Part shown: piece after piece, positions 1 through 64,000 of the stretch
Position numbering within the stretch: the stretch's first letter is position 1
How the letters are laid out: each line of letters opens with the position of its first letter
Assembly: GCA_030141605.1 (NCBI GenBank)
Contig: JAQGDQ010000002.1
Location: forward strand, 1,364,001 to 1,428,000
Source: Tubiluchus corallicola
Taxonomy: Eukaryota > Animalia > Priapulida
Length of the DNA: 64,000 nt
Direction of reading: 5' to 3'
The notes under the pieces: generated by a model
Databases searched by the model: none
Seen by the model: only the letters and a program-made list of their open reading frames with translations
What the model was told of the DNA's origin: nothing
Position numbers and translations under genes: made by a program

Positions 1-264
1 TAATGTATGAGATATCTGCATGCATCTATATAACACGATGTGCTACTGCGTGGCACACATGCTCTTTCCATTATCTTTTCAATAATATATAATTGAATGT
101 ATGTATGACATTGTATGTGTATTTGTAGTCTGGAGATCAGTTTAGTAAAAACTGGGTAAATATTTTTTAGACTAACTTGTACAAAAGTAAGTGTGTAACT
201 GCTTCTGAATATTAATTCACCAAGGGTTAGCTAAGAACTCAATTTATCTAGTAAACATACTTAC

Positions 265-3200
265 ATTTTCTATAAAACCATTTGGATGATTCAGAGCATT
301 ATAGATGTGACCATTTGACAAAGATGTTGCAGACAATGCATTATGCGGCTCATTGAAATCACTTTCAAATCGATTTCTCTTAGGTGATTCATTCGCACCT
401 AGAGACGAAATTTAAAATTGAAGTATGCACACAAGAACATTGTCCTTAAGGGCAACTCTACTTAAATTTAACAGGTAGCTCAGGTATGATACTTCTGCAC
501 AGTTCTAATCAATTATGAAATTTATTTTGTGAATATTTAGAACAGTTAATGTCTGGGTTAAAGCAAATACCATCCAAATCAGATATGCTCGCATGTTTAA
601 AATCACAACCGCCATTGATTGATAATGAATCCACTGAATGAAGAAGAGTTACAAGATCTGTCGCCTGAAGTTCATCTGCTAAATCTTTTGCAGTCTTGCC
701 AGCAAATTTTCTATATGAAATAAAAATAAATATCGCATATAATTCTATGATTCAGCACTTTCATTTAATGGACAGACATAGCACATTAGATTTTATTTAC
801 TCATAATCTAATTTTCTCAGATAGGAGAATCTATTTTTAAATAAGTTTCTGTACCCTGAATGAGCAGCTAAGTTCGCATCTGCACCATGGCGCAAAAGTT
901 CCGCAACAATAGAACTCACTCCCCGGAGTACCGCATCATGAAGTGGAGTAGCTCCTTCCGAATTAGTAGCATTCACATGAGCATTGCGGGCTAAAAAAAG
1001 CAGTCTTAGCATGGGTGACTGTTACAATAAAAAAAATTCAGGGTCACTTAAAGTGTAGGAAATTCAGGTTTTTCTTTACTACAGAAGTCAACAGACATAC
1101 AACAACTAATACTCACAGTGTTTTTATACAGCCTTATCAATTTGCAAGACTTAATCAAATGAAACTTTTATTAAAAGTAAATAATGAAAATGTGAATTTG
1201 TGTCCTTAAGTAACACTCAGACTAAGCTAACCTGAATAGTTTTAATGCTTAATAGAGACCAATAGATAGCTAGTCACAGAATAGTTCAAATTAGGCAGCT
1301 AATCATAGTAATACACACATGCTAAACAGATATTCACCATATTCAGTAAACCAAATGTAGCACTTAATTTACAAGTTTATTTATTTGTCATGAAGTCGTC
1401 ATTGCGAAAGTAAATGTCTAGTGATATAGAGTACAAAATGTTGTGAAATGTGAAGAACATTCGTACAAAAACTTACTACAAAGACACTCTATAATGTCTC
1501 TATCTCCAAAACTTGCTGCCCAATGGAGAGGTGTGTTCCTCTTTTGTTTACAGTCACTCAAGTTGACATTAACACCAGCAGCAAGTAGTTGACAAACTTT
1601 GCCTTCACTGAAAAAAACAGTAATAAACAAACTCTAAAAAACTTATAACTCTTATATTTGCCATTTTCACAATTTTTTTAAGCCAGCACATACCGGCCTT
1701 CCTAGACTCAAGGCTCATTCATATGAACACTCACTTGCACTGTGCAGTTGCTTGGAGAAGCTCTTCATTGAAGACTTGCCTGACTTTCTCCGTAGCTGCT
1801 AGATCAAATGCTGTCTGTCCATCCTGGTTGTGAATGCCTGGATCAGCACCAGCAGCCAACAAAATTCTTACTGCATCTGGTTTGCCCAACTATTTGAAAA
1901 AATTGAGGAAATCAAACCAAGCACAGAAAAATTGATATTGAGGATGTAGATGTGAAAATAACATGCAACAATACTAAACCACAGCAGTTTAGTTAACAAA
2001 CTGGAGTACAAGACAAGAGCATTAGGTTTTTGCTAATTAAAAAAATTACTGGTGAGTGCATTATTACAGAATATTACACTACAACAAAACTAATGCCTGC
2101 CTTCCACAACAAAAAAACCAGTGTTTTGAGGTCACACTAACTTGACTCTGCCTGACTAGGTCAACATGTAAAGGCTAACAGGTAAGTTGGTTTTACATCT
2201 AAAAAACAGGAACACAGTGCCATTTAAAGTATTGCTTTTATTAGTTAAATAATAAAAAATTGTCATCTAACTTCATTTTTGGCTTACCTAGAAAGTCAGA
2301 AGACAATGAAGTTCTGTAAGCATTATGAATATAATTTATGTTTTATTTTGCATTACTTGACAAAAAGAGGGCATCGCAAATTGAGTGTAAAACAAATTGA
2401 TCACTGCATCAAAATCTGTACAAGTCACACAAGTGACAGGCGTTACTTTTATTAAAATTTCTTTATAAAAAAAGGAGCTTGCCTTAAAGCGAGGACCATT
2501 ACAAATCCGATTCATAAGAACTTCTAAAAGCTTTTTCACTGCTGGACAGTCCTTAATAAATTATATTTTATAAAATTTTTAACACAAGGTATTCTTATTC
2601 AAGTTAATTGTGACAAATTTTTTACCTACAAAATGCTTTCAAGAATTGTGTAAAACTACAATATAACATTATAAACATTAATAAAAAAGCTTTGTGGTGG
2701 GGGCCAATAATTCATTACTGTATTGAAACATTTGATTTCAGGCAAAAATTTTTATTGAAAATAATGTCACACAGTAGTTAGATCCTACCAGCTTTGATCC
2801 AGATTACAATTTAACCATAAAATTAAATTTTTAGTAACATCTAATGTCAGAAAATTCTCAGAAATAATTTAAATTCAAAACAAATCCACATCAAAAATAC
2901 AAACCGAAGATGCTAAATGTAGAAGAGTTCCATTTCCTGTGCACAAATCACTCAAAAGACGTTTTAGTGTAACAGCACCTGCTTCAACTATGTCACCTAG
3001 AAAATGCTATTTCACTGCTACAGTCAGAAAGCACAGATTATGTTGTGCAATGCAATAATTTGATTATTTATTTCAAGTACCGTGCCTTCTACTTTATTTA
3101 AAAGCCAGTTAACTTTAGCTTTACCTGAACACACTCAGCTAAAAAAAATTTATGTTTATAGAAGAATAAATGTAATGAAACCATAAATAAAACATACTAG

Positions 3201-3526
3201 GCCGTAATGATTGTGGCCTAGGATTTAGGATTATGTGCTTAATATTGTGAGTGATGTGCCCCATATTTGGATCTTCAGAAAACCTTACAAATTGCCCTGC
3301 CTGGCAAGCAGATCCACCCACCCATAGGAAAACTAAATTTAGATTTACATTTGGTATGGCAGAATGCCCATTCCAGTAATTTTCAGATTTGCGCAGTAAG
3401 TAGTAGAGAGTATCCTATTTCTGGGCCTGAAAAACCCTAAAATGGGTAGTTCTGGCAATTGGTCATCTGTACAAAAAAAACAATATCAGATTTGCTTTCA
3501 GAAATATAAAGTGTATTTTATGTTTC

Positions 3527-3568
<42 letters not shown>

Positions 3569-4686
3569 CATATATAGTCAATAATGATCCCGTTTGATGA
3601 TCCCATAAATAATGATAACGTTTCCATGATTTGGACGTATTCCAAAATGCCCTTAATGGCCTAGAAAAAATGGGCACCCACCTTTCAACAAAAAAATAAA
3701 TTCTAGCACATAAATCCCAAAGAAGCCAAAAATCTGATGTAAGGAACTATACTAATAAATACTAAATAATTATAATTTATTATTCTTAGTTGTGACTCTT
3801 CTTTTAAATCAGTGGTGTGCAAATTGCGGCCTGCGGGCCACTTGTGGCCCGCCGAGAGAATTTGTGCGGCCCGCGAAGAGATTTGTCAACCTAATGAAAG
3901 TGCGGCCCAGGCGATTAATTGAGTGCATCCAGCTGAAGTCCGTGCTACGATTCCAAAGATAGTGCGTGTAGTTTTTTCTACTAAATCGGATGCCATTAAC
4001 CCTTACAAGACGGTTGTAGCTTAATAACACTGTACTACACAGACTGTGTGATACACATTACTAATATGCATTGTAATGAAATTACCACTATCTGTCGTGA
4101 AAGTAGAAATATATGGTTTGTAATATAAATTTTAATAACTTCTAAAATAGTTTCTTGAGTGTAGTAGTAATGATGTACGCAGGTCGGATGCAAAAAAATC
4201 GTTATTAGGCCTTTCTGTACTTGGCTCCTTGATCAAACATTCTGTGGCCCACAGGAATTGTGGGAAAGTTTAATGTGGCCCGGCTAGTCAGACAATTTGC
4301 ACACCCCTGTTTTAAATAAATGTGTACTAACCAGTAAAGGGATTTAACTATTTCAATATCAGAGCTATTGCATAAAAATATAAATTGTTCATCTATTGTC
4401 AGGTTTACAAAATGAAGACATATATTAGTTTGAAACTCCAATGCTGCTATGTTTAATACAGTAGCCCTCATTTACCTTAATATTTACTATAACATTTACC
4501 ATGCTCATATTCCTATCAATGACGAGAACTACTCATTTCTGCTGAAATCAACGAAAATGAATAAGACCTAGGCTTATGTCAATAAATAAACTTACATGTT
4601 TCACAAGCAGACAATATTGATCTTACAATATCAGTTCTGTCTGATTCCAAAGCAGCAATTAGACTTTCTTGAGCTTCTTTCAACAT
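265..4686 (-). CDS. Ankyrin-repeat protein, 5' part (7 coding exons, ~293 aa in window; continues past left edge)
   Basis: Phase-compatible GT-AG exons: 4686-4596 (MLKEAQESLIAALESDRTDIVRSILSACET), 2996-2905 (..GTLLHLASS), 1889-1735 (LGKPDAVRILLAAGADPGIHNQDGQTAFDLA..), 1607-1477 (..NTPLHWAASFG..), 990-855 (..GATPLHDAVLRG..LLRHGADAN), 710-571, 398-265. Several TPLH-type ankyrin motifs. The last exon ends in a gtaagt donor. Confidence 0.85.
3529..3563. repeat. (TA)n microsatellite
   Basis: Pure TA run. Confidence 0.95.
3810..4309. mobile_element. Non-autonomous hAT (Charlie-like) MITE, 500 bp
   Basis: TIRs CAGTGGTGTGCAAATTG / CAATTTGCACACCCCTG; perfect 8-bp TSD TTTTAAAT (3802-3809, 4310-4317); subterminal GCGGCCC repeats. 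Confidence 0.9.
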
Positions 4687-6333
4687 TTAAGCAACACGTG
4701 TTGACATATGATCTTTCAAACGAAGTGAGGGAAAATGAAATCAACTAAAAGAAATTTTATCACACAATTAAAATAACACTATAACAAAAATGTTTTTCTG
4801 GGTAAATATGCCATTTATTACAATAGTTTACCCAATCTAAATAAATACTTTTATAACTAACAATATTCTTATTGAGGAGCGTGGCATTTAGGTCATTATA
4901 GCTAGAATTTTGGCTTATTAATACCAATAATATTAATCAAAATCATAAATTTGGGTTACGCCAGATACTGAAAGTAGCTGTTAGTTGTCTCTTAGTTATC
5001 AGCATATCAAATAAATATCAGCACATCAGATAAATTTGAGCATAACTGGGAGAGGTTAATTTTTGTCGCTGCAGCAGGACTGGCAAAGGAATGCTTTGTT
5101 TTCACTTCAACTGATGCAAATCCCTTACAGCAGCTACTATTTTTAACAACCCATTTAACTCAATATTAATAACCATTAAATAATAAAGCAAATTATTTAA
5201 CTTGCAGGCTTAACAGCGTACATAACTTAGCTAGAGCTCTCAGTGAATGGAAGTAGACAGCAATGCCACAGTATGGATCTAAAATTGTTGGCACATTTGC
5301 AGTTTAAGTAATTTTCAGCAGATTCATCACATAAAATTTATTAAACGCACACTAAAAATAATGGGAACCTTGCAAACTACCTAGCTATAAATTATCAACA
5401 TTTATTTTTTATAAAGGCAATATTACTTGGGAGAAACAATTCCAAATAAAACATTACTGATAAGTAATTACAGTCAAAAGGCTTAATATACTAACTTGGT
5501 CCTAATCTGTAGATAAATTGGAAAGTTGAAATAATGGGAGAGTCAAAGCTTTACACATCTAAATTTTGCCTACATTATGGTAATGATAATCATAATGATA
5601 TCTGCGGATGGAGATGCAGTGAAGCTGTTAACACGCAAAAGTGCAAAAGTGACAAATTAACTGATCAACTAGTACCTATAAAATCTATACTGATACCTAT
5701 GCTGATATAAAGTTGTCAAGTCGCCATGCTAGCTGAACATCCGAATTTAAAACGATGTTTTTCTAGTGATGAGGGGATCTTAAGCCGGCGCACTTGGTTG
5801 TGACAAATGATCGATCATACTCATGATCGGCCTCAATTTACAAGCAGGGCAGGTTTTTAGGTCACCGTAGCTATTACCTGAACATCTTAACTGTTTCTTA
5901 TCTATTAAGCAAATACTGTTAAACAAAATTAGAAATTAATAGAAAATTCGCATAGGCGATCATAGCCCTTTCAAACATCGAAAACTGAAAAAAATTGATG
6001 GCGGTAAATAATTGCACAGTAAAATACTGCTAATTTTGGTCTCCAGTGTAAATAAAAAGGCTACAGCAGGAACCTTACTTTGACAGCAAGGCTACTAAAC
6101 CTATGTTACTTATTAAGGCTAAGACAGTTAACCGTTTAACCATTACTTAAAGCCAAGTTTTCTACATATCCGTAGAATGTAACCTTTTCTGAGGTTAGTA
6201 CGCAGTTAGCAATGTCCCGCTTACATAAAATTGTACTATTTACAGTACAACATTTTTTCAATTAATCTAATTGCCTAAGAAGCATCTAAACGGTAAATTA
6301 CAGAAAGTTTTCACTCGTGTATGTTACGAGGAT

Positions 6334-6345
6334 GCCGCCATATTG
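6334..6345 (-). promoter_or_regulatory. YY1-like motif near probable TSS/5'UTR exon of the ankyrin gene
   Basis: GCCGCCATATTG matches the YY1 consensus GCCGCCATNTTG in a locally CpG-richer patch. A plausible minus-strand donor lies near 6301. Confidence 0.35.
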
Positions 6346-7689
6346 GACATTTTTGCTGGCACATGGTCGATTTGAACTGCATCGCACTGTTATATGCATG
6401 ATGTCATTGGGAACGGTTAAATGGTTAACCGACCGCAATTAATAATGTTTAAATGTTTAAGCCTAACCCTCTCGACCCGATTAGTTATCTATCAAGAATA
6501 ACATTTAAACTTGGGCTGTTCTGATCATTTAGCGACCTTCCTTTTGTTCATGTCTGCTACGCAACGCCTGTTTACTTTGCTCAGATCATGACCTTATTTA
6601 ACATTCGGACTGACTGCCCGATAAGTACTTCTACAACTATAGCTCATTATTTTAATGTTTGGTCATATGCACAGTGCACGTACTGCAGATGGTCCAGTAA
6701 AGTAACACCGCTGAACACTATTGTGCATGTACAGTTGTTTACTATGGATACGGGTGAGAAAAGATCAGGCTTCATTGTCAGCTCAGTAAGCAGGAGCTTC
6801 AAACAAATTAACAGCAATATGGCCATTATTTTAATTCTGTAAATACAGAAAAACTATAACAGTGCAGTGCAAATGTGTGCAGGGAAAAAGCTGTTATGTA
6901 CATCTAAAAATTCTTAAGAGTCTGTGAATTTTGCTAGAAAATGGTAAACTGAATTAGCTTAATGACAAACTTAGGTGCACTGTAGAAGCAATGATCTGAT
7001 TTCATTAAAATGTCAACAGCCCAAACACATGCATACTTTTCACTAAAGCGTCACTCAAACTAACACGCAAAGGTAATAGTAATCACTAAGGGATTACCCT
7101 TGCCAATTTAAGTAATCAGTAATGAGTAATTTGGTACCATTGTTTTTCCGAAGCAATTAGTAACCACGATAGATTACTTTTCAAAAGTCCGGGACCAACC
7201 ATTGCTCACTTTGTACTTCTTGCCATTATACAGTGGTACTTTACTACATGTACGATGCAATGTATCGAGAGACAGCACATGGTAAGGTAGCAGGTAATGA
7301 GGCGGCATATGCGACGCATGGCAAAGAAAGTACATGGGAATGTCTCGAGCAAGGGAGAACGTCCCACAGGATGTATAACAATTTTTCTTAATATACCATT
7401 AAAAATTGTAACAATACCCTCAAAATAGCTACAACGCTCAGTCAATTAAAGTGCACACAAATACATATGCCTTCTGGATCATTTGCTACACCCTTAAAGC
7501 AATAAAAGAGAAAGAGTATTATTATTCCACCTATTTAAAACTAAGCAACCACAACATTCTTCAAGGTCTCATTCCATTTATTGTAGACATTGAGGCATTA
7601 ACATTTAATAAAGTATTCTAACCACTCCTATCTGCAGCTAATTAACAGCGTAAATTCTTCTACTCCTAAAGAAAGATTTCGTTGAAGTA

Positions 7690-8060
7690 GCTGAACAGCT
7701 TATTTGTCTTAGCTATCCAAGTTGTTTTTGGTTTGCCGGGTAGTTTTTTGCAAGGTTTTAAGGCTTCCTTTAAAATCGATTCTTACTGGTACTTCACTTG
7801 GTAAGCTTAGGTGTTCTAAACACCTTAATCTTCGGATCCTGACTTTTGAACTCCAAGGAATTTGCTTCTAGTGTATAGATTATCATTTTTGATTATATAT
7901 GGCCATCTTATCTTTAGAACTTTCCTTACACGACTTCTACGAAATGCATCAAATAACCACAACACGTCAACAAACTGTTTGCACTTTGCAAAGTTTGCAG
8001 CATTTCCTGACAGAAATCTTATACACCTGCCGACCAGGAAAATTAATTCGTTAGTTTTTA
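7690..8060 (-). mobile_element. Decayed RTE-clade LINE fragment
   Basis: Translation ..FDAFRRSRVRKVLKIRWPYII.. resembles the post-RT region of RTE elements and the adjacent plus-strand copy. Confidence 0.55.
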
Positions 8061-8229
8061 GTGTGTGCACCGATTACGACTTCAACTTAAATAAAGGCAC
8101 CGTACCTAGCCAATGCGTCCAAAACGAAGATGTCTCACCTACAGAAGTCTCACCTACCAGATCGTAATTACGATGCCACCTCGAATAGAAAATCTCCCTT
8201 TCCATATGGTTGATCATGCACCACATTTC

Positions 8230-9016
8230 TACAAACAATTCCTAATAGACCAACAATATGCCGACGACATTGGGTGGATAAGCATTCCAAATTCTGCACA
8301 GATACTGTTAAAAAAGAATGCCCAAAATTACTAGAAATAAAGACATTTCAAAGTTGACAACACGAAAACTGAAGAATATACCATTACCACGGGATGGAGA
8401 TCAACCTGAAAACGTTGCATATACTTGGTATCACTACTTTACACGGAAGATGATATCAAAAATGGAAACAACGGGCAATGTACGGTTCTTTCCAAAACAT
8501 ACCAATTCTAAGCAGCAAGAAACTATCCTTAAAACAACGCCCTGACTCTTTATATGCATACGTAACTAGTATCTTTATGTACAACAGCGAAATATGGGGC
8601 TGCAATGCAGCAAACAGAAATAAAATTGATGTGTTTCACAGAGGCCTACTCAGAAAAATCTTAAAAAATAAAATGGCGATATATCTTTTCAAATGAGCCA
8701 TATAACAGAACCAAAGAAGAACAAGACAGATATGACGTCAAATGAGATTGTCAGAAACAATATCAGTAAGATAGGTGATAAACGAAGCACTGAAACGTGC
8801 TAAGCGACCTTCAGGCAAACCAAAAAACAACCTGCATATCAAAAATTAATAAAGACTTACAATAGCTAAAATAAAACTTGACAACAGCATCACATGCAGG
8901 AATAGAAAATTTTAGCTGCAGACAGGAAACAGTGAAGTGCTCTAGCAAAGTATACAGGCTCTATGTCTACAATAGATATTTAGAGCAACAGGAGAAGAAG
9001 AAGAAGAAGAAGAAGA
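8230..9016 (+). mobile_element. Decayed RTE-clade LINE 3' end with (GAA)n tail
   Basis: RT catalytic QYADD at 8254-8268; YAYVTSIFMYNSEIW..IDVFHRGLLRKIL; frameshifts; GAA-repeat tail at ~8992-9016. Confidence 0.75.
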
Positions 9017-9139
9017 AAGAATCTTGAAATTTTTGAATCTCGAAATTCTTGAAACTGGAACTTACTCAGCCGTACTGTGCAATCAATAGTTGCAACAATT
9101 AGTTGTAACAGTCATTTTCTAGTATTTCAATTCATTCTA

Positions 9140-9367
<228 letters not shown>

Positions 9368-10499
9368 GTACTTACAACAGCAATAAAGAAGAAGAAAAAT
9401 TAATTCAGTGTAAGGAAAATGAAATTAGATATCTAAAATAGAATTGTAATTCTACAACAGGGTAAAAATCAAACTGCATTATCTAATGACATTTTTAACA
9501 ATATAAATCCAAAGCACACATTGAACTTTTAAGCCTTATTACTACGCAAATACTAAATATGACTAATTTATTAATGACACAGACCAACCTCGATATTGCA
9601 CAAATGGAGATGAGTATTAATATTAAGACAAGGTCTTATCTTGAAACTCACGATAATATTCTTCATAAAAAAGCTTAAAAATTCATCCTGGAATTCTGTA
9701 ACACTTACATGTTGTCCAATTTTTATTGCATACAGAGCTTGTGCTGACAGTAACACTGTACAAAGTTTTCCTCCTGGAGTTACCATTAGATGCACTCATT
9801 ATAACAGTAAGTCATTTGAAGCAAGCTTAAATAACAACCCATAGAGTTTCAGACCATTCTATAGTACACCTTTGTTGCTAAAACATAAATTATTTCATAA
9901 TGTTAATAAGATCAATAATGTGTTGTTTTTTGGTGACCCTGTAGTGCACATTGGGATGCTATATGACCAGCATTACATAGGAATAAAGATAAACCTGATA
10001 AATGATAATCTGGCTTATTGAATGTCACGCCTCTTAAAATACTCATTAATTGTGGTACACAATGCACTTTTGACATACCAATAATTATAATGTTACTTAT
10101 CTTACGTAAAAGGTTGAATTCTGAGTAGACTAAGTATTTGAAAAGAATCAGCACTTCTATAGTCATTGGCAGGTTATTCGACAGTTGCTGCTGCAAAAAA
10201 AGCAATGTCACCAGAAGAAAGTCAACTGGCATACGTTGATGAAAGGCAAATTGTCAGATGCCGTCAAACTGTGGTTACTTTTTAGAAGAACAGTAAGAAA
10301 ACATATAACGAATAATGCAGAGTTTACAGAAGTAGTATCAAAAATAGTTTCACATTCAACATTGATCCGCTGATAATGCATAGCTGAATAATCAGCTAAG
10401 TTATGTATACAACGTAAATAGGGCTCTTTGTTTTCCTGATGATAAAATACAAAATCAATAACTATGGCTACATAATTTCAGTAATAGTCAATTGCCGTG

Positions 10500-10692
10500 T
10501 CTACGTAGTGTCTAGTGCCTACGTGGCTGTGCCCTTTAATCAATAATCAGTGACCTTAATTTGGGTCTGTCGCAATTGATAAACAAATAAATTTAAAAAA
10601 AATCGAATTTTATAAAACTTTTTTGTTTGCGGGGTTTGTTTCGTCTCTGACGTTGTTTTAACAGTCCACGTGCGTACATGTGTCCACGTGTT
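10500..10692 (+). promoter_or_regulatory. Putative PRDX4 proximal promoter with ACGT-core cluster
   Basis: GTCCACGTG twice (10664-10672, 10682-10690), TGACGT (10648), TACGTGG (~10520) and TACGTA (~10502), all within 265 bp of the ATG. Confidence 0.4.
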
Positions 10693-10762
10693 CCAGATCG
10701 TTATCAAAAGAGTTTTTCACTCCGAATAAATATTTTGGAATCTTCTTATCAAACTTGTAATA

Positions 10763-13700
10763 ATGTATAAAATTGTGGTACTGTTAATTAGCTTAACAGC
10801 ATGTTTTTTCCTAGAATTAAATGCTGATGAAGGAGCATGTCACCAGTTCGCTGGAGGCCATGTGTACCCTCAGGTAAATCCTCATTGGTATTGCTATTGG
10901 ATGTGAAAGTTTTGATTATAAAGTTATAACGATTATTTGGACACTCTCCGCAGTTCACAATGTTTGCAATAGAATAACATTCCAAAATCCCAACATCATC
11001 ACAATCACTCATTCAGTAGGTAATAAGTTCATTTCTTCTATTGCCTGGAAATGTTCTTACCACTGTAATATGTTGCCAACTTCTATAGATTGCCACAGAA
11101 TATTATGATTGGTATGTTGTTTATCCAGAAAAGGCGCAACTATTGAATAGTTAATTTGTCAGTGTAATTTCAAAAGAAAACTGTGAAGAAATGCCAAATG
11201 TAATGCCTCGATACACACCAATACCAGAAGTAGAAGATATACTAGAGATAGAGGAGAAAGAAGTATTAGACGAACTTAAAACACTGAATGTAAACAAACC
11301 GCCTGGTGACGATGGCATGTATGTACCTAAGGTTTTTAAAAGAAGTAAGCTCAGAACTAGTTAAACCACTCTCATTTGTTTTTCGACAAGTTACTAGACA
11401 AAGGGAAGGTACCTGAAGATTGGAAGTTGAGCCAAGTTTCACCGGTCTATAAGAAAGAAAGTAAAAATAATAAGAGCAACCACAGACCAGTAAGCCTAAT
11501 GTGAGTACCTTGTAAAACACTAGAGAAAATTATCCAGAAATAATCACAAGCACATAAAAGACAAGGTATCAAGAACACAACATATATTTATGTAAGGCAG
11601 GTCTTGTATTACTCAACTCTTAGATGTCATCGATTTATGGACCGAAATAATCGATCATGGAACTTGACTTGAGACAATCTATTTTGATATTGCAAAGGCA
11701 TTTGATTCAATCCCTCACAAAAGATTCTTACTAAAGGATACATCAATGGATAGAGTCAAAATCAATAATGCATTCTCAAGCTGAGCACCAGCATTATCAG
11801 GCATTCCATGAGGTAGCGTATGTTTAAATGATATGCCTGATATAGTAGTAAATATTATTAGACTGTTTGCAAATGATGCAAAGATATTCAGTGAAATTGA
11901 CTGTCAAGCAGATGCTGAAAATCTACAAATTAACTTGAACAATCCACAAGAATGGACAGAGGTTTGGCAAATGAGGTTTCATTGTACAGACAAATGTGTG
12001 GTGCTATATGTAAGTCATGATAATATGCGCAATACCTATGGTATGTATAATGATGGAGGATTGATTGGCGTAAACAAAATAGAGAGTGAAAAAGATTTAG
12101 GAGTCATCGTAGATAGTAAACTGAAGTTTGATGAGCACGCTGACATAATTGCCAATAAGGGAAACAAAATAGTCGGAGTAATGAAAGGTTCGTTTGATTA
12201 ACATGGACACCAACATGTTTTTGCACTTATATACCACATTAGTTAGACCAACTTTGGAATATGGTAATATAGTAACGTCACCATTTTATAGGAAGGACAT
12301 CAATTTATTAGAAAATGTATAGCGCAGAGCAACAAAGATGATGTACAGCATATCAAGTCTGGAGTATGAAGATTGATTGTTGACACTGAAACTGCTTTGT
12401 TTAACATACCGTAGGTTTAGAAGTGATATGACAGAAATATACAAGATCACACATGGCTGCTACGACAAACCAATAAAATTGGAACAAAATGAAAAGGGAA
12501 GTAATAAGGGTTATGCGTATAAAACTGGAAGTACAATATAGCAGACTCGACACGAAAACAATTTTTCACAGTAAGAACGCCAGAATTATGAAAAGTTACC
12601 AGAACAGGTGGTTGAGCCACTATCTTTGAATACCTTCAAGAACTGTTTAGATAAACATTTTGGAGTACCGAAAAACACACTTAAAGACCCTAAGGAATAC
12701 CTTTTCAGACAGCCAAAGCTTTTTGCTGAAACCGCGAACAAGTCGATGTTCAAAGAGATATGTTTTTATTTATGTGAAAAGTTAAGCGCTGTTAAGATCC
12801 TCAATAGGCAATATCTTGAAAAAGGACAACGACTGGTAACTGGTAATGTTAAATGGATAAATAAATATTAAATATATTTTAATAAATAAGGTGGTCACAA
12901 TGCAGCTGTCTCAGAAATACATTGATGATGATCATGACAACATTGCCTTTTGTGTAGGCCCATTTGCTGTATGCTAGAAGTTTTGTTGATCCTCTTTAGA
13001 AATTTTAATCATTTAAATGTATGTATTGCTTATCCGTGTAAAAACTAGGCTAGATAACATAGTCTTGACATGGTAGGCGAACTAGTTTAGTAGGTAACCC
13101 ATCCTCGAATCTGTTGCTGTTTTGTGGTTTTTCTCATTCGTGATTTAATTTGCAATTTATCATGATACCTAATCTAATTCTAACAAATGCCATGGTTTGT
13201 AAGCTACATGCAGCAACTGGGCTATAGTGCTCAGTGTTTTTAAAATGATTCAGTACTCATCTGATAACTCAATAAACTTTTGGTTCTAAACGGGTTAGCT
13301 GAGGGTATTTTTGATGTTTTACATTTGTAGATGCTGAATCAGTACAATGGTGCAATGTTGTCTCTGCAATCTCTGCCTATAGGTTATGTTAAAGCTTTGT
13401 CATTTGGCACATACTCCTATGGCAAACTTTTCCACTTTCACGCAAAAATTATGTATAATTTATCTTTGCCAAGACTGTAAATCTTCAATGTCGTATGTGC
13501 TTATCTGCAGAGATATAGGAGTAAATACCTTACAGTGATGTTCAGTAGGAGTGAGCAAACACTACCAGAAACTGAATCGAATTTTTGATTTTCGAATTCG
13601 AATTGTATCAAATTTCAAAATGTTGAATCCGAAACAACCCCGAATTCAGTTTTAAAGATCTTCGAATAAATTTTGAATGACAAAAATAATAATGTAGGCA

Positions 13701-14927
13701 AAAAACTCTGAGATGACGAAGACTGTACATGATTCGTGGCACCACTAATTTACCACTAAGACTATAATGATTGATTTATGTAGCTAAAATTAAGAATCAC
13801 CGCAAAAATTGTTTGCTGCCCTTAGAAATCTAATGAATCTACTTTTACTTATTGTTTTAGGTGATGTGTTTGAGATAAGTGTTATTTTGCATGCCTTAAA
13901 TTGTATGTTTTATTGTGGTGCACAATCTGCAAGTTGTCTCTGATAAGGATACCAAATAAGTATTGGCTTGTACAATGTACAGGTCATGCTAACAATGCAA
14001 GTATTTTCTAAATTGCTATAATGAGTAGGTGGCAGAGTGCAGACATTTGCTAACATTGACTGAATTGCCAATCACACTGCTTATTTCAGTTTTTCAGCAG
14101 CTCACAAAGATTGCATGCTGTTTCAGATATTTTAACGACAGAATGAAAGAAATCGGGGTGTAGAACTATTCAAATTCATAATTTGAGGTTCGAATCGAAT
14201 TTGAATAAAAAAAAATCATCAGAGTAAAAATTTTGTGTTGTGTTAGTTTAATTTGTGTATATATACTTGCATTGCAACTACAAATGTCTTATTCCAGGAA
14301 ACGACAACCACTCAAGGTGGACATAGTTTGACTTGGAGTAAAGCTCAGATTTCTAAACCAGCACCTTACTGGGAAGGCACCGCTGTACTTGGTAAAGAAT
14401 TTGTTGAGCTGAAGCTGTCTGATTACAAAGGAAAGTATCTAGTTTTCTTTTTCTATCCGTTGGATTTCACATTTGTCTGCCCAACAGAAATTGTTGCTTT
14501 TAGTGACGCCATTGAGAAATTTCGCGCAATAAACACTGAAGTTGTTGCTTGTTCGGTAGACTCTCAGTTTACTCACCTTGCATGGCTAAACACTCCACGT
14601 TGCGAGGGTGGACTAGGATCACTCAAGATTCCACTTTTGTCAGATCTAACTCATCAGATTTCCAAGGACTATGGTGTTTATCTTGAGGATCTGGGGCACA
14701 CTTTAAGAGGTCTTTTTATTATCGATGACAAAGGCAATTTACGGCAGATTACTATGAATGATCTGCCTGTCGGTCGATCCGTAGAAGAGACACTACGGTT
14801 AGTGCAGGCTTTCCAGTACACCGATAAGCACGGAGAGGTGTGCCCAGCAGGTTGGAAACCGGGTAGTCCAACTATAATTCCAAATCCCCAAGATAAACTG
14901 CAATACTTCAAAGAAACGGAGAATTGA
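10763..14927 (+). CDS. PRDX4: Peroxiredoxin-4 (typical 2-Cys, ER/secreted), 2 coding exons, ~246 aa
   Basis: Exon 1 10763-10873 encodes [37 protein letters not shown] (signal peptide plus the Prx4-type CHxxAGGxVYP motif) and ends at cag|gtaaat. Exon 2 14298-14927 is phase 0 and carries [13 protein letters not shown] (peroxidatic Cys) and GEVCPAGW (resolving Cys). Confidence 0.95.
11210..12660 (+). mobile_element. Decayed CR1-clade LINE RT region inside the PRDX4 intron
   Basis: Remnant motifs [27 protein letters not shown] (FADD), [14 protein letters not shown]; many stops and frameshifts. Confidence 0.85.
13570..14210. mobile_element. Probable old non-autonomous DNA transposon
   Basis: Clusters of GAATCGAAT/TTCGAAT at both ends, typical of MITE subterminal motifs. 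Exact TIRs not resolved. Confidence 0.3.
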
Positions 14928-17900
14928 AGTGTTGCTTTGTGCTTAAAGTGTTAAGTAGGTTTTTCCTACAGCTCTTTGGGTAGATCTGTTTTTTTTATTG
15001 GGTTCTTGGTGAATTTTGTAAATTGTATTAGTGCTATTTAGAAATGTATTAATTGGATGAATAATTGTCGTCAGTTCATTTTGTTTTTTTTCTGATATTC
15101 TAATACTCTACATCATTCTAGTTGTATTTTTGATTATAACGTCTTGCTTTAAGCTTCTTCAGTATTTTGTTCAACGATGATATTCTAGTACTCACTCTTT
15201 CAATTCGTTTATGTTCAATATCAAAAATAGGTTCTGTTAATCTAATGAATAGGGTTTGCTACAAGTTCAGCAACTATAAGCTCATCTATTCCAGAGATAT
15301 CGCTCATACATTGACATTATGCAGGTGTAGTGGAGTGCACATGATATTAATATTCAAACTTAAGCCATAAAAATGGATTTTAGGAAAGACTGAAATGTTG
15401 GAAAACTGTTTTTCTTGCCGTCAAAATTAGATAACTAATTTTGTGAATATATTTTTCTCTATTTTCTGCTATGAGCTGTGCCAAGAAGTGTCCCAGTAAC
15501 TATATGATGTATGTTAGTTGATATACTTATCATTATCGCTGTTTTTAATCAATAACTAACCTATCTGAGTGTCACATGTGTCTCTTTCATTGATGCTTAT
15601 GAAACGTATAATATAATATATGCAGTGTGGTAGATTTGGTAAAAGCAGTTTGAGCTTCTGCATTCTGTGCTGCTGTACACAGCTACTTGCACGGGATTTA
15701 ACTATTTTGACTTTCACAAGACAACATAAGGTGAATCTGGTCTGCACAAATCAGATGCATGTTTAAGGCTTTAAGTGCATTTAGAAATACTATAATGGTC
15801 AAGTTAACTGCAAAAATATTCTAATGTTACTATGATTTGATCAATCAAAATGTTTTCGACACAGTATGAGAGCTACACCAACGTGAAGTTTCAAAATTCT
15901 AGGAAATATATTGTCATAATTCTGTATTGTCATATTGGGTTTTTGCTGGTGTTAAAAAGCTATAGAGCTATTTAAAAATGTGATCTTTTTTTGCACTATG
16001 AATTTTCTAGTCTATTGTACAAAATTTAATGCTTATAGTTTACTTTTGTTTGAATTCTTCTGGAGTTTTCTGTGGACAAACTTAATATTTCATCTTGGAA
16101 ACAAATGACCGAAAAATGGAATAAGTTCAAATGAAGGTCATGGGCAGCTTTGGGCACTTAATTGAGAAGGCATTAATGCTGTATTTAACTGTTAACATAA
16201 TGTTTATCATGATGCTGATAATCTGTGTAATTAATTTCCTAAGATTAACAAATAATGATTCTGATAATCTGTATAAATCGACTAATTAATAGTTCATAAA
16301 TCAGGACTTGGAAACGATTGTTTTCATGATCAAAAGTAGATATTCAGTCAGTTTTGTCCAATTTACTTGTTTTAAGACCAAGAGTCATTTGACTAGTGTA
16401 GTTCTGTCACATACCTCTCGAGCATTTCTTCATTCATTCTGTTCAGTAATAATAAACTAATTAAGCATTGTAGTTTTTGTCATGTTGAAAACAGTATAAC
16501 TGTTTTAATTAGCCAAGTGATGCAATAGATCTGGTGATATTCTCTTTGTAATTAATATTTTTTATATTTAAGCTAACTGCATTTAAGCATCTAAATAAAA
16601 AAAATTTAATGTGGTGATATTGGACTGAATGTGCGACTTGCAGGTGTCCTGTGGGGAAAATAAATTCTGTATAATCACATCTGCTTCTGTTAGTAGTTTG
16701 TATTCAGCAACAACAAATTAACAAAGAAATAAACAAAAAGTAAGTAGAGAAAGTTGTGCTTGAACATACTTACATGGCAAAGTTTGGCATAAAGTTTTGT
16801 GAAGTTATAATTTAATTAATTCTATCCTCAAGATTTTTCTTACTTGCAAATAATAAATGAGTAAACAACTAAACTAAAGATTACAGTTGGTTACATGTCA
16901 CAAGAAATACGAAATTGTATTAGAAATTTCATCAATTGAAAGAAAAATACTTGTAGTACAGAGAAATCTGGCTGCAGTAATCTAATGGTCTGTGATGATT
17001 GTGTGATCATTAGGGTACACTAGCTAGTCAGTTATTCCTAGGTTTTACCACACTCTTGTTTTTTTAAATAAAGTAATAAATTTCAATATCTTTACGCTAC
17101 CTTACATCTTCAAAATACTAAATTTCATCATGAGAAACAAATAATTATTATTGTTGCTGATTAATATGACGTGCATTCCTTATCATGGGATCTCTGAACT
17201 ACATTAATTGTTTTGTAAAATTTCAATAGTAAATAATAAATAATTCATCAGTTTAAATGAGTGCTGCCACCTTTGTTTACAATTTTACATGCAGCAACTT
17301 TACTGATTGAAAGGTGCCTTTCTTTGCCTATGCTAAGTACACTTACAGCAGGTCATAAACTGTAAACAGTTGTATTGGACTTTCAACTATTGTGCTGCTA
17401 ATTCTGTGCATAGCAAGCTTTACCAAGCTTAAGACTTGTCAGTTTTTGCCTTATTTAATGTGAAAGCTGTTTGGCAGTCGGCTGTAGCTGGTCTTTGCGA
17501 ATATAATTCAGTATCAGGTAATTTATTACTCTATTTGACATAATTTAATAAGGAATAGTGTATGCATTAATTATCTTAATAATGAGCTTAGTTGATGTGA
17601 AATACTGCGCTGTTTGTGATTTTACATTGTGGGTCCATAATGGAAGTAAAGTATCTTATTGCCCTTTGCTGCATTATTCCTGCATAGGTTTCTTGAAAGC
17701 AGTTTTTTATATTTTAATGTAAAAATTTTACTCAAAACCAATGACTCAATAAGTCAACCAAAAGTTGTTTTTGCATGTTTTCACATTCTAAAGCATTAAT
17801 GTAAACTTTGGCCTATTTGTTCTCTTTTAACACATTCAGTTTATTAACTATAGTTATGCTTTATATTAATGCCTTTTGCATCTATCTCCAGAATAAAACA

Positions 17901-18088
17901 TTATAACCAATTAGTAATTATTTTTTGTTACGAAATTATAGTTATGTTACAATGTTACAAAAATATATTATAATGGAGGCTTTGTAAACAGCAGTTCCTT
18001 GAAGTTGTTTCAGTGTTTTTATATTAACGATCAAACAAACTTTGATCCTGGCATTTCATTTTCTAGTGACCTTTACTAGGTAGCTTTT

Positions 18089-18109
18089 ATGATGTCAGCT
18101 GACTCATAA
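18089..18109 (+). promoter_or_regulatory. Upstream ORF (MMSADS*) whose stop overlaps the spectrin start codon (TAATG)
   Basis: ATG ATG TCA GCT GAC TCA TAA at 18089-18109; main ATG at 18109-18111; probable acceptor ttttctag at 18066. Confidence 0.45.
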
Positions 18110-21100
18110 TGAGTGGAACAATAGAAACTAAGGTTGGTAAGCGTGGCTCACAGATGCGTGATAGCTACCATGATGATGCAGCAGCTACTCAGCGAATAAA
18201 GCAACTGCAGAGTGAGCGCATTTATCAGCAACAAAAAACTTTTACCAAATGGATGCAAAGTATTTTCAAGAAGGTGATGTATCGTTTAATTTTTTTGGTG
18301 TATTGTCACATAGTGTGCATAGGTTGAGCCTCTTAAGTTATTTTTAAGGATATGTGTACCACAGAAATAGCTTTGTATAATTAAAAATTACGAACAGCTA
18401 CTTTTACAAAGTTGTAGTCATGTTTAATAAGCTGGCTAATCAGTGATTTATCATTGGTGCAGTATTGTGCTCAGTGCAATGGTCTATGTTTGCATTTTGC
18501 TATGCAATTAGCTTGATCTTTTATTGTAGTACTCACATGCTCAACTGTATCAGGAGTTAGCAAGTTACTGCCAACAGCATAATGAGTAGTACAATCATTG
18601 TACGTGTTTAGAAAGTTCCAAGTTACCTATTTTGGCTGTAAAGGCTGAGATTGCAATTGGCAAAAAAATTAGCTCAGACATTTTCATATCCAGTTAAACA
18701 CACTTTGAGAGCATTTGTTATTCATTATTAGCAAGCATCTTTTCTTGTCTTTCAGGCTGGGATAGATTTGAGTGATCTTGACATTTTCAAAGATTTGAAT
18801 GATGGAACACTTTTATTAAGGCTGATGGAATTGATATCTGGTGAGGATGTTGGAAAACCTAATCGCGGCAAAATGAAAGTACAGAAAATAGAGAACCTGA
18901 ACAAAGTGCTTAAATACATTTCGTCAAAGGTATTGAATACTTCTGAAAGATATTTGCAATTAATGATTTTTGTGCAAAAATTGTTATGGTAACCTACCTT
19001 AACAAAAAAATGCTTTTATTATCAAGGAACAATTTTTTGTAGCTTTTGAGAACTATTATTTTTTTATACTTTCTTGAAAATGCTACTTCGCTATTTAGAA
19101 CTATTTTTTGTGGTAGTCTGTCAATTCAAAAACTGGATAATTTATTTAATATTTCTTACCTGTGTTATTTTAATTTTTGAAAAAGAGTAGTGCATTTATT
19201 ACGAGCTGCCTGGATAAATTGACTTAAAATGTTAGTTTGATTATTACTTTCCTATAGTGACATGTAAATAGTTCATTCGGTAATTTGTTCTCCTTTTTAA
19301 TTTTGTTGAAATCTCTGTATGAAAGGTAGGATATTGTACATTCAAAGTTATTAGACCAGTAGCACTCAATTTATACTTGTAGTAGATAATTCTGTAGCTA
19401 TACACACATATATGTAGTCATATACTATTCTTCAGGGTTAAAAAACGACTTTCCATATTCTGAAACCATTCTTCATTGGCAGCTGCTCAGAAAGTCTTTT
19501 GAGCATTCAAATTAATCATGATCATTCATTTAGCCTTTTGTAATCCGTTTAACCTGAGTGCATTGACGGACAAATGTAGGCACATCTCTGCTTTGATGAA
19601 TAACTATAAATCCTTCTTACATACCTTTGTATTGTATCAACAAGATAAGGCTACCGATGACATGCTTTTTAAGTACAAACTGATTAATACTGCTTGCTCA
19701 GTAAACGGTGAACACATTAAATAGGCACTCCTTCAGAATTCTATTCACAAGTTTACTGGCAAGTATGAGTATGCCCCAAATAAAGAATATTATATTCATT
19801 AATAATTGTACTGATTTAATAATAAAATTGAAATCATGTTATTACCTTTTTAAAGTAAAAAATTATTTAGTTGAATTACTTGTCATTTTATATATTTTTG
19901 TAGATTAAAATTTGTGAAAATTTGCCAGTAAAAAATGAAATACAGTACGCATCGTAATTTTAATTTACTGTTACGTTATTTATTTTACAAAATTTAGTTT
20001 ACCTACTTTTCAATGTTTATCTTTTGCTATATTTTATAAATATTTTAAACTTTCTTTTGTATAAACCATTTTTAAGTCTAATTTAAGCAGTTGTTATCAA
20101 AATACAAATTTGAGGTAACTATGTTTACGCTTTTGTTTCTTGACAATAGACGCGGTTGGAGAACATTTCTGCTGAAGATATTCTTGATGGTAATCCCACC
20201 CTTATTCTTGGCCTCATGTGGACTACAATCCTTCGGTTTGAGATTCAAGTTATTCAAGAGAATTTGGTATATTTTAGTACATTTTTAAAACAAGAACCTA
20301 TCATAGATAACTTGAACCTGTTCTTGCGAAAGGAGTTTGATTTTTCTTGTGTTCACAACAGCAACATCGATGATGATAATGCGTAACAGGACTGACCACT
20401 TAGACCCCATTCTCGAAATGGGTCCAGTTAAACATTTTAGAGAACATTTGAGAGGATTGTTGACAAGAAATGTGAAGTTTTTTTTATTTATGTAGGAAAC
20501 ATGACTAAAATGCCTTTATAGTTCATGTTGCTAGAATGTTCTTGATGAGAACTTTGTATGATGAAATTCTGATTAGTCATTTTGGTAAAGCAGTTATAAG
20601 TTTAACACAGATGGCCAGTTTCAATATTATTTTGAATGCTGTGTTGAAAAGCTGTTTTCGATTGTAACGTCTGTCACGTAGTCTTAAGTTATTAGTGTAA
20701 ATTTATTAACTAATGTAATGTGAGTTTTTTATGCTGCAGGAAAGATCGAGAGCTGAAGAAGGGGAAATGACACTGCAAGAACTCGGTGTTGATGAAGCAA
20801 CTCTAGAAGAAATGAAAGTAGGTGAAAGGAAACTTAGGTCTTTCCTTTGTCAGTAGCTTTATACATTTAAACTTGTTTAGATTTACCTGTCCTCAGGCAT
20901 TATTACATTTACTAGCTAAACCCTACAAAAGAATTTTGTGCAAAACCAACAACTATAACCATGTCCCATCTCACCATACCATACCACACCCATCACAACA
21001 TCTACACAACGCCACCCACATTATACGACTTGCACCATGCCATCAACACCATGCCACACCTACCACACCATCCATACCGCACCACATCAGCTCCCCTGCT

Positions 21101-21957
21101 GATGACGATCGTGATAATCATTATGATGACAACAACTTCGGCAGCAACAACAACAAAAACAACCTAGTGAAATCATGTAAAAACATTTTGTGCAATTTGA
21201 AACTGTGTGCAAAAGAAAAATGCTATTAGATCATTCACCAATAATCAATAATGCGCAACATTCTATACATTCTTTGTAGTCTTGGATCACTGATTCCATA
21301 ATGACGATAAAGTAGCCTAGCTTATTAACCCTTAATAGATGTAAGTTTTAAAAGCCAGCTAAACCGAAGCAATCTGTAGGCAGAATATAATGGGTGATGT
21401 CACAGAAAATGAATTGTGCCCTACTCGTTTTGCACTGAGAAAATTGCAAAAAGACCTTGGAATCGTCTTTTTGGGCTAAAGTGGAAGCATTCATAAAAAA
21501 ACCTACATCGTCACGTAGCCCAATTTCTTCTCTTTCCAAAGAGCTGTATATCTCCCACAAAGATCCCAACAGGTGCCGTACGAATATTTTTTTACACGTT
21601 GTTTCATCAATATTTCAGAAAAATTGGCTTGTTGGGTTCAGGGAAACACCCACTGCTGGACAGTTGTCCTTCCAGGAAATCTAAATCTGCCTACTATTCC
21701 CATCCGTTGAATGGGCTATCTTACTACTGCTGGTACCACTCTCCACACTCTTGTTTTCTTGAACTAAGTAGTATAAGTTTAGCAAAAACTGGTGAAAAGT
21801 GACCATTTTTGGAGGTTTTTAGCCTACTGTACCTCCTGGTGGTCTTGATTCGAAAAAATAAACCATCAGTGAGATAACACTAGACTGAGACTTCGTTTTG
21901 ATATGTAGATCACCGAAAATGGTGCAGTCCTTGGAGTTGTAGCCATATAGGTTTCCA

Positions 21958-21995
<38 letters not shown>

Positions 21996-24900
21996 GTAGT
22001 CACTTAATAAAACCACAGATAATAAAAGCAACTGCATTTTAGAACTACTTAGGCAGGACCCAAAATTACTTCCATAGAAACAATTGCTAACAAAAATTCA
22101 GATAATAAAATCAGTGCAACAAAATGTTCAATAATAGGCAACAATAGCAGAATGAAAAAATAAAATGTTTCTTTGGTAGTTTGCGCATTTTTTTATGATA
22201 CGCAGTGAAATTTTCGTCTCGTGTTCTAGATTTGCCCCTTGTTAGTCAAAATCATGCTGAAAGTTAAAGTCCTTAGTTTCAGTTATAACTGTTCTGCATA
22301 TCCAGCTGCTAATAAAGAGCATTTTAGTCTGTTGAATGAACTTGAATGACTATCGTATGCTTGAGTTATTCTGTAGACATGCTAGTGAGCTGACTGCCCC
22401 TCGTCTGTATGAGCCTGTAAGCAAAGTTTTTATATGTAACATGTTGAATTAGGTCAGGCAAACATATTAAATTTTGGATTAATCTTGCCAAATATAGGTG
22501 TTTGCAATAGACCACCACATAATAAAACCACCATTTATTAAGACCACTTATAGATGGTCCTGTAGTGGTTTTATTAAGTGGCGACTACTGCTATCCAAAT
22601 ACCAGCATAATTAATATATGCTAGATGTCAGGTTTCTAATACTCTTAAAAGAAATACAGTAGGCGTCGCTTAATAGACTCACTTTGGGACCAACGTGTTT
22701 TGACCCAGTTAACCAACTGAACCTATTAACCGATGGGTGTAGTATTACAGGTATAGAAGTATAAGTCATCACCTTACTATGCACTGCAAAGGTTTTTAAT
22801 TAATTTTAGACATGTAGTAATGCATAAATTCCTTTGTGCAGTTAAAAACTAGAAAAAATATTTTAAAATATTAATTTATATAAGTGAAATAAATTAAAAA
22901 GTATACTTTTCGAAATCACACAAGTCTGTTTTTTTGCGAAAATTACAAAAATTCCTTCAAAGTCGGCTGCTTCATTTTCTCGCGAAGAAGTTGGCCCACA
23001 AATTATAAAAACATTGGAAATCTGTTGTTGTGCATGACTAAAACAGTTCTGAATTGTCTGCTCACTTACATTGCCTGCATTTGCTGTATGATGTTTACGT
23101 AAGTCACGAGGAATACCTGCTGATTACTGTACCTGCATCTTTGACTGTTAACTGATTAAGCCTGAAAGCGTGATTTGCAACGAGAGCATCAGAAGGAAAC
23201 TGCTAGGCAAATGATTAAATGTTTAGCTTCCAGAAATTCTTTGGGTAACAGTGGACGAGCGGGTAACAGATTCAAAACAAAATCGCTATGCTAGCCTATT
23301 AGTGCATAATAAATGTACCTGCTTATAAACAAAACGGTACTTAACATGATTGTTTCTGTAGACATAGCGCACAAAAGAGAAGTAAAGATGACATAAAGTA
23401 GGAAAGGTTCTTTTGGCACATACAAATATGTTATTTTAAGCAGATGAAGGAAAAATATTGAGTCAATTATGCGGAGTTATTTGAGTCAAATACCAATAGA
23501 TTTACGTATATTTGAATAGAAGCGGCCCGTTCTAGGCGTTTTTGAGTCAATTAAGCGATTAAGTCTATTAACCGTGTATCTATTAAGCAGTGCCTACTGT
23601 AGTAGATTAACTAAAAACTAGAGAAAAGTGTTGACTAAGCTTTTAAGCAAAAGTCATTTTACAACTTTTCTGAAACAATATGCATTAGTTATGTATTTTT
23701 AATTTAATTTAGTATACAAAAATTTTAAAACTGGGGCTCTTAAGCTATTGCCACCAAAAATTTGTTTATTATATCCAGTTACTCGTATAATTTTTGTTAA
23801 GTTCTATAGTTACATTGCAAATTAATAACTCTGTTTGGTATGGCAAGTAAAGTGATTGTAGTTATTGAAATATTGTACTTGCAAACCTTTAACTAATATT
23901 TCACTGCTAGACATATTCCCCACCAAACGAAGTGTTGGTAGAGGATATAGTAGAAATTTATGTATATGCATACGTGTTGTTTGGAATGTTTTATGTTATA
24001 TCTCTGAAGCCACTGAAGCAAGTCTCACATATATATTTTACTAGTAAAAAATGTCACTTTGATTCAAATCATCATTGACTCATCATTGTTTCAAACTTAT
24101 TGTTTTGAGTTATATTTTTATGGCCAACGTAATTCCACATGATACATGGATGATACTAGTGGAAGAAAGGTTTGCTGAGGTGCACTTGACTTGACTTTGA
24201 ATCATAAAAACCATAAGGCTCTGTGTTGCATACAAAGATTTTGTTGATATTTTCATGGCCACTGAGGTCAAGCCAGTCAAGCTTTGGAACAAAGGTACCA
24301 AGCCTGTTAGGGCCAAGATTGGTATGGTACACTTGGTGTTGACTTTTATCTTAAAGATGGTAGGGCCTCGTATTATAACTTCTGTAAACATTTTAGATGA
24401 TTCACTTTTTATCATTTTTTAACATTTTTAGAAAAAATATCCAGAGCTGTTTGGGACTACTGATGCAGTCCAGCAAGCACTAGCAGAGTTGTATTTATCA
24501 ACAGTTGACCTTGACACAAAACTTGGAGATCTTCCTCCAGTTCTTACCCTCCGTGACCTTGGTGTAAAGGATGATAATCTTCCCGAGGGAGCTTCACCGC
24601 ACACAACTCTTGCTGATTTGCCTGCTGAGATGACTCTTCGCGATTTAGGATTTACTGAGCATGATATGCCTGCAGTAAAAGATAGAATACATCGTAGCTG
24701 TTTAGTTCACTGTGGATTAATTTACCAAGATGTGATGCCTAACACGTTAAACACCAGTACAACTTTAGGTGAACTTCCTCCAGATATGACATTACGTGAT
24801 CTTGGCTTAGATGAAAAACAACTAGCAAAAAATGTTTCTCCTGATATAACGTTGAAACAACTATCGTCAGAATACCAACTGAAAGATTTGGGTTTTAAAG

Positions 24901-27900
24901 ATGAGGAATTGCCAAAACTTAGGGATTCTGCAAACAGGTCTTACCAATTGAGACACGAGCCAATATATGCCAATGTTGTGCCAGTTAACATAAATACAAA
25001 AACGATGATGAAAGAACTGCCACAGGATTTGGAAGTGCGAGACTTAGGGTTGCATAAAAAGAACATCCCTAAGGAATACTCTGATACTATGCTTTTAAGA
25101 GAGCTACCCCCAGACATGACTTTAGCTGAGTTGGGTGTCCTAAAAGAAGATATTCCCAATGTTCAGAGAAGTGCTAATTTGAATTACACACTGCGCCATG
25201 CACCAGTTTATCGAAATGCTATTCCGGCAGATATTACGCAAGAGACATTAGTTAGCATGTTTCTAGAAGATATGACATTGAGTGATCTGGGAATAACAAA
25301 AGAACAACTTCCTGAAGCTGTGTCTACAGAAACAACTGTTCGAAATTTACCAAAAGGCATGAAAGTAAGAGACTTGGGGTATGATGCCAAAGACTTGCCA
25401 GTTGTCCGGGAGCATGCAAATGCTACTTATCAATTGAAGCACGGACCAGTCTACAGTAATGTTTTACCGGCAAGTCTTAGTCCTGAAACTAAAGTAACTG
25501 ATCTTCCACAAGACCTGACACTGAGAGAAGTTGGAATCAAAGAGCATCAGGTACCTGCCAAGGTTTCCCTGGACACTAATTTAGAAGAGATGCCAAATTT
25601 TATGACGTTAAAAAGCTTGGGTGTTGAAAAGGAAGACATACCTCAGATTCGAGATTGTGCTATGCATTGTCATCAAGTTAAAAATGGTCCCTTATATTGG
25701 GACTGCTTGCCAATTGAGATGACTCCTGACACGAAACTGAAAGAATTGCCACAAGACATGACTTTAAGGGATTTGCAAGTGATTGAAGTTCCTGCAGGTA
25801 TGTCTGCAGATACCATGCTGTGTGATCTTCCAGGTAATCTCACCTTACGTGACCTTGGATACACTGAAGCAGAAATACCTCTGCTGAGGCAGCACGCTAA
25901 TCAAAATTATCAACTTCGTCGTGGTCCTGTAATAGTCACTGAGTCAACTGCTGTGCATCAGTTGCCACAGAAATTAACCTTGGGAGAGATTGGCTTGTCA
26001 GAGGAGCAGATAAAGCAGCTACCAGGCAGTGTCACACAGGAAACAACTTTAAGCGAGCTGCAGCAGGACCTAACACTTGCTGATCTTGGTAAGTTGTACG
26101 TGATTTTAATTAAAAAATTCTAATTAATGTATTATTAACACTGTCATTTATTGTATTATCTTGATTTGCATATTATTTTTTGGGTCTAACTTTGTGCAGG
26201 CTTGACTGACTTACTGTGATAGCCATAGAGTTGTTGTTTATTAACAGTCATTGGGTTTATAAATTATACTACAAGCAGCTTCAATCTTCTGTTCTTGTTA
26301 CATACTAAGAAATTTCCAAACATTTTTATATACTGGTTTTTTCTTTTACTTACTCTTACTTCTGGAAACCAAAGAAAAGTTTGTGAATTACTTTTGAGCT
26401 AGTTTCTTGTGAACATTTTAGTGAGTTGTCCAAGTATAAAATTCCCCTTGTTATTATCTCCTCTTTTATGTAGTTAAACCCCATTACTGATGTACATAAT
26501 ACTTTGCCTTGAAAATTTCCCATTTTATGTTCCTGTTAAATTTTAAAAACTTGGATTCTTGCAGTTAGCCTGAAATATACATTTAGACTCACATTATCGA
26601 AGTATTGCTGTAGTCTAATTGTAGCATTAGGTAGGATAAAATGCATATTTTTGAAACACCAATTTGTTTCAGTCTGGTTGTTTAATTTATTCTATTTTAT
26701 GTATCTACTAAGTATATGTAGTTTTGTACAAATTATTTTTATTTTCTAAGTAATTTTCTAATACTAATTTCTGTAAGGCAAAACTGGGATCCTGTGCAGA
26801 CATTGCGAGTTACAGTGGTTCCTTTTTTGTCTGGCACAGTATCAACATAAAATAATATCTGTTGGTTGAGTTATTTATCTTTGCACTTTTCTAGCATAAC
26901 TTTATTTGCTTTAGACCTTTGGAATGCAAATGTAACAGTGAGTAATCTAGGGATTTATATCAGTAGTAGCATTTTATGAAAGTAAACTCGCGCTACCCTT
27001 TTGAGTACAGTAGGCTTGTTTCAAAAACAAATGGTGTAATGGAAATCTCTCATTTTGCTGCATTTTAATTGTTAGCAAAATTTGGCACTGATTGTTAATT
27101 TACTGGTGAAGAAATTGCAATTGAAATAATTAAAAAAAATTGTGTGGGACATTTAGATTAAGCATAATCTGAATTAGTGCATAAAATTTAATTCATTGGA
27201 AATAATACCCGGACATGGTAAGGTTTTTTAAGTAACAGCTTTACCTACTAAATGATTAGTGTTTGTGATAAGTGTCTGTGTGAACCTGACTCTCTGCGTG
27301 TCTCCCACACCTGCATCTCCTGTTTGCATTGGGTGCTAACTCGAGTGGAGTTAACTCTAGTTGGTAATGAGTTGGTGATCATCTTGAGGACCAAGATATA
27401 ATTACCTGCGCTCAGGAGTGCGCTGCTATGTAGGTAGTGAGTACTCAATGGGTTTGCAGACACGGCTGCAAAGCCCTACCCATGTGCTTTTGCAACAAAC
27501 GAATTTAGATGGTTCCGGGCCATCTGTCTTTCTACTCGACTGATATCACACCCATTTTTGTAGGCTTCGAGGTTTGTGACCCTCTTGGCCCAAGCCAGCT
27601 CTTTATTCCACACCGGTGCCGATGCACTCATGCTCACCAGCGAGTCTGGCGAGGCTTGCATACGACTGAGCATCTTGACCTTCATCAGAGGCACATCCTC
27701 TTCAAGACAAGAAAACCCTATTCTGCCCTTTTTCATGGACAAACTCATTTGATCCAAGAACAGGTTGAAATTTGGGGCCTTCAAAAACATAGAACAAAGT
27801 TAATGGATTTAGAGATTGAAGAGCCTTTTTGACGTTTTGTTTTTCTGTGAAAAAAGTTTTCTCTGTTTTGTATACAGGTGTCAATGAGGTTGACGGTGTA

Positions 27901-30900
27901 CAAAGAGTAAAAAGCGTTGCTAATCCCGACCCCATTGCGACGAAGTACTCCGCTGTGGAGCTTTCTGCTGATATGAAACTTTCAGAGCTGCCTGAAGGTG
28001 TTTCAAAGGAAATGCTGGGCATTGACGAGGAAACTTTGAATAAATACATTGTAAGTTGCTAAACAAGTAATACACTTGTTTAATTATAAATCAATCTATG
28101 TAAGCATGGTTTAAATGCAACTTTTATTAAACGTGGCTGTTCGAATATACTGAAAAAGATAACATTACATATATTGATTTTGTTAGTTTACTGACTTATA
28201 GGAATGTATAATTTATGAGACCAGAGCATGATGTTAGATCTAGTAAATTTTCCTTCAAGTGAGTAGGTATTGAGTTGCACAAACTAACTTGTCTTACTTT
28301 AACATTAATGTAGGCAGAGAAACCAGAAGGCAAAGAAAAACAATCTGCAAAAGAGGCCCTCTTGATGTGGTGCAAGTCTAAAACAGATGGGTATGCAGAT
28401 GTTTGAATGGCTTTCTTTACTGTAATAGTTTATTGTATTTGAAATGTATAATATTTTTGTGATACGATGCTAAATTTTGAAGGCAATGATGACGACATTG
28501 ATAGGAATTACTGGAACACTACAAAGACAAAATTTTTGGTAAATCGCTGGACATAATTAAGATTACAAAAATACAGTTTATCAAAGTAAATTTGGTACTA
28601 GTGCATTGCATGTGAAAGGATGCAGCCTGTACGTTTGCTGCTTACACATAACGCAAATGCTTAATTTTGATTTTTTATAACTGCTTAACTAGGCATGAAA
28701 ATTGTGAAGTGCAGAATTTCTCTCAAAGTTGGAATGATGGTATGGCTTTTTGCGCTCTTATTCACACTCATAGGTAAGAAATATTTGTTACTATATATTT
28801 CTGAAATTATACCAATTTCATACTTACTATATTTAATTAAAAACAAATAGTATTTTCTTGCTTAGTGTCACATGACTAATTCTGGGTTAGTATTTTTTCT
28901 ATGTAGAATAACACTAATTGACAGGACCCAATTATTATGAGGTGGTTATGTTAGACTAAAATCGGGTAATTGGTATCTCGCTATGATGGGTAATCCTTTA
29001 AAATGAGACATCGAACTAACAAACGTATCCTAGTTGTGTTTAGCTATATGTGCACCCTCCTTATTCCAGATAAATTGGCAGGGTGGTATGGCAGATGTGG
29101 TCGCCTAAAATCAGCTATGTTAAAATCCTTAAATTGTTATTTTATGGAATTCTGTGCTTTACTGTTTTGGTTTCCCTAATTTCAGGCCAGACTTAATTGA
29201 TTACGACTCGCTGGATCCAGAAGAACGGGTTAAAAACCTAAACTATGCGTTTGATATCGCAGAGCAAGAACTGGGTATCCCACAATTGCTTGACGCAGAA
29301 GGTAATTAAGGAAGCTGACACATGCAGTAAGTCCTCATTTAACGACTCCCAGTTTAGCGACGTTTATTTTAACAATGCTGAACATTAGACACCTTTTTTC
29401 ACTTCACGACACACATTTCATTTTAATGACGATTTTTTTACTTTGCTGAAAGCCAATTTGCATTTTATCAACAACTTTTTTACTAAATTTGAAGCATTAA
29501 AACAGCACATATTGCGTTATTCTGTTTTGAAAGTGCAATAGTAACATAAACAGTGCAATTATTATATATATTCTTGCTTCCCGCCTGACTAATACTATAC
29601 TAGCTGCCATTTCTATCAAGCAACCAGACTATGTAGTAAATGATGCAGTGCTCTGGAATGATAAAATTTCCAAGGTCACCTCATGCAGCGCTTGGGTTTG
29701 ACTCTGCAATGTTTATTGTTTAATGTATGCCTAGGCTTAAACCGTAATGAAAGAGAAATGCTAGACAGGTACATATTGGTAAGAAAGATAAGTGGTTTCA
29801 AGCAAGCAGAAAGAAATTAATTAGTAGAAACCATAAAGAAACTCATAAAACATTTAACTGATGTGATTTAAGCAGCATTGAGTTTTGACTCTGGAACATA
29901 CTTCAGTTCTTTTACATTATTTTCTGTGGAAGTTTTGGTTTCGTTTAACGACGTTTCCCTTAACTGCGCATTTTGCTGGAACACATTTGCATCGTTAAGT
30001 GAGGACTTACTGTACATCAGGTTGTTGTAAGTGTAGTTAGCTTTCTAGCTTTGCCTCAACAGGAGGTTGTATTCAATTTGTTTTACGATGTTAGGTGTGC
30101 ACCATGCAACATTTTTGTACAAAAAATTGTCTGGGTTGTTTATTTTGTTCATGGTAACAAACTAATACGTAGATAAGCAAAGGGTAAATAGCTAATAGCT
30201 CTTTTGCTTGATCAGTTTTAGATTATTCATATTCTGAGTTTGCCAGTTGGGTAGACCTGTTTTGTGAACTGTTAACATTACTTTATAGAGATAATAAAAT
30301 ATTGTGGATGTAAACCTAATTTGCTGAAATGCTAAAATTAATGTTCTCGTGTGATCTGTGTTGTCATTGGTGTTATAATTATTCTAGTGGTCTACCATTA
30401 TGCTTCTAGTTCAGTTGTTACTATGACATTTTTAAAGTACCTTTTAGACAATCAGTTTTTTCATCAAACTCGTTTGTCATTTAACAAACTAATTTGATCA
30501 TGTAAACACCGAAACTGACAAACTTTTAATTTGACAAATGAAGTTTGATGATATCAAACCGTCTTCAATTCATCAAACAAAAACTGACAAACTCAGACAC
30601 AACAGTCATTTGTGCACTCGTGACATCATACTGACTGTTCATTTTCGTGCATGTAGGAAGAAATTAATAACAACTAAAAACTACAGTTGGGTCTATTGTG
30701 AAATTTAAATCGGCTCTAGGGGTTCTTTCACAATGGGATTGAATGTCAGATTAACTGCATAATTTGCACAAATGTTAAAGTGCACATATCAAAACTGACT
30801 TTGAAGTACACATTTCCTTCAAATTGCTCTTATTGGATAAAATTTTTCAAAGTGATCTCGTTTTTTTCTTAATGTTGTCGTTATTAATTCAAAAGGACGG

Positions 30901-33900
30901 TATAAATATGCATCAATCAGCATTATTTGAAGCTGGCTGACACTGGGACCTGGAAGGTAGAAGCGGTAGTAATAAAAAGGAAATTCTGATTTTGCTGTAC
31001 TGTTTTCTACCAATTCAACTAACGAATTTGTGACAGTACTGTAGATGTGTTATACAGGCATTGCTTAGTTTGTGTTTAGCTTCATGAATCATGGCTTCCT
31101 TTGAGGATCTAGTCAAAAATTGCGGGTGTAACATATGTATATAATTCAAAAGTCACTCGGCACCTCAGTTTTTAGCTCTCTCAAAATCAGGCAGTAGCTC
31201 TCCCTTTCGATTCTTCGCTGTAGTCGTTTTTCATCCAAACTTTTCTAACTCTTTCCAATTTCTCGTTTTCTAATTGCACAAGCTAGCACAACAGGCAATA
31301 AAGCATCTTCACATGTTGGCACCATAAAATTTGATGTCACCTCTAAACACGTATCATTTGTTAGATTGACGGTTTTTGTTTGTCAGTTTTAGTTTGACAG
31401 TTTAAAAACTGGTCGTGTAAATGGACCATAAGTGATCTTACCTGCTACATGATTCTACTAAAGGTTGCTTTTCCTACTAATGATTTTTGAGAGTAAAAAT
31501 GGTGTTTGCTATCAAGTTCAAGTCCAAATAAATATTAACATGATATTTTATACCTCTACAATGCTGTTTAGTTTCTCATAGACCCTTTACAGATATGCCT
31601 AAACTGCTTTATGCATTAACGACAACAATAATAATAAAAAAGTAAACACTTGCAAGATTGGCTGTGCTCCCACTGCACATGCATTTGTGTGAATTTATTT
31701 GAGCTCTGTATTTATAGGCTTGGTGAGAATGTAGTTTTAGCAAATGAGTTTCAAATACAGCTTTATTTTTTCTGTTACAGATGTGGCTGTTAAAAGACCA
31801 GATGAAAAATCTATTATGACATACATTGCCTCTTATTATCATACATTTGCTAAAATGAAAGACGAAAATACAAGCAGTAAACGCATTGGCAAGGTAAATG
31901 CTGATGACTTTAGACTAGCCACTGTTTTTAATCATAATTGAGATAATTGCCATTTATCAGTAATGGTGTGTGTATCTTTGTTTATTAATTGTTGGCGATT
32001 CATTTCAAGTCTTCTTATCAGTGCAAAGTAACATCATGCAGATTATGAACAAATATAAGTTTTTTTAATGCTTGAGATAAATTTGATATGACATCTGAAA
32101 AAACGTCAATTACATTCATGGATCAAAGTTGCATGTTGAGTTATGTTTACTTTGACTAAAAAACTCAGCATCAGTATGTATCAATATAATGCAATAAGTT
32201 TATTTTAAAATGTTCTTACTTTTAAAGGAACTTGCCCAAGTCAGTATGGCTTGCGTACTGTCCGCAGGCCCATTCAAAGAGTTTCCTGTAATTTTATTCT
32301 TTTTGTGTCTTGTTTTTATTCAAAGTTGTGACTAGCACTGTTCACATGAGCAATTTGAAATTTAATGAATTTTTGTTAACAAAAACCTGTATGTTTGGCT
32401 ATAGTTGCTTTTTGGCTGTATTAATTATTAGCCTTAGGTAAAAGTTTGTTGCATTTTAGATAGTAAATTTCATGATGGACATTGACGAACAGAAGGAAAT
32501 TTATGAACAAAGTGCCGACGAGTTATTAAAATGGATTCAGAATAAAACTGCTGAGCTGAATGATCCCAGTTTACCAAATAGCATGGAAGCTACACACCAA
32601 GAACTTGCAAAATTCCACGATTATATTAGAGTTGAAAAGCCACTAAGGTTATCTGAAATCTTAGTTTATAATATTACTATTTCTTGAAAAAACTTTTTAA
32701 AAACCACATTAAGTCTGCTATTTAATATTTTTGCATGAAATGATATTATTATTGTTATTGTAGAGTATAGAGAACAGATTTAAAATTCATTCTGCACAGC
32801 TTTATAGTTTATGCCAATGGTCTTTCATTTTTACTTACATTTTGTGTACACTTACTTTCATATATGACTGCCTTTGTGACAGTCATATGCCATTTTCATG
32901 CACGTAATTGTGTACAGAACAGGTATAGGTCACTTATTGATACTAAAGTTTACCACGGCTAATATAGCTTAAGTCATTCGAAAAAATACATCACTTCAAA
33001 AATGCGAAAATTTCATCATGGTAAGTAAAGCTTAAGTTGTTTTTAACGTTTATTCTGAACTTTTTTTATTACAGAATGTTGTGCAGAACACTTCATTATC
33101 ATTAATCTTTCATTGTGCACCACTATAAAAAATTTTTATTCATTACAGATACAAGGAGAAAGGCGAACTTGAGGCACAACTGTTTGACATCCAGACAAAA
33201 CTTAATGCAGAGAGTCGTAGTTACTATCAACCGCCTGAGGGAAAACTTGTTAGTGATGTTGAGAAAGCTTGGCAGCAATTGGAGAAAGCTGAACATGCAC
33301 GTGAAGTTGCTCTGCGAGACAACCTAAGAAGGTAAGTGTCACATTTATTATTGCCAATCAGTCCCTTCATTGTGTTAGTATCACTTTATTTAATCATTGT
33401 CAATCATTTGATTTTTTCCATCATTAGGGAAGAAAAATTGGAACAGCTAGCTGAGAAATTTAATAGGAAGGCAGAGCTTAGGGAGTCATGGCTTGCTGAT
33501 CAGAACAAGATCCTTGATAACATGCCTATCGGCGAAACGGCGAAAGAAGTGGAGTTGGCAGCAAAGAGACATGTAACCATGACAACTGAAGTTCTTGCGC
33601 GGGTACGTTTACTTTGCTATGGCTTCCTGACTGCTAAGTTGTATTTGGGAAGCATGTAATGGCAGGCGTATTTGAGACTGTCCATAATCCTTCAGTAATT
33701 CACATTTTAAAAATATTAACCCTACAGTATTTATGTTGGGGACAATAGTATTGTGACACCCTATGAATATACAGAAGTGTTATATCTGACTCCTCCTTAT
33801 AGCTAGGATTACTTTCCAGTTAAGAAAATATTTTTAATGATTCCGAGAGGACAAGAAGCCTTTTCTTAAGAAATTAGTTTTTAATATTTTTTAAACCAAG

Positions 33901-36900
33901 CTGGGCATCAGTTTACTTATAATAATTATAGTTTAATTATAGACATTCTTATTTTAGTTAAGTAAAGTTTCATGAAACAAATTTAGACAATATTAGCTCC
34001 ATTCTTGCTGGCTTTCGTTTGTCCTTCTAACAAGTTTTGTCAGATTAGTATCAGTAGTAATCAATGAAATTCAATTTTTTGGCTATTTGTTTTTGATTCT
34101 GGTTCACTGACTAATAATCAATAATGGTCTGCAGATGATCTGTTGTGATTTGTTAACACATAAAGTGTCAGTCAAGGACAAATCTATTTGTTTTACACTC
34201 ATTTCTATTTTTGCTTTTTTTATTAATGTAGAAAGACAGATTTGATTTGCTGAAAAAAATGGCAGAGCATCTTGCAGAGGCAGATTACCATGAGACAACT
34301 GTAATTAAAGCAAAGTAAGTTACTTCATGAAATGTTTAGTTGTTTGTATGAATGATATTCTATTTAAAATAAACTATTTGGGATTATTTTGTTTTGATTT
34401 TGATGGCCATTGGGCTTCCTTATTATATAATTTCCTTTTGTGGCTTTCACACATGCGTCTGGTAACGAACTCTTCAGTGCCGTTAACATTTTGCAAAAAT
34501 TGTTATTCCAGAAGTAATAGCAAAACAAATTACTGTACTTGCTATGAAGATATAATTGAATGTATGTCTTTATCTTAAAAACAACTGTACGATTAGCTTG
34601 TCAGTAACAAAAAATTTGCTACAATAATTAGAAATGAGAGGTTCTGTTGTAATGGACTCGTAATGAATTAAGACAGTTAGGGCTATTAAGACAAGCAACA
34701 GTTTTTGTAGTAACTCAATATGAATATAAATATGAATAACTCAACTTAAGTATTTCTGTCTTAAAATACTCATTACTCACCTCAGTTATTGCATACTTTT
34801 AAATTTGGTTTTAGTGACAGTGTTTTTTAAGAGAGATGATGCAAAGTACAGATTTGCTTATAAGTAGCACTTAACAACAAATGCAGTCTGAAAAAACTTT
34901 ATAACTCAAGATTTTTTTTTATTATTTTGGCAATAATTGCACCCTGTGCATAAATACTGAATAAACTCTACTGTACCACTTCTGTTGGTCACTAAACCTA
35001 TGTAATATATTTGACTACTTTGCTGTATTGGTGTATGCTGTATTAAATTTACACATGAAAAATTATATGTGTGCTTGTATAGCAAAATCGTCAATAAGTC
35101 GGCAATTAAGCTTTTCTAGCTATTCATATGTCCTGATTCTCCATTTCATGAGGATCATTTTGATACCCAGCTTATCGCACGGTATTATTTCTAAGCTGAG
35201 ATAATCCACAATGAAGTTGAGGAGCACGCTACACAGTGAAAAACATAATCTTGAGAAAATCGCAGTTAAAGTTCGCCATTGTTTTTTGTCGTGTTTCTTC
35301 AAAACATTTAGCAACCGTACTAATGTTGGTTGCTACTGACTTTGCAAGAACTCGTTGAAGTTATGTTTAAATCTAGTAGATGGCTCTTCCTGATGAAGAC
35401 CTGGGCTTGGCAACGGAAAAAACCCGAAGCAAAATGACTGCTTCCACGAGCTACTATCGGCGTTTGAAAATACGAGTTTTTTACAATTGCAGTACTAGTT
35501 TCTAGACAGAAAAGTGGGCACGGGTTTAATAGATTAGATTTTTAGTATTTCTTAAAAATTTTCTTGACAATCTAGTGCTAGAATATTAAAGTCCAATATA
35601 TTTAGAGTTTGTTTTTTAAAAACCAGAAATTGGCATTTGACCACTCTGCTTTCTAGTTTGAAGCATTCTACTTTGAAGCATCATAACGTAGTTTTAACTA
35701 TGCCAACTTATGGATGGTTTTGGTTTGCAAGCACACATATGAAAAAATTGCCAGAATGCATGTTTTTATTTAGTTTATTACTTTACTTTACTTAATTAAA
35801 TTTCAGACATGAAAAGATTGCAGATGAATGGCATAGCCTGCTGCTTAGAATGAATGAAAAACAAAATAGTCTGGACAATGTAAACTCTGTCATATCACTG
35901 ATGAGGGACATTGATAGTCTGAATTCAGAAATGAAACATTTGGAGGTAATGTTTTGTTTATTCTCATTTTCTTTTCTACATTTATGTTTCTCCTGTAACT
36001 TTCAGGGCAAGTGCTAGTTTTTAAGCTGTGTGACAGGATAAGCTTTTTTGCTACTGATGAAGAATATAAGTGATGGCATCAAAAATAAGTACATAATAGG
36101 ATATCTTACAGAAATAGTCACTAAAAATGTTTCTACTGGGTTGCTGATCAGAATTTAGATTGTAACTGAGATGTTTCTCCTTAATTTTTATAGCAAAATT
36201 AGTTTACAAATTAAAGCAGTCAGTATTTAATTTAGTCGTTTTAAAAACTTCTTGTCACATTTCTTGCCAGGAAGCCATTATTTATAGTTCTGAAGTTTAC
36301 TTTCAACCAGTGCTTTCCAGTGCGTGTTTCTCTACTATTTTAAATTGCTGAAAATACAAATGCTGGCTTTGTATAATTGCTTTTTTTGTCACTGAAACTT
36401 TTGGAAAAAATAAATGACAACATGTGAAACAGTTTTAAAGATTCTTCTTAGTTAACACAGCAAACAGTGAGGGAACTAATTGTGATATAAACCCTTTTAT
36501 AACTGTGATTTATCAGAAATGTTTGTCATTGCAGCCTGGTGTAGACTCTAACGTAATGGGCAATGAACTTATTGCTGCTGATCATTTAGTTGAGAAACAT
36601 GCCCTCCTTGACAGCGAGGTCAAATCAGCCGGAGAAAAAGTGAACATCTTAATTGAAAAAGCTGAAAAATGGACACAAGAGAATCCTGCTCTAAAGAAGG
36701 AAATTGAAAGAATGGCAGACAATTATGCACTGTATGTTTTTTTTTACTAAATTGGCTTATCTTTCTATGTCATTTGAAGACTGACAAAATGGAAAAATTT
36801 CTTTAACATCAATTTCAAAATTTTCTGATTTGCAGACTACTGTAAATTTTGCTTTGACACTTCAAGAGTTTGTCTATTGACACTACTACTAGTGCTGCTT

Positions 36901-39900
36901 TATAATATAAATTAATAATACACTTTTCCCTAGTTCTTCTTAAAAAAATAATTATGCAATTTCTCTGTTATATATGATAACAGGTTAAATGCAAAAAGTG
37001 AGAAAAGGAAAGCTGATTTGGCAGAGGCATATGCTTATTACAAGCTTGTGGATGATGCGGAGCAAGAGGAAGCTTGGTTAGCTGAAAAACAGACTTGGTT
37101 GAAGCAAGCTCCGGAACCCAGCCGAGATATCTATGCCTTGTACAGGCAGCTACAGGCACACGATGTATGTGATGCAATAATTTTATTTCTTTTAATTTTT
37201 AGTTTATTTTTGGTGTAATCTAGAGTTTAATCTATACTATTTACATCTATAATATAAGCGTATAGGTAGAGTTCGTAATAAAAGAGTATGAAGAGGCATG
37301 TGAAAGGGAAAGGCTAGATCGATAGATTGAATATTTTAATTTGCATTGCATTCTAGAGTGGCATTTATGTAGCATCCGGATGCGGATGTAGATGCGTTTT
37401 TCACCTGCGGAATAGAGTGCGGAAAAAACAATAGGAACAGCTGCAGAAAAAGAATAACACAAATACGGGCTGCATAAATGGGTGCATTGAAAACAATAGA
37501 AACCGATTTTATCTATTCCGTGCCTCCCAAAACGCATCCGCATCCAGATACTACATAAACACTTCTTTAGCATGTATAATATGTTCTAAAATGCTTCACA
37601 ATAAAAAATGCAAAGAGTAAAGACTACAAAAAAAATAAGAAACACCACTACAAAAATTCAATATGTAACAAGATCGTACACAGGCACTAAAATCAGATTT
37701 TCTAAAATATTTCATAATAAAGATCCAAAAAAATAAAAACACACATTTTAAAATTCAATTTATAATAAAATCAGACTAAACTCGCGTGTTAATTGAAAAT
37801 AAGATATTGACAATATCGACTAGCCTAGGAATCTGACTAAACAGCTAAGTTTTAAATTTTGATTTAAAACTGCTGAGGTTACTGCACATGCTAAATTCAC
37901 GAGGAAGAGCATTCCAGTAAGTAAGAACATAGTATCTAAATGATTGCTTTTGTACCACAGATAATGTTGAAAGAGGTTGATACAGAAATGGACTACTGTT
38001 ATGTCTTAAACCATGAGAGTTGGGTTGTGTTGGTAGACAATGTCATGTATGTGTAATTTGGAGTCTGATTGTTAAGTATTTATAAACGATAACCAGAAAT
38101 TTAAGTTGTATTCTAAATTTCACAGCTAGCCAATGTAAATGATGTAGAACTGGTGTGTTGTGGTCGCACATACCTGTACATGATATTTAATGTACAGCTG
38201 AGTTTTATACATGTTGAAGTTTTAAAATATTGTATTCCGGCAAATAACAGATGTTGCTGAAAAAACTGTTACAGTAGTCTAAATGGGAATGCACCAGGGC
38301 GTGGACAAGAATGATAACTGAATCACGACTAAGAAATCCTCTAATCTTTCCCAAATTATAGTTACAAAATTGGCCTTATTGCAAACTTCAATGATATTTT
38401 TGTTGAAACAGGATGTATGTATATGAACTAATTTGTTTCTTGACTACTTTGTCAATGTTGGCTAGAATAGAATGACTACACTTTGCCTTGTTTTTTATTT
38501 TTAGGCAGTGGAGGCTGAGATGCAAGCACATGCTCCAGTAAGTAACACTATCTGTGTGATGGGTTCACGAATGAATCAAACCAGTTATCCGCTCCGTGCA
38601 GCCGAAGTCAACAAACACATGAACATCTTGCAGGAGGAATGGCACAAACTTAAATCGTCTGTTGCTGCTAGGAAGATTAAGTTAGAAGATGCGCTGGAAT
38701 CTGCCCAGGTAAATTATTGATAATGTCAATCTTTAGGTCACAGGCTAAATTCACCTGTCCTGTTGAATAATGGCTAAATTGACCATTATAGTTATCAGTT
38801 TATTTGCCAACAATTGAATGTGCATGTTTTTTATTCATTTATTTTTACCCATTTTAGGTATGTGAAAATTGGGGCAGACTCGTTTTCCTAGAAAAGTTTT
38901 TTGCCAGAAAAATTTTTCCCCCAACAAAAAAAATTCACAGAAAACTTTTTTTACTTCCCAAAAGAAAATTTCCCAAAAAAGATATTTCCCAGAATTGCCA
39001 GTTCCTAGAATTTTTTTTTCCCTGAATCGTCATGTCATGGAACAGAAAATTCACAGAAAATGTAATAAATCTTTTTAGATAATGTGCAAGAAAAAATATT
39101 TTATTTTAACTACGTGTATTGATTAATAGGGAACATATAATAATAAAAATGTTCAGATCTTTAGGCAAGAAATTAGATTTGTAACATCAGAACTATTAGG
39201 TAGTGAATAGTGTTGATCTTTGCATATACCCAAGAATGAGTGATCATGGTGTGCCATTCGCTACCAAAGTTAAGCAATGCCAAGCCTTGCAACTGATTTG
39301 TTGGTAGACCGCTTGTAAATATCAGTCTTGGGCAGTTATTTTTATTGTGATTCCAAATTATTTCATTAATTTCATTGTTTAGAGAAGATGAACATGCATT
39401 CGAATGTGACTGTGACTTCTCAGTCAGCCCAGTATTTCATCTCAGAGGATTATCTTGATAATGAACTAGGATCTGGTCCTGCCATAAAAGAACTCCTAAA
39501 AAATCTTCTGATGGAGCTTAATTTATTGGGCAAATGTTGACCCCAAGTCGTTAACAAATTTGTGTGGTTTGCAAAGCCTTGGTGTTTTCATTTTTTATAA
39601 TTGTTAGTTGTAAAATATATTTCAAATCCTAGGAAAATCAGTTTGGAGTGATTACATGCAGCAAATGATACAATGCCAATTACTGTCAGAAATCAATGTT
39701 ATCTTAAAACCAAGTTTAAATTGTAGCAACAAGTTTCAAAACAAAATATTTTTTTCAAAACATAATTAAAAAACAAGGTTGATAGGCATTATTTAAAGTG
39801 CTGTAGATAACCAAAAGATAGCAAAAAGAGAAAGAATTAAAGGTATAGAGTAAGGGGAAGGGGAGTGAGATGGGGAAGGAGAGAGAATATGAGGAAGAGA

Positions 39901-42900
39901 GAGCTAGAGGAGGAAGAGGAGGAGGAGGAGAGACTGAAAGAGAGAGAGAGGGGGGAAGGAGCAAGGGGGAGGATAAGAAGGTAAAAGAAGGGAAGAGAGT
40001 GAAGAGGGAGGAACAGACAGAGCCGTGATTTTTTTGTCGAAAAATCTTTCTAGGAAATATGTTTTTCTGTGAAATGAGTTTTCTAGGAAAAATATTTTCT
40101 GGGAAAAAATTTTCTGAAAGTTATTTTTCTGCAAAATGGTTTTTCTGAAGGCTTCTGAGAACAAACCTAAACCATGAAACTTTTAGCTGCAGCACTGAAG
40201 CACTTCTATGAGAATTAAGATAGTTGTCATGGTTTGCACTGTGCAACTAACCAACTTATTTTGTTTAGAGCAATTTCAAAATCTGACAAACATAGCATCA
40301 AGTCATACTGTTCCTATTCACAGTAGTTGAATTGTGGCCTAAAAGTGTGCCACTTTATTTTTTGCACCATCTTAGTAAGTTTCCTTTAACAGTATACGTT
40401 AAGTTTTTAAGTAGGCTACAAATTTGCTGCGAAAACGTTTTTGTGTTGAAAATTCTCAGTTAGTCTTCTCAATGATGGTCTTTTAACAAAACATTAATAT
40501 TCAAAATGTGGTTGCATTGAAGCTCTTAAAAAGGGTTTTCTTACTTAGCGAAAAGCATTGTCTTTGTTGTTACTTAAAAATATGGTAATTGTACTCTTTT
40601 AGCAGAAAACAGTAAAGTCTAACAATGTTAATTCACTACAAGTTTCATTAAGGAATTGATAACAACCTTTACTTTTTCAGTATTACGCTGATGCTGAAGA
40701 AGCAACTCAGTGGATAAAGGAGAGAATGCCATTAGCAGCAAGTGATGATTTTGGACGAGATGAAGCATCAGCACAAGTAGCTGCCCCATTTAATTTTGTT
40801 ACTTTTTTTATTGACAAGTGATGATTTGTGCTTTAAAAATAAACAACATCTTAATAAGGCATTTGGGCTAGTGTATATAACCAGTTGTTCGAAGGCATTC
40901 TGCCAACAAGAAAGTTTTCTCCTACTTTAGTAATGTCTTATTGTTGTGACTGTACTGATTTAGCTGCAGTATAGTAATACTTACCAGAACCATCGTACAG
41001 TGACGAAGTACATTTGCTAGAATTATTTGATTTACGATTTTGTATGGTTAATCAGAAAGGTTAATTAAACAACTGGTCTAAGTGGCCTAATTGGCTTGAC
41101 TTCTTGTGTCAAACTTTCATGGAAAATCAGCCTTAGCAAACTTCTCACTGAAAAAAGGCTCCTAACACCTTCATTAACTGCTGTATGCTTGCAGAATGTT
41201 TTAGTTCTGCTTTAGCAAGATGAACTTTCGCTTTGCTGACGTAATCATTATTCTTGAGTTGTTTAACTTTATATGATTTTGTTACTTGAACATATTGTAA
41301 AAGTAAATTGTTTGTCCGTAGGCATTACTACAAAAGCACAAGATTCTTGAAGAGGAGATTCGTGCTTATGATGCCGACATACAACGCCTCAACAACTATG
41401 CTACTCTCATGACACAAGATGCTCAACAACACAAGGCACGTAGAATAAATTTTATTAAGAATTGTAATTAGAGAATAATTGTAAGTGGTTTATAACATGA
41501 CGATTGTTTTGGGATTGTCATCAGAAATTTCATGTTTTACATGTATAACGCATAAATAACAGATTAACAGTGTGGTGGCAAAGTTTGAAGCTGCTAAAAG
41601 ATTCCTGCTTATATGAAAGCTAAGATTCCAAGGCCTGTGTCATCAGAAAAGTTAAATTCTTATCTAAGTTACAATATATCTCCTATTTTTAGAATAAGTT
41701 CTTACATAAATACCTATCTTCTTAACAGATGTCATTGGCATGTAAAAATTCGTAATTTTTGCAAAGTTTCCTGCACATCTATTTGACTTTTTTGGTAAAG
41801 AGTTAAAATGATAACTCACATACTAAGATCATTACTTGAGGCTATTTTGTGTAACAATATTCTTGTAATAAGTGATTCATAACTAAAAAATTTTTGTGAT
41901 TAAGATCAGCTTAAATGAGTTTTCAAAAACTTTATAAGATATTGTTAGCTGCTACCACTGATCAGTAATTTATAATAGAAAATTTCGTTCAAATTGTAAA
42001 TAACAATTATGTTTTTAATGTCTGCAGATTCCGCCTGAATCAGCTGTGAAGAGATTACAGGAAGAAGAAGGAACATCTGCTGGTGGGGAAGAAGAGGAAG
42101 ATGTGGAATATCACCTGGTAAAGATAGTTTTTGGCAATCAACACATTCTTAGCGTGAAAAATTTGTGAATTTTTTGTTAACAGCTTTGGCTTTCTTTTTG
42201 CCAGAAATTTTGCCACAAAATTAAAAATATAAATTTACAATATAGTAAATCTTCACTTGGGAACACCTCATTTAGTGACAATAAATTTTGACATTTATGA
42301 GATTTTGGCATTTTTTAACAAGTTTAAAAACAATAATCTGTGCTAAGCTGCAAGCATTTAAGGCACTCGAATGTTTGTTTTATGCCAGTCAGATATTATT
42401 GATTTTTGGTACTGGAATACATTTCTATACACTTACATTTTTGCTTCTGGAATGCACATATTAAAGATTTGCTTAACCCACTGCATTTTGTGTGAACACA
42501 TTGGTATAGTTATTTAAGGCCTTACTGTAATTGGATCTAGTTTATTATATGTGTTTTAAAGTATATTTACCAATTTGCATATCTCAAAGTTCTGAACATC
42601 AGATATTAGTTCTGGATAAAAAAACATTGTTATCCACAGATTTCACTTAGCTAGTAGCTATCATAATAGAAAATAAAGATTATGGTTTGGCGAGAGGAAT
42701 AGCTGAATGATTCATTATGTGTGCTTGTCGACAGAAATAAGCAGTGCTAGACCTGGTTAGTAAATGGACCGGTGTCTGGCGGAAATTGCTAATGAGAGTT
42801 TTTATCTGCTATCCTGTGCCTCGACCATGTCTCTTGTTTAGGTGAAAATGCCAACCAAATGGGTTAGTGTTTACGCATCCGACATGACCATGAGACATTT

Positions 42901-43347
42901 CTGCTAGTTCAATGTTTCGTCTCAGAGGATTATGACAATGAGATGGGTTCTAGTGTCGTCACAAGAATCTGTATTAATTAAGTTCTGCTACTAAGTGCTA
43001 TACCCTAACTAGCAAAGTTGCTTACAAGTAAAGATGAGCTTTACAAGATTCTACTTTTCTTACTAACATAAATAACTATGCAAACAAAGTTAGTGCAAAA
43101 AATCTGTTTTCAGTAAGTGTTATCACAGCTGTAGGCTCTGTGCTTTTAAACAACATCCCTAGATTAGCTTAGCTTCATGAAACCTAAGTATTTTTTTGCA
43201 TTTACAATATAGGTGCCAGTCGAAAGTGAAGAAGAAATAGAAATGGTAATGCAGGTGATGGAAGAATTTGTAGAACTGAAAATCTCTCCTCGAGTGAAGA
43301 TGAGATACCCGTACAGCGGACATGGTGTTGATGTCAAGAAAGGAGAG
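18109..43347 (+). CDS. SPTBN5: Beta-heavy spectrin (karst/sma-1/SPTBN5-like), 5' part: CH1 - repeat insert - CH2 - spectrin repeats 1-5 - start of SH3
   Basis: CH1 exons 18109-18273, 18756-18929, 20150-20266 ([29 protein letters not shown]). Insert exons 20740-20817, 21280-21311, 22377-22416, 23911-23937, 24432-26088, 27878-28050. CH2 exons 28314-28390, 28693-28773, 29186-29301, 31781-31893 ([38 protein letters not shown]). Spectrin-repeat exons 32460-32647, 33149-33331, 33428-33602, 34232-34314, 35807-35945, 36535-36731, 36984-37164, 38505-38708, 40681-40776, 41322-41435. Then 42028-42117 and 43213-43347 (acidic linker, SH3 start [20 protein letters not shown]). All phases chain correctly: 876 aa without the insert, 1545 aa with it. 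An SH3 inside repeat 5 is diagnostic of invertebrate beta-H spectrin. Confidence 0.88.
20945..21165. repeat. CA-rich low-complexity tract (CACCA/CAA/GAT degenerate)
   Basis: Degenerate ACCAT/CACAC and CAA repeats. Source of spurious His/Pro/Asn-rich ORFs. Confidence 0.7.
21961..21992. repeat. (TA)n microsatellite
   Basis: TA run. Confidence 0.9.
21994..22590. mobile_element. Degenerate Tigger/pogo-like MITE termini
   Basis: CAGTAGTCACTTAATAAAACCAC at the left, and the inverted GTGGTTTTATTAAGTGGCGACTACTG at the right. Confidence 0.5.
22657..23599. mobile_element. Tigger/pogo-type (Tc1/mariner superfamily) non-autonomous element
   Basis: TIRs CAGTAGGCGTCGCTTAATAGA / TCTATTAAGCAGTGCCTACTG, flanked by TA on both sides. 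Confidence 0.85.
24432..26088 (+). CDS. 1657-nt spectrin insert exon encoding ~6.5 copies of an 81-aa repeat
   Basis: Stop-free. Acceptor tttttag|AAA (phase 0) and donor G|gtaagt (phase 1) match the next exon at 27878. Units start at about 24504, 24747, 24990, 25233, 25476 and 25719 (243-nt period). Confidence 0.85.
27250..27830 (-). mobile_element. Fragment of R2/NeSL-type (RLE) non-LTR retrotransposon
   Basis: GC-richer patch. Minus translation [42 protein letters not shown] resembles the post-RT and decayed CCHC-knuckle region of R2-group elements. Confidence 0.55.
29325..30012. mobile_element. Tigger-like MITE
   Basis: TIRs CAGTAAGTCCTCATTTAACGA / TCGTTAAGTGAGGACTTACTG; right flank TA, left flank TG. 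Confidence 0.85.
30436..31430. mobile_element. Decayed PIF/Harbinger-like element
   Basis: Degenerate inverted ends (GTACCTTTTAGACAATCAGTTTT / AAAACTGGTCGTGTAAATGGACC), subterminal AAACTGACAAAC repeats, and a minus-strand RKVWMK remnant like a Harbinger transposase N-terminus. Confidence 0.55.
37352..37570. mobile_element. Small Harbinger-like MITE
   Basis: Inverted arms TTTATGTAGCATCCGGATGCGGATG / CATCCGCATCCAGATACTACATAAA. Confidence 0.7.
37820..38400 (-). mobile_element. L2-clade LINE 3' fragment
   Basis: Minus translation [15 protein letters not shown] and [14 protein letters not shown], typical L2 ORF2 C-terminal motifs. Confidence 0.8.
39260..39500 (+). mobile_element. 5S rRNA-derived SINE-like copy 1
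   Basis: AAGTTAAGCA..GCC..TGGTAGACCGCTTGTAAATA resembles the 5S internal promoter. Core TTTCATCTCAGAGGATTAT is shared with the copy at 42.9 kb. Confidence 0.45.
39845..40020. repeat. Polypurine (GA/GGA) low-complexity tract
   Basis: Almost exclusively G/A for ~175 bp. Confidence 0.9.
42690..42970 (+). mobile_element. 5S rRNA-derived SINE-like copy 2
   Basis: TAAGCAGTGCTAGACCTGGTTAGTAAATGGA compared with 5S TAAGCAGGGTCGGGCCTGGTTAGTACTTGGA; core TTTCGTCTCAGAGGATTAT. Confidence 0.5.
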
Positions 43348-46300
43348 GTAAGTTAGTGCAAAAGTACTGCATCATCGTCTTTTTAACTGCTCGAGTAAAA
43401 GTCTCCTAACCATGTTAGCAAAGAGGTGGCACAGATCGTAGTTGCTTATTGACATTGTGCAAGTGCCGAGTGATAATTAACAAAAGAAAGTTTACTAAAA
43501 AAAGACAACAGTTGACATTGCATGCATTCATTCTTTGTTGTGCTACTACCTCATTTTTGATGCTTGGTATGGTAACTGATGCATGCAGAAACAAAAATTA
43601 TAATAAATTAGTAAAATGGATTCAAATAGGTTTTATTACGTAAATGACTAGTAGTTTGCAGATTTTTAGTAGTTATTAGCTCAACAGTTTTCACCTTTCC
43701 GTCCATTTATTACTAGTACATCTAGTACTTCGTCATTCTTAAAGTGCAATGATCATACACTTGCGTTGTAAACTATAATTTAAAACAAAGTGGCAACTAT
43801 AGTTTGCTTTTTCTCTGTTTTTTGAGCTGTCATAATTTTATACCACTAGTATTATGTCAACAACTGCAGTTATTGCTTGAAAACATTGGTGTTATTAGGC
43901 TTGCACAAAGTTGCACATGATCCGTATTCAGGATGCAAATCACAATAGTTTATAGCAGGAAGTACAATCAGGTTCATTATATCAGGGATACACTAATAAA
44001 CTTTTTGCTTTGAGTGCTCTAAAAATTTTTCCTTAAGTTAAATATTGATACAGATATTATGAGCCTGAATAACTGTCGTTGTTGAGAGTTGAAAGTGGGT
44101 TTAATTGTGTTCAGCTTAACTAATACTCGATAGAAGGAAGCAGGATAGAGTCTTATATTAATTTGAGCTTCTTACATACGTATGTTAATGTTTGGTCTGC
44201 AGCGCAGCAGTGGATGATTAATTAGAGTTTGCTAATTAAGGTTTACTTGAGAGAAGTTAGATTTGGTTGAAGGGAAATAAGTGTCAACTGCTTCAAGTAG
44301 TTTTATAATCACTTCTTGCTAACATTTTCAGGCACATTTTTTACTTCATCTCCTTCGTACAGCATTGCAGATGTACTTAGCTATACTTTTGCATGTTACA
44401 TAATTGCCACTTGCATTTTGGCTTCGTACTTCTTCTAGTTGCATTTCTACTTAACTTTTATGGGTGTTTCAAAATTGAAAGCATTTTAATTATAAGAGAA
44501 AATAACATAACTTCATTGAGGTTTTGAAGCTAATATATGCAGTATGCAACTAAAAATGTAATATACCCATTTTCATTGAAATGATCGGATTTATGACATA
44601 TTTATTACATTAATTTAAATTTTTATTACCAGCTGCATGTTGCATCACTTTCACTACTGCAAGCAAACTTTATTACTTACTGTGCGAGCAAACAGTGATT
44701 AATGTAACCAGAAATACAAGCTAATCAGGCAATTGAAATGCATGCATAGATTTCTAGTATCAGTCCATGCACAAATCCACAGAGTGATTAACTTGCTTTA
44801 TAGCCATTGTGTGTTATTCGTATAGTTTTTTGCACTTTGTGGTTTGTTTAGTTTGACATAAACAGAGATTTCAGTGTTCATATTGTAACATATAGTAACA
44901 CTTTATGATCAGTGAATTTTCTGATATTAACAGGAATATATATTTTGGTGTTTATATGGCTGCTTATTGGCTATATATGTTATTTGTGGTGCACATGAGA
45001 GATAGACATTATTTCTGCTACTCAGACTCTGTTAGGACTCAAGCACTAAAAAATGATGTCCTACAGGGCTGCTATCACACAGAGTCAAATGCAGTTTATG
45101 TCCATGCCTTTGTTAGGCTCAGACTCGTACCTACTGCACAGTTGAAACTCTACATGCTCATCAGAATTGTTTACTGTTGTCCGGGATAGCTACTGCACTT
45201 TGACGTCCACAAAATGAATTCTTTTCTCTTTGTTAAACATATTAAACAATTTAAGATGAGCAGCCATTATGAAAAGTAAAGAGCAGACATCGAACAGCTA
45301 TAAATTGACATCAAGCATATTGGTCTATCGGTCCACCTCCGTTGTGATGTAGGCATGCTCAGCAGCATTCAGGACATCAGGTTATGTTGAACAACAACTC
45401 TTTTAGCAAACAACATGACAACTAATATCTAATCAGCAAATACACTGACTGTGTTTATTCATACACACAAGTTTGCAGAGCAGCAATTAAAACTTTCAGC
45501 AGCCAAAAAAGACTACAGTTTAAGCAGCAAGTAGCTTCGAAGTTTCAAAGATCTACAAAATTCAGAGACATGACTGCCAAATCGGGTCATTATTGTAAAA
45601 GAACTAATTAAGCCAGTAAGCCTTGCTTTAAGCCAAATGGGCAACAAAAATATTTACTAAAGTTTGTCTCCCTCTTGTCTTTGTACATACGAACATATTA
45701 TGCTTGCGACTTATCTTTTTTACGTTTAGCTGATCATGTGGTCGTCTACAAGCTTTTAACCACTTTTTGCATCTTTCCAACTGTTTGTTAGGTCGCAGAA
45801 ATAAAATAACTTTGTTTCATTCTGTAGACTATCCTTATATAGGCTGCCCAAGTTACATAAGTCCTGATGCCATCTTTTAAGTGTAAAATTAACTATTTCA
45901 GAATGCTAATATTACATAGACATACGTCATATAATATAAATTTTGACTGGCTTCACTGATTTGCTGACATTTAACTGTTTCTACAACCTGGGAAAAACCT
46001 ACTTAAATTTAAGTGCTCAGGCTGCTTTTTTGCATGCAGTTTAACTTTAAAGACTAGAATCACTTATACCTGTTAATTCGGGCTTCAATCTGAAGTTATA
46101 GATTTCATTTCATCTCTGTTCTGGTACGCTATTTGACATTTGCAATTATAAAGCAGCGTCATATGATTGGCCCAGTAGTGGCTCGTAGCTAAAATTAGTG
46201 GGGGTGCTGCTTCAAAAAATTTTTAGCCATTGTTTTAATACCGTGTAAAACGTAACAAACATATGTAATTTTAATGTTGTAGTTATATTTGAAGATTGGG

Positions 46301-49035
46301 TGTTGAATGGCCTATTTTTTTAACTGCAACTTTCTCATGGAGAGACAACTGTGAAAAATTAAGCTGTTGTAGTTCACTTACAGTCACAGAACTTATTTCT
46401 TGGGGATGTAAGGCGTCCATTATTAAATAATTTATGTTTTAAGCACATACACGCTAAGTTTGCATTTCATCACATCCAAGAATATGACAGTACACAGTAA
46501 GCACGTGGCAATTGTTACTGTGAATAGCACAGTACTTTTCTATCTAGCGGCAAATTATACCATACAGCGTGCCATCTAAGACATGTGCGCATGGCCGCAT
46601 GCGCATAACAGCCAAACACCACGTTGCTTGGGCTATGAAGCAAATTGTACTTACCTCATTGTGCTCCGGTTCTGCAGTGTCTCTCCTGCGAACTTTTGAA
46701 AAGTTGAACATTTTGTCATAACAGCATAATATATAATATATTATATACTTTACATTAAACCGATTTTAAGATTCACTCTATCACATTTAATTGATTTTTG
46801 CCTCTAGTCCACCTTTAAGTTGATATTTATATTTTTCTTCTTTGCAACAGACACCTAGCAATTGAGATACCACTATATTTTGTTTACGCAATTCGAACTT
46901 CTTTCATTTGTAAATATGAGTGTTTTGGTTTTCATGGTCCTTTTCATTTTTGTCACTCATTCATTCTTTCATTAGGTGTGCATTTTCATTTTACTTGTCT
47001 TGATATTTTGCTACCAGGATTGTATTACAATGTCTCTACTTTCTGATTACCTTGCAAATGTGCACTGTTCAAAAATGCTCAAGAATAATGATCATCCCTT
47101 CACATTATCCGCTGAATTATTGTTATTGAACTGAGTACCTTAATCAACTAGTGACTAGTCCGTTCATATTTTAGTATGTTGTTCAAGATGGTATGTCATA
47201 ATAATATTGCATTCAGTTACAAGCCTATGATAAATTAAATTTTTGATATTAAACTTGAAAGACAGGAAATATGAAAACATGGGATTACATAATAATCTTG
47301 ACATGAAGATTATAATAATTAATTCAGACATAATGTTTAATGCAGCACAGCATAGCATAATGTAATGTCATGTTATGCATTAACAGTGCCTAGCATATGC
47401 ATATAGCATACTCACAACGCTTATGAGAAAGGGAGTGAACTATTAGCTCAAGCTCTCTTCTGCTTTGTGTTGTTCACAGCGTTGCATAGAAATCTGTATG
47501 ACTGCTGCTTTAATTTTCTGGAGACAGCAGCTACAGAAATATAAGTGACAGATTAAACATGCCAACAACACTGTTGGAAAGCATTAACATTTTAAGCAGC
47601 TTTCTTTGAATGTCTTGCCTAGTGTCCAGTCGGTCGGTGAAGTGAAAGAAACATTATTGTGGGACACAGTATAATATTTCAAGATAATATTTCTTGAAAT
47701 AGTGTATAATTTATGCTTCAACATGCTTGTTCTTGCTAATTTGATTTGCACCTGGTGCAATGAATCAGAAGAAATCAATGAAGAAATTGGTCATAATTAT
47801 TTGCACTGTCAACAGGTTGAGGAGCTATAGATTAGCAGTTCGTCATTATGTATTTAAGCCATTATCCGCTGCGGGCAACCAGTTGAGTTGATCTGATGCA
47901 GTTGAGCAGTGCCAGCAAGATGAATTTGTGAATTTTGTCAGGCAGCCAAAGAAATTTTTTACTGCATCTTTTCTACCTGACTATGAGAACTTTTGTAGGG
48001 ATCAACAAGGCCCTATTATAATTTTGGGCTTAAACGTCCTTAAATTATTGAAAAATGCTTTCTAGCAAACTGTCCGTGTACATCTCTGTTAAGAAAATGT
48101 GTCCAAGATTGTGCATTGTATATGAGCCATCTCAGCTACTTTTCTATAGCATCCAAAGAATAAGGCAAAAAAATTGAAAGTGTTACTAGTTATTTGAGAA
48201 TCACCAGTGACAGTTAACTGGTTTATATGCAATGAAGAAAAATAACATTCAATTTTTTTATAATTTAACTAGCTAATGGCAACTAATAGGAGACTGTAAT
48301 CATCTCTCTAGATAAACAGGCATGTGCAATGTATAGATACTGTCGTCTATTCTTGCTGTGCTGTTTAAGTAATTATTTATTAGCTTGATAATTAGCTGCT
48401 GAATTCCATATAAATCTGTAGGGATTTCTTTGTGCACTCCGGTGTGTAATTCACAGTATCACATTGACAAACAGTCTGATTTATTAGCAGTCTTTTGAAA
48501 ATGCATTGTCGTGCAAAGCTAATTACATCCCTGCAAGAAGCAAGCCAATGTCCTTTTGTGTTCAGGAAAAATTATTGTTGTTTTTCAAATAGAATGTTTT
48601 TATTAAATATTTGCATTAGTAAACAAGATGTGATTATGAATTAGAAAACATTTTGAAATCAAATTGGTCCATGTTTCATCCTAGGGCACAAAAGTGTGCT
48701 TCTGTCCACTCCAGAGCTCTAAATTCAATATGAGAAACAGAAATAAATTAAGGCTGCAGAAAAAGCTACTGCAGGAAAGTATTTAGAAAAACTTTCAGCA
48801 AAAAACTAAATTACTAAAGAATTTTGAAAGTAAGCAGGTTTAAAAAAATTTTGCACAATAGTAAAACATTTTAACATTTGATATTATGTCTTTCAGTTAC
48901 ATAAACTACTAGTTTTTAAATTGTAATTGCACTCATTCACATTTACCTTCACAAAGTATGATGGTACAACAACCTTAGCAAACAATGAATAATAGAAAAC
49001 TTTAATTATTTTTGTAATCTTAATTATCAAGATTA

Positions 49036-49096
49036 TTATATATATATGTGTGTGTCTGTGTGTGTGTGTGTGCGCGTGCGTGCGTGCGTGTGTGTA
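49036..49096. repeat. Compound (TA)n(TG)n(CG/TGCG)n microsatellite
   Basis: Alternating purine-pyrimidine tract. Confidence 0.9.
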
Positions 49097-49352
49097 TTAC
49101 TAATTATGGAACAACCTATCGTTATTGTTGAATTTTTATGCAAATGGTAATGAAATTATAGAAAATTTAATTGGAAGATTTTATTTAATTGAATGCAAAG
49201 TAGATGGAAAACTTTTTATACACTGTTTTGCCTAGTTGGTTTTGTCAAATATTATAACAACTGTAAAAATAAAAAAGAACTTTTCCAGATTTAGTTAACT
49301 CATGTAATTACAACAACAATTACTTGTGATTACGTACAAGTGTATGTAATTA

Positions 49353-49872
49353 AGGACCGTTTTGACTAGCGTTTTTCTTGCTGTGTTTATCTTGGCGTGA
49401 AAATGAATGTTGCTGTCTCTAGATCGCTCCATCTTACTTGATAGCTACAAGTATACTGTATACTTACTTCTTAATTCACTGATAAACCATCGCCTTCTTC
49501 AGTGACTGTTATTAATGCTGCCAGTGCCTTCTTTTCATCGTTGTTGAAGTAATTTTAATATTCTATAAACATGGATGTTTGTGAAGGTTTTCTTGCTGCG
49601 TTACTTTTTCCCACTCAAGTGCCTTGTTTTTTGGCATGTGTGAATCAACAATTTACGTCTCCTCGTCAAAATCAAATCGTCAACACATCGTGTAATGGCA
49701 TTTGTATTAGGACGGTTTTATCACTCCAGGGTTGCAGCGTTTTCTCGTCAGTTGGATTTTCAAAAGCTTTTTTCTCGCTGTATAGCGATAGATGTTTTCA
49801 CAAACATTTTTGTAGCGATAACGCCGACAGCGATAAAATCGCAGCGGCAAAATCGCTAATCAAAACTGGCCT
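49353..49872. mobile_element. PIF/Harbinger-like MITE
   Basis: TIRs AGGACCGTTTTGACTAGCG / CGCTAATCAAAACTGGCCT in a TTA/TAA context. Confidence 0.7.
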
Positions 49873-49949
49873 TAAAAGCGTATTTGCATTATGAGAGGAA
49901 TAGAATAGAATAGAAATTTATTTTTTCCTTGAATACATAAAAAACGTGA

Positions 49950-50420
49950 TACATACATTGTGGTAAGTGGTGCTGCATTAAGTGTCTGGATTACAGTAAG
50001 GATATGTATGAGAAGGCTAAGGATAATGAATTTATTTGGTGCTGCTCTGACTCCTGCAGCTACGAGGCGACAACAGCATTAAAGTTTGCCAAAATTCTAG
50101 AAAAAACGTTTGAAGACCTGACTTTGATAATGGAAAAGAAATTGTCATCTATTACAGCTGGTGTTGCCATGGAAAAGCTCATTTGTCGACTTAGTAGTGA
50201 GCATAACAATGATGAAACTCCTGAAACACCAAACAATAAAATGGTTAAGAAAAATGGATGATGCCCACACCAGTAGCAAAATTGCTCAAGTGATGCACAG
50301 TGATGAAAAAGAAGAAAGAGAGAAAAGGAGAAAGAAATCTGATTGTCTTCAACATGCCAAAGTGTGATGCCAAAGAACTGGACTCGTGTAAAGTTTATAA
50401 TGCCACAGTGTTTTAATATA
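49950..50420 (+). mobile_element. Decayed LINE ORF1 fragment (PHD-finger type, CR1/L2)
   Basis: ..MYEKAKDNEFIWCCSDSC (PHD C-terminal half), a coiled-coil segment, then EEREKRRK; frameshifted. Confidence 0.5.
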
Positions 50421-50698
50421 AACCATAGAATTGTGATTCACGCTGAGAACACAAAGTGAAATGCTGTTGGTATACAAGGCTCTACTCTTAATTTTTTATT
50501 TTACTGCAATAAGCTTGCTTATAAACTTGCATTTTAAAATTTCTGAAGTGTATTTTCAGAATTTGCGTGATAGTTCATAAAATAAGTCAGTGACAGAGTT
50601 TGGTCTAAAATGTTTCTGGAGTTGTGAAGACAAACCAGTTCACAGAAATGTTTGTGTGAGAATGTGAAGGTGACTTAGTTTTTTGTTAATCCTTTAAT

Positions 50699-52120
50699 CA
50701 GTGCTTAAAGTGCATATGGTTAGCTAAGGAGTCTCATGGTGAACAGAATAAAAACAGGTAGTAGGTCTAGGGGAGTACATTAAGCTCCTCCATCGTGATC
50801 TGGGCCTAAGACCTGGAAACCGATGCATCTTCCTGGTTTTTAGGCATTTTGAGCCAATCAATGGTCGAAAAGTTAATGACAAAAGGGCATTTCAATAAAC
50901 AGTATTTCAAGTGTTTTGTAAGGATCATTTCTTTGTCTGCTCATTTAACCACTGTCGAACCATCCATCTAGGTCTTTAAATCATCTAATCAATAACATAG
51001 TTAATGTCATTCCCTTTTGTGACCAATTCCTTTCTTGTGAGTCAGACAACAATATCACTAGCTGTCATGTACATCATATATTTCATGATATTCACAAACA
51101 CAAAATCATTTAAAAATTCATCCATTTTTCTTTCTTTTAATTCACAATCTATCTGCTTTTCTATTCATTTTCAGGGTAGTATATAAAAATTATAACGCCC
51201 TAGCTGACAGTTCAATCATGCGCACCTGTATTGTGGATTTGTGATTGGTATATATGAAACCCAATAAATAATTATTGTGGTATATTAGTAGCACTACTAC
51301 CTAAATACTCTTGTTGTTTTTGTTAACTACATATAATTGTACGACCTTATGTCTAAGAAGGTTGCACAACTGCGTGTGGTGTAGGACCTTTTATATAAGA
51401 CTAATTGTATTTGTTTGTCATGAACGTTATATGGCACTTATAAAGACGTGCAGGCTGCAGGTGTGTTATAAAATACACGCTTTATATGAATATGAAATGA
51501 TACACATTTTCTGAGTATAGAGGAAAATAATTTTTTAACGCTGAACCATTATTTGCCACCCTAGTGTACACAGCCTGGTTAGTCATTGGTAAATATGCCC
51601 TGATCATTTTCATCACAGGTTCACGTATTGGTTGAACCCTCGTAATTAAGAAACCTGTTTGGGTAATTATGGTAAGTTGGCAGCACTTTCAGTCAAAATC
51701 GCATTATGATAATTTGCATAATCATATATTCTGTCGGTAACGAAAAAATCCAGTGATAAGTTGTGCCAGCGACCTTTTCATTTTCAAAAAAAACGAACAA
51801 CGTGCAACAAATACCTATCTTCGAACTGCTGTGATGTGACAGAGCAGAGACGAAAATAATGCATAGTGCTACAACTGTTGTGGTGCGTTTTTAAGTAACT
51901 CTTTGTTTCGTTTTTCGTATTTACAGTCTTTAGTTCAATAACATACAAAGTTTTTAGTAATACTGCTGGAAGAAGGTTTATGTATCATAAACTTTCGTGT
52001 TATTGATAGCATTTAAATGGTGAGAAATCTAAATGTGTGACCCGACGGGAAATTATTTTTTTAGGTGCAGGATCTCTAATTTTAGGTTCCGGGTCGCAGA
52101 CCGGCACACTTTAAGCACTG
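50699..52120. mobile_element. Non-autonomous hAT element, ~1.4 kb
   Basis: 14-bp TIR CAGTGCTTAAAGTG / CACTTTAAGCACTG; 8-bp TSD CCTTTAAT / CCTATAAT (7 of 8 match). Confidence 0.8.
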
Positions 52121-52809
52121 CCTATAATGTAAATTTGCTTTTATGTGACCTAATTTTTTACATTTATAGCTTATTATTACCTATAGTTAGCAAGTGTTTT
52201 TTTTGTTTTCATAGCTGTTATAACGCTTGATAAAACTGAGTAGACAAAATATTTTGTGAACATTTTCCATCTATTTTGCATATGATTGATTTGAAGTTTT
52301 CTAATCGAACCAAAATAAATAGGCAACAAAAAATAATTAGTTCGCTTGTCAGTCTGCACATTCTTAGTTGGCAGAAAATGATTTATTCACAATTTTGTCT
52401 ACATTTTAACATCCAGACTACTTCAGCTTTTATTTAGATTTCTGCCCTGATCTGCCACTTTGTGGAGTTATGCGAACATGCTATACTAACTGAAAGAAGT
52501 TCCAGAGACATGTCAGTAGGTATCTTTGTTCAGTTCCAAGAACGTACAAGAATGCGCATTTATTTTTGCCATATTGATATTTGCACACAGGTTCATTTAG
52601 CTTTTTTCTTTATTTTTGCCTCCACTCATCATGAGAGTCACTACCTTGTCTGAGATGATTTATGTAAAGAGAAAGCTAAACGTAACTTTAGTCTAATCCT
52701 AATAAAAGCTGCATCTAAACACTGAGTTTATGGAATTTGCATATAGAACTATTTCACTGGTCTCAGTTTTTGCATTTTCCACTACATGGCATCGTGTCTT
52801 TACTTTCTT

Positions 52810-53549
52810 CTAAATAAGACTTAATGGATAGTTTATTTTTCTGGAAGCATCATTTAAATTGGCACATGTATACCGTAGCATTTCCCTGTCTATATTACAC
52901 GAAATTTCTTGTAGCTCATTTATATGGCTCTCTTGAACATGATGAACAGTTTTTGAATTCTCAATGTGTGGCATTGTTGAACTGTCGATCATTCTGGGTC
53001 CAACGTGCAGTGTCTTTATGCGATTTGGATTGTTCCGACACTTAAACAAACTTGCATAGCCCCGCTGAAAGTCTTTGCGAAAAATACCGTAAATAAATGG
53101 ATTTACACTGGAAGCAAGAAGTTGCACCAATGAAGAAATGCTGTTAATATGTCCAGGAATGGTGTCGTTTGTCCCAGCAATGACTTTGACAAGCTTTGTG
53201 ACACAAAAAGGCGTCATGCATATAAAGAACAATAACATCACGACCATAATGCTCTTAATTGTTTTTGTCTGCTTGTCTATGTGCGGCTGGTATGCCTTCC
53301 TTGCTGTTGCGATAATCACAGCATAGTTGTGAGCAATTATGATACATGGAAGAGTAAAACACATTAAAAATGCGACAACGACGTAGATGAGTATTGAGGT
53401 AATCGCTTCTTCGTACCACCAGTTAATCGCGCACACCATTTCCCAGTAGTCATAACGTACCCAGTGTAATGCAACAGGGACAACAGCAAATGCAATACCT
53501 TGTATCCATGTGAAACACAGTGCAAGTTGAATTCGTGCTTGCGTCACAT
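52810..53549 (-). CDS. Rhodopsin-like (class A) GPCR, terminal exon TM4-TM7 and C-tail; 5' exons not found
   Basis: 245-codon ORF with TM4 Trp (FTWIQG), ECL2 Cys (VCAINW), TM5 FTLP..Y, TM6 FFICMTPF, TM7 NPFIY and helix 8 FRKDF. Candidate minus-strand AATAAA at 52609-52614. Confidence 0.85.
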
Positions 53550-56367
53550 CTGGAGGTTTTCTTTGTCATCTGCAATTAGCAAATATTGACTATTTAACGT
53601 GACACTTTAAAAAGTTATACCAAAAAACAAATAATACATTGCAGCGATCATTGTTTGCAAGGTTTTACATTTTCATAATTTCAGTTCTGTATATAATAAC
53701 ATCAATCTGTTAAAAGTTTAAGTGGTAGAATTTATAAAATTTTACGTACGCGTAGTCTTGGGGTTTTTCTTCAATGCACGCCCACCAAGCATTGTCATCA
53801 CATTCAAAACCATGGTATGAATTAAGATGGTAATATGCTCAGTAATTTATGTTGATTTACATTGGTAAGACTTATTCAGCGTACACTCGATATCTCGTCT
53901 TGTATAAATTTACACTACGTGCGGACTAAATACGGTCACAGATCTGGACTTTGTCAACACTCAATTCCTATGCAATGTAATCTCTTCGAATCTACACATT
54001 ACTTAGCATTAGTTTACAAGTAAAAATGTGTACCCATGATCAATAAAAAAGAAACAATAATACTAGTCTTTAATTTTCAAAAAGGAATACAATACCTATC
54101 GGTACAGACTGGTGTATTAACATAAGGAGTATAATCAGCAAATTGTCTGAATTAGCTGATACATTTAACGCACAGGACCTAATATTATTGGCATAACATG
54201 GATGCAGTAAGGTATTAGTAACGGTGATATCAGCCTTCCAGGCTTGGAAGTTTTTAGACAGGATCATCACGACAACGAAAGAAGAGAAGCCTGAACATTA
54301 CCAATTGTTACTGAATGGATTCCAGCAATTCAACATAACTAGGAAATAGCATATGAGATGCAATTGTTCCATAATCATGGACATTTATCATCCATCTACA
54401 TGGCACAACTTTTACATCTTTATAATGTACTGTCCACCTGCAACATGCTTAGCGGGCGGTTGTAAATTTGACAAGATACTGTCTCGATCCAACACACTGT
54501 ATAAATGAACCAACTAGACAACAGACTGTGTTAAACCTAGGATAGTCTTCTGGACAAAGTATGGTAGAAAGTGCATTTGTTCCACATACTTTTGCTGCCA
54601 TTCATCATAACTTTATCAGATGCATTGTGCATACAACTGAGTTTTATAAGTTCGTTTTTGACAACTATGTCAATGTTCAACAGCAGATTATAACCACATA
54701 CTTCAAGAAGAAAGTTAACAGATGCCTCTTATCACTAAAAATTAGTTTTAATGAGTTCTGTTTTCCTGGACCTACATGCATATTGTCATATTGTCACTTT
54801 TCTGTTGTAACCACTTACCTGATATCTTAAAAATACAATTTGTTACAAAATGATACATTAAGAATTGTAAAATAGTGAGGGGCAAACAAACCATCCCATT
54901 AGGATAGCTTAAATAGCTGGCAAAATTTTAACGTTTCAGAACTTTCTTATCAGGAACATGTTATTATTAGTCTAATTCATACAATGTCTGCAGACATTAT
55001 CTGAGTTTGACGTTCATGCTGAAGCTCTTCATCTTTCTTTCACTTCTTTAACTAATCTTCTTTCAAAAGTGTGTGACAGAATCAGTTGTTGATTAATTCT
55101 CACGCAGCTGTAAGAAAATCTGATGTGGCACCACTGCTGTGAATCGTAATGAGTTTTTTTTTTTTGAAATGTGAAATGCAATAGAGAGGTTAGGAAACCG
55201 ATCACGTTAGACGAAGTGCCTGCCTACAGAGAACATTCCTCCATTTAGATACTTAATGAAATCGAACAAAGTTTGCCGAAGTCTAAAGAAGCAAAATGGG
55301 GTAATATTGGTATATCAATGCAGCAATGGATATTATTGATTCTGAGAATATTTTGAAACTAGAATGGAAGTTTTCCCTGGATCCTTAGCTGTTGTGCTTA
55401 GGGGTCCCTGTTTAAGTTTATTGCTCTCTTATTCCTATAGCTCTTAATCTGCTAAAGAAGGCAAAAATCTGTTTTCCCTTAGTTAGAACTCTAGGTTTGC
55501 GACTAATAAGTTTACTAAATGTGCTATATCATCTTAAACTTGCGAGAACTGCTCAACAGGAAAATCTATGTAAGATGCCCTTTATGGGTAAATTGTGCCA
55601 GGAAAAAGAGTTATTCTTTGGGCCCAATAAATTAAATTACGCACCTTTTAAATTAACTAGAATTATCAAAACAAATTAACAACAATGAAAACTGGGTTTG
55701 AAGTGAATGAAACGTATAGAAGTTCGAAGATGAGGTGGTGTAGCATGACTAATAGTAGATAATTGGAGAAACTTAGGGTGTTAGATGAACGGCCAAGAGA
55801 TAGTGAAGCAGCAGGCAAATTTATAATAGGATCATGATTATTGCTGCTTAATGCGCTTGATATCTACTGGAAAAGATGAGATGCAGATGTTTGTTTCAAG
55901 CCAACTGATGAAGTAGCCCACCGCCTTAGTAGTAGATAATCAGTTGTGTAGCCTGTGTTTGAAAACAAGCAAAGGCGGGAAACTCTTACTGTGGCATCCT
56001 TGTAGATGCTGGCAGCCGATTATCCATGGTGAATTATCATCACTACCCTTGAGAGTCAATTATTGCTATCACTCCAGTGTAATAAGAACTTTGTACCGTG
56101 TTGTGGAGAAGGTACGCTGATACCGAAATCTTCGTGCTCGCTTCCACTTTTAATCTTCTGCCTCTTATAAGTCTTATGATTCTAAGCTGACTTCGCTATT
56201 AGAGTAACTGCATTGCGTTTATTCATGCTGTTTTTTTAAGTATCAGACATTGAAATTAACGGAGGCTTCTTTTGGGTTCTGTACTGTGGTAAAAAAAACT
56301 TAAATAAGTAAAAGTGAGTGTGCACTATAAATCAAAGCATTTTTGAACACTTTATAGCAGTGCCCCA

Positions 56368-56391
56368 TATATATATATATATATATATATA
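56368..56391. repeat. (TA)n microsatellite
   Basis: TA run. Confidence 0.9.
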
Positions 56392-59300
56392 ACACGTATA
56401 TGACATTATATAATAAATAATTCAATTCCAGTCTAATCTTTGCAGGTCTTTCAAAATATAAAAAAATCTCCTCTTTCTGTCGCTTTTAGCTCAGGGGGCA
56501 AATCCGAATTTGTTTGTGGATTTTATTACTCTCTGTTTAATGTTGCTAGTAGGGTCATTTTAAAACTGAGTCAAAAATGGTTTTAATAATAATGGAAATC
56601 TGACCCGTGAAATAAATTACAGCTGAGGTCCATAATCACGTTCGCACTTTTTTACTTTATTAATTGTTTTTTCAATGCTTATACATTTTTAGCTCTTAAT
56701 TAGTTATGCGTAAATGTTATACAAATACATCAGGATTAGTGATACCCTAGTATAGCAAAAACATTTTGCGTATATCGGTAATGTGCGAACGTTCCACACC
56801 GTATCTGTTTACCTTTCTTTAAATATGGCCAAGTCGCACTCACTGTGTCTTTTGACAAATCGACGTTATGTGCCACACTAGTGGGAGACCATAAATAAAG
56901 AAAATAAAAGGACACTGCGGAAGACAGATATTATAAGAAAATAAGAAAACGAATGGTAGAATTGACGCTCGACAGTTGACTGAAAAAGAAAATAAGTTAA
57001 TGAGCAAAAACAATCAGATGTCTTTAAGAGATCAATAATCGTTTATACAAGAACTTAGAATGTCTATCACGAACCTCGATTGAAGTAATAACTTATGGCA
57101 TTGTAATTCAGGAAAAACGTAGCATCTATTTGAATCAAATTGTTTTCTGTAAAGAATATTTCTTGAGGACGTATCAGTTTTGATGCATCTCTGCAGACAG
57201 TCCCTTGTAGTCTCTGGGGTCAGTTCTTCAATTAGCGCTCAATGATTAGGGGATACTGCCGTATTGTCTTCTTTTTTCTAGTTGCTGTATAGCTCACTCC
57301 AAGACCTCACGAAATGCCACGAAACGTTATCTTTTTTGTGCAAAAACTTTAAAGATTGGATAGTTTTATTCCATTATGAAAATTTCCCCGGCACAAACAG
57401 TTGGAAAGATACAAAAAGTGGATAAAAACGGTCGCACGTTCGTATGTTCAAAAGCAAGAAAGGCCTTAATAAATAAATAATTGCTGCTCTGTAAATTTTT
57501 GTGCATAAAAAAGCACAGTAAATTTATCTGCTGATTAGACATTAGTTGTCATGTTGTTTACTAAAGAGAGTTGTTGTTCATTGTAAGCTGATGTCCCGAT
57601 TTCCCGCGAGCATGTTTACTTCACAACGGAGACGAAGTGATAGACCATTATGTTTGTACGCTTCAGCATCTTCCGCCTTAGACATCTATATTAATAAAGC
57701 CACATACGGGCAGACTACACCTGACTTACACAGTACTAAGAATCACAGCACCATTAAATCCTATTAGTCAGTTGTGTGCTTTAATTGTATGAGCGGCTTT
57801 GAACGCGATAACGAAAAATAGCGTCGTGTGCATGTGCAGTTTTATTGCTAATTTTTACTGTATAACGCATTTATGATTTTTATTAAATGGAAACTTTTTT
57901 CAAGTTTTACAAGTACGAAATATTATACTAAAGTAAGAACTGCTGTATGCAGGCCGCTGATTGAATTTCGACCTTAGGTGATACAAAACCTGCGACTGTG
58001 AGCAAGCTATGGGAGTTTGGGTGCAAGAAAAATTGTTTACTGGTAATTACCGAAAATTAAAAATCCTGTGTGTACTAAATTTTGGTATGAGGAACATATC
58101 AAATAGAATGTAGTGACAAAATTAATTACTGCTTATCGAACCCATCTGGCGTTCATGCTAACGCATCACTTATCTGTGCCAATAGCAGGCCGTATATACA
58201 AATCTTTTACGCCATACAATTGTGGATTCTCCTTTCAGCTATCTCGTTTCTAAATTAACTAATAAACGCTTAATTTAATGAAAAACAGATAAATAATTTG
58301 GTGAATTATCTGCAGTGATAGATTGAAGAAATATCTGTTCTTTTTCTTCTTCATTGTCAGATTTTTCATCGTGCCTATTTTTGTCATTAAGAATCATCTG
58401 CGTGTTAAAACGGCTAATTGTCAAGAAGCCTAGAGTTTCATCTACGAAATTTCGAACTGTCCAATTAGAAAAACTGAGGCTGCCATCTTTTTAAGTAAGA
58501 AGTTCTCAAATTACGCAAATACGTCGACTGCTTTGATGTCAAGTCGAATTATTGTTTACTGATGTGTGAAAAATAATATTTTGACAAGGTTTTCCCCGAG
58601 TCTCTCGGCCGAGTAATTCGTTTCATTGTCAATCAATAAAAATATTGATTAAATAAAAAATTACTAGTCTTCTGGGTTTTATATCGATTGTGGTCCTAAT
58701 CAAACACGTTATCGCACTTAATCCACAGCTGAAGACATCTAAATCAAATGTGTTATGCATGAGTGGGTTTTACACTTTTTAAACTGAAAGATAAAAGATG
58801 AGAGTGAATGACTTTGACACTTGTATTCAATAAAAAAAACACGGAACAGTAAAATCACGTTATTATGTCGAAATTGCATGTAGATTCTGTCATTGCGTCA
58901 CTTCCGGGTTCTGAAGTGTGAACTTGCTTGGTGCGTACAAGTAAAACGCAATGTAACGTGTTCAATAAATCGTGAGAAATTGAAAGGATGTGCGAAATTG
59001 TCATATCAGATGAGATGTGTGGGATGAAAGCAATGCTCATGTGGTCAGGAAATTGATAGATTTCATCAGGATAGTAAATACAAGGTTGTGATTTTTTGCC
59101 GAAGTCCATCTTAGTCTGTAATTGAGTAAAGTCAAACTTTTAGTCGAAGCCAGCCTTCATTATACGCGGCGAACTATGCTGCAAGAGCTAATCAACTTTA
59201 AATAAAATTAGTACATGAATAACATCTATTTACTTGCTAAACTAGCCAACAAAAATCAGGAAAAACTGAAAAGTATCCACTACCGCAAAAAGCGACTTGG

Positions 59301-59579
59301 AAAATTGTAACAATATTAAGTTTCAAAAGCTGCAACATTGAACGTGCGTAAAGCCCATAAACCATTGCGGCTGACTTAACTTACTCTCCTGTAAGTAAAC
59401 GCGTATTCTTGAGAAAATGGCTTCAAAATTAAGTAATCGTGATACGAAATATGGATAAAAATATATAAAAACCACAACGAACTTACTGTTTACAATTGCA
59501 TATTACGTTTTCAATACAACTGATTTTTACATCTTTACTAAAATAGTACCTATAGATCAGTAGGCCATTGCTATACTGA

Positions 59580-59790
59580 TAAATTTAAACAAACGAATGA
59601 ATAATTGAATAAGTTGATAAATGAATAAACGAATTAATAATTGACAGATTGAATGAATGAATGAATGGCATCAAAGAAGGAAAGACGAAAGAATGTGTAA
59701 CAAGAAATAATTATATAAGTAAATGAGCTATTGAATAAATAAATGAGCTATTGAACAAATAAATGAATAAGTGAAAGAACGAACGAATTA
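59580..59790. repeat. Degenerate (GAAT/AAAT)n tandem repeat
   Basis: Repeated TGAA/TAAA units; duplicated AAATGAGCTATTGAA. Confidence 0.7.
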
Positions 59791-60039
59791 ACTCGTGAAA
59801 CTACTTGTAAATCGAAAGCAGCTTTATGTTATAATGCTTTCCCCAAACTTTTTTTAATTAAGTGCGACTGCTTCCTGGGATTATAGTGGAAAATAGATTT
59901 ACAATGCTTTAAGCTGTTTTGGGCGGATGCATGGTAACGGGCAGGAGAAAATAACAATAAAAACAGTTTTTAGGTATTTAGGTGTTCGACATACTAGATA
60001 GTGTGGAGGAAGTTACATAATATTTAGCAGGAAGCTGCT

Positions 60040-60900
60040 GAAACAAAGAAGATACCCGATCAAGCCACAGTAACTGCTTAGAGTGAATGGCATTATGGTA
60101 AAAAAATCAGGCCTGCATTCTGCAAGAACTTAACAGCAAGGCTTAATGTGTACGTGCTTTAGCATGGTCGAAACCCATCTTATTATCAATGATAATTCTC
60201 TAAAATGAGACATTCGATCGGATCTTAGGCACATTCGAATACGTATGTATTATACAGTCTCACTTGAGGAGGTAAACAGCTCGAACATATATTATTAACA
60301 AGAATGATATGGTATTTCAAATCTAAATCGCTCGAGAACCGTATATCATCAGTAATGTAAATCACTTTAATAAAGCATACATTCGTATTGTGTTATGTTA
60401 AATATGAATTATACATGTCATCTGCAACATTCGTAAATTATTGTATAAAGTATGAATTGTAAGTATCCATCTGCAATTACAAAACGTGGGTTACGAAGCG
60501 TAGGATGATAACAAAAGCCTCTGACAAAGACTAAACTCTGCTTAGGTTAAAGATATGTATCGAATGAGGACGGTTAGGTGAGTGAGTATTTATGAGTAGT
60601 TTAATTGAAAATGAGATGGTTAAGTTTAGTAAACTACTACTGATAGAAAATGCAGAGAGTAGTACGCCTCGTAAAACATCTTGAAAAAGTTCTTTGCAAG
60701 ACAAGTTGGACTGCAATGGATGAAGGCAATTTGCGATTTGGATAGTAGTTGGGAAAGTCTGAAAGTTTGATTGTGACTTTGGTAAAGAGATAGCAAGAAG
60801 TGCACGTTTTCTGAAATCTTGCCATGAGATGAGTTGAATTGTGTAAGTTATTTTGACCTCAGAGTTTATTTGAATGTCGCAGATGAATTTCATATCTTAT
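60040..60900 (+). mobile_element. Highly decayed LINE endonuclease (APE) region
   Basis: Remnants VNGI, VETHL, GG and DLDSSWESLK in LINE ORF2 order; many disruptions. Confidence 0.35.
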
Positions 60901-63900
60901 CATTACCAATCGTCACTACAGAAAAACTCACAACATATTCAATAAAAGTTGTAGATACAGCTCCAAGTACCAACTTTGATCCAATTTTGGTTGCATGTTG
61001 TACTCGACAATGATACTTTTAGTCGAATCTGCTATTTCAACGCTCGTCAAATGGACTTTTCATTTATTGATAACTCGTCTATAGTTTTGTCGAAAATGGA
61101 TCGTATGTAACTATATGTTTCTGTATGCCTAAAGTGAAGTTCGACATATTTTCCGGAATTTATAGTAGATTATGCTATATCGGAAACGATAAAAATTTTG
61201 AGCTTTGGTGTGCTTTTTAGCCACACTTAATTAACATAACATTTGCGATACGTATTTTGAACAGCTTTGATCGGATATAATAAAAAAGAAATTTTCTTTA
61301 AGTGTATCTTTTCAATATATCAAGTGATGAAGCTAATTTCTTTTCATCCCAATGCTGCCCTTCCATTTTAGAAGGACAGCTGGCATTCGTAGCTCAGAAT
61401 CTTACAATTTTTTTCTCCAAATGTTAGTGTTCACGATGGTGTTAGCTGTTAAGTTTATTGAAAGGCACTGAATTATAAATACATTTTATTTGATAAAATG
61501 TCGCTGTTTCTAGATATCCTTGGAACTTTTCACAGTCAGTAATAAATGAAAGGCTATAAATTTCACAAAAGATGTGCGCGTTATGTGGTAATTAACAGTA
61601 AACATTAAAAAAATAAACGCAGTGTGCAATTTATTGTATGCGTTGTTATTTAATTTGAGACAAAAAATAGCTTTTGTAAAAAATATCCCCAAAAAATTGT
61701 CATTTAGAAAATTTAGTCTATAAAATAGTATTAAAACCTCTCGTTCAGTTTTGCTTCAAAGCAGCTAAATACTTATATTTAGATAATTAATATGAGTAGT
61801 TATGTAGAAAATTATCATAATTAATAGTAATTAATCTGCTATAGTGCTCACATCATAGCTTTTCTTGATGCTATAACACATTTCACTAAATCGTCACACT
61901 TGCACACTGTTTGCAAGTTTATGATACTTATAAACAACTCGCTATATAAAAAACTGTTTATGCAACAGATATTATTCTTGTTATAAAGAATTTAAAAAAT
62001 TCTTTCATGCTCACTCTTTAATTGGCCGGTCGGTTACCTTTTGTACTAACAGAAGCGAGATGGCTAATTACAGCACTTGGTTTCTAAAATGCATTGATTT
62101 TGTTGTTGAAAGATTATGGATGATCAAAGATTAATAAAACACAACACATGGAAATAGGAACTTTTTCGATTAAATAATTATTTATTTTACTTATTTAATC
62201 AATATTAATTAATCACTTAATTAACATTTTTAATTATAGTTAAATAATGTCTATTTCTATCTCTGAAAAGAATTAAGCAGTGACGTCGCTCTCTAGTTTA
62301 ACATTTGAATGTGAAGGATGCTTGGCTTGCCCAAAAACAATGGCGGGTAACTTACTCACGCTTTTGCAATGTAAATCGAGTGCACATCAGTGCCTTTAAA
62401 CATATAGAAGAACATTAAACATTTAGAAGAGCTGGTTACAACTTGCAATTATCTTTCTGAATACGAGCGCATTTTTACACCATACCAAACGCTTTTCTTT
62501 ATTAAAATTTTCTTGATTTTGCAGTCCACAATAACTTTAACAGCAGTAGTCTACAGTTTAGTAGTCCACCGTGTTTTGTGCAAACGTGTTTTTCTTGAAA
62601 AATGTAAAACAAAGTGGATTTTTATTATGACAAAAATAATTTCGAACTCTGCAGAATAAAAATATTTGGAGTAATTTCTTACCATTTTTCTACAATGTAA
62701 GTATGTAACTCACCCCGGCGTGTTTCACGTCACCAAAAGCGAAGGTTTTATTTCATAGTTGTAAATAGCATACGCACAGAGACTATCAAAGCATTAATGA
62801 GTGAAACCGCTCGTCAGTTGCAACTAGTCTTTAAACTTTTGTCGTAAATTAATGTATTAAGATGCATCACTGCTTTTGCACTTAATGAAAAAACTTTGCT
62901 TCTCTTTTGCCCGACATTGCTCATCCTCAGTCGAAGCTTGTTTCTGCTTCTCACTCCTGCGCGCATTGCTCGTTGTTGCTTAGAGGCTATTTGCACTAGG
63001 TTTCCATGAATATTTTGTGACGCTTGTCGCTTTATTACCATCATTACACTAGAGAAACCTAGCGGCGAATAGTCACAATTTTTTCTGCGACACAAAAATC
63101 GTAAAACCCTTGAGTTCTTTTGGGATGTAATTTAGCAATCGAATAATCGAGATCTTCAGAATGGTAAAGTACGGTGCTGCCAGGCAAAAAGCAGTTTTAG
63201 CAGGAAACTTGACCTAACTGCTACTTGAACGGTGCTTTAGCTACTACTTTCATAGAACCTGGACAATTTTAAAAACATTTTTCCCATTTACTGGATGTAA
63301 AAAGCTATGTGCACATGTCCCAAAATTATTTGTGGAAAACAATTGTGGAATTACTTAACAGGTAAATTATTTTTGGCAAAATTTTTTGCTGGGTGCTCAG
63401 TCACAAAATACTAAAACTTGATTAAAAGCTTCATTTTTACTCATGTGTAAGTTTTAAACTTCGTCTCTTTTAACTTGAAGTTTGAATGCAGGAGAATGTG
63501 ATGAATGGTTGAACCGACCAAGCAGCTGTTTTTCGACTTTTTCACAGTCATAATCAGTCCTGGCCAAGCAATAAACTTGGTACTTAGGATAACAGTGTAT
63601 AAGTTTTCTACTTGCTTGGCAAAAATATTAGAGCCGTTACAGGTAGAGGGGTCAAAAAACTTACTTAGGTGTTTAGTGTGATGAAAGTCATGCGCCGACC
63701 AACCTGGCAGAATAGAACAGAACAGAATTACACAGTACTCAGTTTGCTGCGTTACATTTGCAATGCAAATTAACGTGATGGTAATTTAATTGTACACGCT
63801 CTTGAATCTTGGAAAGTGCGCAGTTTTCTGCAAGATTATCCAGTATCCGAGTATCAGTAAATTACCATAAAACATTAATTAAAATAAAAATCTAATTACA

Positions 63901-64000
63901 CGTTCTACAATTATAAGTTTTGCGTTTCATTACAGGCTGATGCATCATAATAGCAAATCATTAATATAGTCGTTTGACCACTTTAATGCCGGTAACGCCG

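Follow-up and report, generated by a model that had tools for sequence, protein, structure and literature searches.

Actin binding by spectrin, alpha-actinin, dystrophin, filamin and plectin, together with several disease mutations, is understood through the closed/open model of the tandem-CH domain, which has so far been tested by point mutants and short linker swaps. The 1000-fold affinity gain of the L253P mutant is reported to rest on domain opening (PMC5676748), and looser linkers are reported to raise F-actin affinity, with the Kd moving from 19 to 0.7 uM (PMC6938246, PMC7240100). Beta-III spectrin L253P and a utrophin/filamin linker chimera, as these sources describe them, supply a mechanism by which separation of CH2 from CH1 raises F-actin affinity; however, the former is a point mutant and the latter a short engineered linker (PMC5676748, PMC6938246), whereas the locus described here would part the two domains by a folded 71-kDa insert.

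Several described genes resemble this locus in part. Drosophila Shot has a giant optional plakin-repeat exon near its N-terminus, which gives rise to longer isoforms with demonstrated transcripts (PMC2173965). Both cases involve a large in-frame repeat exon in a spectrin-family gene, but the Shot exon follows an intact actin-binding domain and encodes plakin repeats, whereas the present insert is set between CH1 and CH2, is divided over three exons, encodes an uncatalogued 81-aa repeat and is predicted from DNA. MACF1a3 and BPAG1a3 likewise have extra coding sequence that joins CH2 in place of the usual CH1-CH2 junction (PMC3352950); these are described as alternative starts without CH1, while the insert at this locus begins with an exon whose strong acceptor is in phase with the CH1 donor before it. 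Plectin exons 2alpha and 3alpha are likewise spliced alternatively within an actin-binding domain of the tandem-CH type (PMC3695321), although they are small exons between exons 2 and 4, compared with 636 aa in the linker here. The giant ankyrins of bilaterians are another case of a membrane-skeleton gene with an optional exon of unusual length (PMC5135030), but that exon belongs to another gene and site and is described as ancestral to bilaterians, while a search of 1.84 billion representatives found the present repeat in three other proteins only. In a full-text literature search, which covered few subscription papers, we found no natural insert between CH1 and CH2 that runs to hundreds of residues. 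Nesprin has an insert of roughly 30 aa between its CH domains, which the search did not turn up in the texts it reached.

The locus lies in a 64-kb stretch of DNA (the window), where three exons with a predicted product of 636 aa separate the CH1 and CH2 exons of an intact beta-spectrin gene. We favour, with moderate confidence, an alternatively spliced cassette that would give a long split-domain isoform beside a normal short-linker isoform.

Within the window the host gene was modeled as 19 forward-strand exons encoding 876 aa without a stop. The model opens with exon 1 (18109-18273; N-terminal extension and start of CH1), followed by a CH1 exon (18756-18929; Pfam CH, E 9e-6) and the last CH1 exon, which carries the first half of the linker (20150-20266) and aligns to residues 132-165 of beta-III spectrin. 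The second half of the linker and the start of CH2 are encoded at 28314-28390 (aligned to beta-III residues 168-190), and the other CH2 exons, recognized by Pfam CH and PDB alignments, lie at 28693-28773, 29186-29301 and 31781-31893. Both CH1 and CH2 are spread over several exons. Twelve exons (32460-43347) encode spectrin repeats 1-5. The Pfam order of CH and then Spectrin matches, with CH1 and CH2 N-terminal to the repeats, identifies the host as a beta-spectrin by its predicted protein; the best PDB matches were beta-spectrins for two CH2 exons, with alpha-actinin first for a third. The CH1 end at 20266 and the CH2 resumption at 28314, given in the earlier note, were borne out: both boundaries are in phase 0, with a GT donor and an AG acceptor, and are flanked by CH matches.

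Beta-heavy spectrins carry about 30 repeats, with a PH domain at the C-terminus, and the beta-heavy label is plausible for this host. Repeat 5 breaks off at profile position 72 and gives way to non-spectrin sequence with an acidic stretch; 43213-43347 is presumably like the start of an SH3 domain and is taken as a possible SH3 start only. Searches of this 45-aa exon in Pfam, PDB and Atlas gave no SH3 match. An SH3 domain inserted among the N-terminal repeats is described as a mark of beta-heavy spectrin (PMC8699742, PMC6233056). No further host exon was found in the 20.6 kb of the window after 43347. Another gene, an antisense GPCR, seems to be nested in the host gene region.

The predicted insert exons, all on the forward strand, are located at 20740-20817 (78 nt, 26 aa, phase 0-0, one half-repeat motif), 24432-26088 (1657 nt, 552 codons plus 1 nt, phase 0-1) and 27878-28050 (173 nt, phase 1-0, the terminal half-repeat). 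Joined, they comprise 1908 nt that encode 636 aa with no stop, in frame with both phase-0 flanks. Splice sites were scored with matrices trained on the 18 acceptors and 18 GT donors of the host gene and ranked among the 493 AG and 474 GT dinucleotides of 20300-28300. The acceptors of the three exons ranked 4, 2 and 5 of 493, and the donors 15, 5 and 18 of 474, respectively. High rank alone is no proof of use, since the best-scoring acceptor of the interval, at 20496, runs into stops whichever frame is read. Alternative sites include a phase-1 donor at 20821 for the first exon and, for the second, an in-frame acceptor at 24505 and internal phase-1 donors at 25797 and 25833. The open frame of the large exon runs for 563 codons; judged by composition, such a frame would arise by chance with a probability near 1e-17 to 1e-19. 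The two remaining forward frames contain 52 and 48 stops, and codon use is host-like. Branch-point motifs were dropped as evidence, as they precede 6 of 18 host acceptors and 197 of 493 in the background.

The earlier note had proposed up to six exons and 669 aa. Its large coding insert in the CH1-CH2 linker was supported by frame, splice rank, homology and a conserved end point, while the count of exons and residues was not, because three micro-exons of 32, 40 and 27 nt were rejected and the insert is consequently 636 aa. These had been given by length only, and their best-match positions are 21280-21311, 22377-22416 and 23911-23937; altogether, 136 in-frame AG..GT triples of these lengths fit the interval. 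The 32-nt and 27-nt candidates were outscored by 117 and 201 of 1265 open pseudo-exons, respectively. The 40-nt candidate topped this null, with a score of 17.2 against 32.0 and 35.5 for the 78-nt and 173-nt exons, but it needs a phase-2 input that the 32-nt exon alone supplies, and it sits inside an inverted-repeat element. The repeat motif of the insert is absent from all three.

The element in question (21980-22601, 37-nt arms) is probably MITE-like, as is a second, high-copy inverted-repeat element (22655-23601, 28-nt arms), over which the summed contig depth reaches 930-1618 compared with <15 in unique DNA. The depth of 99.9 over 20389-21939 is the flat mean of one contig and was not taken for a duplication. 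Run X2, RNA by guess, matched multi-copy intron elements only, with no match on the spectrin exon stretches listed for it, and was uninformative on the use of spectrin exons.

The insert consists of about seven copies of an 81-aa repeat with a period of 29+52 aa; the large exon holds six repeats of 79-81 aa and a shortened seventh. A motif HMM built from homologues only ranked the large exon first among 2874 six-frame pieces and the 78-nt exon second (E 0.023), with E 0.27 for the 173-nt exon and 3.9 for the next piece. In AlphaFold2 predictions a single repeat folded confidently (pLDDT 84, pTM 0.70), while the whole insert reached a pTM of 0.34, at which repeat spacing and end-to-end distance are not fixed by the model. 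The sole Pfam match of the repeat, to ADH_Fe_C, is partial (E 1.5e-7 in the window, 0.019 in the homologue P0001); it is absent from P0002 and P0003, and we judged the likeness to be at motif level. No plectin-repeat match was found at E up to 1 in the large exon or the homologues, and Foldseek searches with the whole exon and with a single repeat gave no match at or below E 0.001. The best of 48161 chains in VIA-align gave Z 2.2 with an rmsd of 5.0 over 61 residues, the best E-values were 0.026 in a PDB sequence search and 0.058 in NCBIfam, and the Atlas search of the repeat returned no usable match. The repeat is uncatalogued, and no family or fold matches it clearly, which does not by itself imply a new fold.

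Among 1.84 billion representatives, the repeat was found in three other proteins only (P0001-P0003), which come from two other contig records, P0001 from one of 4661 nt and P0002 and P0003 from one of 3816 nt, and are colinear with the large exon at 45, 59 and 53% identity; the same-position repeat is the best match in only three of six rows. By protein we treat them as homologues, whether orthologous or paralogous, that may lie in a spectrin gene. P0001 carries the counterparts of the large and 173-nt exons in one frame, with the seventh repeat likewise shortened. The third insert exon matches P0001 residues 568-603 (E 2.5e-7) and ends at the same place. After the shared end residue P0001 has Val (GTN) and then a tail of 24 aa, compared with 3 aa here; since Val/GT is kept and the tail is not, the shared end point, seen through protein only, probably reflects a conserved donor rather than a conserved stop. 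P0002 and P0003 break elsewhere, consistent with another intron. No full-length relative was found among 7991 candidates of 967-2760 aa, a range that a whole beta-heavy spectrin would exceed, and none among 5818 candidates of 30-131 aa; sizes of 132-302 aa were covered by the representative search only. Pattern matches in the DNA collections (metagenome, 457; prokaryote, 25; viral, 16) included no relative. P0004 (E 7e-4) was rejected as a low-complexity chance match, and L001, a 1299-nt locus and the sole return of the CH1 scan, as an unrelated one.

The main rival, which we consider unlikely, is a spectraplakin-type alternative N-terminus that the earlier note had left out of its linker-insert reading: an internal promoter and a Met in the 78-nt exon, spliced to CH2, would give a CH1-less spectrin with a 600-aa head replacing the actin grip. 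CH2-only MACF1 and BPAG1 isoforms from alternative starts are described (PMC3352950). The 78-nt exon has two in-frame Met codons; the ATG at 20767 has a purine at -3, the motif match begins near it, the nine codons before it are unlike the repeat, and the link of the insert to CH2 is better supported than that to CH1. However, this ATG is preceded by the strong acceptor of the exon (rank 4 of 493), and the exon is open in phase 0 from its first base, fitting the CH1 donor that lies 473 nt before it. These 473 nt would also have to accommodate a promoter, a first exon and an intron, unless a CH1 exon were skipped.

Constitutive inclusion, by which every copy of the spectrin in this lineage would have a split domain, is improbable in our judgment, even though intron lengths slightly favour it. 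With the insert included the introns measure 473, 3614, 1789 and 263 nt, of which the flanking 473 and 263 are typical of the host (97-2480 nt in 17 measured introns), while the skip form needs a single intron of 8047 nt, more than three times the longest of these 17. Very long introns may nevertheless occur in this gene, given the exon-free 20.6 kb after 43347, and a complete linker of the normal type and the closing residues are still present in the flanking exons.

We give a similarly small chance to the insert exons ending the protein (CH1, repeats and a stop) or belonging to a separate nested gene on the same strand; the antisense GPCR seems to be another nested gene of this region. Reading on past 28050 gives 3 codons before a stop, and splicing to an acceptor at 28202 (score 7.3) would give 9 codons in phase 0 before one. 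On the other hand, the unconserved tail beside the conserved Val/GT argues against a terminal exon, as does the lack of AATAAA or ATTAAA in 28202-28313, and both cassette ends match the host phases. An assembly chimera, transposon remnant or dead sequence is highly improbable. Multi-copy elements do lie in the introns around the insert exons, and run X1 offers no one contig across the whole interval, but the large exon combines 563 open codons, host-like codon use, single-copy depth and 45-59% identical homologues. Contigs of X1, which may come from the source sample and so not be independent, bridge 20199-20373, 20389-21939, 25507-26533 and 28060-28611 without a discordant joint at 98%, and the sole X1 variant in the open frame, 25955 G>A, is synonymous.

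We return to the alternatively spliced cassette. Splicing of the three exons into spectrin mRNA is predicted, and we infer that both splice forms exist. The large exon has its first Met at residue 67, within a repeat conserved from residue 28, so its translation must begin further upstream. The direct splice (20266 to 28314) is in frame and gives a normal linker, 3 residues longer than that of human beta-III. A Leu occupies the L253-equivalent position in an ungapped range of the PDB alignment, and a Trp of CH1 and a Lys of CH2, which we take to be a cation-pi pair, are identical to those of beta-III in the alignments. Cation-pi is described as a type of pair between CH1 and CH2 (PMC6938246). 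If the exons are included, 636 aa are predicted to be added, and this form would no longer have a short linker; as a tether, the insert would still hold CH2 at an effective concentration of about 0.07-4 mM. The suggestion that the domain is constitutively open is unsupported because of the normal skip linker, the retained Leu and this concentration.

In the long isoform, CH1 and CH2 would be parted by a 636-aa chain of about seven repeats, each predicted to fold as a small unit; strung together like beads, these would form an acidic tether reaching at most about 19 nm. By analogy with the linker chimeras and L253P, this tether would weaken, not necessarily abolish, the closing of CH2 on CH1; F-actin affinity would then be higher in the long isoform, whose CH1 could extend further out from the spectrin rod. 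Every effect on actin binding given here is drawn by such analogy. The repeats may also serve as docking sites. Tentatively, one animal lineage would have a beta-spectrin with a natural split tandem-CH domain: a new folded repeat, about 636 residues in all, would hold CH1 and CH2 apart, unlatch CH1 under splicing control so that it binds actin with high affinity and at long reach, and add a chain of seven docking units.

Even under the main rival, the locus would encode a spectrin headed by 600 aa of a repeat without clear known family or fold. If the cassette is real, a natural 71-kDa linker insert, selected in more than one lineage record, would mean that the CH pair tolerates or exploits wide separation, and the insert would give a ready in/out comparison for tandem-CH opening.

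The CH1-CH2 intron of a beta-spectrin gene contains a real, conserved repeat cassette of 636 aa (71 kDa, pI 4.7), encoded by three plus-strand exons of 78 nt (20740-20817, phase 0-0), 1657 nt (24432-26088, phase 0-1; the large exon) and 173 nt (27878-28050, phase 1-0). As the earlier note had placed them, the last CH1 exon ends at 20266 and the first CH2 exon starts at 28314; the phase is 0 at both borders. Of the up to six in-frame exons and 669 aa that the note proposed, these three exons were retained, whereas micro-exons of 32, 40 and 27 nt were rejected, since 136 triples of those lengths fit the interval. The 32-nt and 27-nt candidates were outscored by 117 and 201 of 1265 pseudo-exons, respectively; the 40-nt candidate topped this null, yet its phase depends on the 32-nt exon and it sits in an inverted-repeat element.

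With matrices trained on the host gene's exons, the acceptors of the 78-nt, large and 173-nt exons rank 4, 2 and 5 among 493 AG, and their donors 15, 5 and 18 among 474 GT. These ranks are support rather than proof, because the top-scoring acceptor of the CH1-CH2 interval (20496, 229 nt past the CH1 donor) is followed within 30 nt by a stop in every frame; it may mark a poison exon or a CH1-only terminal exon, or be due to chance. Alternative in-frame routes through the insert give 613, 551 or 539 aa, and the frame also allows the 78-nt exon alone, or its omission. The large exon also has strong internal donors at 25797 and 25833; each is phase 1, keeps the frame into the 173-nt exon and could shorten the insert by about one repeat. 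The intron ahead of the 173-nt exon carries a 107-codon antisense ORF (27479-27799, minus strand), likely a transposon piece, with zero Pfam matches and multiple copies in X1, a sequencing run compared with the window.

In the window (animal DNA of 34% GC, zero N), 19 plus-strand host exons (18109-43347) encode 876 residues without a stop, in which Pfam identifies CH1, CH2 and five spectrin repeats, in this order. An acidic stretch interrupts the fifth repeat, as does a 45-aa exon that we take to resemble the start of SH3; searches of Pfam, PDB and Atlas gave no confirmation of an SH3 there. The host is thus a beta-spectrin on the evidence of CH1, CH2 and five repeats, while the beta-heavy identity named in the earlier note (as defined in PMC6233056 and PMC8699742) is likely. 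The exon at 41322-41435 ends at a GC donor (41435-41437; GC-AG intron), with which alone the frame closes. No more spectrin exons were found on the plus strand of 43348-64000 (20.6 kb), where no candidate scored above 21.8; the better host exons scored 34-60 in-sample. At 52813-53565 an antisense ORF for a rhodopsin-type GPCR (Pfam 7tm_1) may lie inside a very long spectrin intron, or the gene model may break off after 43347. At a distance of 3.2 kb, the spectrin start is preceded by a peroxiredoxin ORF (14247-14924, plus strand), intronless in its conserved part; an ankyrin-repeat protein gene has exons at 265-1633 (minus strand), and a long AAT microsatellite (9109-9400) gives open frames of poly-Asn/Ile/Leu. 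Two short plus-strand ORFs without convincing Pfam match (11812-12198 and 49950-50364) presumably resemble retrotransposon remnants.

The insert unit is an 81-aa repeat; both of its parts, 29 aa and 52 aa long, have a core of the TLxDLG type. The insert comprises six complete or nearly complete repeats, a seventh that is shortened and a terminal half-repeat, with 30-42% identity between copies. In an AlphaFold2 model of a single repeat (9 alignment rows; pLDDT 84, pTM 0.70), one long helix accompanies two small knuckles. For the whole large exon (pLDDT 69.5, pTM 0.34) confidence between units was low, as expected for beads on a string whose spacing is not fixed by the model. Foldseek, VIA-align, PDB sequences, NCBIfam and Atlas gave no clear family or fold for the repeat, and the insert's sole Pfam match above cut-off, a partial ADH_Fe_C, is weak or absent in homologues.

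Among 1.84 billion protein representatives, four scored E <= 0.001 and three were judged real homologues (P0001, P0002 and P0003), each known from one Logan record. Identity is 45% for P0001 (628 aa), 59% for P0002 and 53% for P0003; a word search returned P0001 as the sole homologue among 7999 candidates. P0002 and P0003 probably represent two exons of the same gene, since their contigs have a common length of 3816 nt and the two proteins cover neighbouring parts. P0001 is colinear with the insert, shares its shortened seventh repeat and reads on in one frame into a match to the 173-nt exon (E 2.5e-7), stopping at the same residue. Beyond this point P0001 and the window both give Val and then differ, with stops after 24 and 3 residues, respectively, which fits a common phase-0 donor. 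When 2874 six-frame pieces were scored with an HMM of the homologues only, the frames of the 78-nt and 173-nt exons came second and third, which ties all three insert exons to one protein. By these sequence comparisons the insert is conserved coding sequence, and we infer that the homologues are orthologous to it and linked to spectrin, although the same-position repeat is the best match in only three of six rows.

An isoform in which the insert would split CH1 from CH2 is likely. The predicted 5' join is supported by a strong in-phase acceptor of the 78-nt exon, which is separated from the CH1 donor by 473 nt, and by the position of the first Met of the large exon, at residue 67. This acceptor argues against the main rival, an unlikely one, in which the repeat exons begin an alternative N-terminus without CH1; it draws on an in-frame ATG at the start of the motif in the 78-nt exon and on the CH2-only isoforms from alternative starts described for MACF1 and BPAG1 (PMC3352950).

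Direct joining of the CH1 and CH2 exons is in frame. On human beta-III spectrin, position 35 of 39 of the CH1 exon corresponds to residue 165 and position 2 of the CH2 exon to residue 168, so the resulting linker is three residues longer than that of beta-III. The host CH2 has Leu at the residue matching beta-III L253, and a Trp and a Lys of the CH pair, which we take to be CH1-CH2 latch residues, are retained relative to beta-III. The near-normal linker and retained closing residues favour the addition of a cassette to an already functional domain; a constitutive insert, in every copy of the protein, is accordingly quite improbable, even though skipping requires an 8047-nt intron, compared with 97-2480 nt for 17 host introns.

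Four features speak for the predicted 3' join (28050 to 28314): the conserved end point, the phase match to the CH2 exon, the 263-nt gap and the absence of a poly(A) hexamer between 28202 and the CH2 exon. Except for the gap, these same features make it very doubtful that the repeat exons end the protein or belong to a nested gene of their own. It is extremely unlikely that the insert is an artefact: X1, with 198 of 201 contigs at least 99% alike to the window, looks like DNA from this very species and may stem from the window's source sample; its contigs have zero discordant joints, several bridge exon-intron borders, and its sole variant within the insert ORF is synonymous, although no contig covers the whole CH1-CH2 interval.

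No natural CH1-CH2 insert of comparable size was found among the listed matches of full-text searches covering mostly non-subscription papers. As an optional giant exon set, the proposed cassette would resemble the giant exons known from Shot (PMC2173965) and giant ankyrins (PMC5135030), but its insertion site and repeat differ; the known splicing inside this domain, in plectin, uses small exons (PMC3695321). Work on tandem-CH domains describes CH2 as restraining CH1: opening accounts for a 1000-fold gain in beta-III with L253P (PMC5676748), and Kd shifts from 19 to 0.7 uM in utrophin with an unstructured linker (PMC7240100, PMC6938246). Seven 2.75-nm repeat units in line would span ~19 nm. 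The insert would weaken CH2 closure on CH1 without necessarily abolishing it, because a flexible tether of 5-20 nm end to end keeps CH2 at 4.4-0.07 mM near CH1 in a rough Gaussian-chain estimate. We give about even chances to an optional long isoform, whose actin-binding end would be looser and longer in reach and whose repeat chain may dock partners.

Follow-up and report, generated by a model that had tools for sequence, protein, structure and literature searches.

Beta-heavy spectrins, the class that includes karst, SMA-1 and SPTBN5, have about 30 repeats and a C-terminal tetramer site, and an SH3 domain inside spectrin repeat 5 is a feature of the class. All beta-spectrins are described as having the CH1/2 domain first, followed by the dimer site (PMC13545430). 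CH2 hinders CH1, and opening of the pair or a looser linker raises the affinity for actin; in the beta-III mutant L253P and in a utrophin-filamin linker chimera, CH2 is separated from CH1 and actin affinity goes up (PMC6938246, PMC5676748). For L253P the rise is given as up to 1000-fold (PMC5676748). Spectraplakins also carry extra sequence within a gene of the spectrin superfamily, namely the forms without CH1 (MACF1a3, Shot C), which come from internal promoters (PMC3352950), and the large exons of MACF1b and Shot B.

The locus described here lies in a window of 64,000 nucleotides from Tubiluchus corallicola, the whole stretch that was analysed. By its domains the gene is a beta-heavy spectrin, a cell-cortex scaffold protein: it shares with that class the tandem CH1-CH2, the spectrin repeats, the SH3 domain in repeat 5, the linker intron and, when skipped through, the 16-residue linker spacing. 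It differs in its coding sequence for a 636-residue repeat domain, which lies between the CH1 and CH2 exons and has no counterpart in the 118 loci scanned, in its decayed linker and long branch, and in the five repeats found in the window. Unlike this insertion between the CH domains, the CH1-less spectraplakin forms replace CH1, and the optional giant exons of spectraplakins lie in the rod and code for plakin repeats; by its repeats the present gene is not a plakin. The known opened CH1-CH2 pairs carry a point mutation or have had a short linker exchanged, in contrast to an insert of 636 residues.

The spectrin gene and its linker intron

All coding features lie on the + strand. The first two coding exons (18109-18273 and 18756-18929) supply the N-terminus and CH1 in an open model with an Atlas CH match of 0.95. 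Exon A (20150-20266, 117 nt) completes CH1 and adds the first six linker codons; exon G (28314-28390) carries the last ten linker codons and the start of CH2, which continues in 28693-28773, 29186-29301 and 31781-31893. Eleven exons between 32460 and 42117 encode spectrin repeats 1-5, and the SH3 domain begins within repeat 5 in exon 43213-43347, the last spectrin exon found; among 118 frames this exon matched only L036 (E 8e-7) and L052 (E 0.003). A search of the last 20.6 kb of the window after 43347 gave no further spectrin exon. The same two loci are the best matches overall (L036, 43%; L052, 41%), and repeat 5 is 57-58% identical to them, against about 42% or less for the other rows shown. 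In a tree of 34 rows, from which the linker was left out, the protein is placed with L036, L006 and L052 at 92/79, unstarred and on a long branch; its end branch of 1.09 indicates fast evolution overall.

The linker intron (20267..28313, 8047 nt) interrupts the gene in phase 0 at the beta-heavy spectrin donor codon. We compared 118 loci selected through a conserved motif adjoining the linker, 74 of them uninterrupted and 44 interrupted there. A GT donor stands at the identical codon in 38 of the 44, and 36 of these 38 are closer to beta-heavy references. Elsewhere the intron measures 65-1906 nt (19 loci). The intron thus predates the insert. A high-copy interspersed repeat occupies about 22650..23600 (summed contig depth 5000-6300 in X1).

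As the initial annotation had it, the donor after 20266 and the acceptor at 28314 are both phase 0: exon A ends at GTATAT and exon G follows TAG. Phase-0 donors are common in this gene (12 of 19). The insert had been called a symmetric cassette. An in-frame skip is indeed possible and restores the length usual in the family; the symmetry, however, was inherited with the old intron. Any in-frame exon gained in an older phase-0 intron must be symmetric, and the flanking splice sites belong to the ancestral intron; the symmetry argument for a switch therefore carries no weight. Phase symmetry here is ordinary, and is no evidence of a splicing switch.

Direct joining of 20266 to 28314 gives a model open through 882 aa, in which the tandem CH1-CH2 stands at the N-terminus; inclusion of the insert would split it. 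The join leaves 6 + 10 = 16 residues between IQ and SAK, as had been proposed. Among the 74 uninterrupted loci this spacing is 13 in 40, 7 in 12 and 16 in 6, and among 19 spliced genomic loci it is 15 in 11, 16 in 7 and 17 in 1; references give 13 (human beta-III), 13 (8iah beta chain) and 7 (alpha-actinin-4). By this comparison 16 residues is the usual spacing of beta-heavy-type linkers. The linker restored by skipping is thus normal in length, but not in sequence or charge. It has 4-6 of its 16 residues in common with 13 distinct 16-residue linkers, which share a mean of 11.1 (minimum 7) among themselves. Its net charge is -1 against -5 to -7, the acidic cluster being lost, and its identity to L036 and L052 is 0.38 and 0.31 against 0.60-0.63 in CH1 and CH2. 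Position 4 is E; among 60 distinct linkers D or E occurs there only in five, of 44-87 residues. Three of these five loci are present in the tree and group together, so that the five are probably one clade and hence not independent. They are conventional beta-spectrins (L008, L041, L044, L099 and L106) in which the same linker is naturally lengthened in uninterrupted frames; unlike the insert, these linkers are ten times shorter, of low complexity and unrelated sequence, and belong to the conventional beta clade.

The residues directly before SAK are kept in the skip linker. The W in CH1 and the K in CH2, which we take to be the closing latch of the pair, are kept as well. A role of these latch residues is given in the available text of PMC6938246. 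The kept length, latch and residues before SAK fit a skip form that is used, while the decay of the linker leans towards inclusion as the main form. The decay may be overstated, given a fast-evolving protein and comparison loci selected by motif. Among the loci compared, no near-identical pair with differing linkers was found.

Exons of the insert

The insert is real coding sequence of 636 aa in three exons. Exon B (20740..20817, 78 nt, phase 0-0) encodes 26 aa, one degenerate half-repeat; when 3548 six-frame segments were scored with the half-repeat profile, it came second (E 0.003). Its tail aligns with exon F in the register of the donor (score 27, offset 0), where 17 other exon tails reach at most 7. 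Exon E (24432..26088, 1657 nt, phase 0-1) runs for 552 codons without a stop and holds six 81-aa units (29 + 52) and a tail. Exon F (27878..28050, 173 nt, phase 1-0) matches the end of P0001 (E 6e-10) and lies only 263 nt from exon G. The joined exons A+B+E+F+G are open over 1518 aa in the spectrin frame.

Acceptor and donor scores are 7.8 and 5.2 for B, 8.1 and 7.9 for E, and 8.9 and 5.7 for F, against core medians of 6.9 and 5.6; by this matrix, for which no more than 17 donors and 17 acceptors were available, the insert sites are thus as strong as the core ones. The in-phase acceptors of B and E fall in the 98.6th and 99th percentiles. Donor 20266 (3.9) and acceptor 28314 (5.5) score below these medians. 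Splice sites of cassette exons tend to be weaker than constitutive ones, a tendency rather than a strict definition, and with this matrix of 17 + 17 sites the insert does not follow it.

The initial annotation also listed phase-0 junctions at 20817, 22416 and 23937 that would allow partial inclusion. Only 20817 finds support, as the end of exon B. A candidate exon 22377..22416 (40 nt) has the better acceptor (22377), but meets a stop at its third codon; the in-frame variant ending at 22416 requires a GAG acceptor at 22390 that scores -10.1 (12th percentile). The in-frame candidate 23911..23937 (27 nt) scores 5.5, eighth of 133 candidates in its intron and below the best chance candidate in three of four control introns (13.7, 11.1, 11.0 and 5.0). 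A profile test over the B-E junction did not discriminate, nor did it favour joining B directly to E, which scored -9.1 where paths through a mini-exon scored -3.6 and -1.3. Partial inclusion would keep the frame for B alone, but not for E or F alone, either of which breaks it, as they are joined by a phase-1 intron. Four combinations stay open: the skip, exon B by itself, E+F, and B+E+F.

The X1 contig over exon B has a depth of 99.9, for which several copies of B were considered; a repeat at the contig end may inflate the mean, and no second X1 contig covering exon B was found. X1 contigs read across exon-intron borders, as DNA does, and X2 matched intronic repeats only in one comparison, nothing in a second and no spectrin exon; neither bears on expression. 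No splice junction appeared in any of the reads or contigs.

The repeat domain and its relatives

The six units have relatives 45-59% identical in three proteins (P0001-P0003), matching unit for unit in 6 of 6 (P0002 and P0003 together) and 4 of 6 (P0001). Genomes vary in where introns interrupt the insert: E and F form one frame in P0001, and the break between P0002 and P0003 falls between units 3 and 4. Homology to P0001 is lost at the end of exon F, where its next residue is V (a GTN codon); past this V, the window downstream of the F donor no longer resembles P0001. These facts suggest a shared donor at this point.

None of the seven profile matches showed a fusion of the repeat to a CH domain; four of them (P0004-P0007) were by inspection unrelated repeat proteins and were dropped. 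The other three have the look of reading frames translated from genomic contigs, so that a CH domain is not expected in them. A weak search among 7991 candidates (proteins of 967-2760 aa) gave no fused relative. With exon A plus one codon four candidates were found, none of which scored; a metagenome scan with exon E turned up 18 matches to the pattern, but none of them was confirmed. The 118 loci, examined as 19842 six-frame segments, contained no match to the insert profiles, and no further insert copy was found within the window.

The repeats are acidic (105 D+E against 64 K+R), and GC3 is 0.335 in the insert against 0.375 in the core. Pfam ADH_Fe_C scored 31.8 on exon E against a cut-off of 27; we judged this match to be a sum over repeats, and P0001 reached only 15.1, below the cut-off. 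Structure models gave pLDDT 68.8 and pTM 0.30 for exon E, and 74.5 and 0.55 for a single unit. Foldseek with the insert models gave no match at E 0.001 or better, a wide fold search no clear match (best Z 2.6), and the ESM Atlas no usable match. A suspected resemblance to SAM domains was unsupported by the fold and profile searches. The models and searches thus point to no convincing family or fold, and the lack of a match does not show a new one.

Inclusion, skipping and other origins

The analysis shows the exon order, frames and phases, the age of the intron and, in other genomes, conservation of the repeats as coding sequence; the splice path A > B > E > F > G and its dominance we infer. 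The exons of a 636-residue repeat domain sit inside the old phase-0 CH1-CH2 linker intron and would be spliced in as the main form, parting CH1 from CH2; we prefer this reading and give it about an even chance, because the skip linker is decayed, the insert sites are strong and the insert introns differ among relatives. With CH2 moved from CH1, the actin-binding domain is predicted, by analogy, to be open, with a tighter grip on actin and a longer reach from the rod. The acidic repeats may act as a spacer or a new binding surface, and in-frame skipping may persist as a minor form. Optional large extra exons in related cytolinkers are alternatively spliced (PMC5605089), which counts against constant inclusion. 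In the available text of PMC6938246, added bulk on CH2 makes actin binding about fivefold lower, and a folded 636-residue insert could hinder binding instead.

Less probable, but a serious possibility, is a regulated cassette, in which cells switch from a linker of 16 residues to an insert of 636 and back, with B alone (26 aa) as a third form. The four open combinations, the retained linker length and latch residues, the low score of donor 20266, and the ends of B and F in one repeat register, as duplicated exons would have, are consistent with it; exons 35-39 of zebrafish macf1a, one of them 7 kb long, are present in some forms and absent from others (PMC5605089). However, the symmetry is inherited and uninformative, skipping must be coordinated, the insert splice sites are not weak and the skip linker has decayed. 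We would only tentatively propose that splicing sets the actin grip in three steps, with 0, 26 or about 610-636 residues of what would be a new 81-residue repeat fold between CH1 and CH2, as a natural reversible form of an opened high-affinity state otherwise known only from disease mutations.

An internal promoter, which the initial annotation had missed, would make the insert an alternative N-terminus on CH2 of a CH1-less, weakly actin-binding spectrin, and CH1 transcripts would always join 20266 to 28314. We regard this as unlikely. MACF1a3, Shot C without CH1 and genes with multiple promoters are precedents (PMC3352950), only the 3' join has a relative's backing, and in-frame ATGs occur within exon B, shortly ahead of it, and at 22357, upstream of the 22416 donor. 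Nevertheless, the acceptors of B and E are in phase and strong, this reading leaves the decay of the skip linker unexplained, and a first exon was not found.

That the insert is a gene of its own, on the same strand within the intron and with its end at the stop four codons past 28050, seems very improbable: the relatives detected were all proteins without a CH domain and no fused form appeared in the weak search of proteins of 967-2760 aa, yet these relatives look like genomic-contig frames where CH is not expected, no conservation with P0001 follows the F donor beyond V, and all three exons are in spectrin phase. Least credible of all is that the insert is skipped every time and represents a dead frame or one derived from a mobile element, as the high-copy repeats within the intron might suggest; against this stand the stop-free exon E, the protein identity and unit order kept in other genomes, a GC3 near that of the core and the single copy in the window.

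A literature search, mainly without subscription papers, found no such CH1-CH2 insert described. The tandem CH domain is regarded as compact, with its opening governing the affinity for actin. If inclusion is right, a wild-type spectrin with a 636-residue hinge domain would put the steric model to a natural test, and the repeat domain, which several genomes retain, would form a new repeat family awaiting a structure.

The spectrin gene and its surroundings

An animal spectrin gene is represented in the window by its 5' part, on the plus strand. Nineteen exons between 18109 and 43347, joined without the region 20267-28313, gave an open model of 882 amino acids that covers both CH domains (CH1 and CH2), five spectrin repeats and the first part of an SH3 domain. 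The intron at 41436-42027 has an apparent GC start, after AAG, and is in frame in the model. For comparison, metagenome contigs were scanned for the CH1-end motif, yielding at least 118 spectrin loci in a motif-biased sample. L036 and L052 were the closest matches among the 118 loci listed, and only their frames matched the SH3 stretch. In a tree of 34 rows, the window spectrin grouped with L036, L006 and L052 (92/79) on a long branch. Beta-heavy spectrins carry SH3 in repeat 5. We call the gene a spectrin of the beta-heavy type, the class of karst, SMA-1 and SPTBN5.

At the end of the model, the SH3 domain is cut by a GTAAGT donor, followed by 20.6 kb (43348-64000). A search that recovered the known upstream exons found no spectrin exon in these 20.6 kb to the window end. 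The model may end at 43347 because the next intron is long, because of a misjoin, or because the gene is a truncated paralogue. A Rhodopsin-family 7TM receptor frame on the minus strand, opposite to spectrin (52810-53565; PF00001, E 1.6e-18), possibly sits inside a long spectrin intron. A Cys-rich plus-strand frame resembling those of LINE elements (49950-50437), recognized by eye, had no Pfam match. A two-exon peroxiredoxin gene, presumably Prx4, lies 3 kb upstream of the spectrin on the plus strand (10763-10873 and 14298-14927; AhpC-TSA match, likely signal peptide); its intron contains, by eye, a decayed reverse-transcriptase-like stretch on the same strand (11300-12700).

The CH1-CH2 linker and its intron

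Both splice sites bounding the region 20267-28313 (donor after 20266, acceptor at 28314) are phase 0, and when they are joined directly IQ and SAK are separated by 16 residues, as the initial annotation had stated. Two further junctions it had proposed were not supported: 22416 fails as an in-frame exon junction and 23937 scores at chance level.

The linker has 13 residues in solved beta chains and 7 in alpha-actinin-4. In the 74 uninterrupted loci among the 118 listed, it has 13 residues in 40 (one of which, L042, is probably a read-through artefact), 7 in 12, 14 in 7, 16 in 6, 15 in 2, 17 in 1, 23 in 1 and 44-87 in 5. These last are conventional beta-spectrins (L008, L041, L044, L099, L106), and the three present in the tree form one clade adjoining L061, whose linker has 13 residues. 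GT lay exactly six codons past IQ, as in the window, in 38 of the 44 interrupted loci among those listed; 32 of the 38 read GTAAG or GTGAG, 32 were distinct and 36 were nearer to beta-heavy references. Where the next exon was within reach (19 loci), splicing out introns of 65-1906 nt gave linkers of 15 (11 loci), 16 (7) or 17 residues (1). Since most interrupted loci share the donor codon and the spliced linkers are of similar length, the splice sites flanking the insert are, by this sequence comparison, those of an old intron.

Any in-frame exon arising within an old phase-0 intron has to have phase-0 borders on both sides, be its inclusion constant or optional. The symmetry, previously read as evidence for a splicing switch between a conventional and a split actin-binding domain, is therefore forced, and phase 0 is anyway the commonest donor phase in the gene (12/19). 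A switch between the 16-residue linker and the insert is possible, and the symmetry argument does not support it.

The repeat encoded by the insert

Exon E (24432-26088) codes for six units of 81 residues, each 29 + 52. Among 3548 six-frame segments, a half-unit profile placed the frame of exon B (20740-20817) second (E 0.003) and that of exon F (27878-28050) third (E 0.046). B, E and F together add 636 residues in frame; a phase-1 intron ties E to F, and either of these singly breaks the frame. An X1 contig (from a read run behaving as DNA) spanning exon B (20389-21939) had a mean depth of 99.9 against about 4-20 in its neighbours, perhaps because the contig ends in a repeat or because the segment is present in several copies.

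Searching 1.84 billion proteins with a profile yielded seven matches, of which three are real relatives. P0001 is 45-46% identical to the insert, with counterparts of E and F in one frame; P0002 and P0003 (48% and 59%) are each assigned to a 3816-nt contig, probably the same one. Unit order is kept at 6/6 in P0002 and P0003 together and 4/6 in P0001. The homology of P0001 ends at the end of F, and its next residue is the V expected if a GT donor is translated. None of the three contains a CH domain, as expected for frames called on genomic contigs, and we infer that they are linked to spectrin. Pfam, ESM Atlas, Foldseek and wide fold searches found no convincing family or fold for the repeat. 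The sole Pfam pass for the insert, ADH_Fe_C, did not recur in P0001.

The repeat ends alike in B, F and P0001, ten residues past its LG, and three residues followed by PE open both exon E (24432-24446) and exon G (28314-28328). Together with the similar tails of B and F, these like starts hint faintly at an origin of the B-E and F-G junctions by duplication.

Splice forms and predicted effect on actin binding

We rate the chance that inclusion of the insert is the main form as even. Two read runs compared with the window yielded no splice junction: X1 continued across exon-intron borders, and X2 matched no spectrin exon. In favour of inclusion, the linker of the direct join matches 13 family linkers at only 4-6 of its 16 residues (at least 7, mean 11.1, among themselves), its net charge is -1 against -5 to -7, and its identity is down to rod level whereas CH1 and CH2 both remain at 0.60-0.63, a comparison weakened by the fast evolution of the whole protein and the motif bias of the loci. 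The splice sites of the insert also equal or exceed core medians, and intron positions within it vary between genomes by gain or loss. Against this reading, the product of skipping retains the linker length and the latch residues, and in MACF1 large extra exons are described as optional (PMC5605089). Alternatively, an internal promoter could produce a CH1-less form containing the insert, on the model of MACF1a3 and Shot C, reported as CH1-less forms from an internal promoter (PMC3352950). This would require the F-G join alone; we consider it unlikely.

CH1 is reported to be hindered by CH2, with domain opening raising affinity (PMC5676748). For utrophin, affinity is described as rising with a looser linker and falling about fivefold with added bulk on CH2 (PMC6938246), and the isolated Shot domain as less selective once CH2 is removed (10.1101/2023.01.18.524359). 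If included, the insert would most likely prevent the actin-binding domain from closing and hold CH1 away from the rod; the affinity may change in either direction. The main finding is a conserved repeat domain encoded in the hinge between CH1 and CH2 of a spectrin gene, rather than the phase symmetry.

Follow-up and report, generated by a model that had tools for sequence, protein, structure and literature searches.

The host gene and the position of the insert

The window, by which we mean the whole 64,000-nucleotide stretch of Tubiluchus corallicola contig JAQGDQ010000002.1 that was analysed, is animal genomic DNA with a GC content of about 34% and carries on its forward strand a gene encoding an N-terminal CH1-CH2 tandem with spectrin repeats directly after CH2 (Table 1), the arrangement found in beta- and beta-heavy spectrins such as Drosophila Karst, C. 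elegans SMA-1 and human SPTBN2, the last taken as structural reference. Matches to the Pfam Spectrin family occur in nine exon open reading frames between 32460 and 41468 (E 6e-7 to 1e-3), and the host gene, to judge from its sequence, is a beta-spectrin.

The SH3 domain of beta-heavy spectrin is located in repeat 5. In the host gene, an acidic stretch and the exon at 43213-43347 disrupt repeat 5 of the rod; this exon we take to resemble an SH3 start, and no match of it to SH3 was found in Pfam or the PDB. An SH3 domain within the rod is a mark of beta-heavy spectrin (PMC6233056; this and the other papers are cited for the available parts of their text), and the interruption of repeat 5 suggests that the host is probably of the beta-heavy type. 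No further host exon was found downstream of 43347 within the window, which holds about five repeats; a beta-heavy spectrin has more than 17, and a complete beta-spectrin also has a full rod, a tetramerisation site and a PH domain. The base skews beyond this position keep the sign of the host gene, weakly suggesting a long intron. A neighbouring gene encodes peroxiredoxin-4 (best named match 84%), whose 98% relative P0013 groups with Priapulus in a FastTree phylogeny (support 96, from 46 of the sequences retrieved), a hint from one gene of a lineage close to priapulids.

Table 1. Exons of the host gene and units of the repeat array (window positions)
Feature	Position	Strand	Content
Exon A	18109..18273	+	Start codon, N-terminal helix region, CH1 start; frame continuous with B and C
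Exon B	18756..18929	+	Mid-CH1; Pfam CH E 9e-6
Exon C	20150..20266	+	CH1 end, phase-0 donor; Pfam CH
Insert exon D	20740..20817	+	26 aa, phase 0 to 0; a single degenerate module; can be skipped by itself
Insert exon E	24432..26088	+	552 aa + 1 nt, phase 0 to 1
Units 1-5 of exon E	starts at 24498 + 243n	+	Exactly 81 aa each
Unit 6 of exon E	from 25713	+	72 aa; partial unit 7 next
Insert exon F	27878..28050	+	Phase 1 to 0; remainder of unit 7 plus another module
Exon G	28314..28390	+	Remaining linker and first CH2 helix; phase-0 acceptor
Exon H	28693-28773	+	CH2 body; frames
Exon I	29186-29301	+	CH2 body; Pfam CH E 3e-8
CH2 end, then about five spectrin repeats, acidic stretch, possible SH3 start	31781..43347	+	

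Between exons C and G, three further exons (D, E and F) encode an in-frame insert of 636 residues. Residues 2-35 of exon C align with positions 132-165 of beta-III spectrin (chain 6anu_f; E 7e-8) and residues 2-24 of exon G with positions 168-190 of the same chain (E 6e-4), with beta-spectrins as the best PDB matches for exon G, and these matches place the insert in the CH1-CH2 linker. The end of exon C corresponds to beta-III residue 169 and the start of exon G to residue 167, and without the insert the linker formed by joining C to G would exceed that of 6anu and 8iah by three residues; in both structures the stretches matched by the two exons are adjacent, whereas in the host gene the 636-residue array stands between them.

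Eight splice patterns were tested, and four of them (skipping of all three exons, D, E+F and D+E+F) are free of stops; exons E and F keep the frame only when included together. Their splice sites score 8.1/8.6 (E) and 8.3/6.9 (F), compared with medians of 7.2 and 6.1 from 17 acceptors and 14 donors of other exons placed by eye. Based on the genomic DNA and the open frame of one relative (P0002, see below), we consider it very likely that exons D, E and F are spliced into the host transcript, and we lean slightly towards the gene also yielding an ordinary isoform in which exon C is joined to G. The insert may well be a skippable cassette, its removal restoring a near-canonical linker and with it a normal domain. 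The phase 0-0 flanks are no sign of alternative splicing, because any group of exons that enters a phase-0 intron would have them, and the strong splice sites of E and F and their obligate pairing suit constitutive inclusion just as well. The main point that goes beyond the initial annotation, which had described an unrecognised protein repeat, is the location of the array between CH1 and CH2, where the reading frames predict that it can be skipped.

The repeat array of exon E and the selection acting on it

The longest open frame of the window (24432-26123) contains exon E, which ends at a consensus donor. Over the 552 codons of the exon this frame has no stop, compared with 17 to 52 stops in the other five frames (chance 2e-16); it opens directly at an AG acceptor, a stop lies immediately before it, its first methionine is residue 67, and read-through of the donor would reach an in-frame stop after 11 codons. 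The architecture proposed in the initial annotation, five units of 81 residues, one of 72 and a partial seventh, each composed of modules of 29+29+23 residues, is borne out by the unit starts and by the periodicity of the protein: identity at lag 81 is 0.297, versus a maximum of 0.134 over all lags in 1000 shuffles, and sub-periods of 29, 52 and 110 likewise lie above the shuffled maximum.

A profile of the 29-residue module finds 14 modules in exon E and, in a six-frame translation of the window, its best other matches in exons D (E 0.013) and F (E 0.023), the next-best match reaching only E 0.7; the earlier count of about 16 modules is recovered as these 14 plus one each in D and F. Exon D also aligns with the unit profile at an hhalign probability of 83%. 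Seventeen columns are conserved in 75% or more of the 19 units compared; 15 of these columns are L, P, G or T, and an arginine at position 61 of the unit (R61) is conserved in 15 of the 19. The 636-residue insert is acidic (pI 4.7; 105 D/E versus 64 K/R), and the relative P0002 is near neutral (pI 6.4).

Among 15 unit pairs, synonymous differences are saturated (mean pS 0.75) and mean pN is 0.43; seven pairs are too saturated for correction, and the remaining eight give dN/dS ratios of 0.15-0.42. Identity between units at the three codon positions is 0.50/0.67/0.33. Under simulated neutral change, the open frame survived 46 of 2000 runs at 5% and none of 2000 at 10%. The saturation of synonymous sites between units indicates that selection acts on the protein, and we conclude that purifying selection among units preserves the array as protein. 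Satellite or neutrally amplified DNA was rejected on the codon-position bias and on the output of Tandem Repeats Finder, which, with 23 rows in the window, lists no array at exon E.

Relatives, known families and predicted fold

A profile of six units searched against 1.84 billion representatives at E 0.001 gave eight matches, three of which (P0002, P0003 and P0004; E 1e-74 or better) are true relatives, the other five being set aside as compositional; a second search gave the identical three. The relatives are single-member clusters from two Logan contigs (4661 and 3816 bases), which we infer to lie in spectrin genes; the search covered cluster representatives, and full-length spectrins bearing the insert could sit in clusters led by proteins without it. 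Identity to the window array is 45% for P0002, 53% for P0003, which spans units 1-3, and 59% for P0004, which spans units 4-6. P0002 is collinear with the window array, and in it the sequence of exon E continues into that of exon F in one frame: exon F matches P0002 residues 544-603 (E 3e-9, a score reached by none of 2000 shuffles), and the match stops at the F donor, followed by a valine, as GT read-through would give. This single frame is the strongest independent indication of E and F being one coding unit.

The best cross-species match of a unit is the unit at the same position in six of six cases between the window and P0003/P0004, in three of six between the window and P0002 and in four of six for the third pair, which argues that the array is older than the divergence of these species and has escaped homogenisation. 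Most branches of the unit tree have modest support, with 2 of 16 starred. The 23-residue module is the most position-specific, with identities of 0.55 at the same position versus 0.34 at others.

Concerning known families, the initial annotation had noted a loose resemblance to the C-terminus of iron-containing alcohol dehydrogenases. The whole 552-residue exon E formally exceeds the cut-off of Pfam ADH_Fe_C (PF25137; 31.8 bits versus 27), with the best stretch at residues 331-414 on profile positions 84-174, and on its face this is the confident match to a described domain that the initial annotation had named as refuting its reading, and a closer likeness than the loose one stated there; the match does not hold up, however, in single units (best E 0.029, 2 of 6 units), in units taken in the shifted register of the Pfam stretch (best E 0.055, 1 of 5) and in P0002-P0004 (none of three at E 0.01). 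The N-terminal nucleotide-binding domain of the enzyme had no Pfam match in exon E or the flanking exons. We read the whole-exon score as two short motifs, similarly spaced in the dehydrogenase domain, summed over the repeats. In the models described below, the proline-rich middle of the unit forms short turns, where the C-terminal domain of iron-containing alcohol dehydrogenases has long helices. An origin of the unit by capture and amplification of the C-terminal part of such an enzyme, as the whole-exon score taken by itself might suggest, is very improbable in the face of the results for single units and relatives.

The spectrin repeat (PF00435, a three-helix unit of about 106 residues) was rejected, in agreement with the initial annotation, on the period of 81 residues, the single long helix per unit in the models and the absence of a Pfam Spectrin match to exon E or, at E 1-10, to its 81-residue units. 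A leucine-rich repeat, which has a regular motif of 20-29 residues, was rejected as well, P0001-P0004 having no match to a Pfam LRR family; decorin matches at E 0.016 are summed over short pieces.

AlphaFold2 models were obtained for one unit from 9 sequences (mean pLDDT 73.3) and for two units from 3 sequences (mean pLDDT 84.9, pTM 0.48, with a dip at residues 71-80, the unit junction). The models contain short helical turns at the T-L-x-D/E-L motifs, a proline-rich stretch in mid-unit and one helix of about 18 residues. Each 81-residue unit is predicted to form one compact small domain with the turns packed on the 18-residue helix, and the array is predicted to resemble a string of six to seven beads with less certain linkers between them; the modelling proposed in the initial annotation yields a small folded domain per unit at pLDDT 73-85. 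The unit is a candidate new domain family. Fold searches, whose candidates included ADH_Fe_C and small helical domains such as 2k53 and the N-terminal domain of YtfE, used predicted models and do not serve to eliminate families. Saturated synonymous and conserved non-synonymous sites, collinear relatives at 45-59% identity and the AlphaFold2 models uphold the earlier view of an old, selected and probably folded repeat rather than a satellite, and we conclude that the repeat is real, selected, probably folded and unassigned to any family, and that its location within a familiar protein is unexpected.

Possible effects of the insert on actin binding

A short CH1-CH2 linker and a closed state are central to limiting actin binding in the spectrin family. 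CH1 binds F-actin, CH2 acts as a steric negative regulator, and opening of the pair raises affinity (PMC7688639); in beta-III spectrin, CH domain opening by the L253P substitution leads to a 1000-fold gain in actin affinity (PMC5676748). The Drosophila beta-H tandem, contained within residues 1-278 in contrast to the host tandem with its 636-residue linker insert, binds F-actin weakly and competes with myosin (PMC10328500). By analogy, the best mechanism, in our judgement an even call, is that the insert is a linker spacer that would part CH2 from CH1 and favour high-affinity actin binding. The array of predicted small domains, encoded by three exons and presumably spliced into the linker, would, as six to seven beads in a row, reduce the local CH2 concentration around CH1, the parting of the two domains would make the closed, low-affinity state less likely, as L253P does in beta-III spectrin, and CH2 would cease to block CH1, permitting strong F-actin binding. 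Against a spacer, a flexible array that loops out could leave CH1-CH2 closed, and the exact unit length and position-specific identity exceed the needs of a passive spacer. A further-reaching proposal, that in an ecdysozoan worm lineage a new fold was amplified seven times as a splice-controlled wedge that converts the weakly binding beta-heavy spectrin into an always-open actin binder of high affinity, a natural and selected counterpart of the state behind human spinocerebellar ataxia type 5 (SCA5), is speculative and in our view rather unlikely.

The main rival to the spacer is a docking scaffold, in which the array would loop out of a closed CH1-CH2 pair and its units would bind a partner, or pack against each other, at the actin-bound end of spectrin. 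The position-specific features of units across species, most marked in the 23-residue module, fit this idea, as do the fixed unit length and the recurrence of R61; the predominance of L, P, G and T among the conserved columns, however, points to a structural core and not to a shared binding face, and a docking scaffold could sit elsewhere, whereas the linker is the one site that controls actin affinity. We regard it as conceivable but doubtful.

The array could also be likened to nebulin, as an extra actin-binding track in which each unit would contact one actin subunit and extend the CH1 footprint along the filament. The regular period and the place beside CH1 are as this would require, but F-actin is acidic and so is the insert, though P0002 is near neutral, and we think the idea improbable. 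Read-through of the E donor into the in-frame stop beyond it would give a short product of CH1 and repeats without CH2 or rod, and spectraplakin isoforms without one CH domain exist (PMC3352950); such a product nevertheless has very little chance of being the explanation, with a consensus donor at E and a conserved exon F that carries the repeat further and, in P0002, shares one frame with E. That the array lies outside spectrin altogether, as a satellite, a transposon protein or a gene nested in the intron, where high-copy repeats do occur upstream of exon E, is hardly credible given a frame that begins at an acceptor behind a stop and lacks an early methionine, the restoration of the spectrin frame by E and F, the single-copy depth of exon E in run X1 and selection on the array at the protein level.

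For a spacer, the SCA5 mutation L253P of beta-III spectrin offers a possible functional parallel, in that CH1 is freed from CH2 and binds actin far more strongly (PMC5676748), but L253P is a disease point mutation whereas the insert is natural and long kept, and its effect would be expected by analogy. Alternatively spliced inserts in a CH1-CH2 actin-binding domain that change binding are described for plectin (exons 2alpha and 3alpha; PMC7891324), at 5 and 12 residues compared with the 636 residues of predicted folded repeats in the putative cassette here. In Shot B and MACF1b, plakin-repeat exons supply a long repeat block to some isoforms of the spectrin superfamily (PMC3352950); those blocks, members of a known repeat family, follow the plakin domain in the rod, whereas the present array splits the actin-binding domain. 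No such CH1-CH2 insert was described in the literature searched, mainly freely accessible papers covered by their titles and the beginnings of their abstracts. Forced opening of CH1-CH2 in beta-III spectrin causes disease (PMC5676748), and a natural 636-residue insert kept across species would provide a direct test of whether CH1 and CH2 must adjoin, and would also let the cellular effect of an always-open spectrin be examined; the unit itself is small and easy to express.

Intron positions in the array

The positions of introns inside the array of 81-amino-acid units seem to differ between species, because in P0003 and P0004, two unnamed relatives of the array protein that both come from a single 3816-base contig, the array is apparently divided between units 3 and 4, and because P0002, a further unnamed relative, lacks the break between insert exons E and F.

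The 3' end of the spectrin gene

Spectrin repeat 5 is broken by a very acidic stretch (42028-42117 and 43213-43280) that lies ahead of the start of a possible SH3 domain, and the last spectrin exon found ends at 43347, mid-way through this possible domain. No spectrin-like exons were found in the following 20.6 kb (43348-64000), so that the gene either has a very long intron here or is truncated. The ORF with a rhodopsin-type 7TM match (see table) is possibly nested, on the opposite strand, in a long spectrin intron.

Other features annotated in the window
Feature	Position	Strand	Details
Peroxiredoxin-4 gene	10730-14927	plus	5' exon at about 10730-10906; a single large exon starts at 14298
Long ORF, rhodopsin-type 7TM match	52810-53565	minus	E 1.6e-18
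(TAA) microsatellite	9180-9367		~63 copies

Neighbouring genes and repeats

P0013, an unnamed relative of the peroxiredoxin-4 protein encoded in the window, shows 98% identity to it over the query and clusters with Priapulus. On the minus strand, exons at 500-1900 may encode ankyrin-like repeats.

Interspersed, high-copy repeats occupy introns at 22650-23600 and 29300-30000, over which the summed contig depth in run X1 reached more than 5000 and approximately 300-500, respectively, compared to 5-10 over exon E. Broken frames were also observed at 8110-8700, 11150-12870 and 49950-50410, and we take these to resemble fragments of LINE reverse transcriptase and ORF1.
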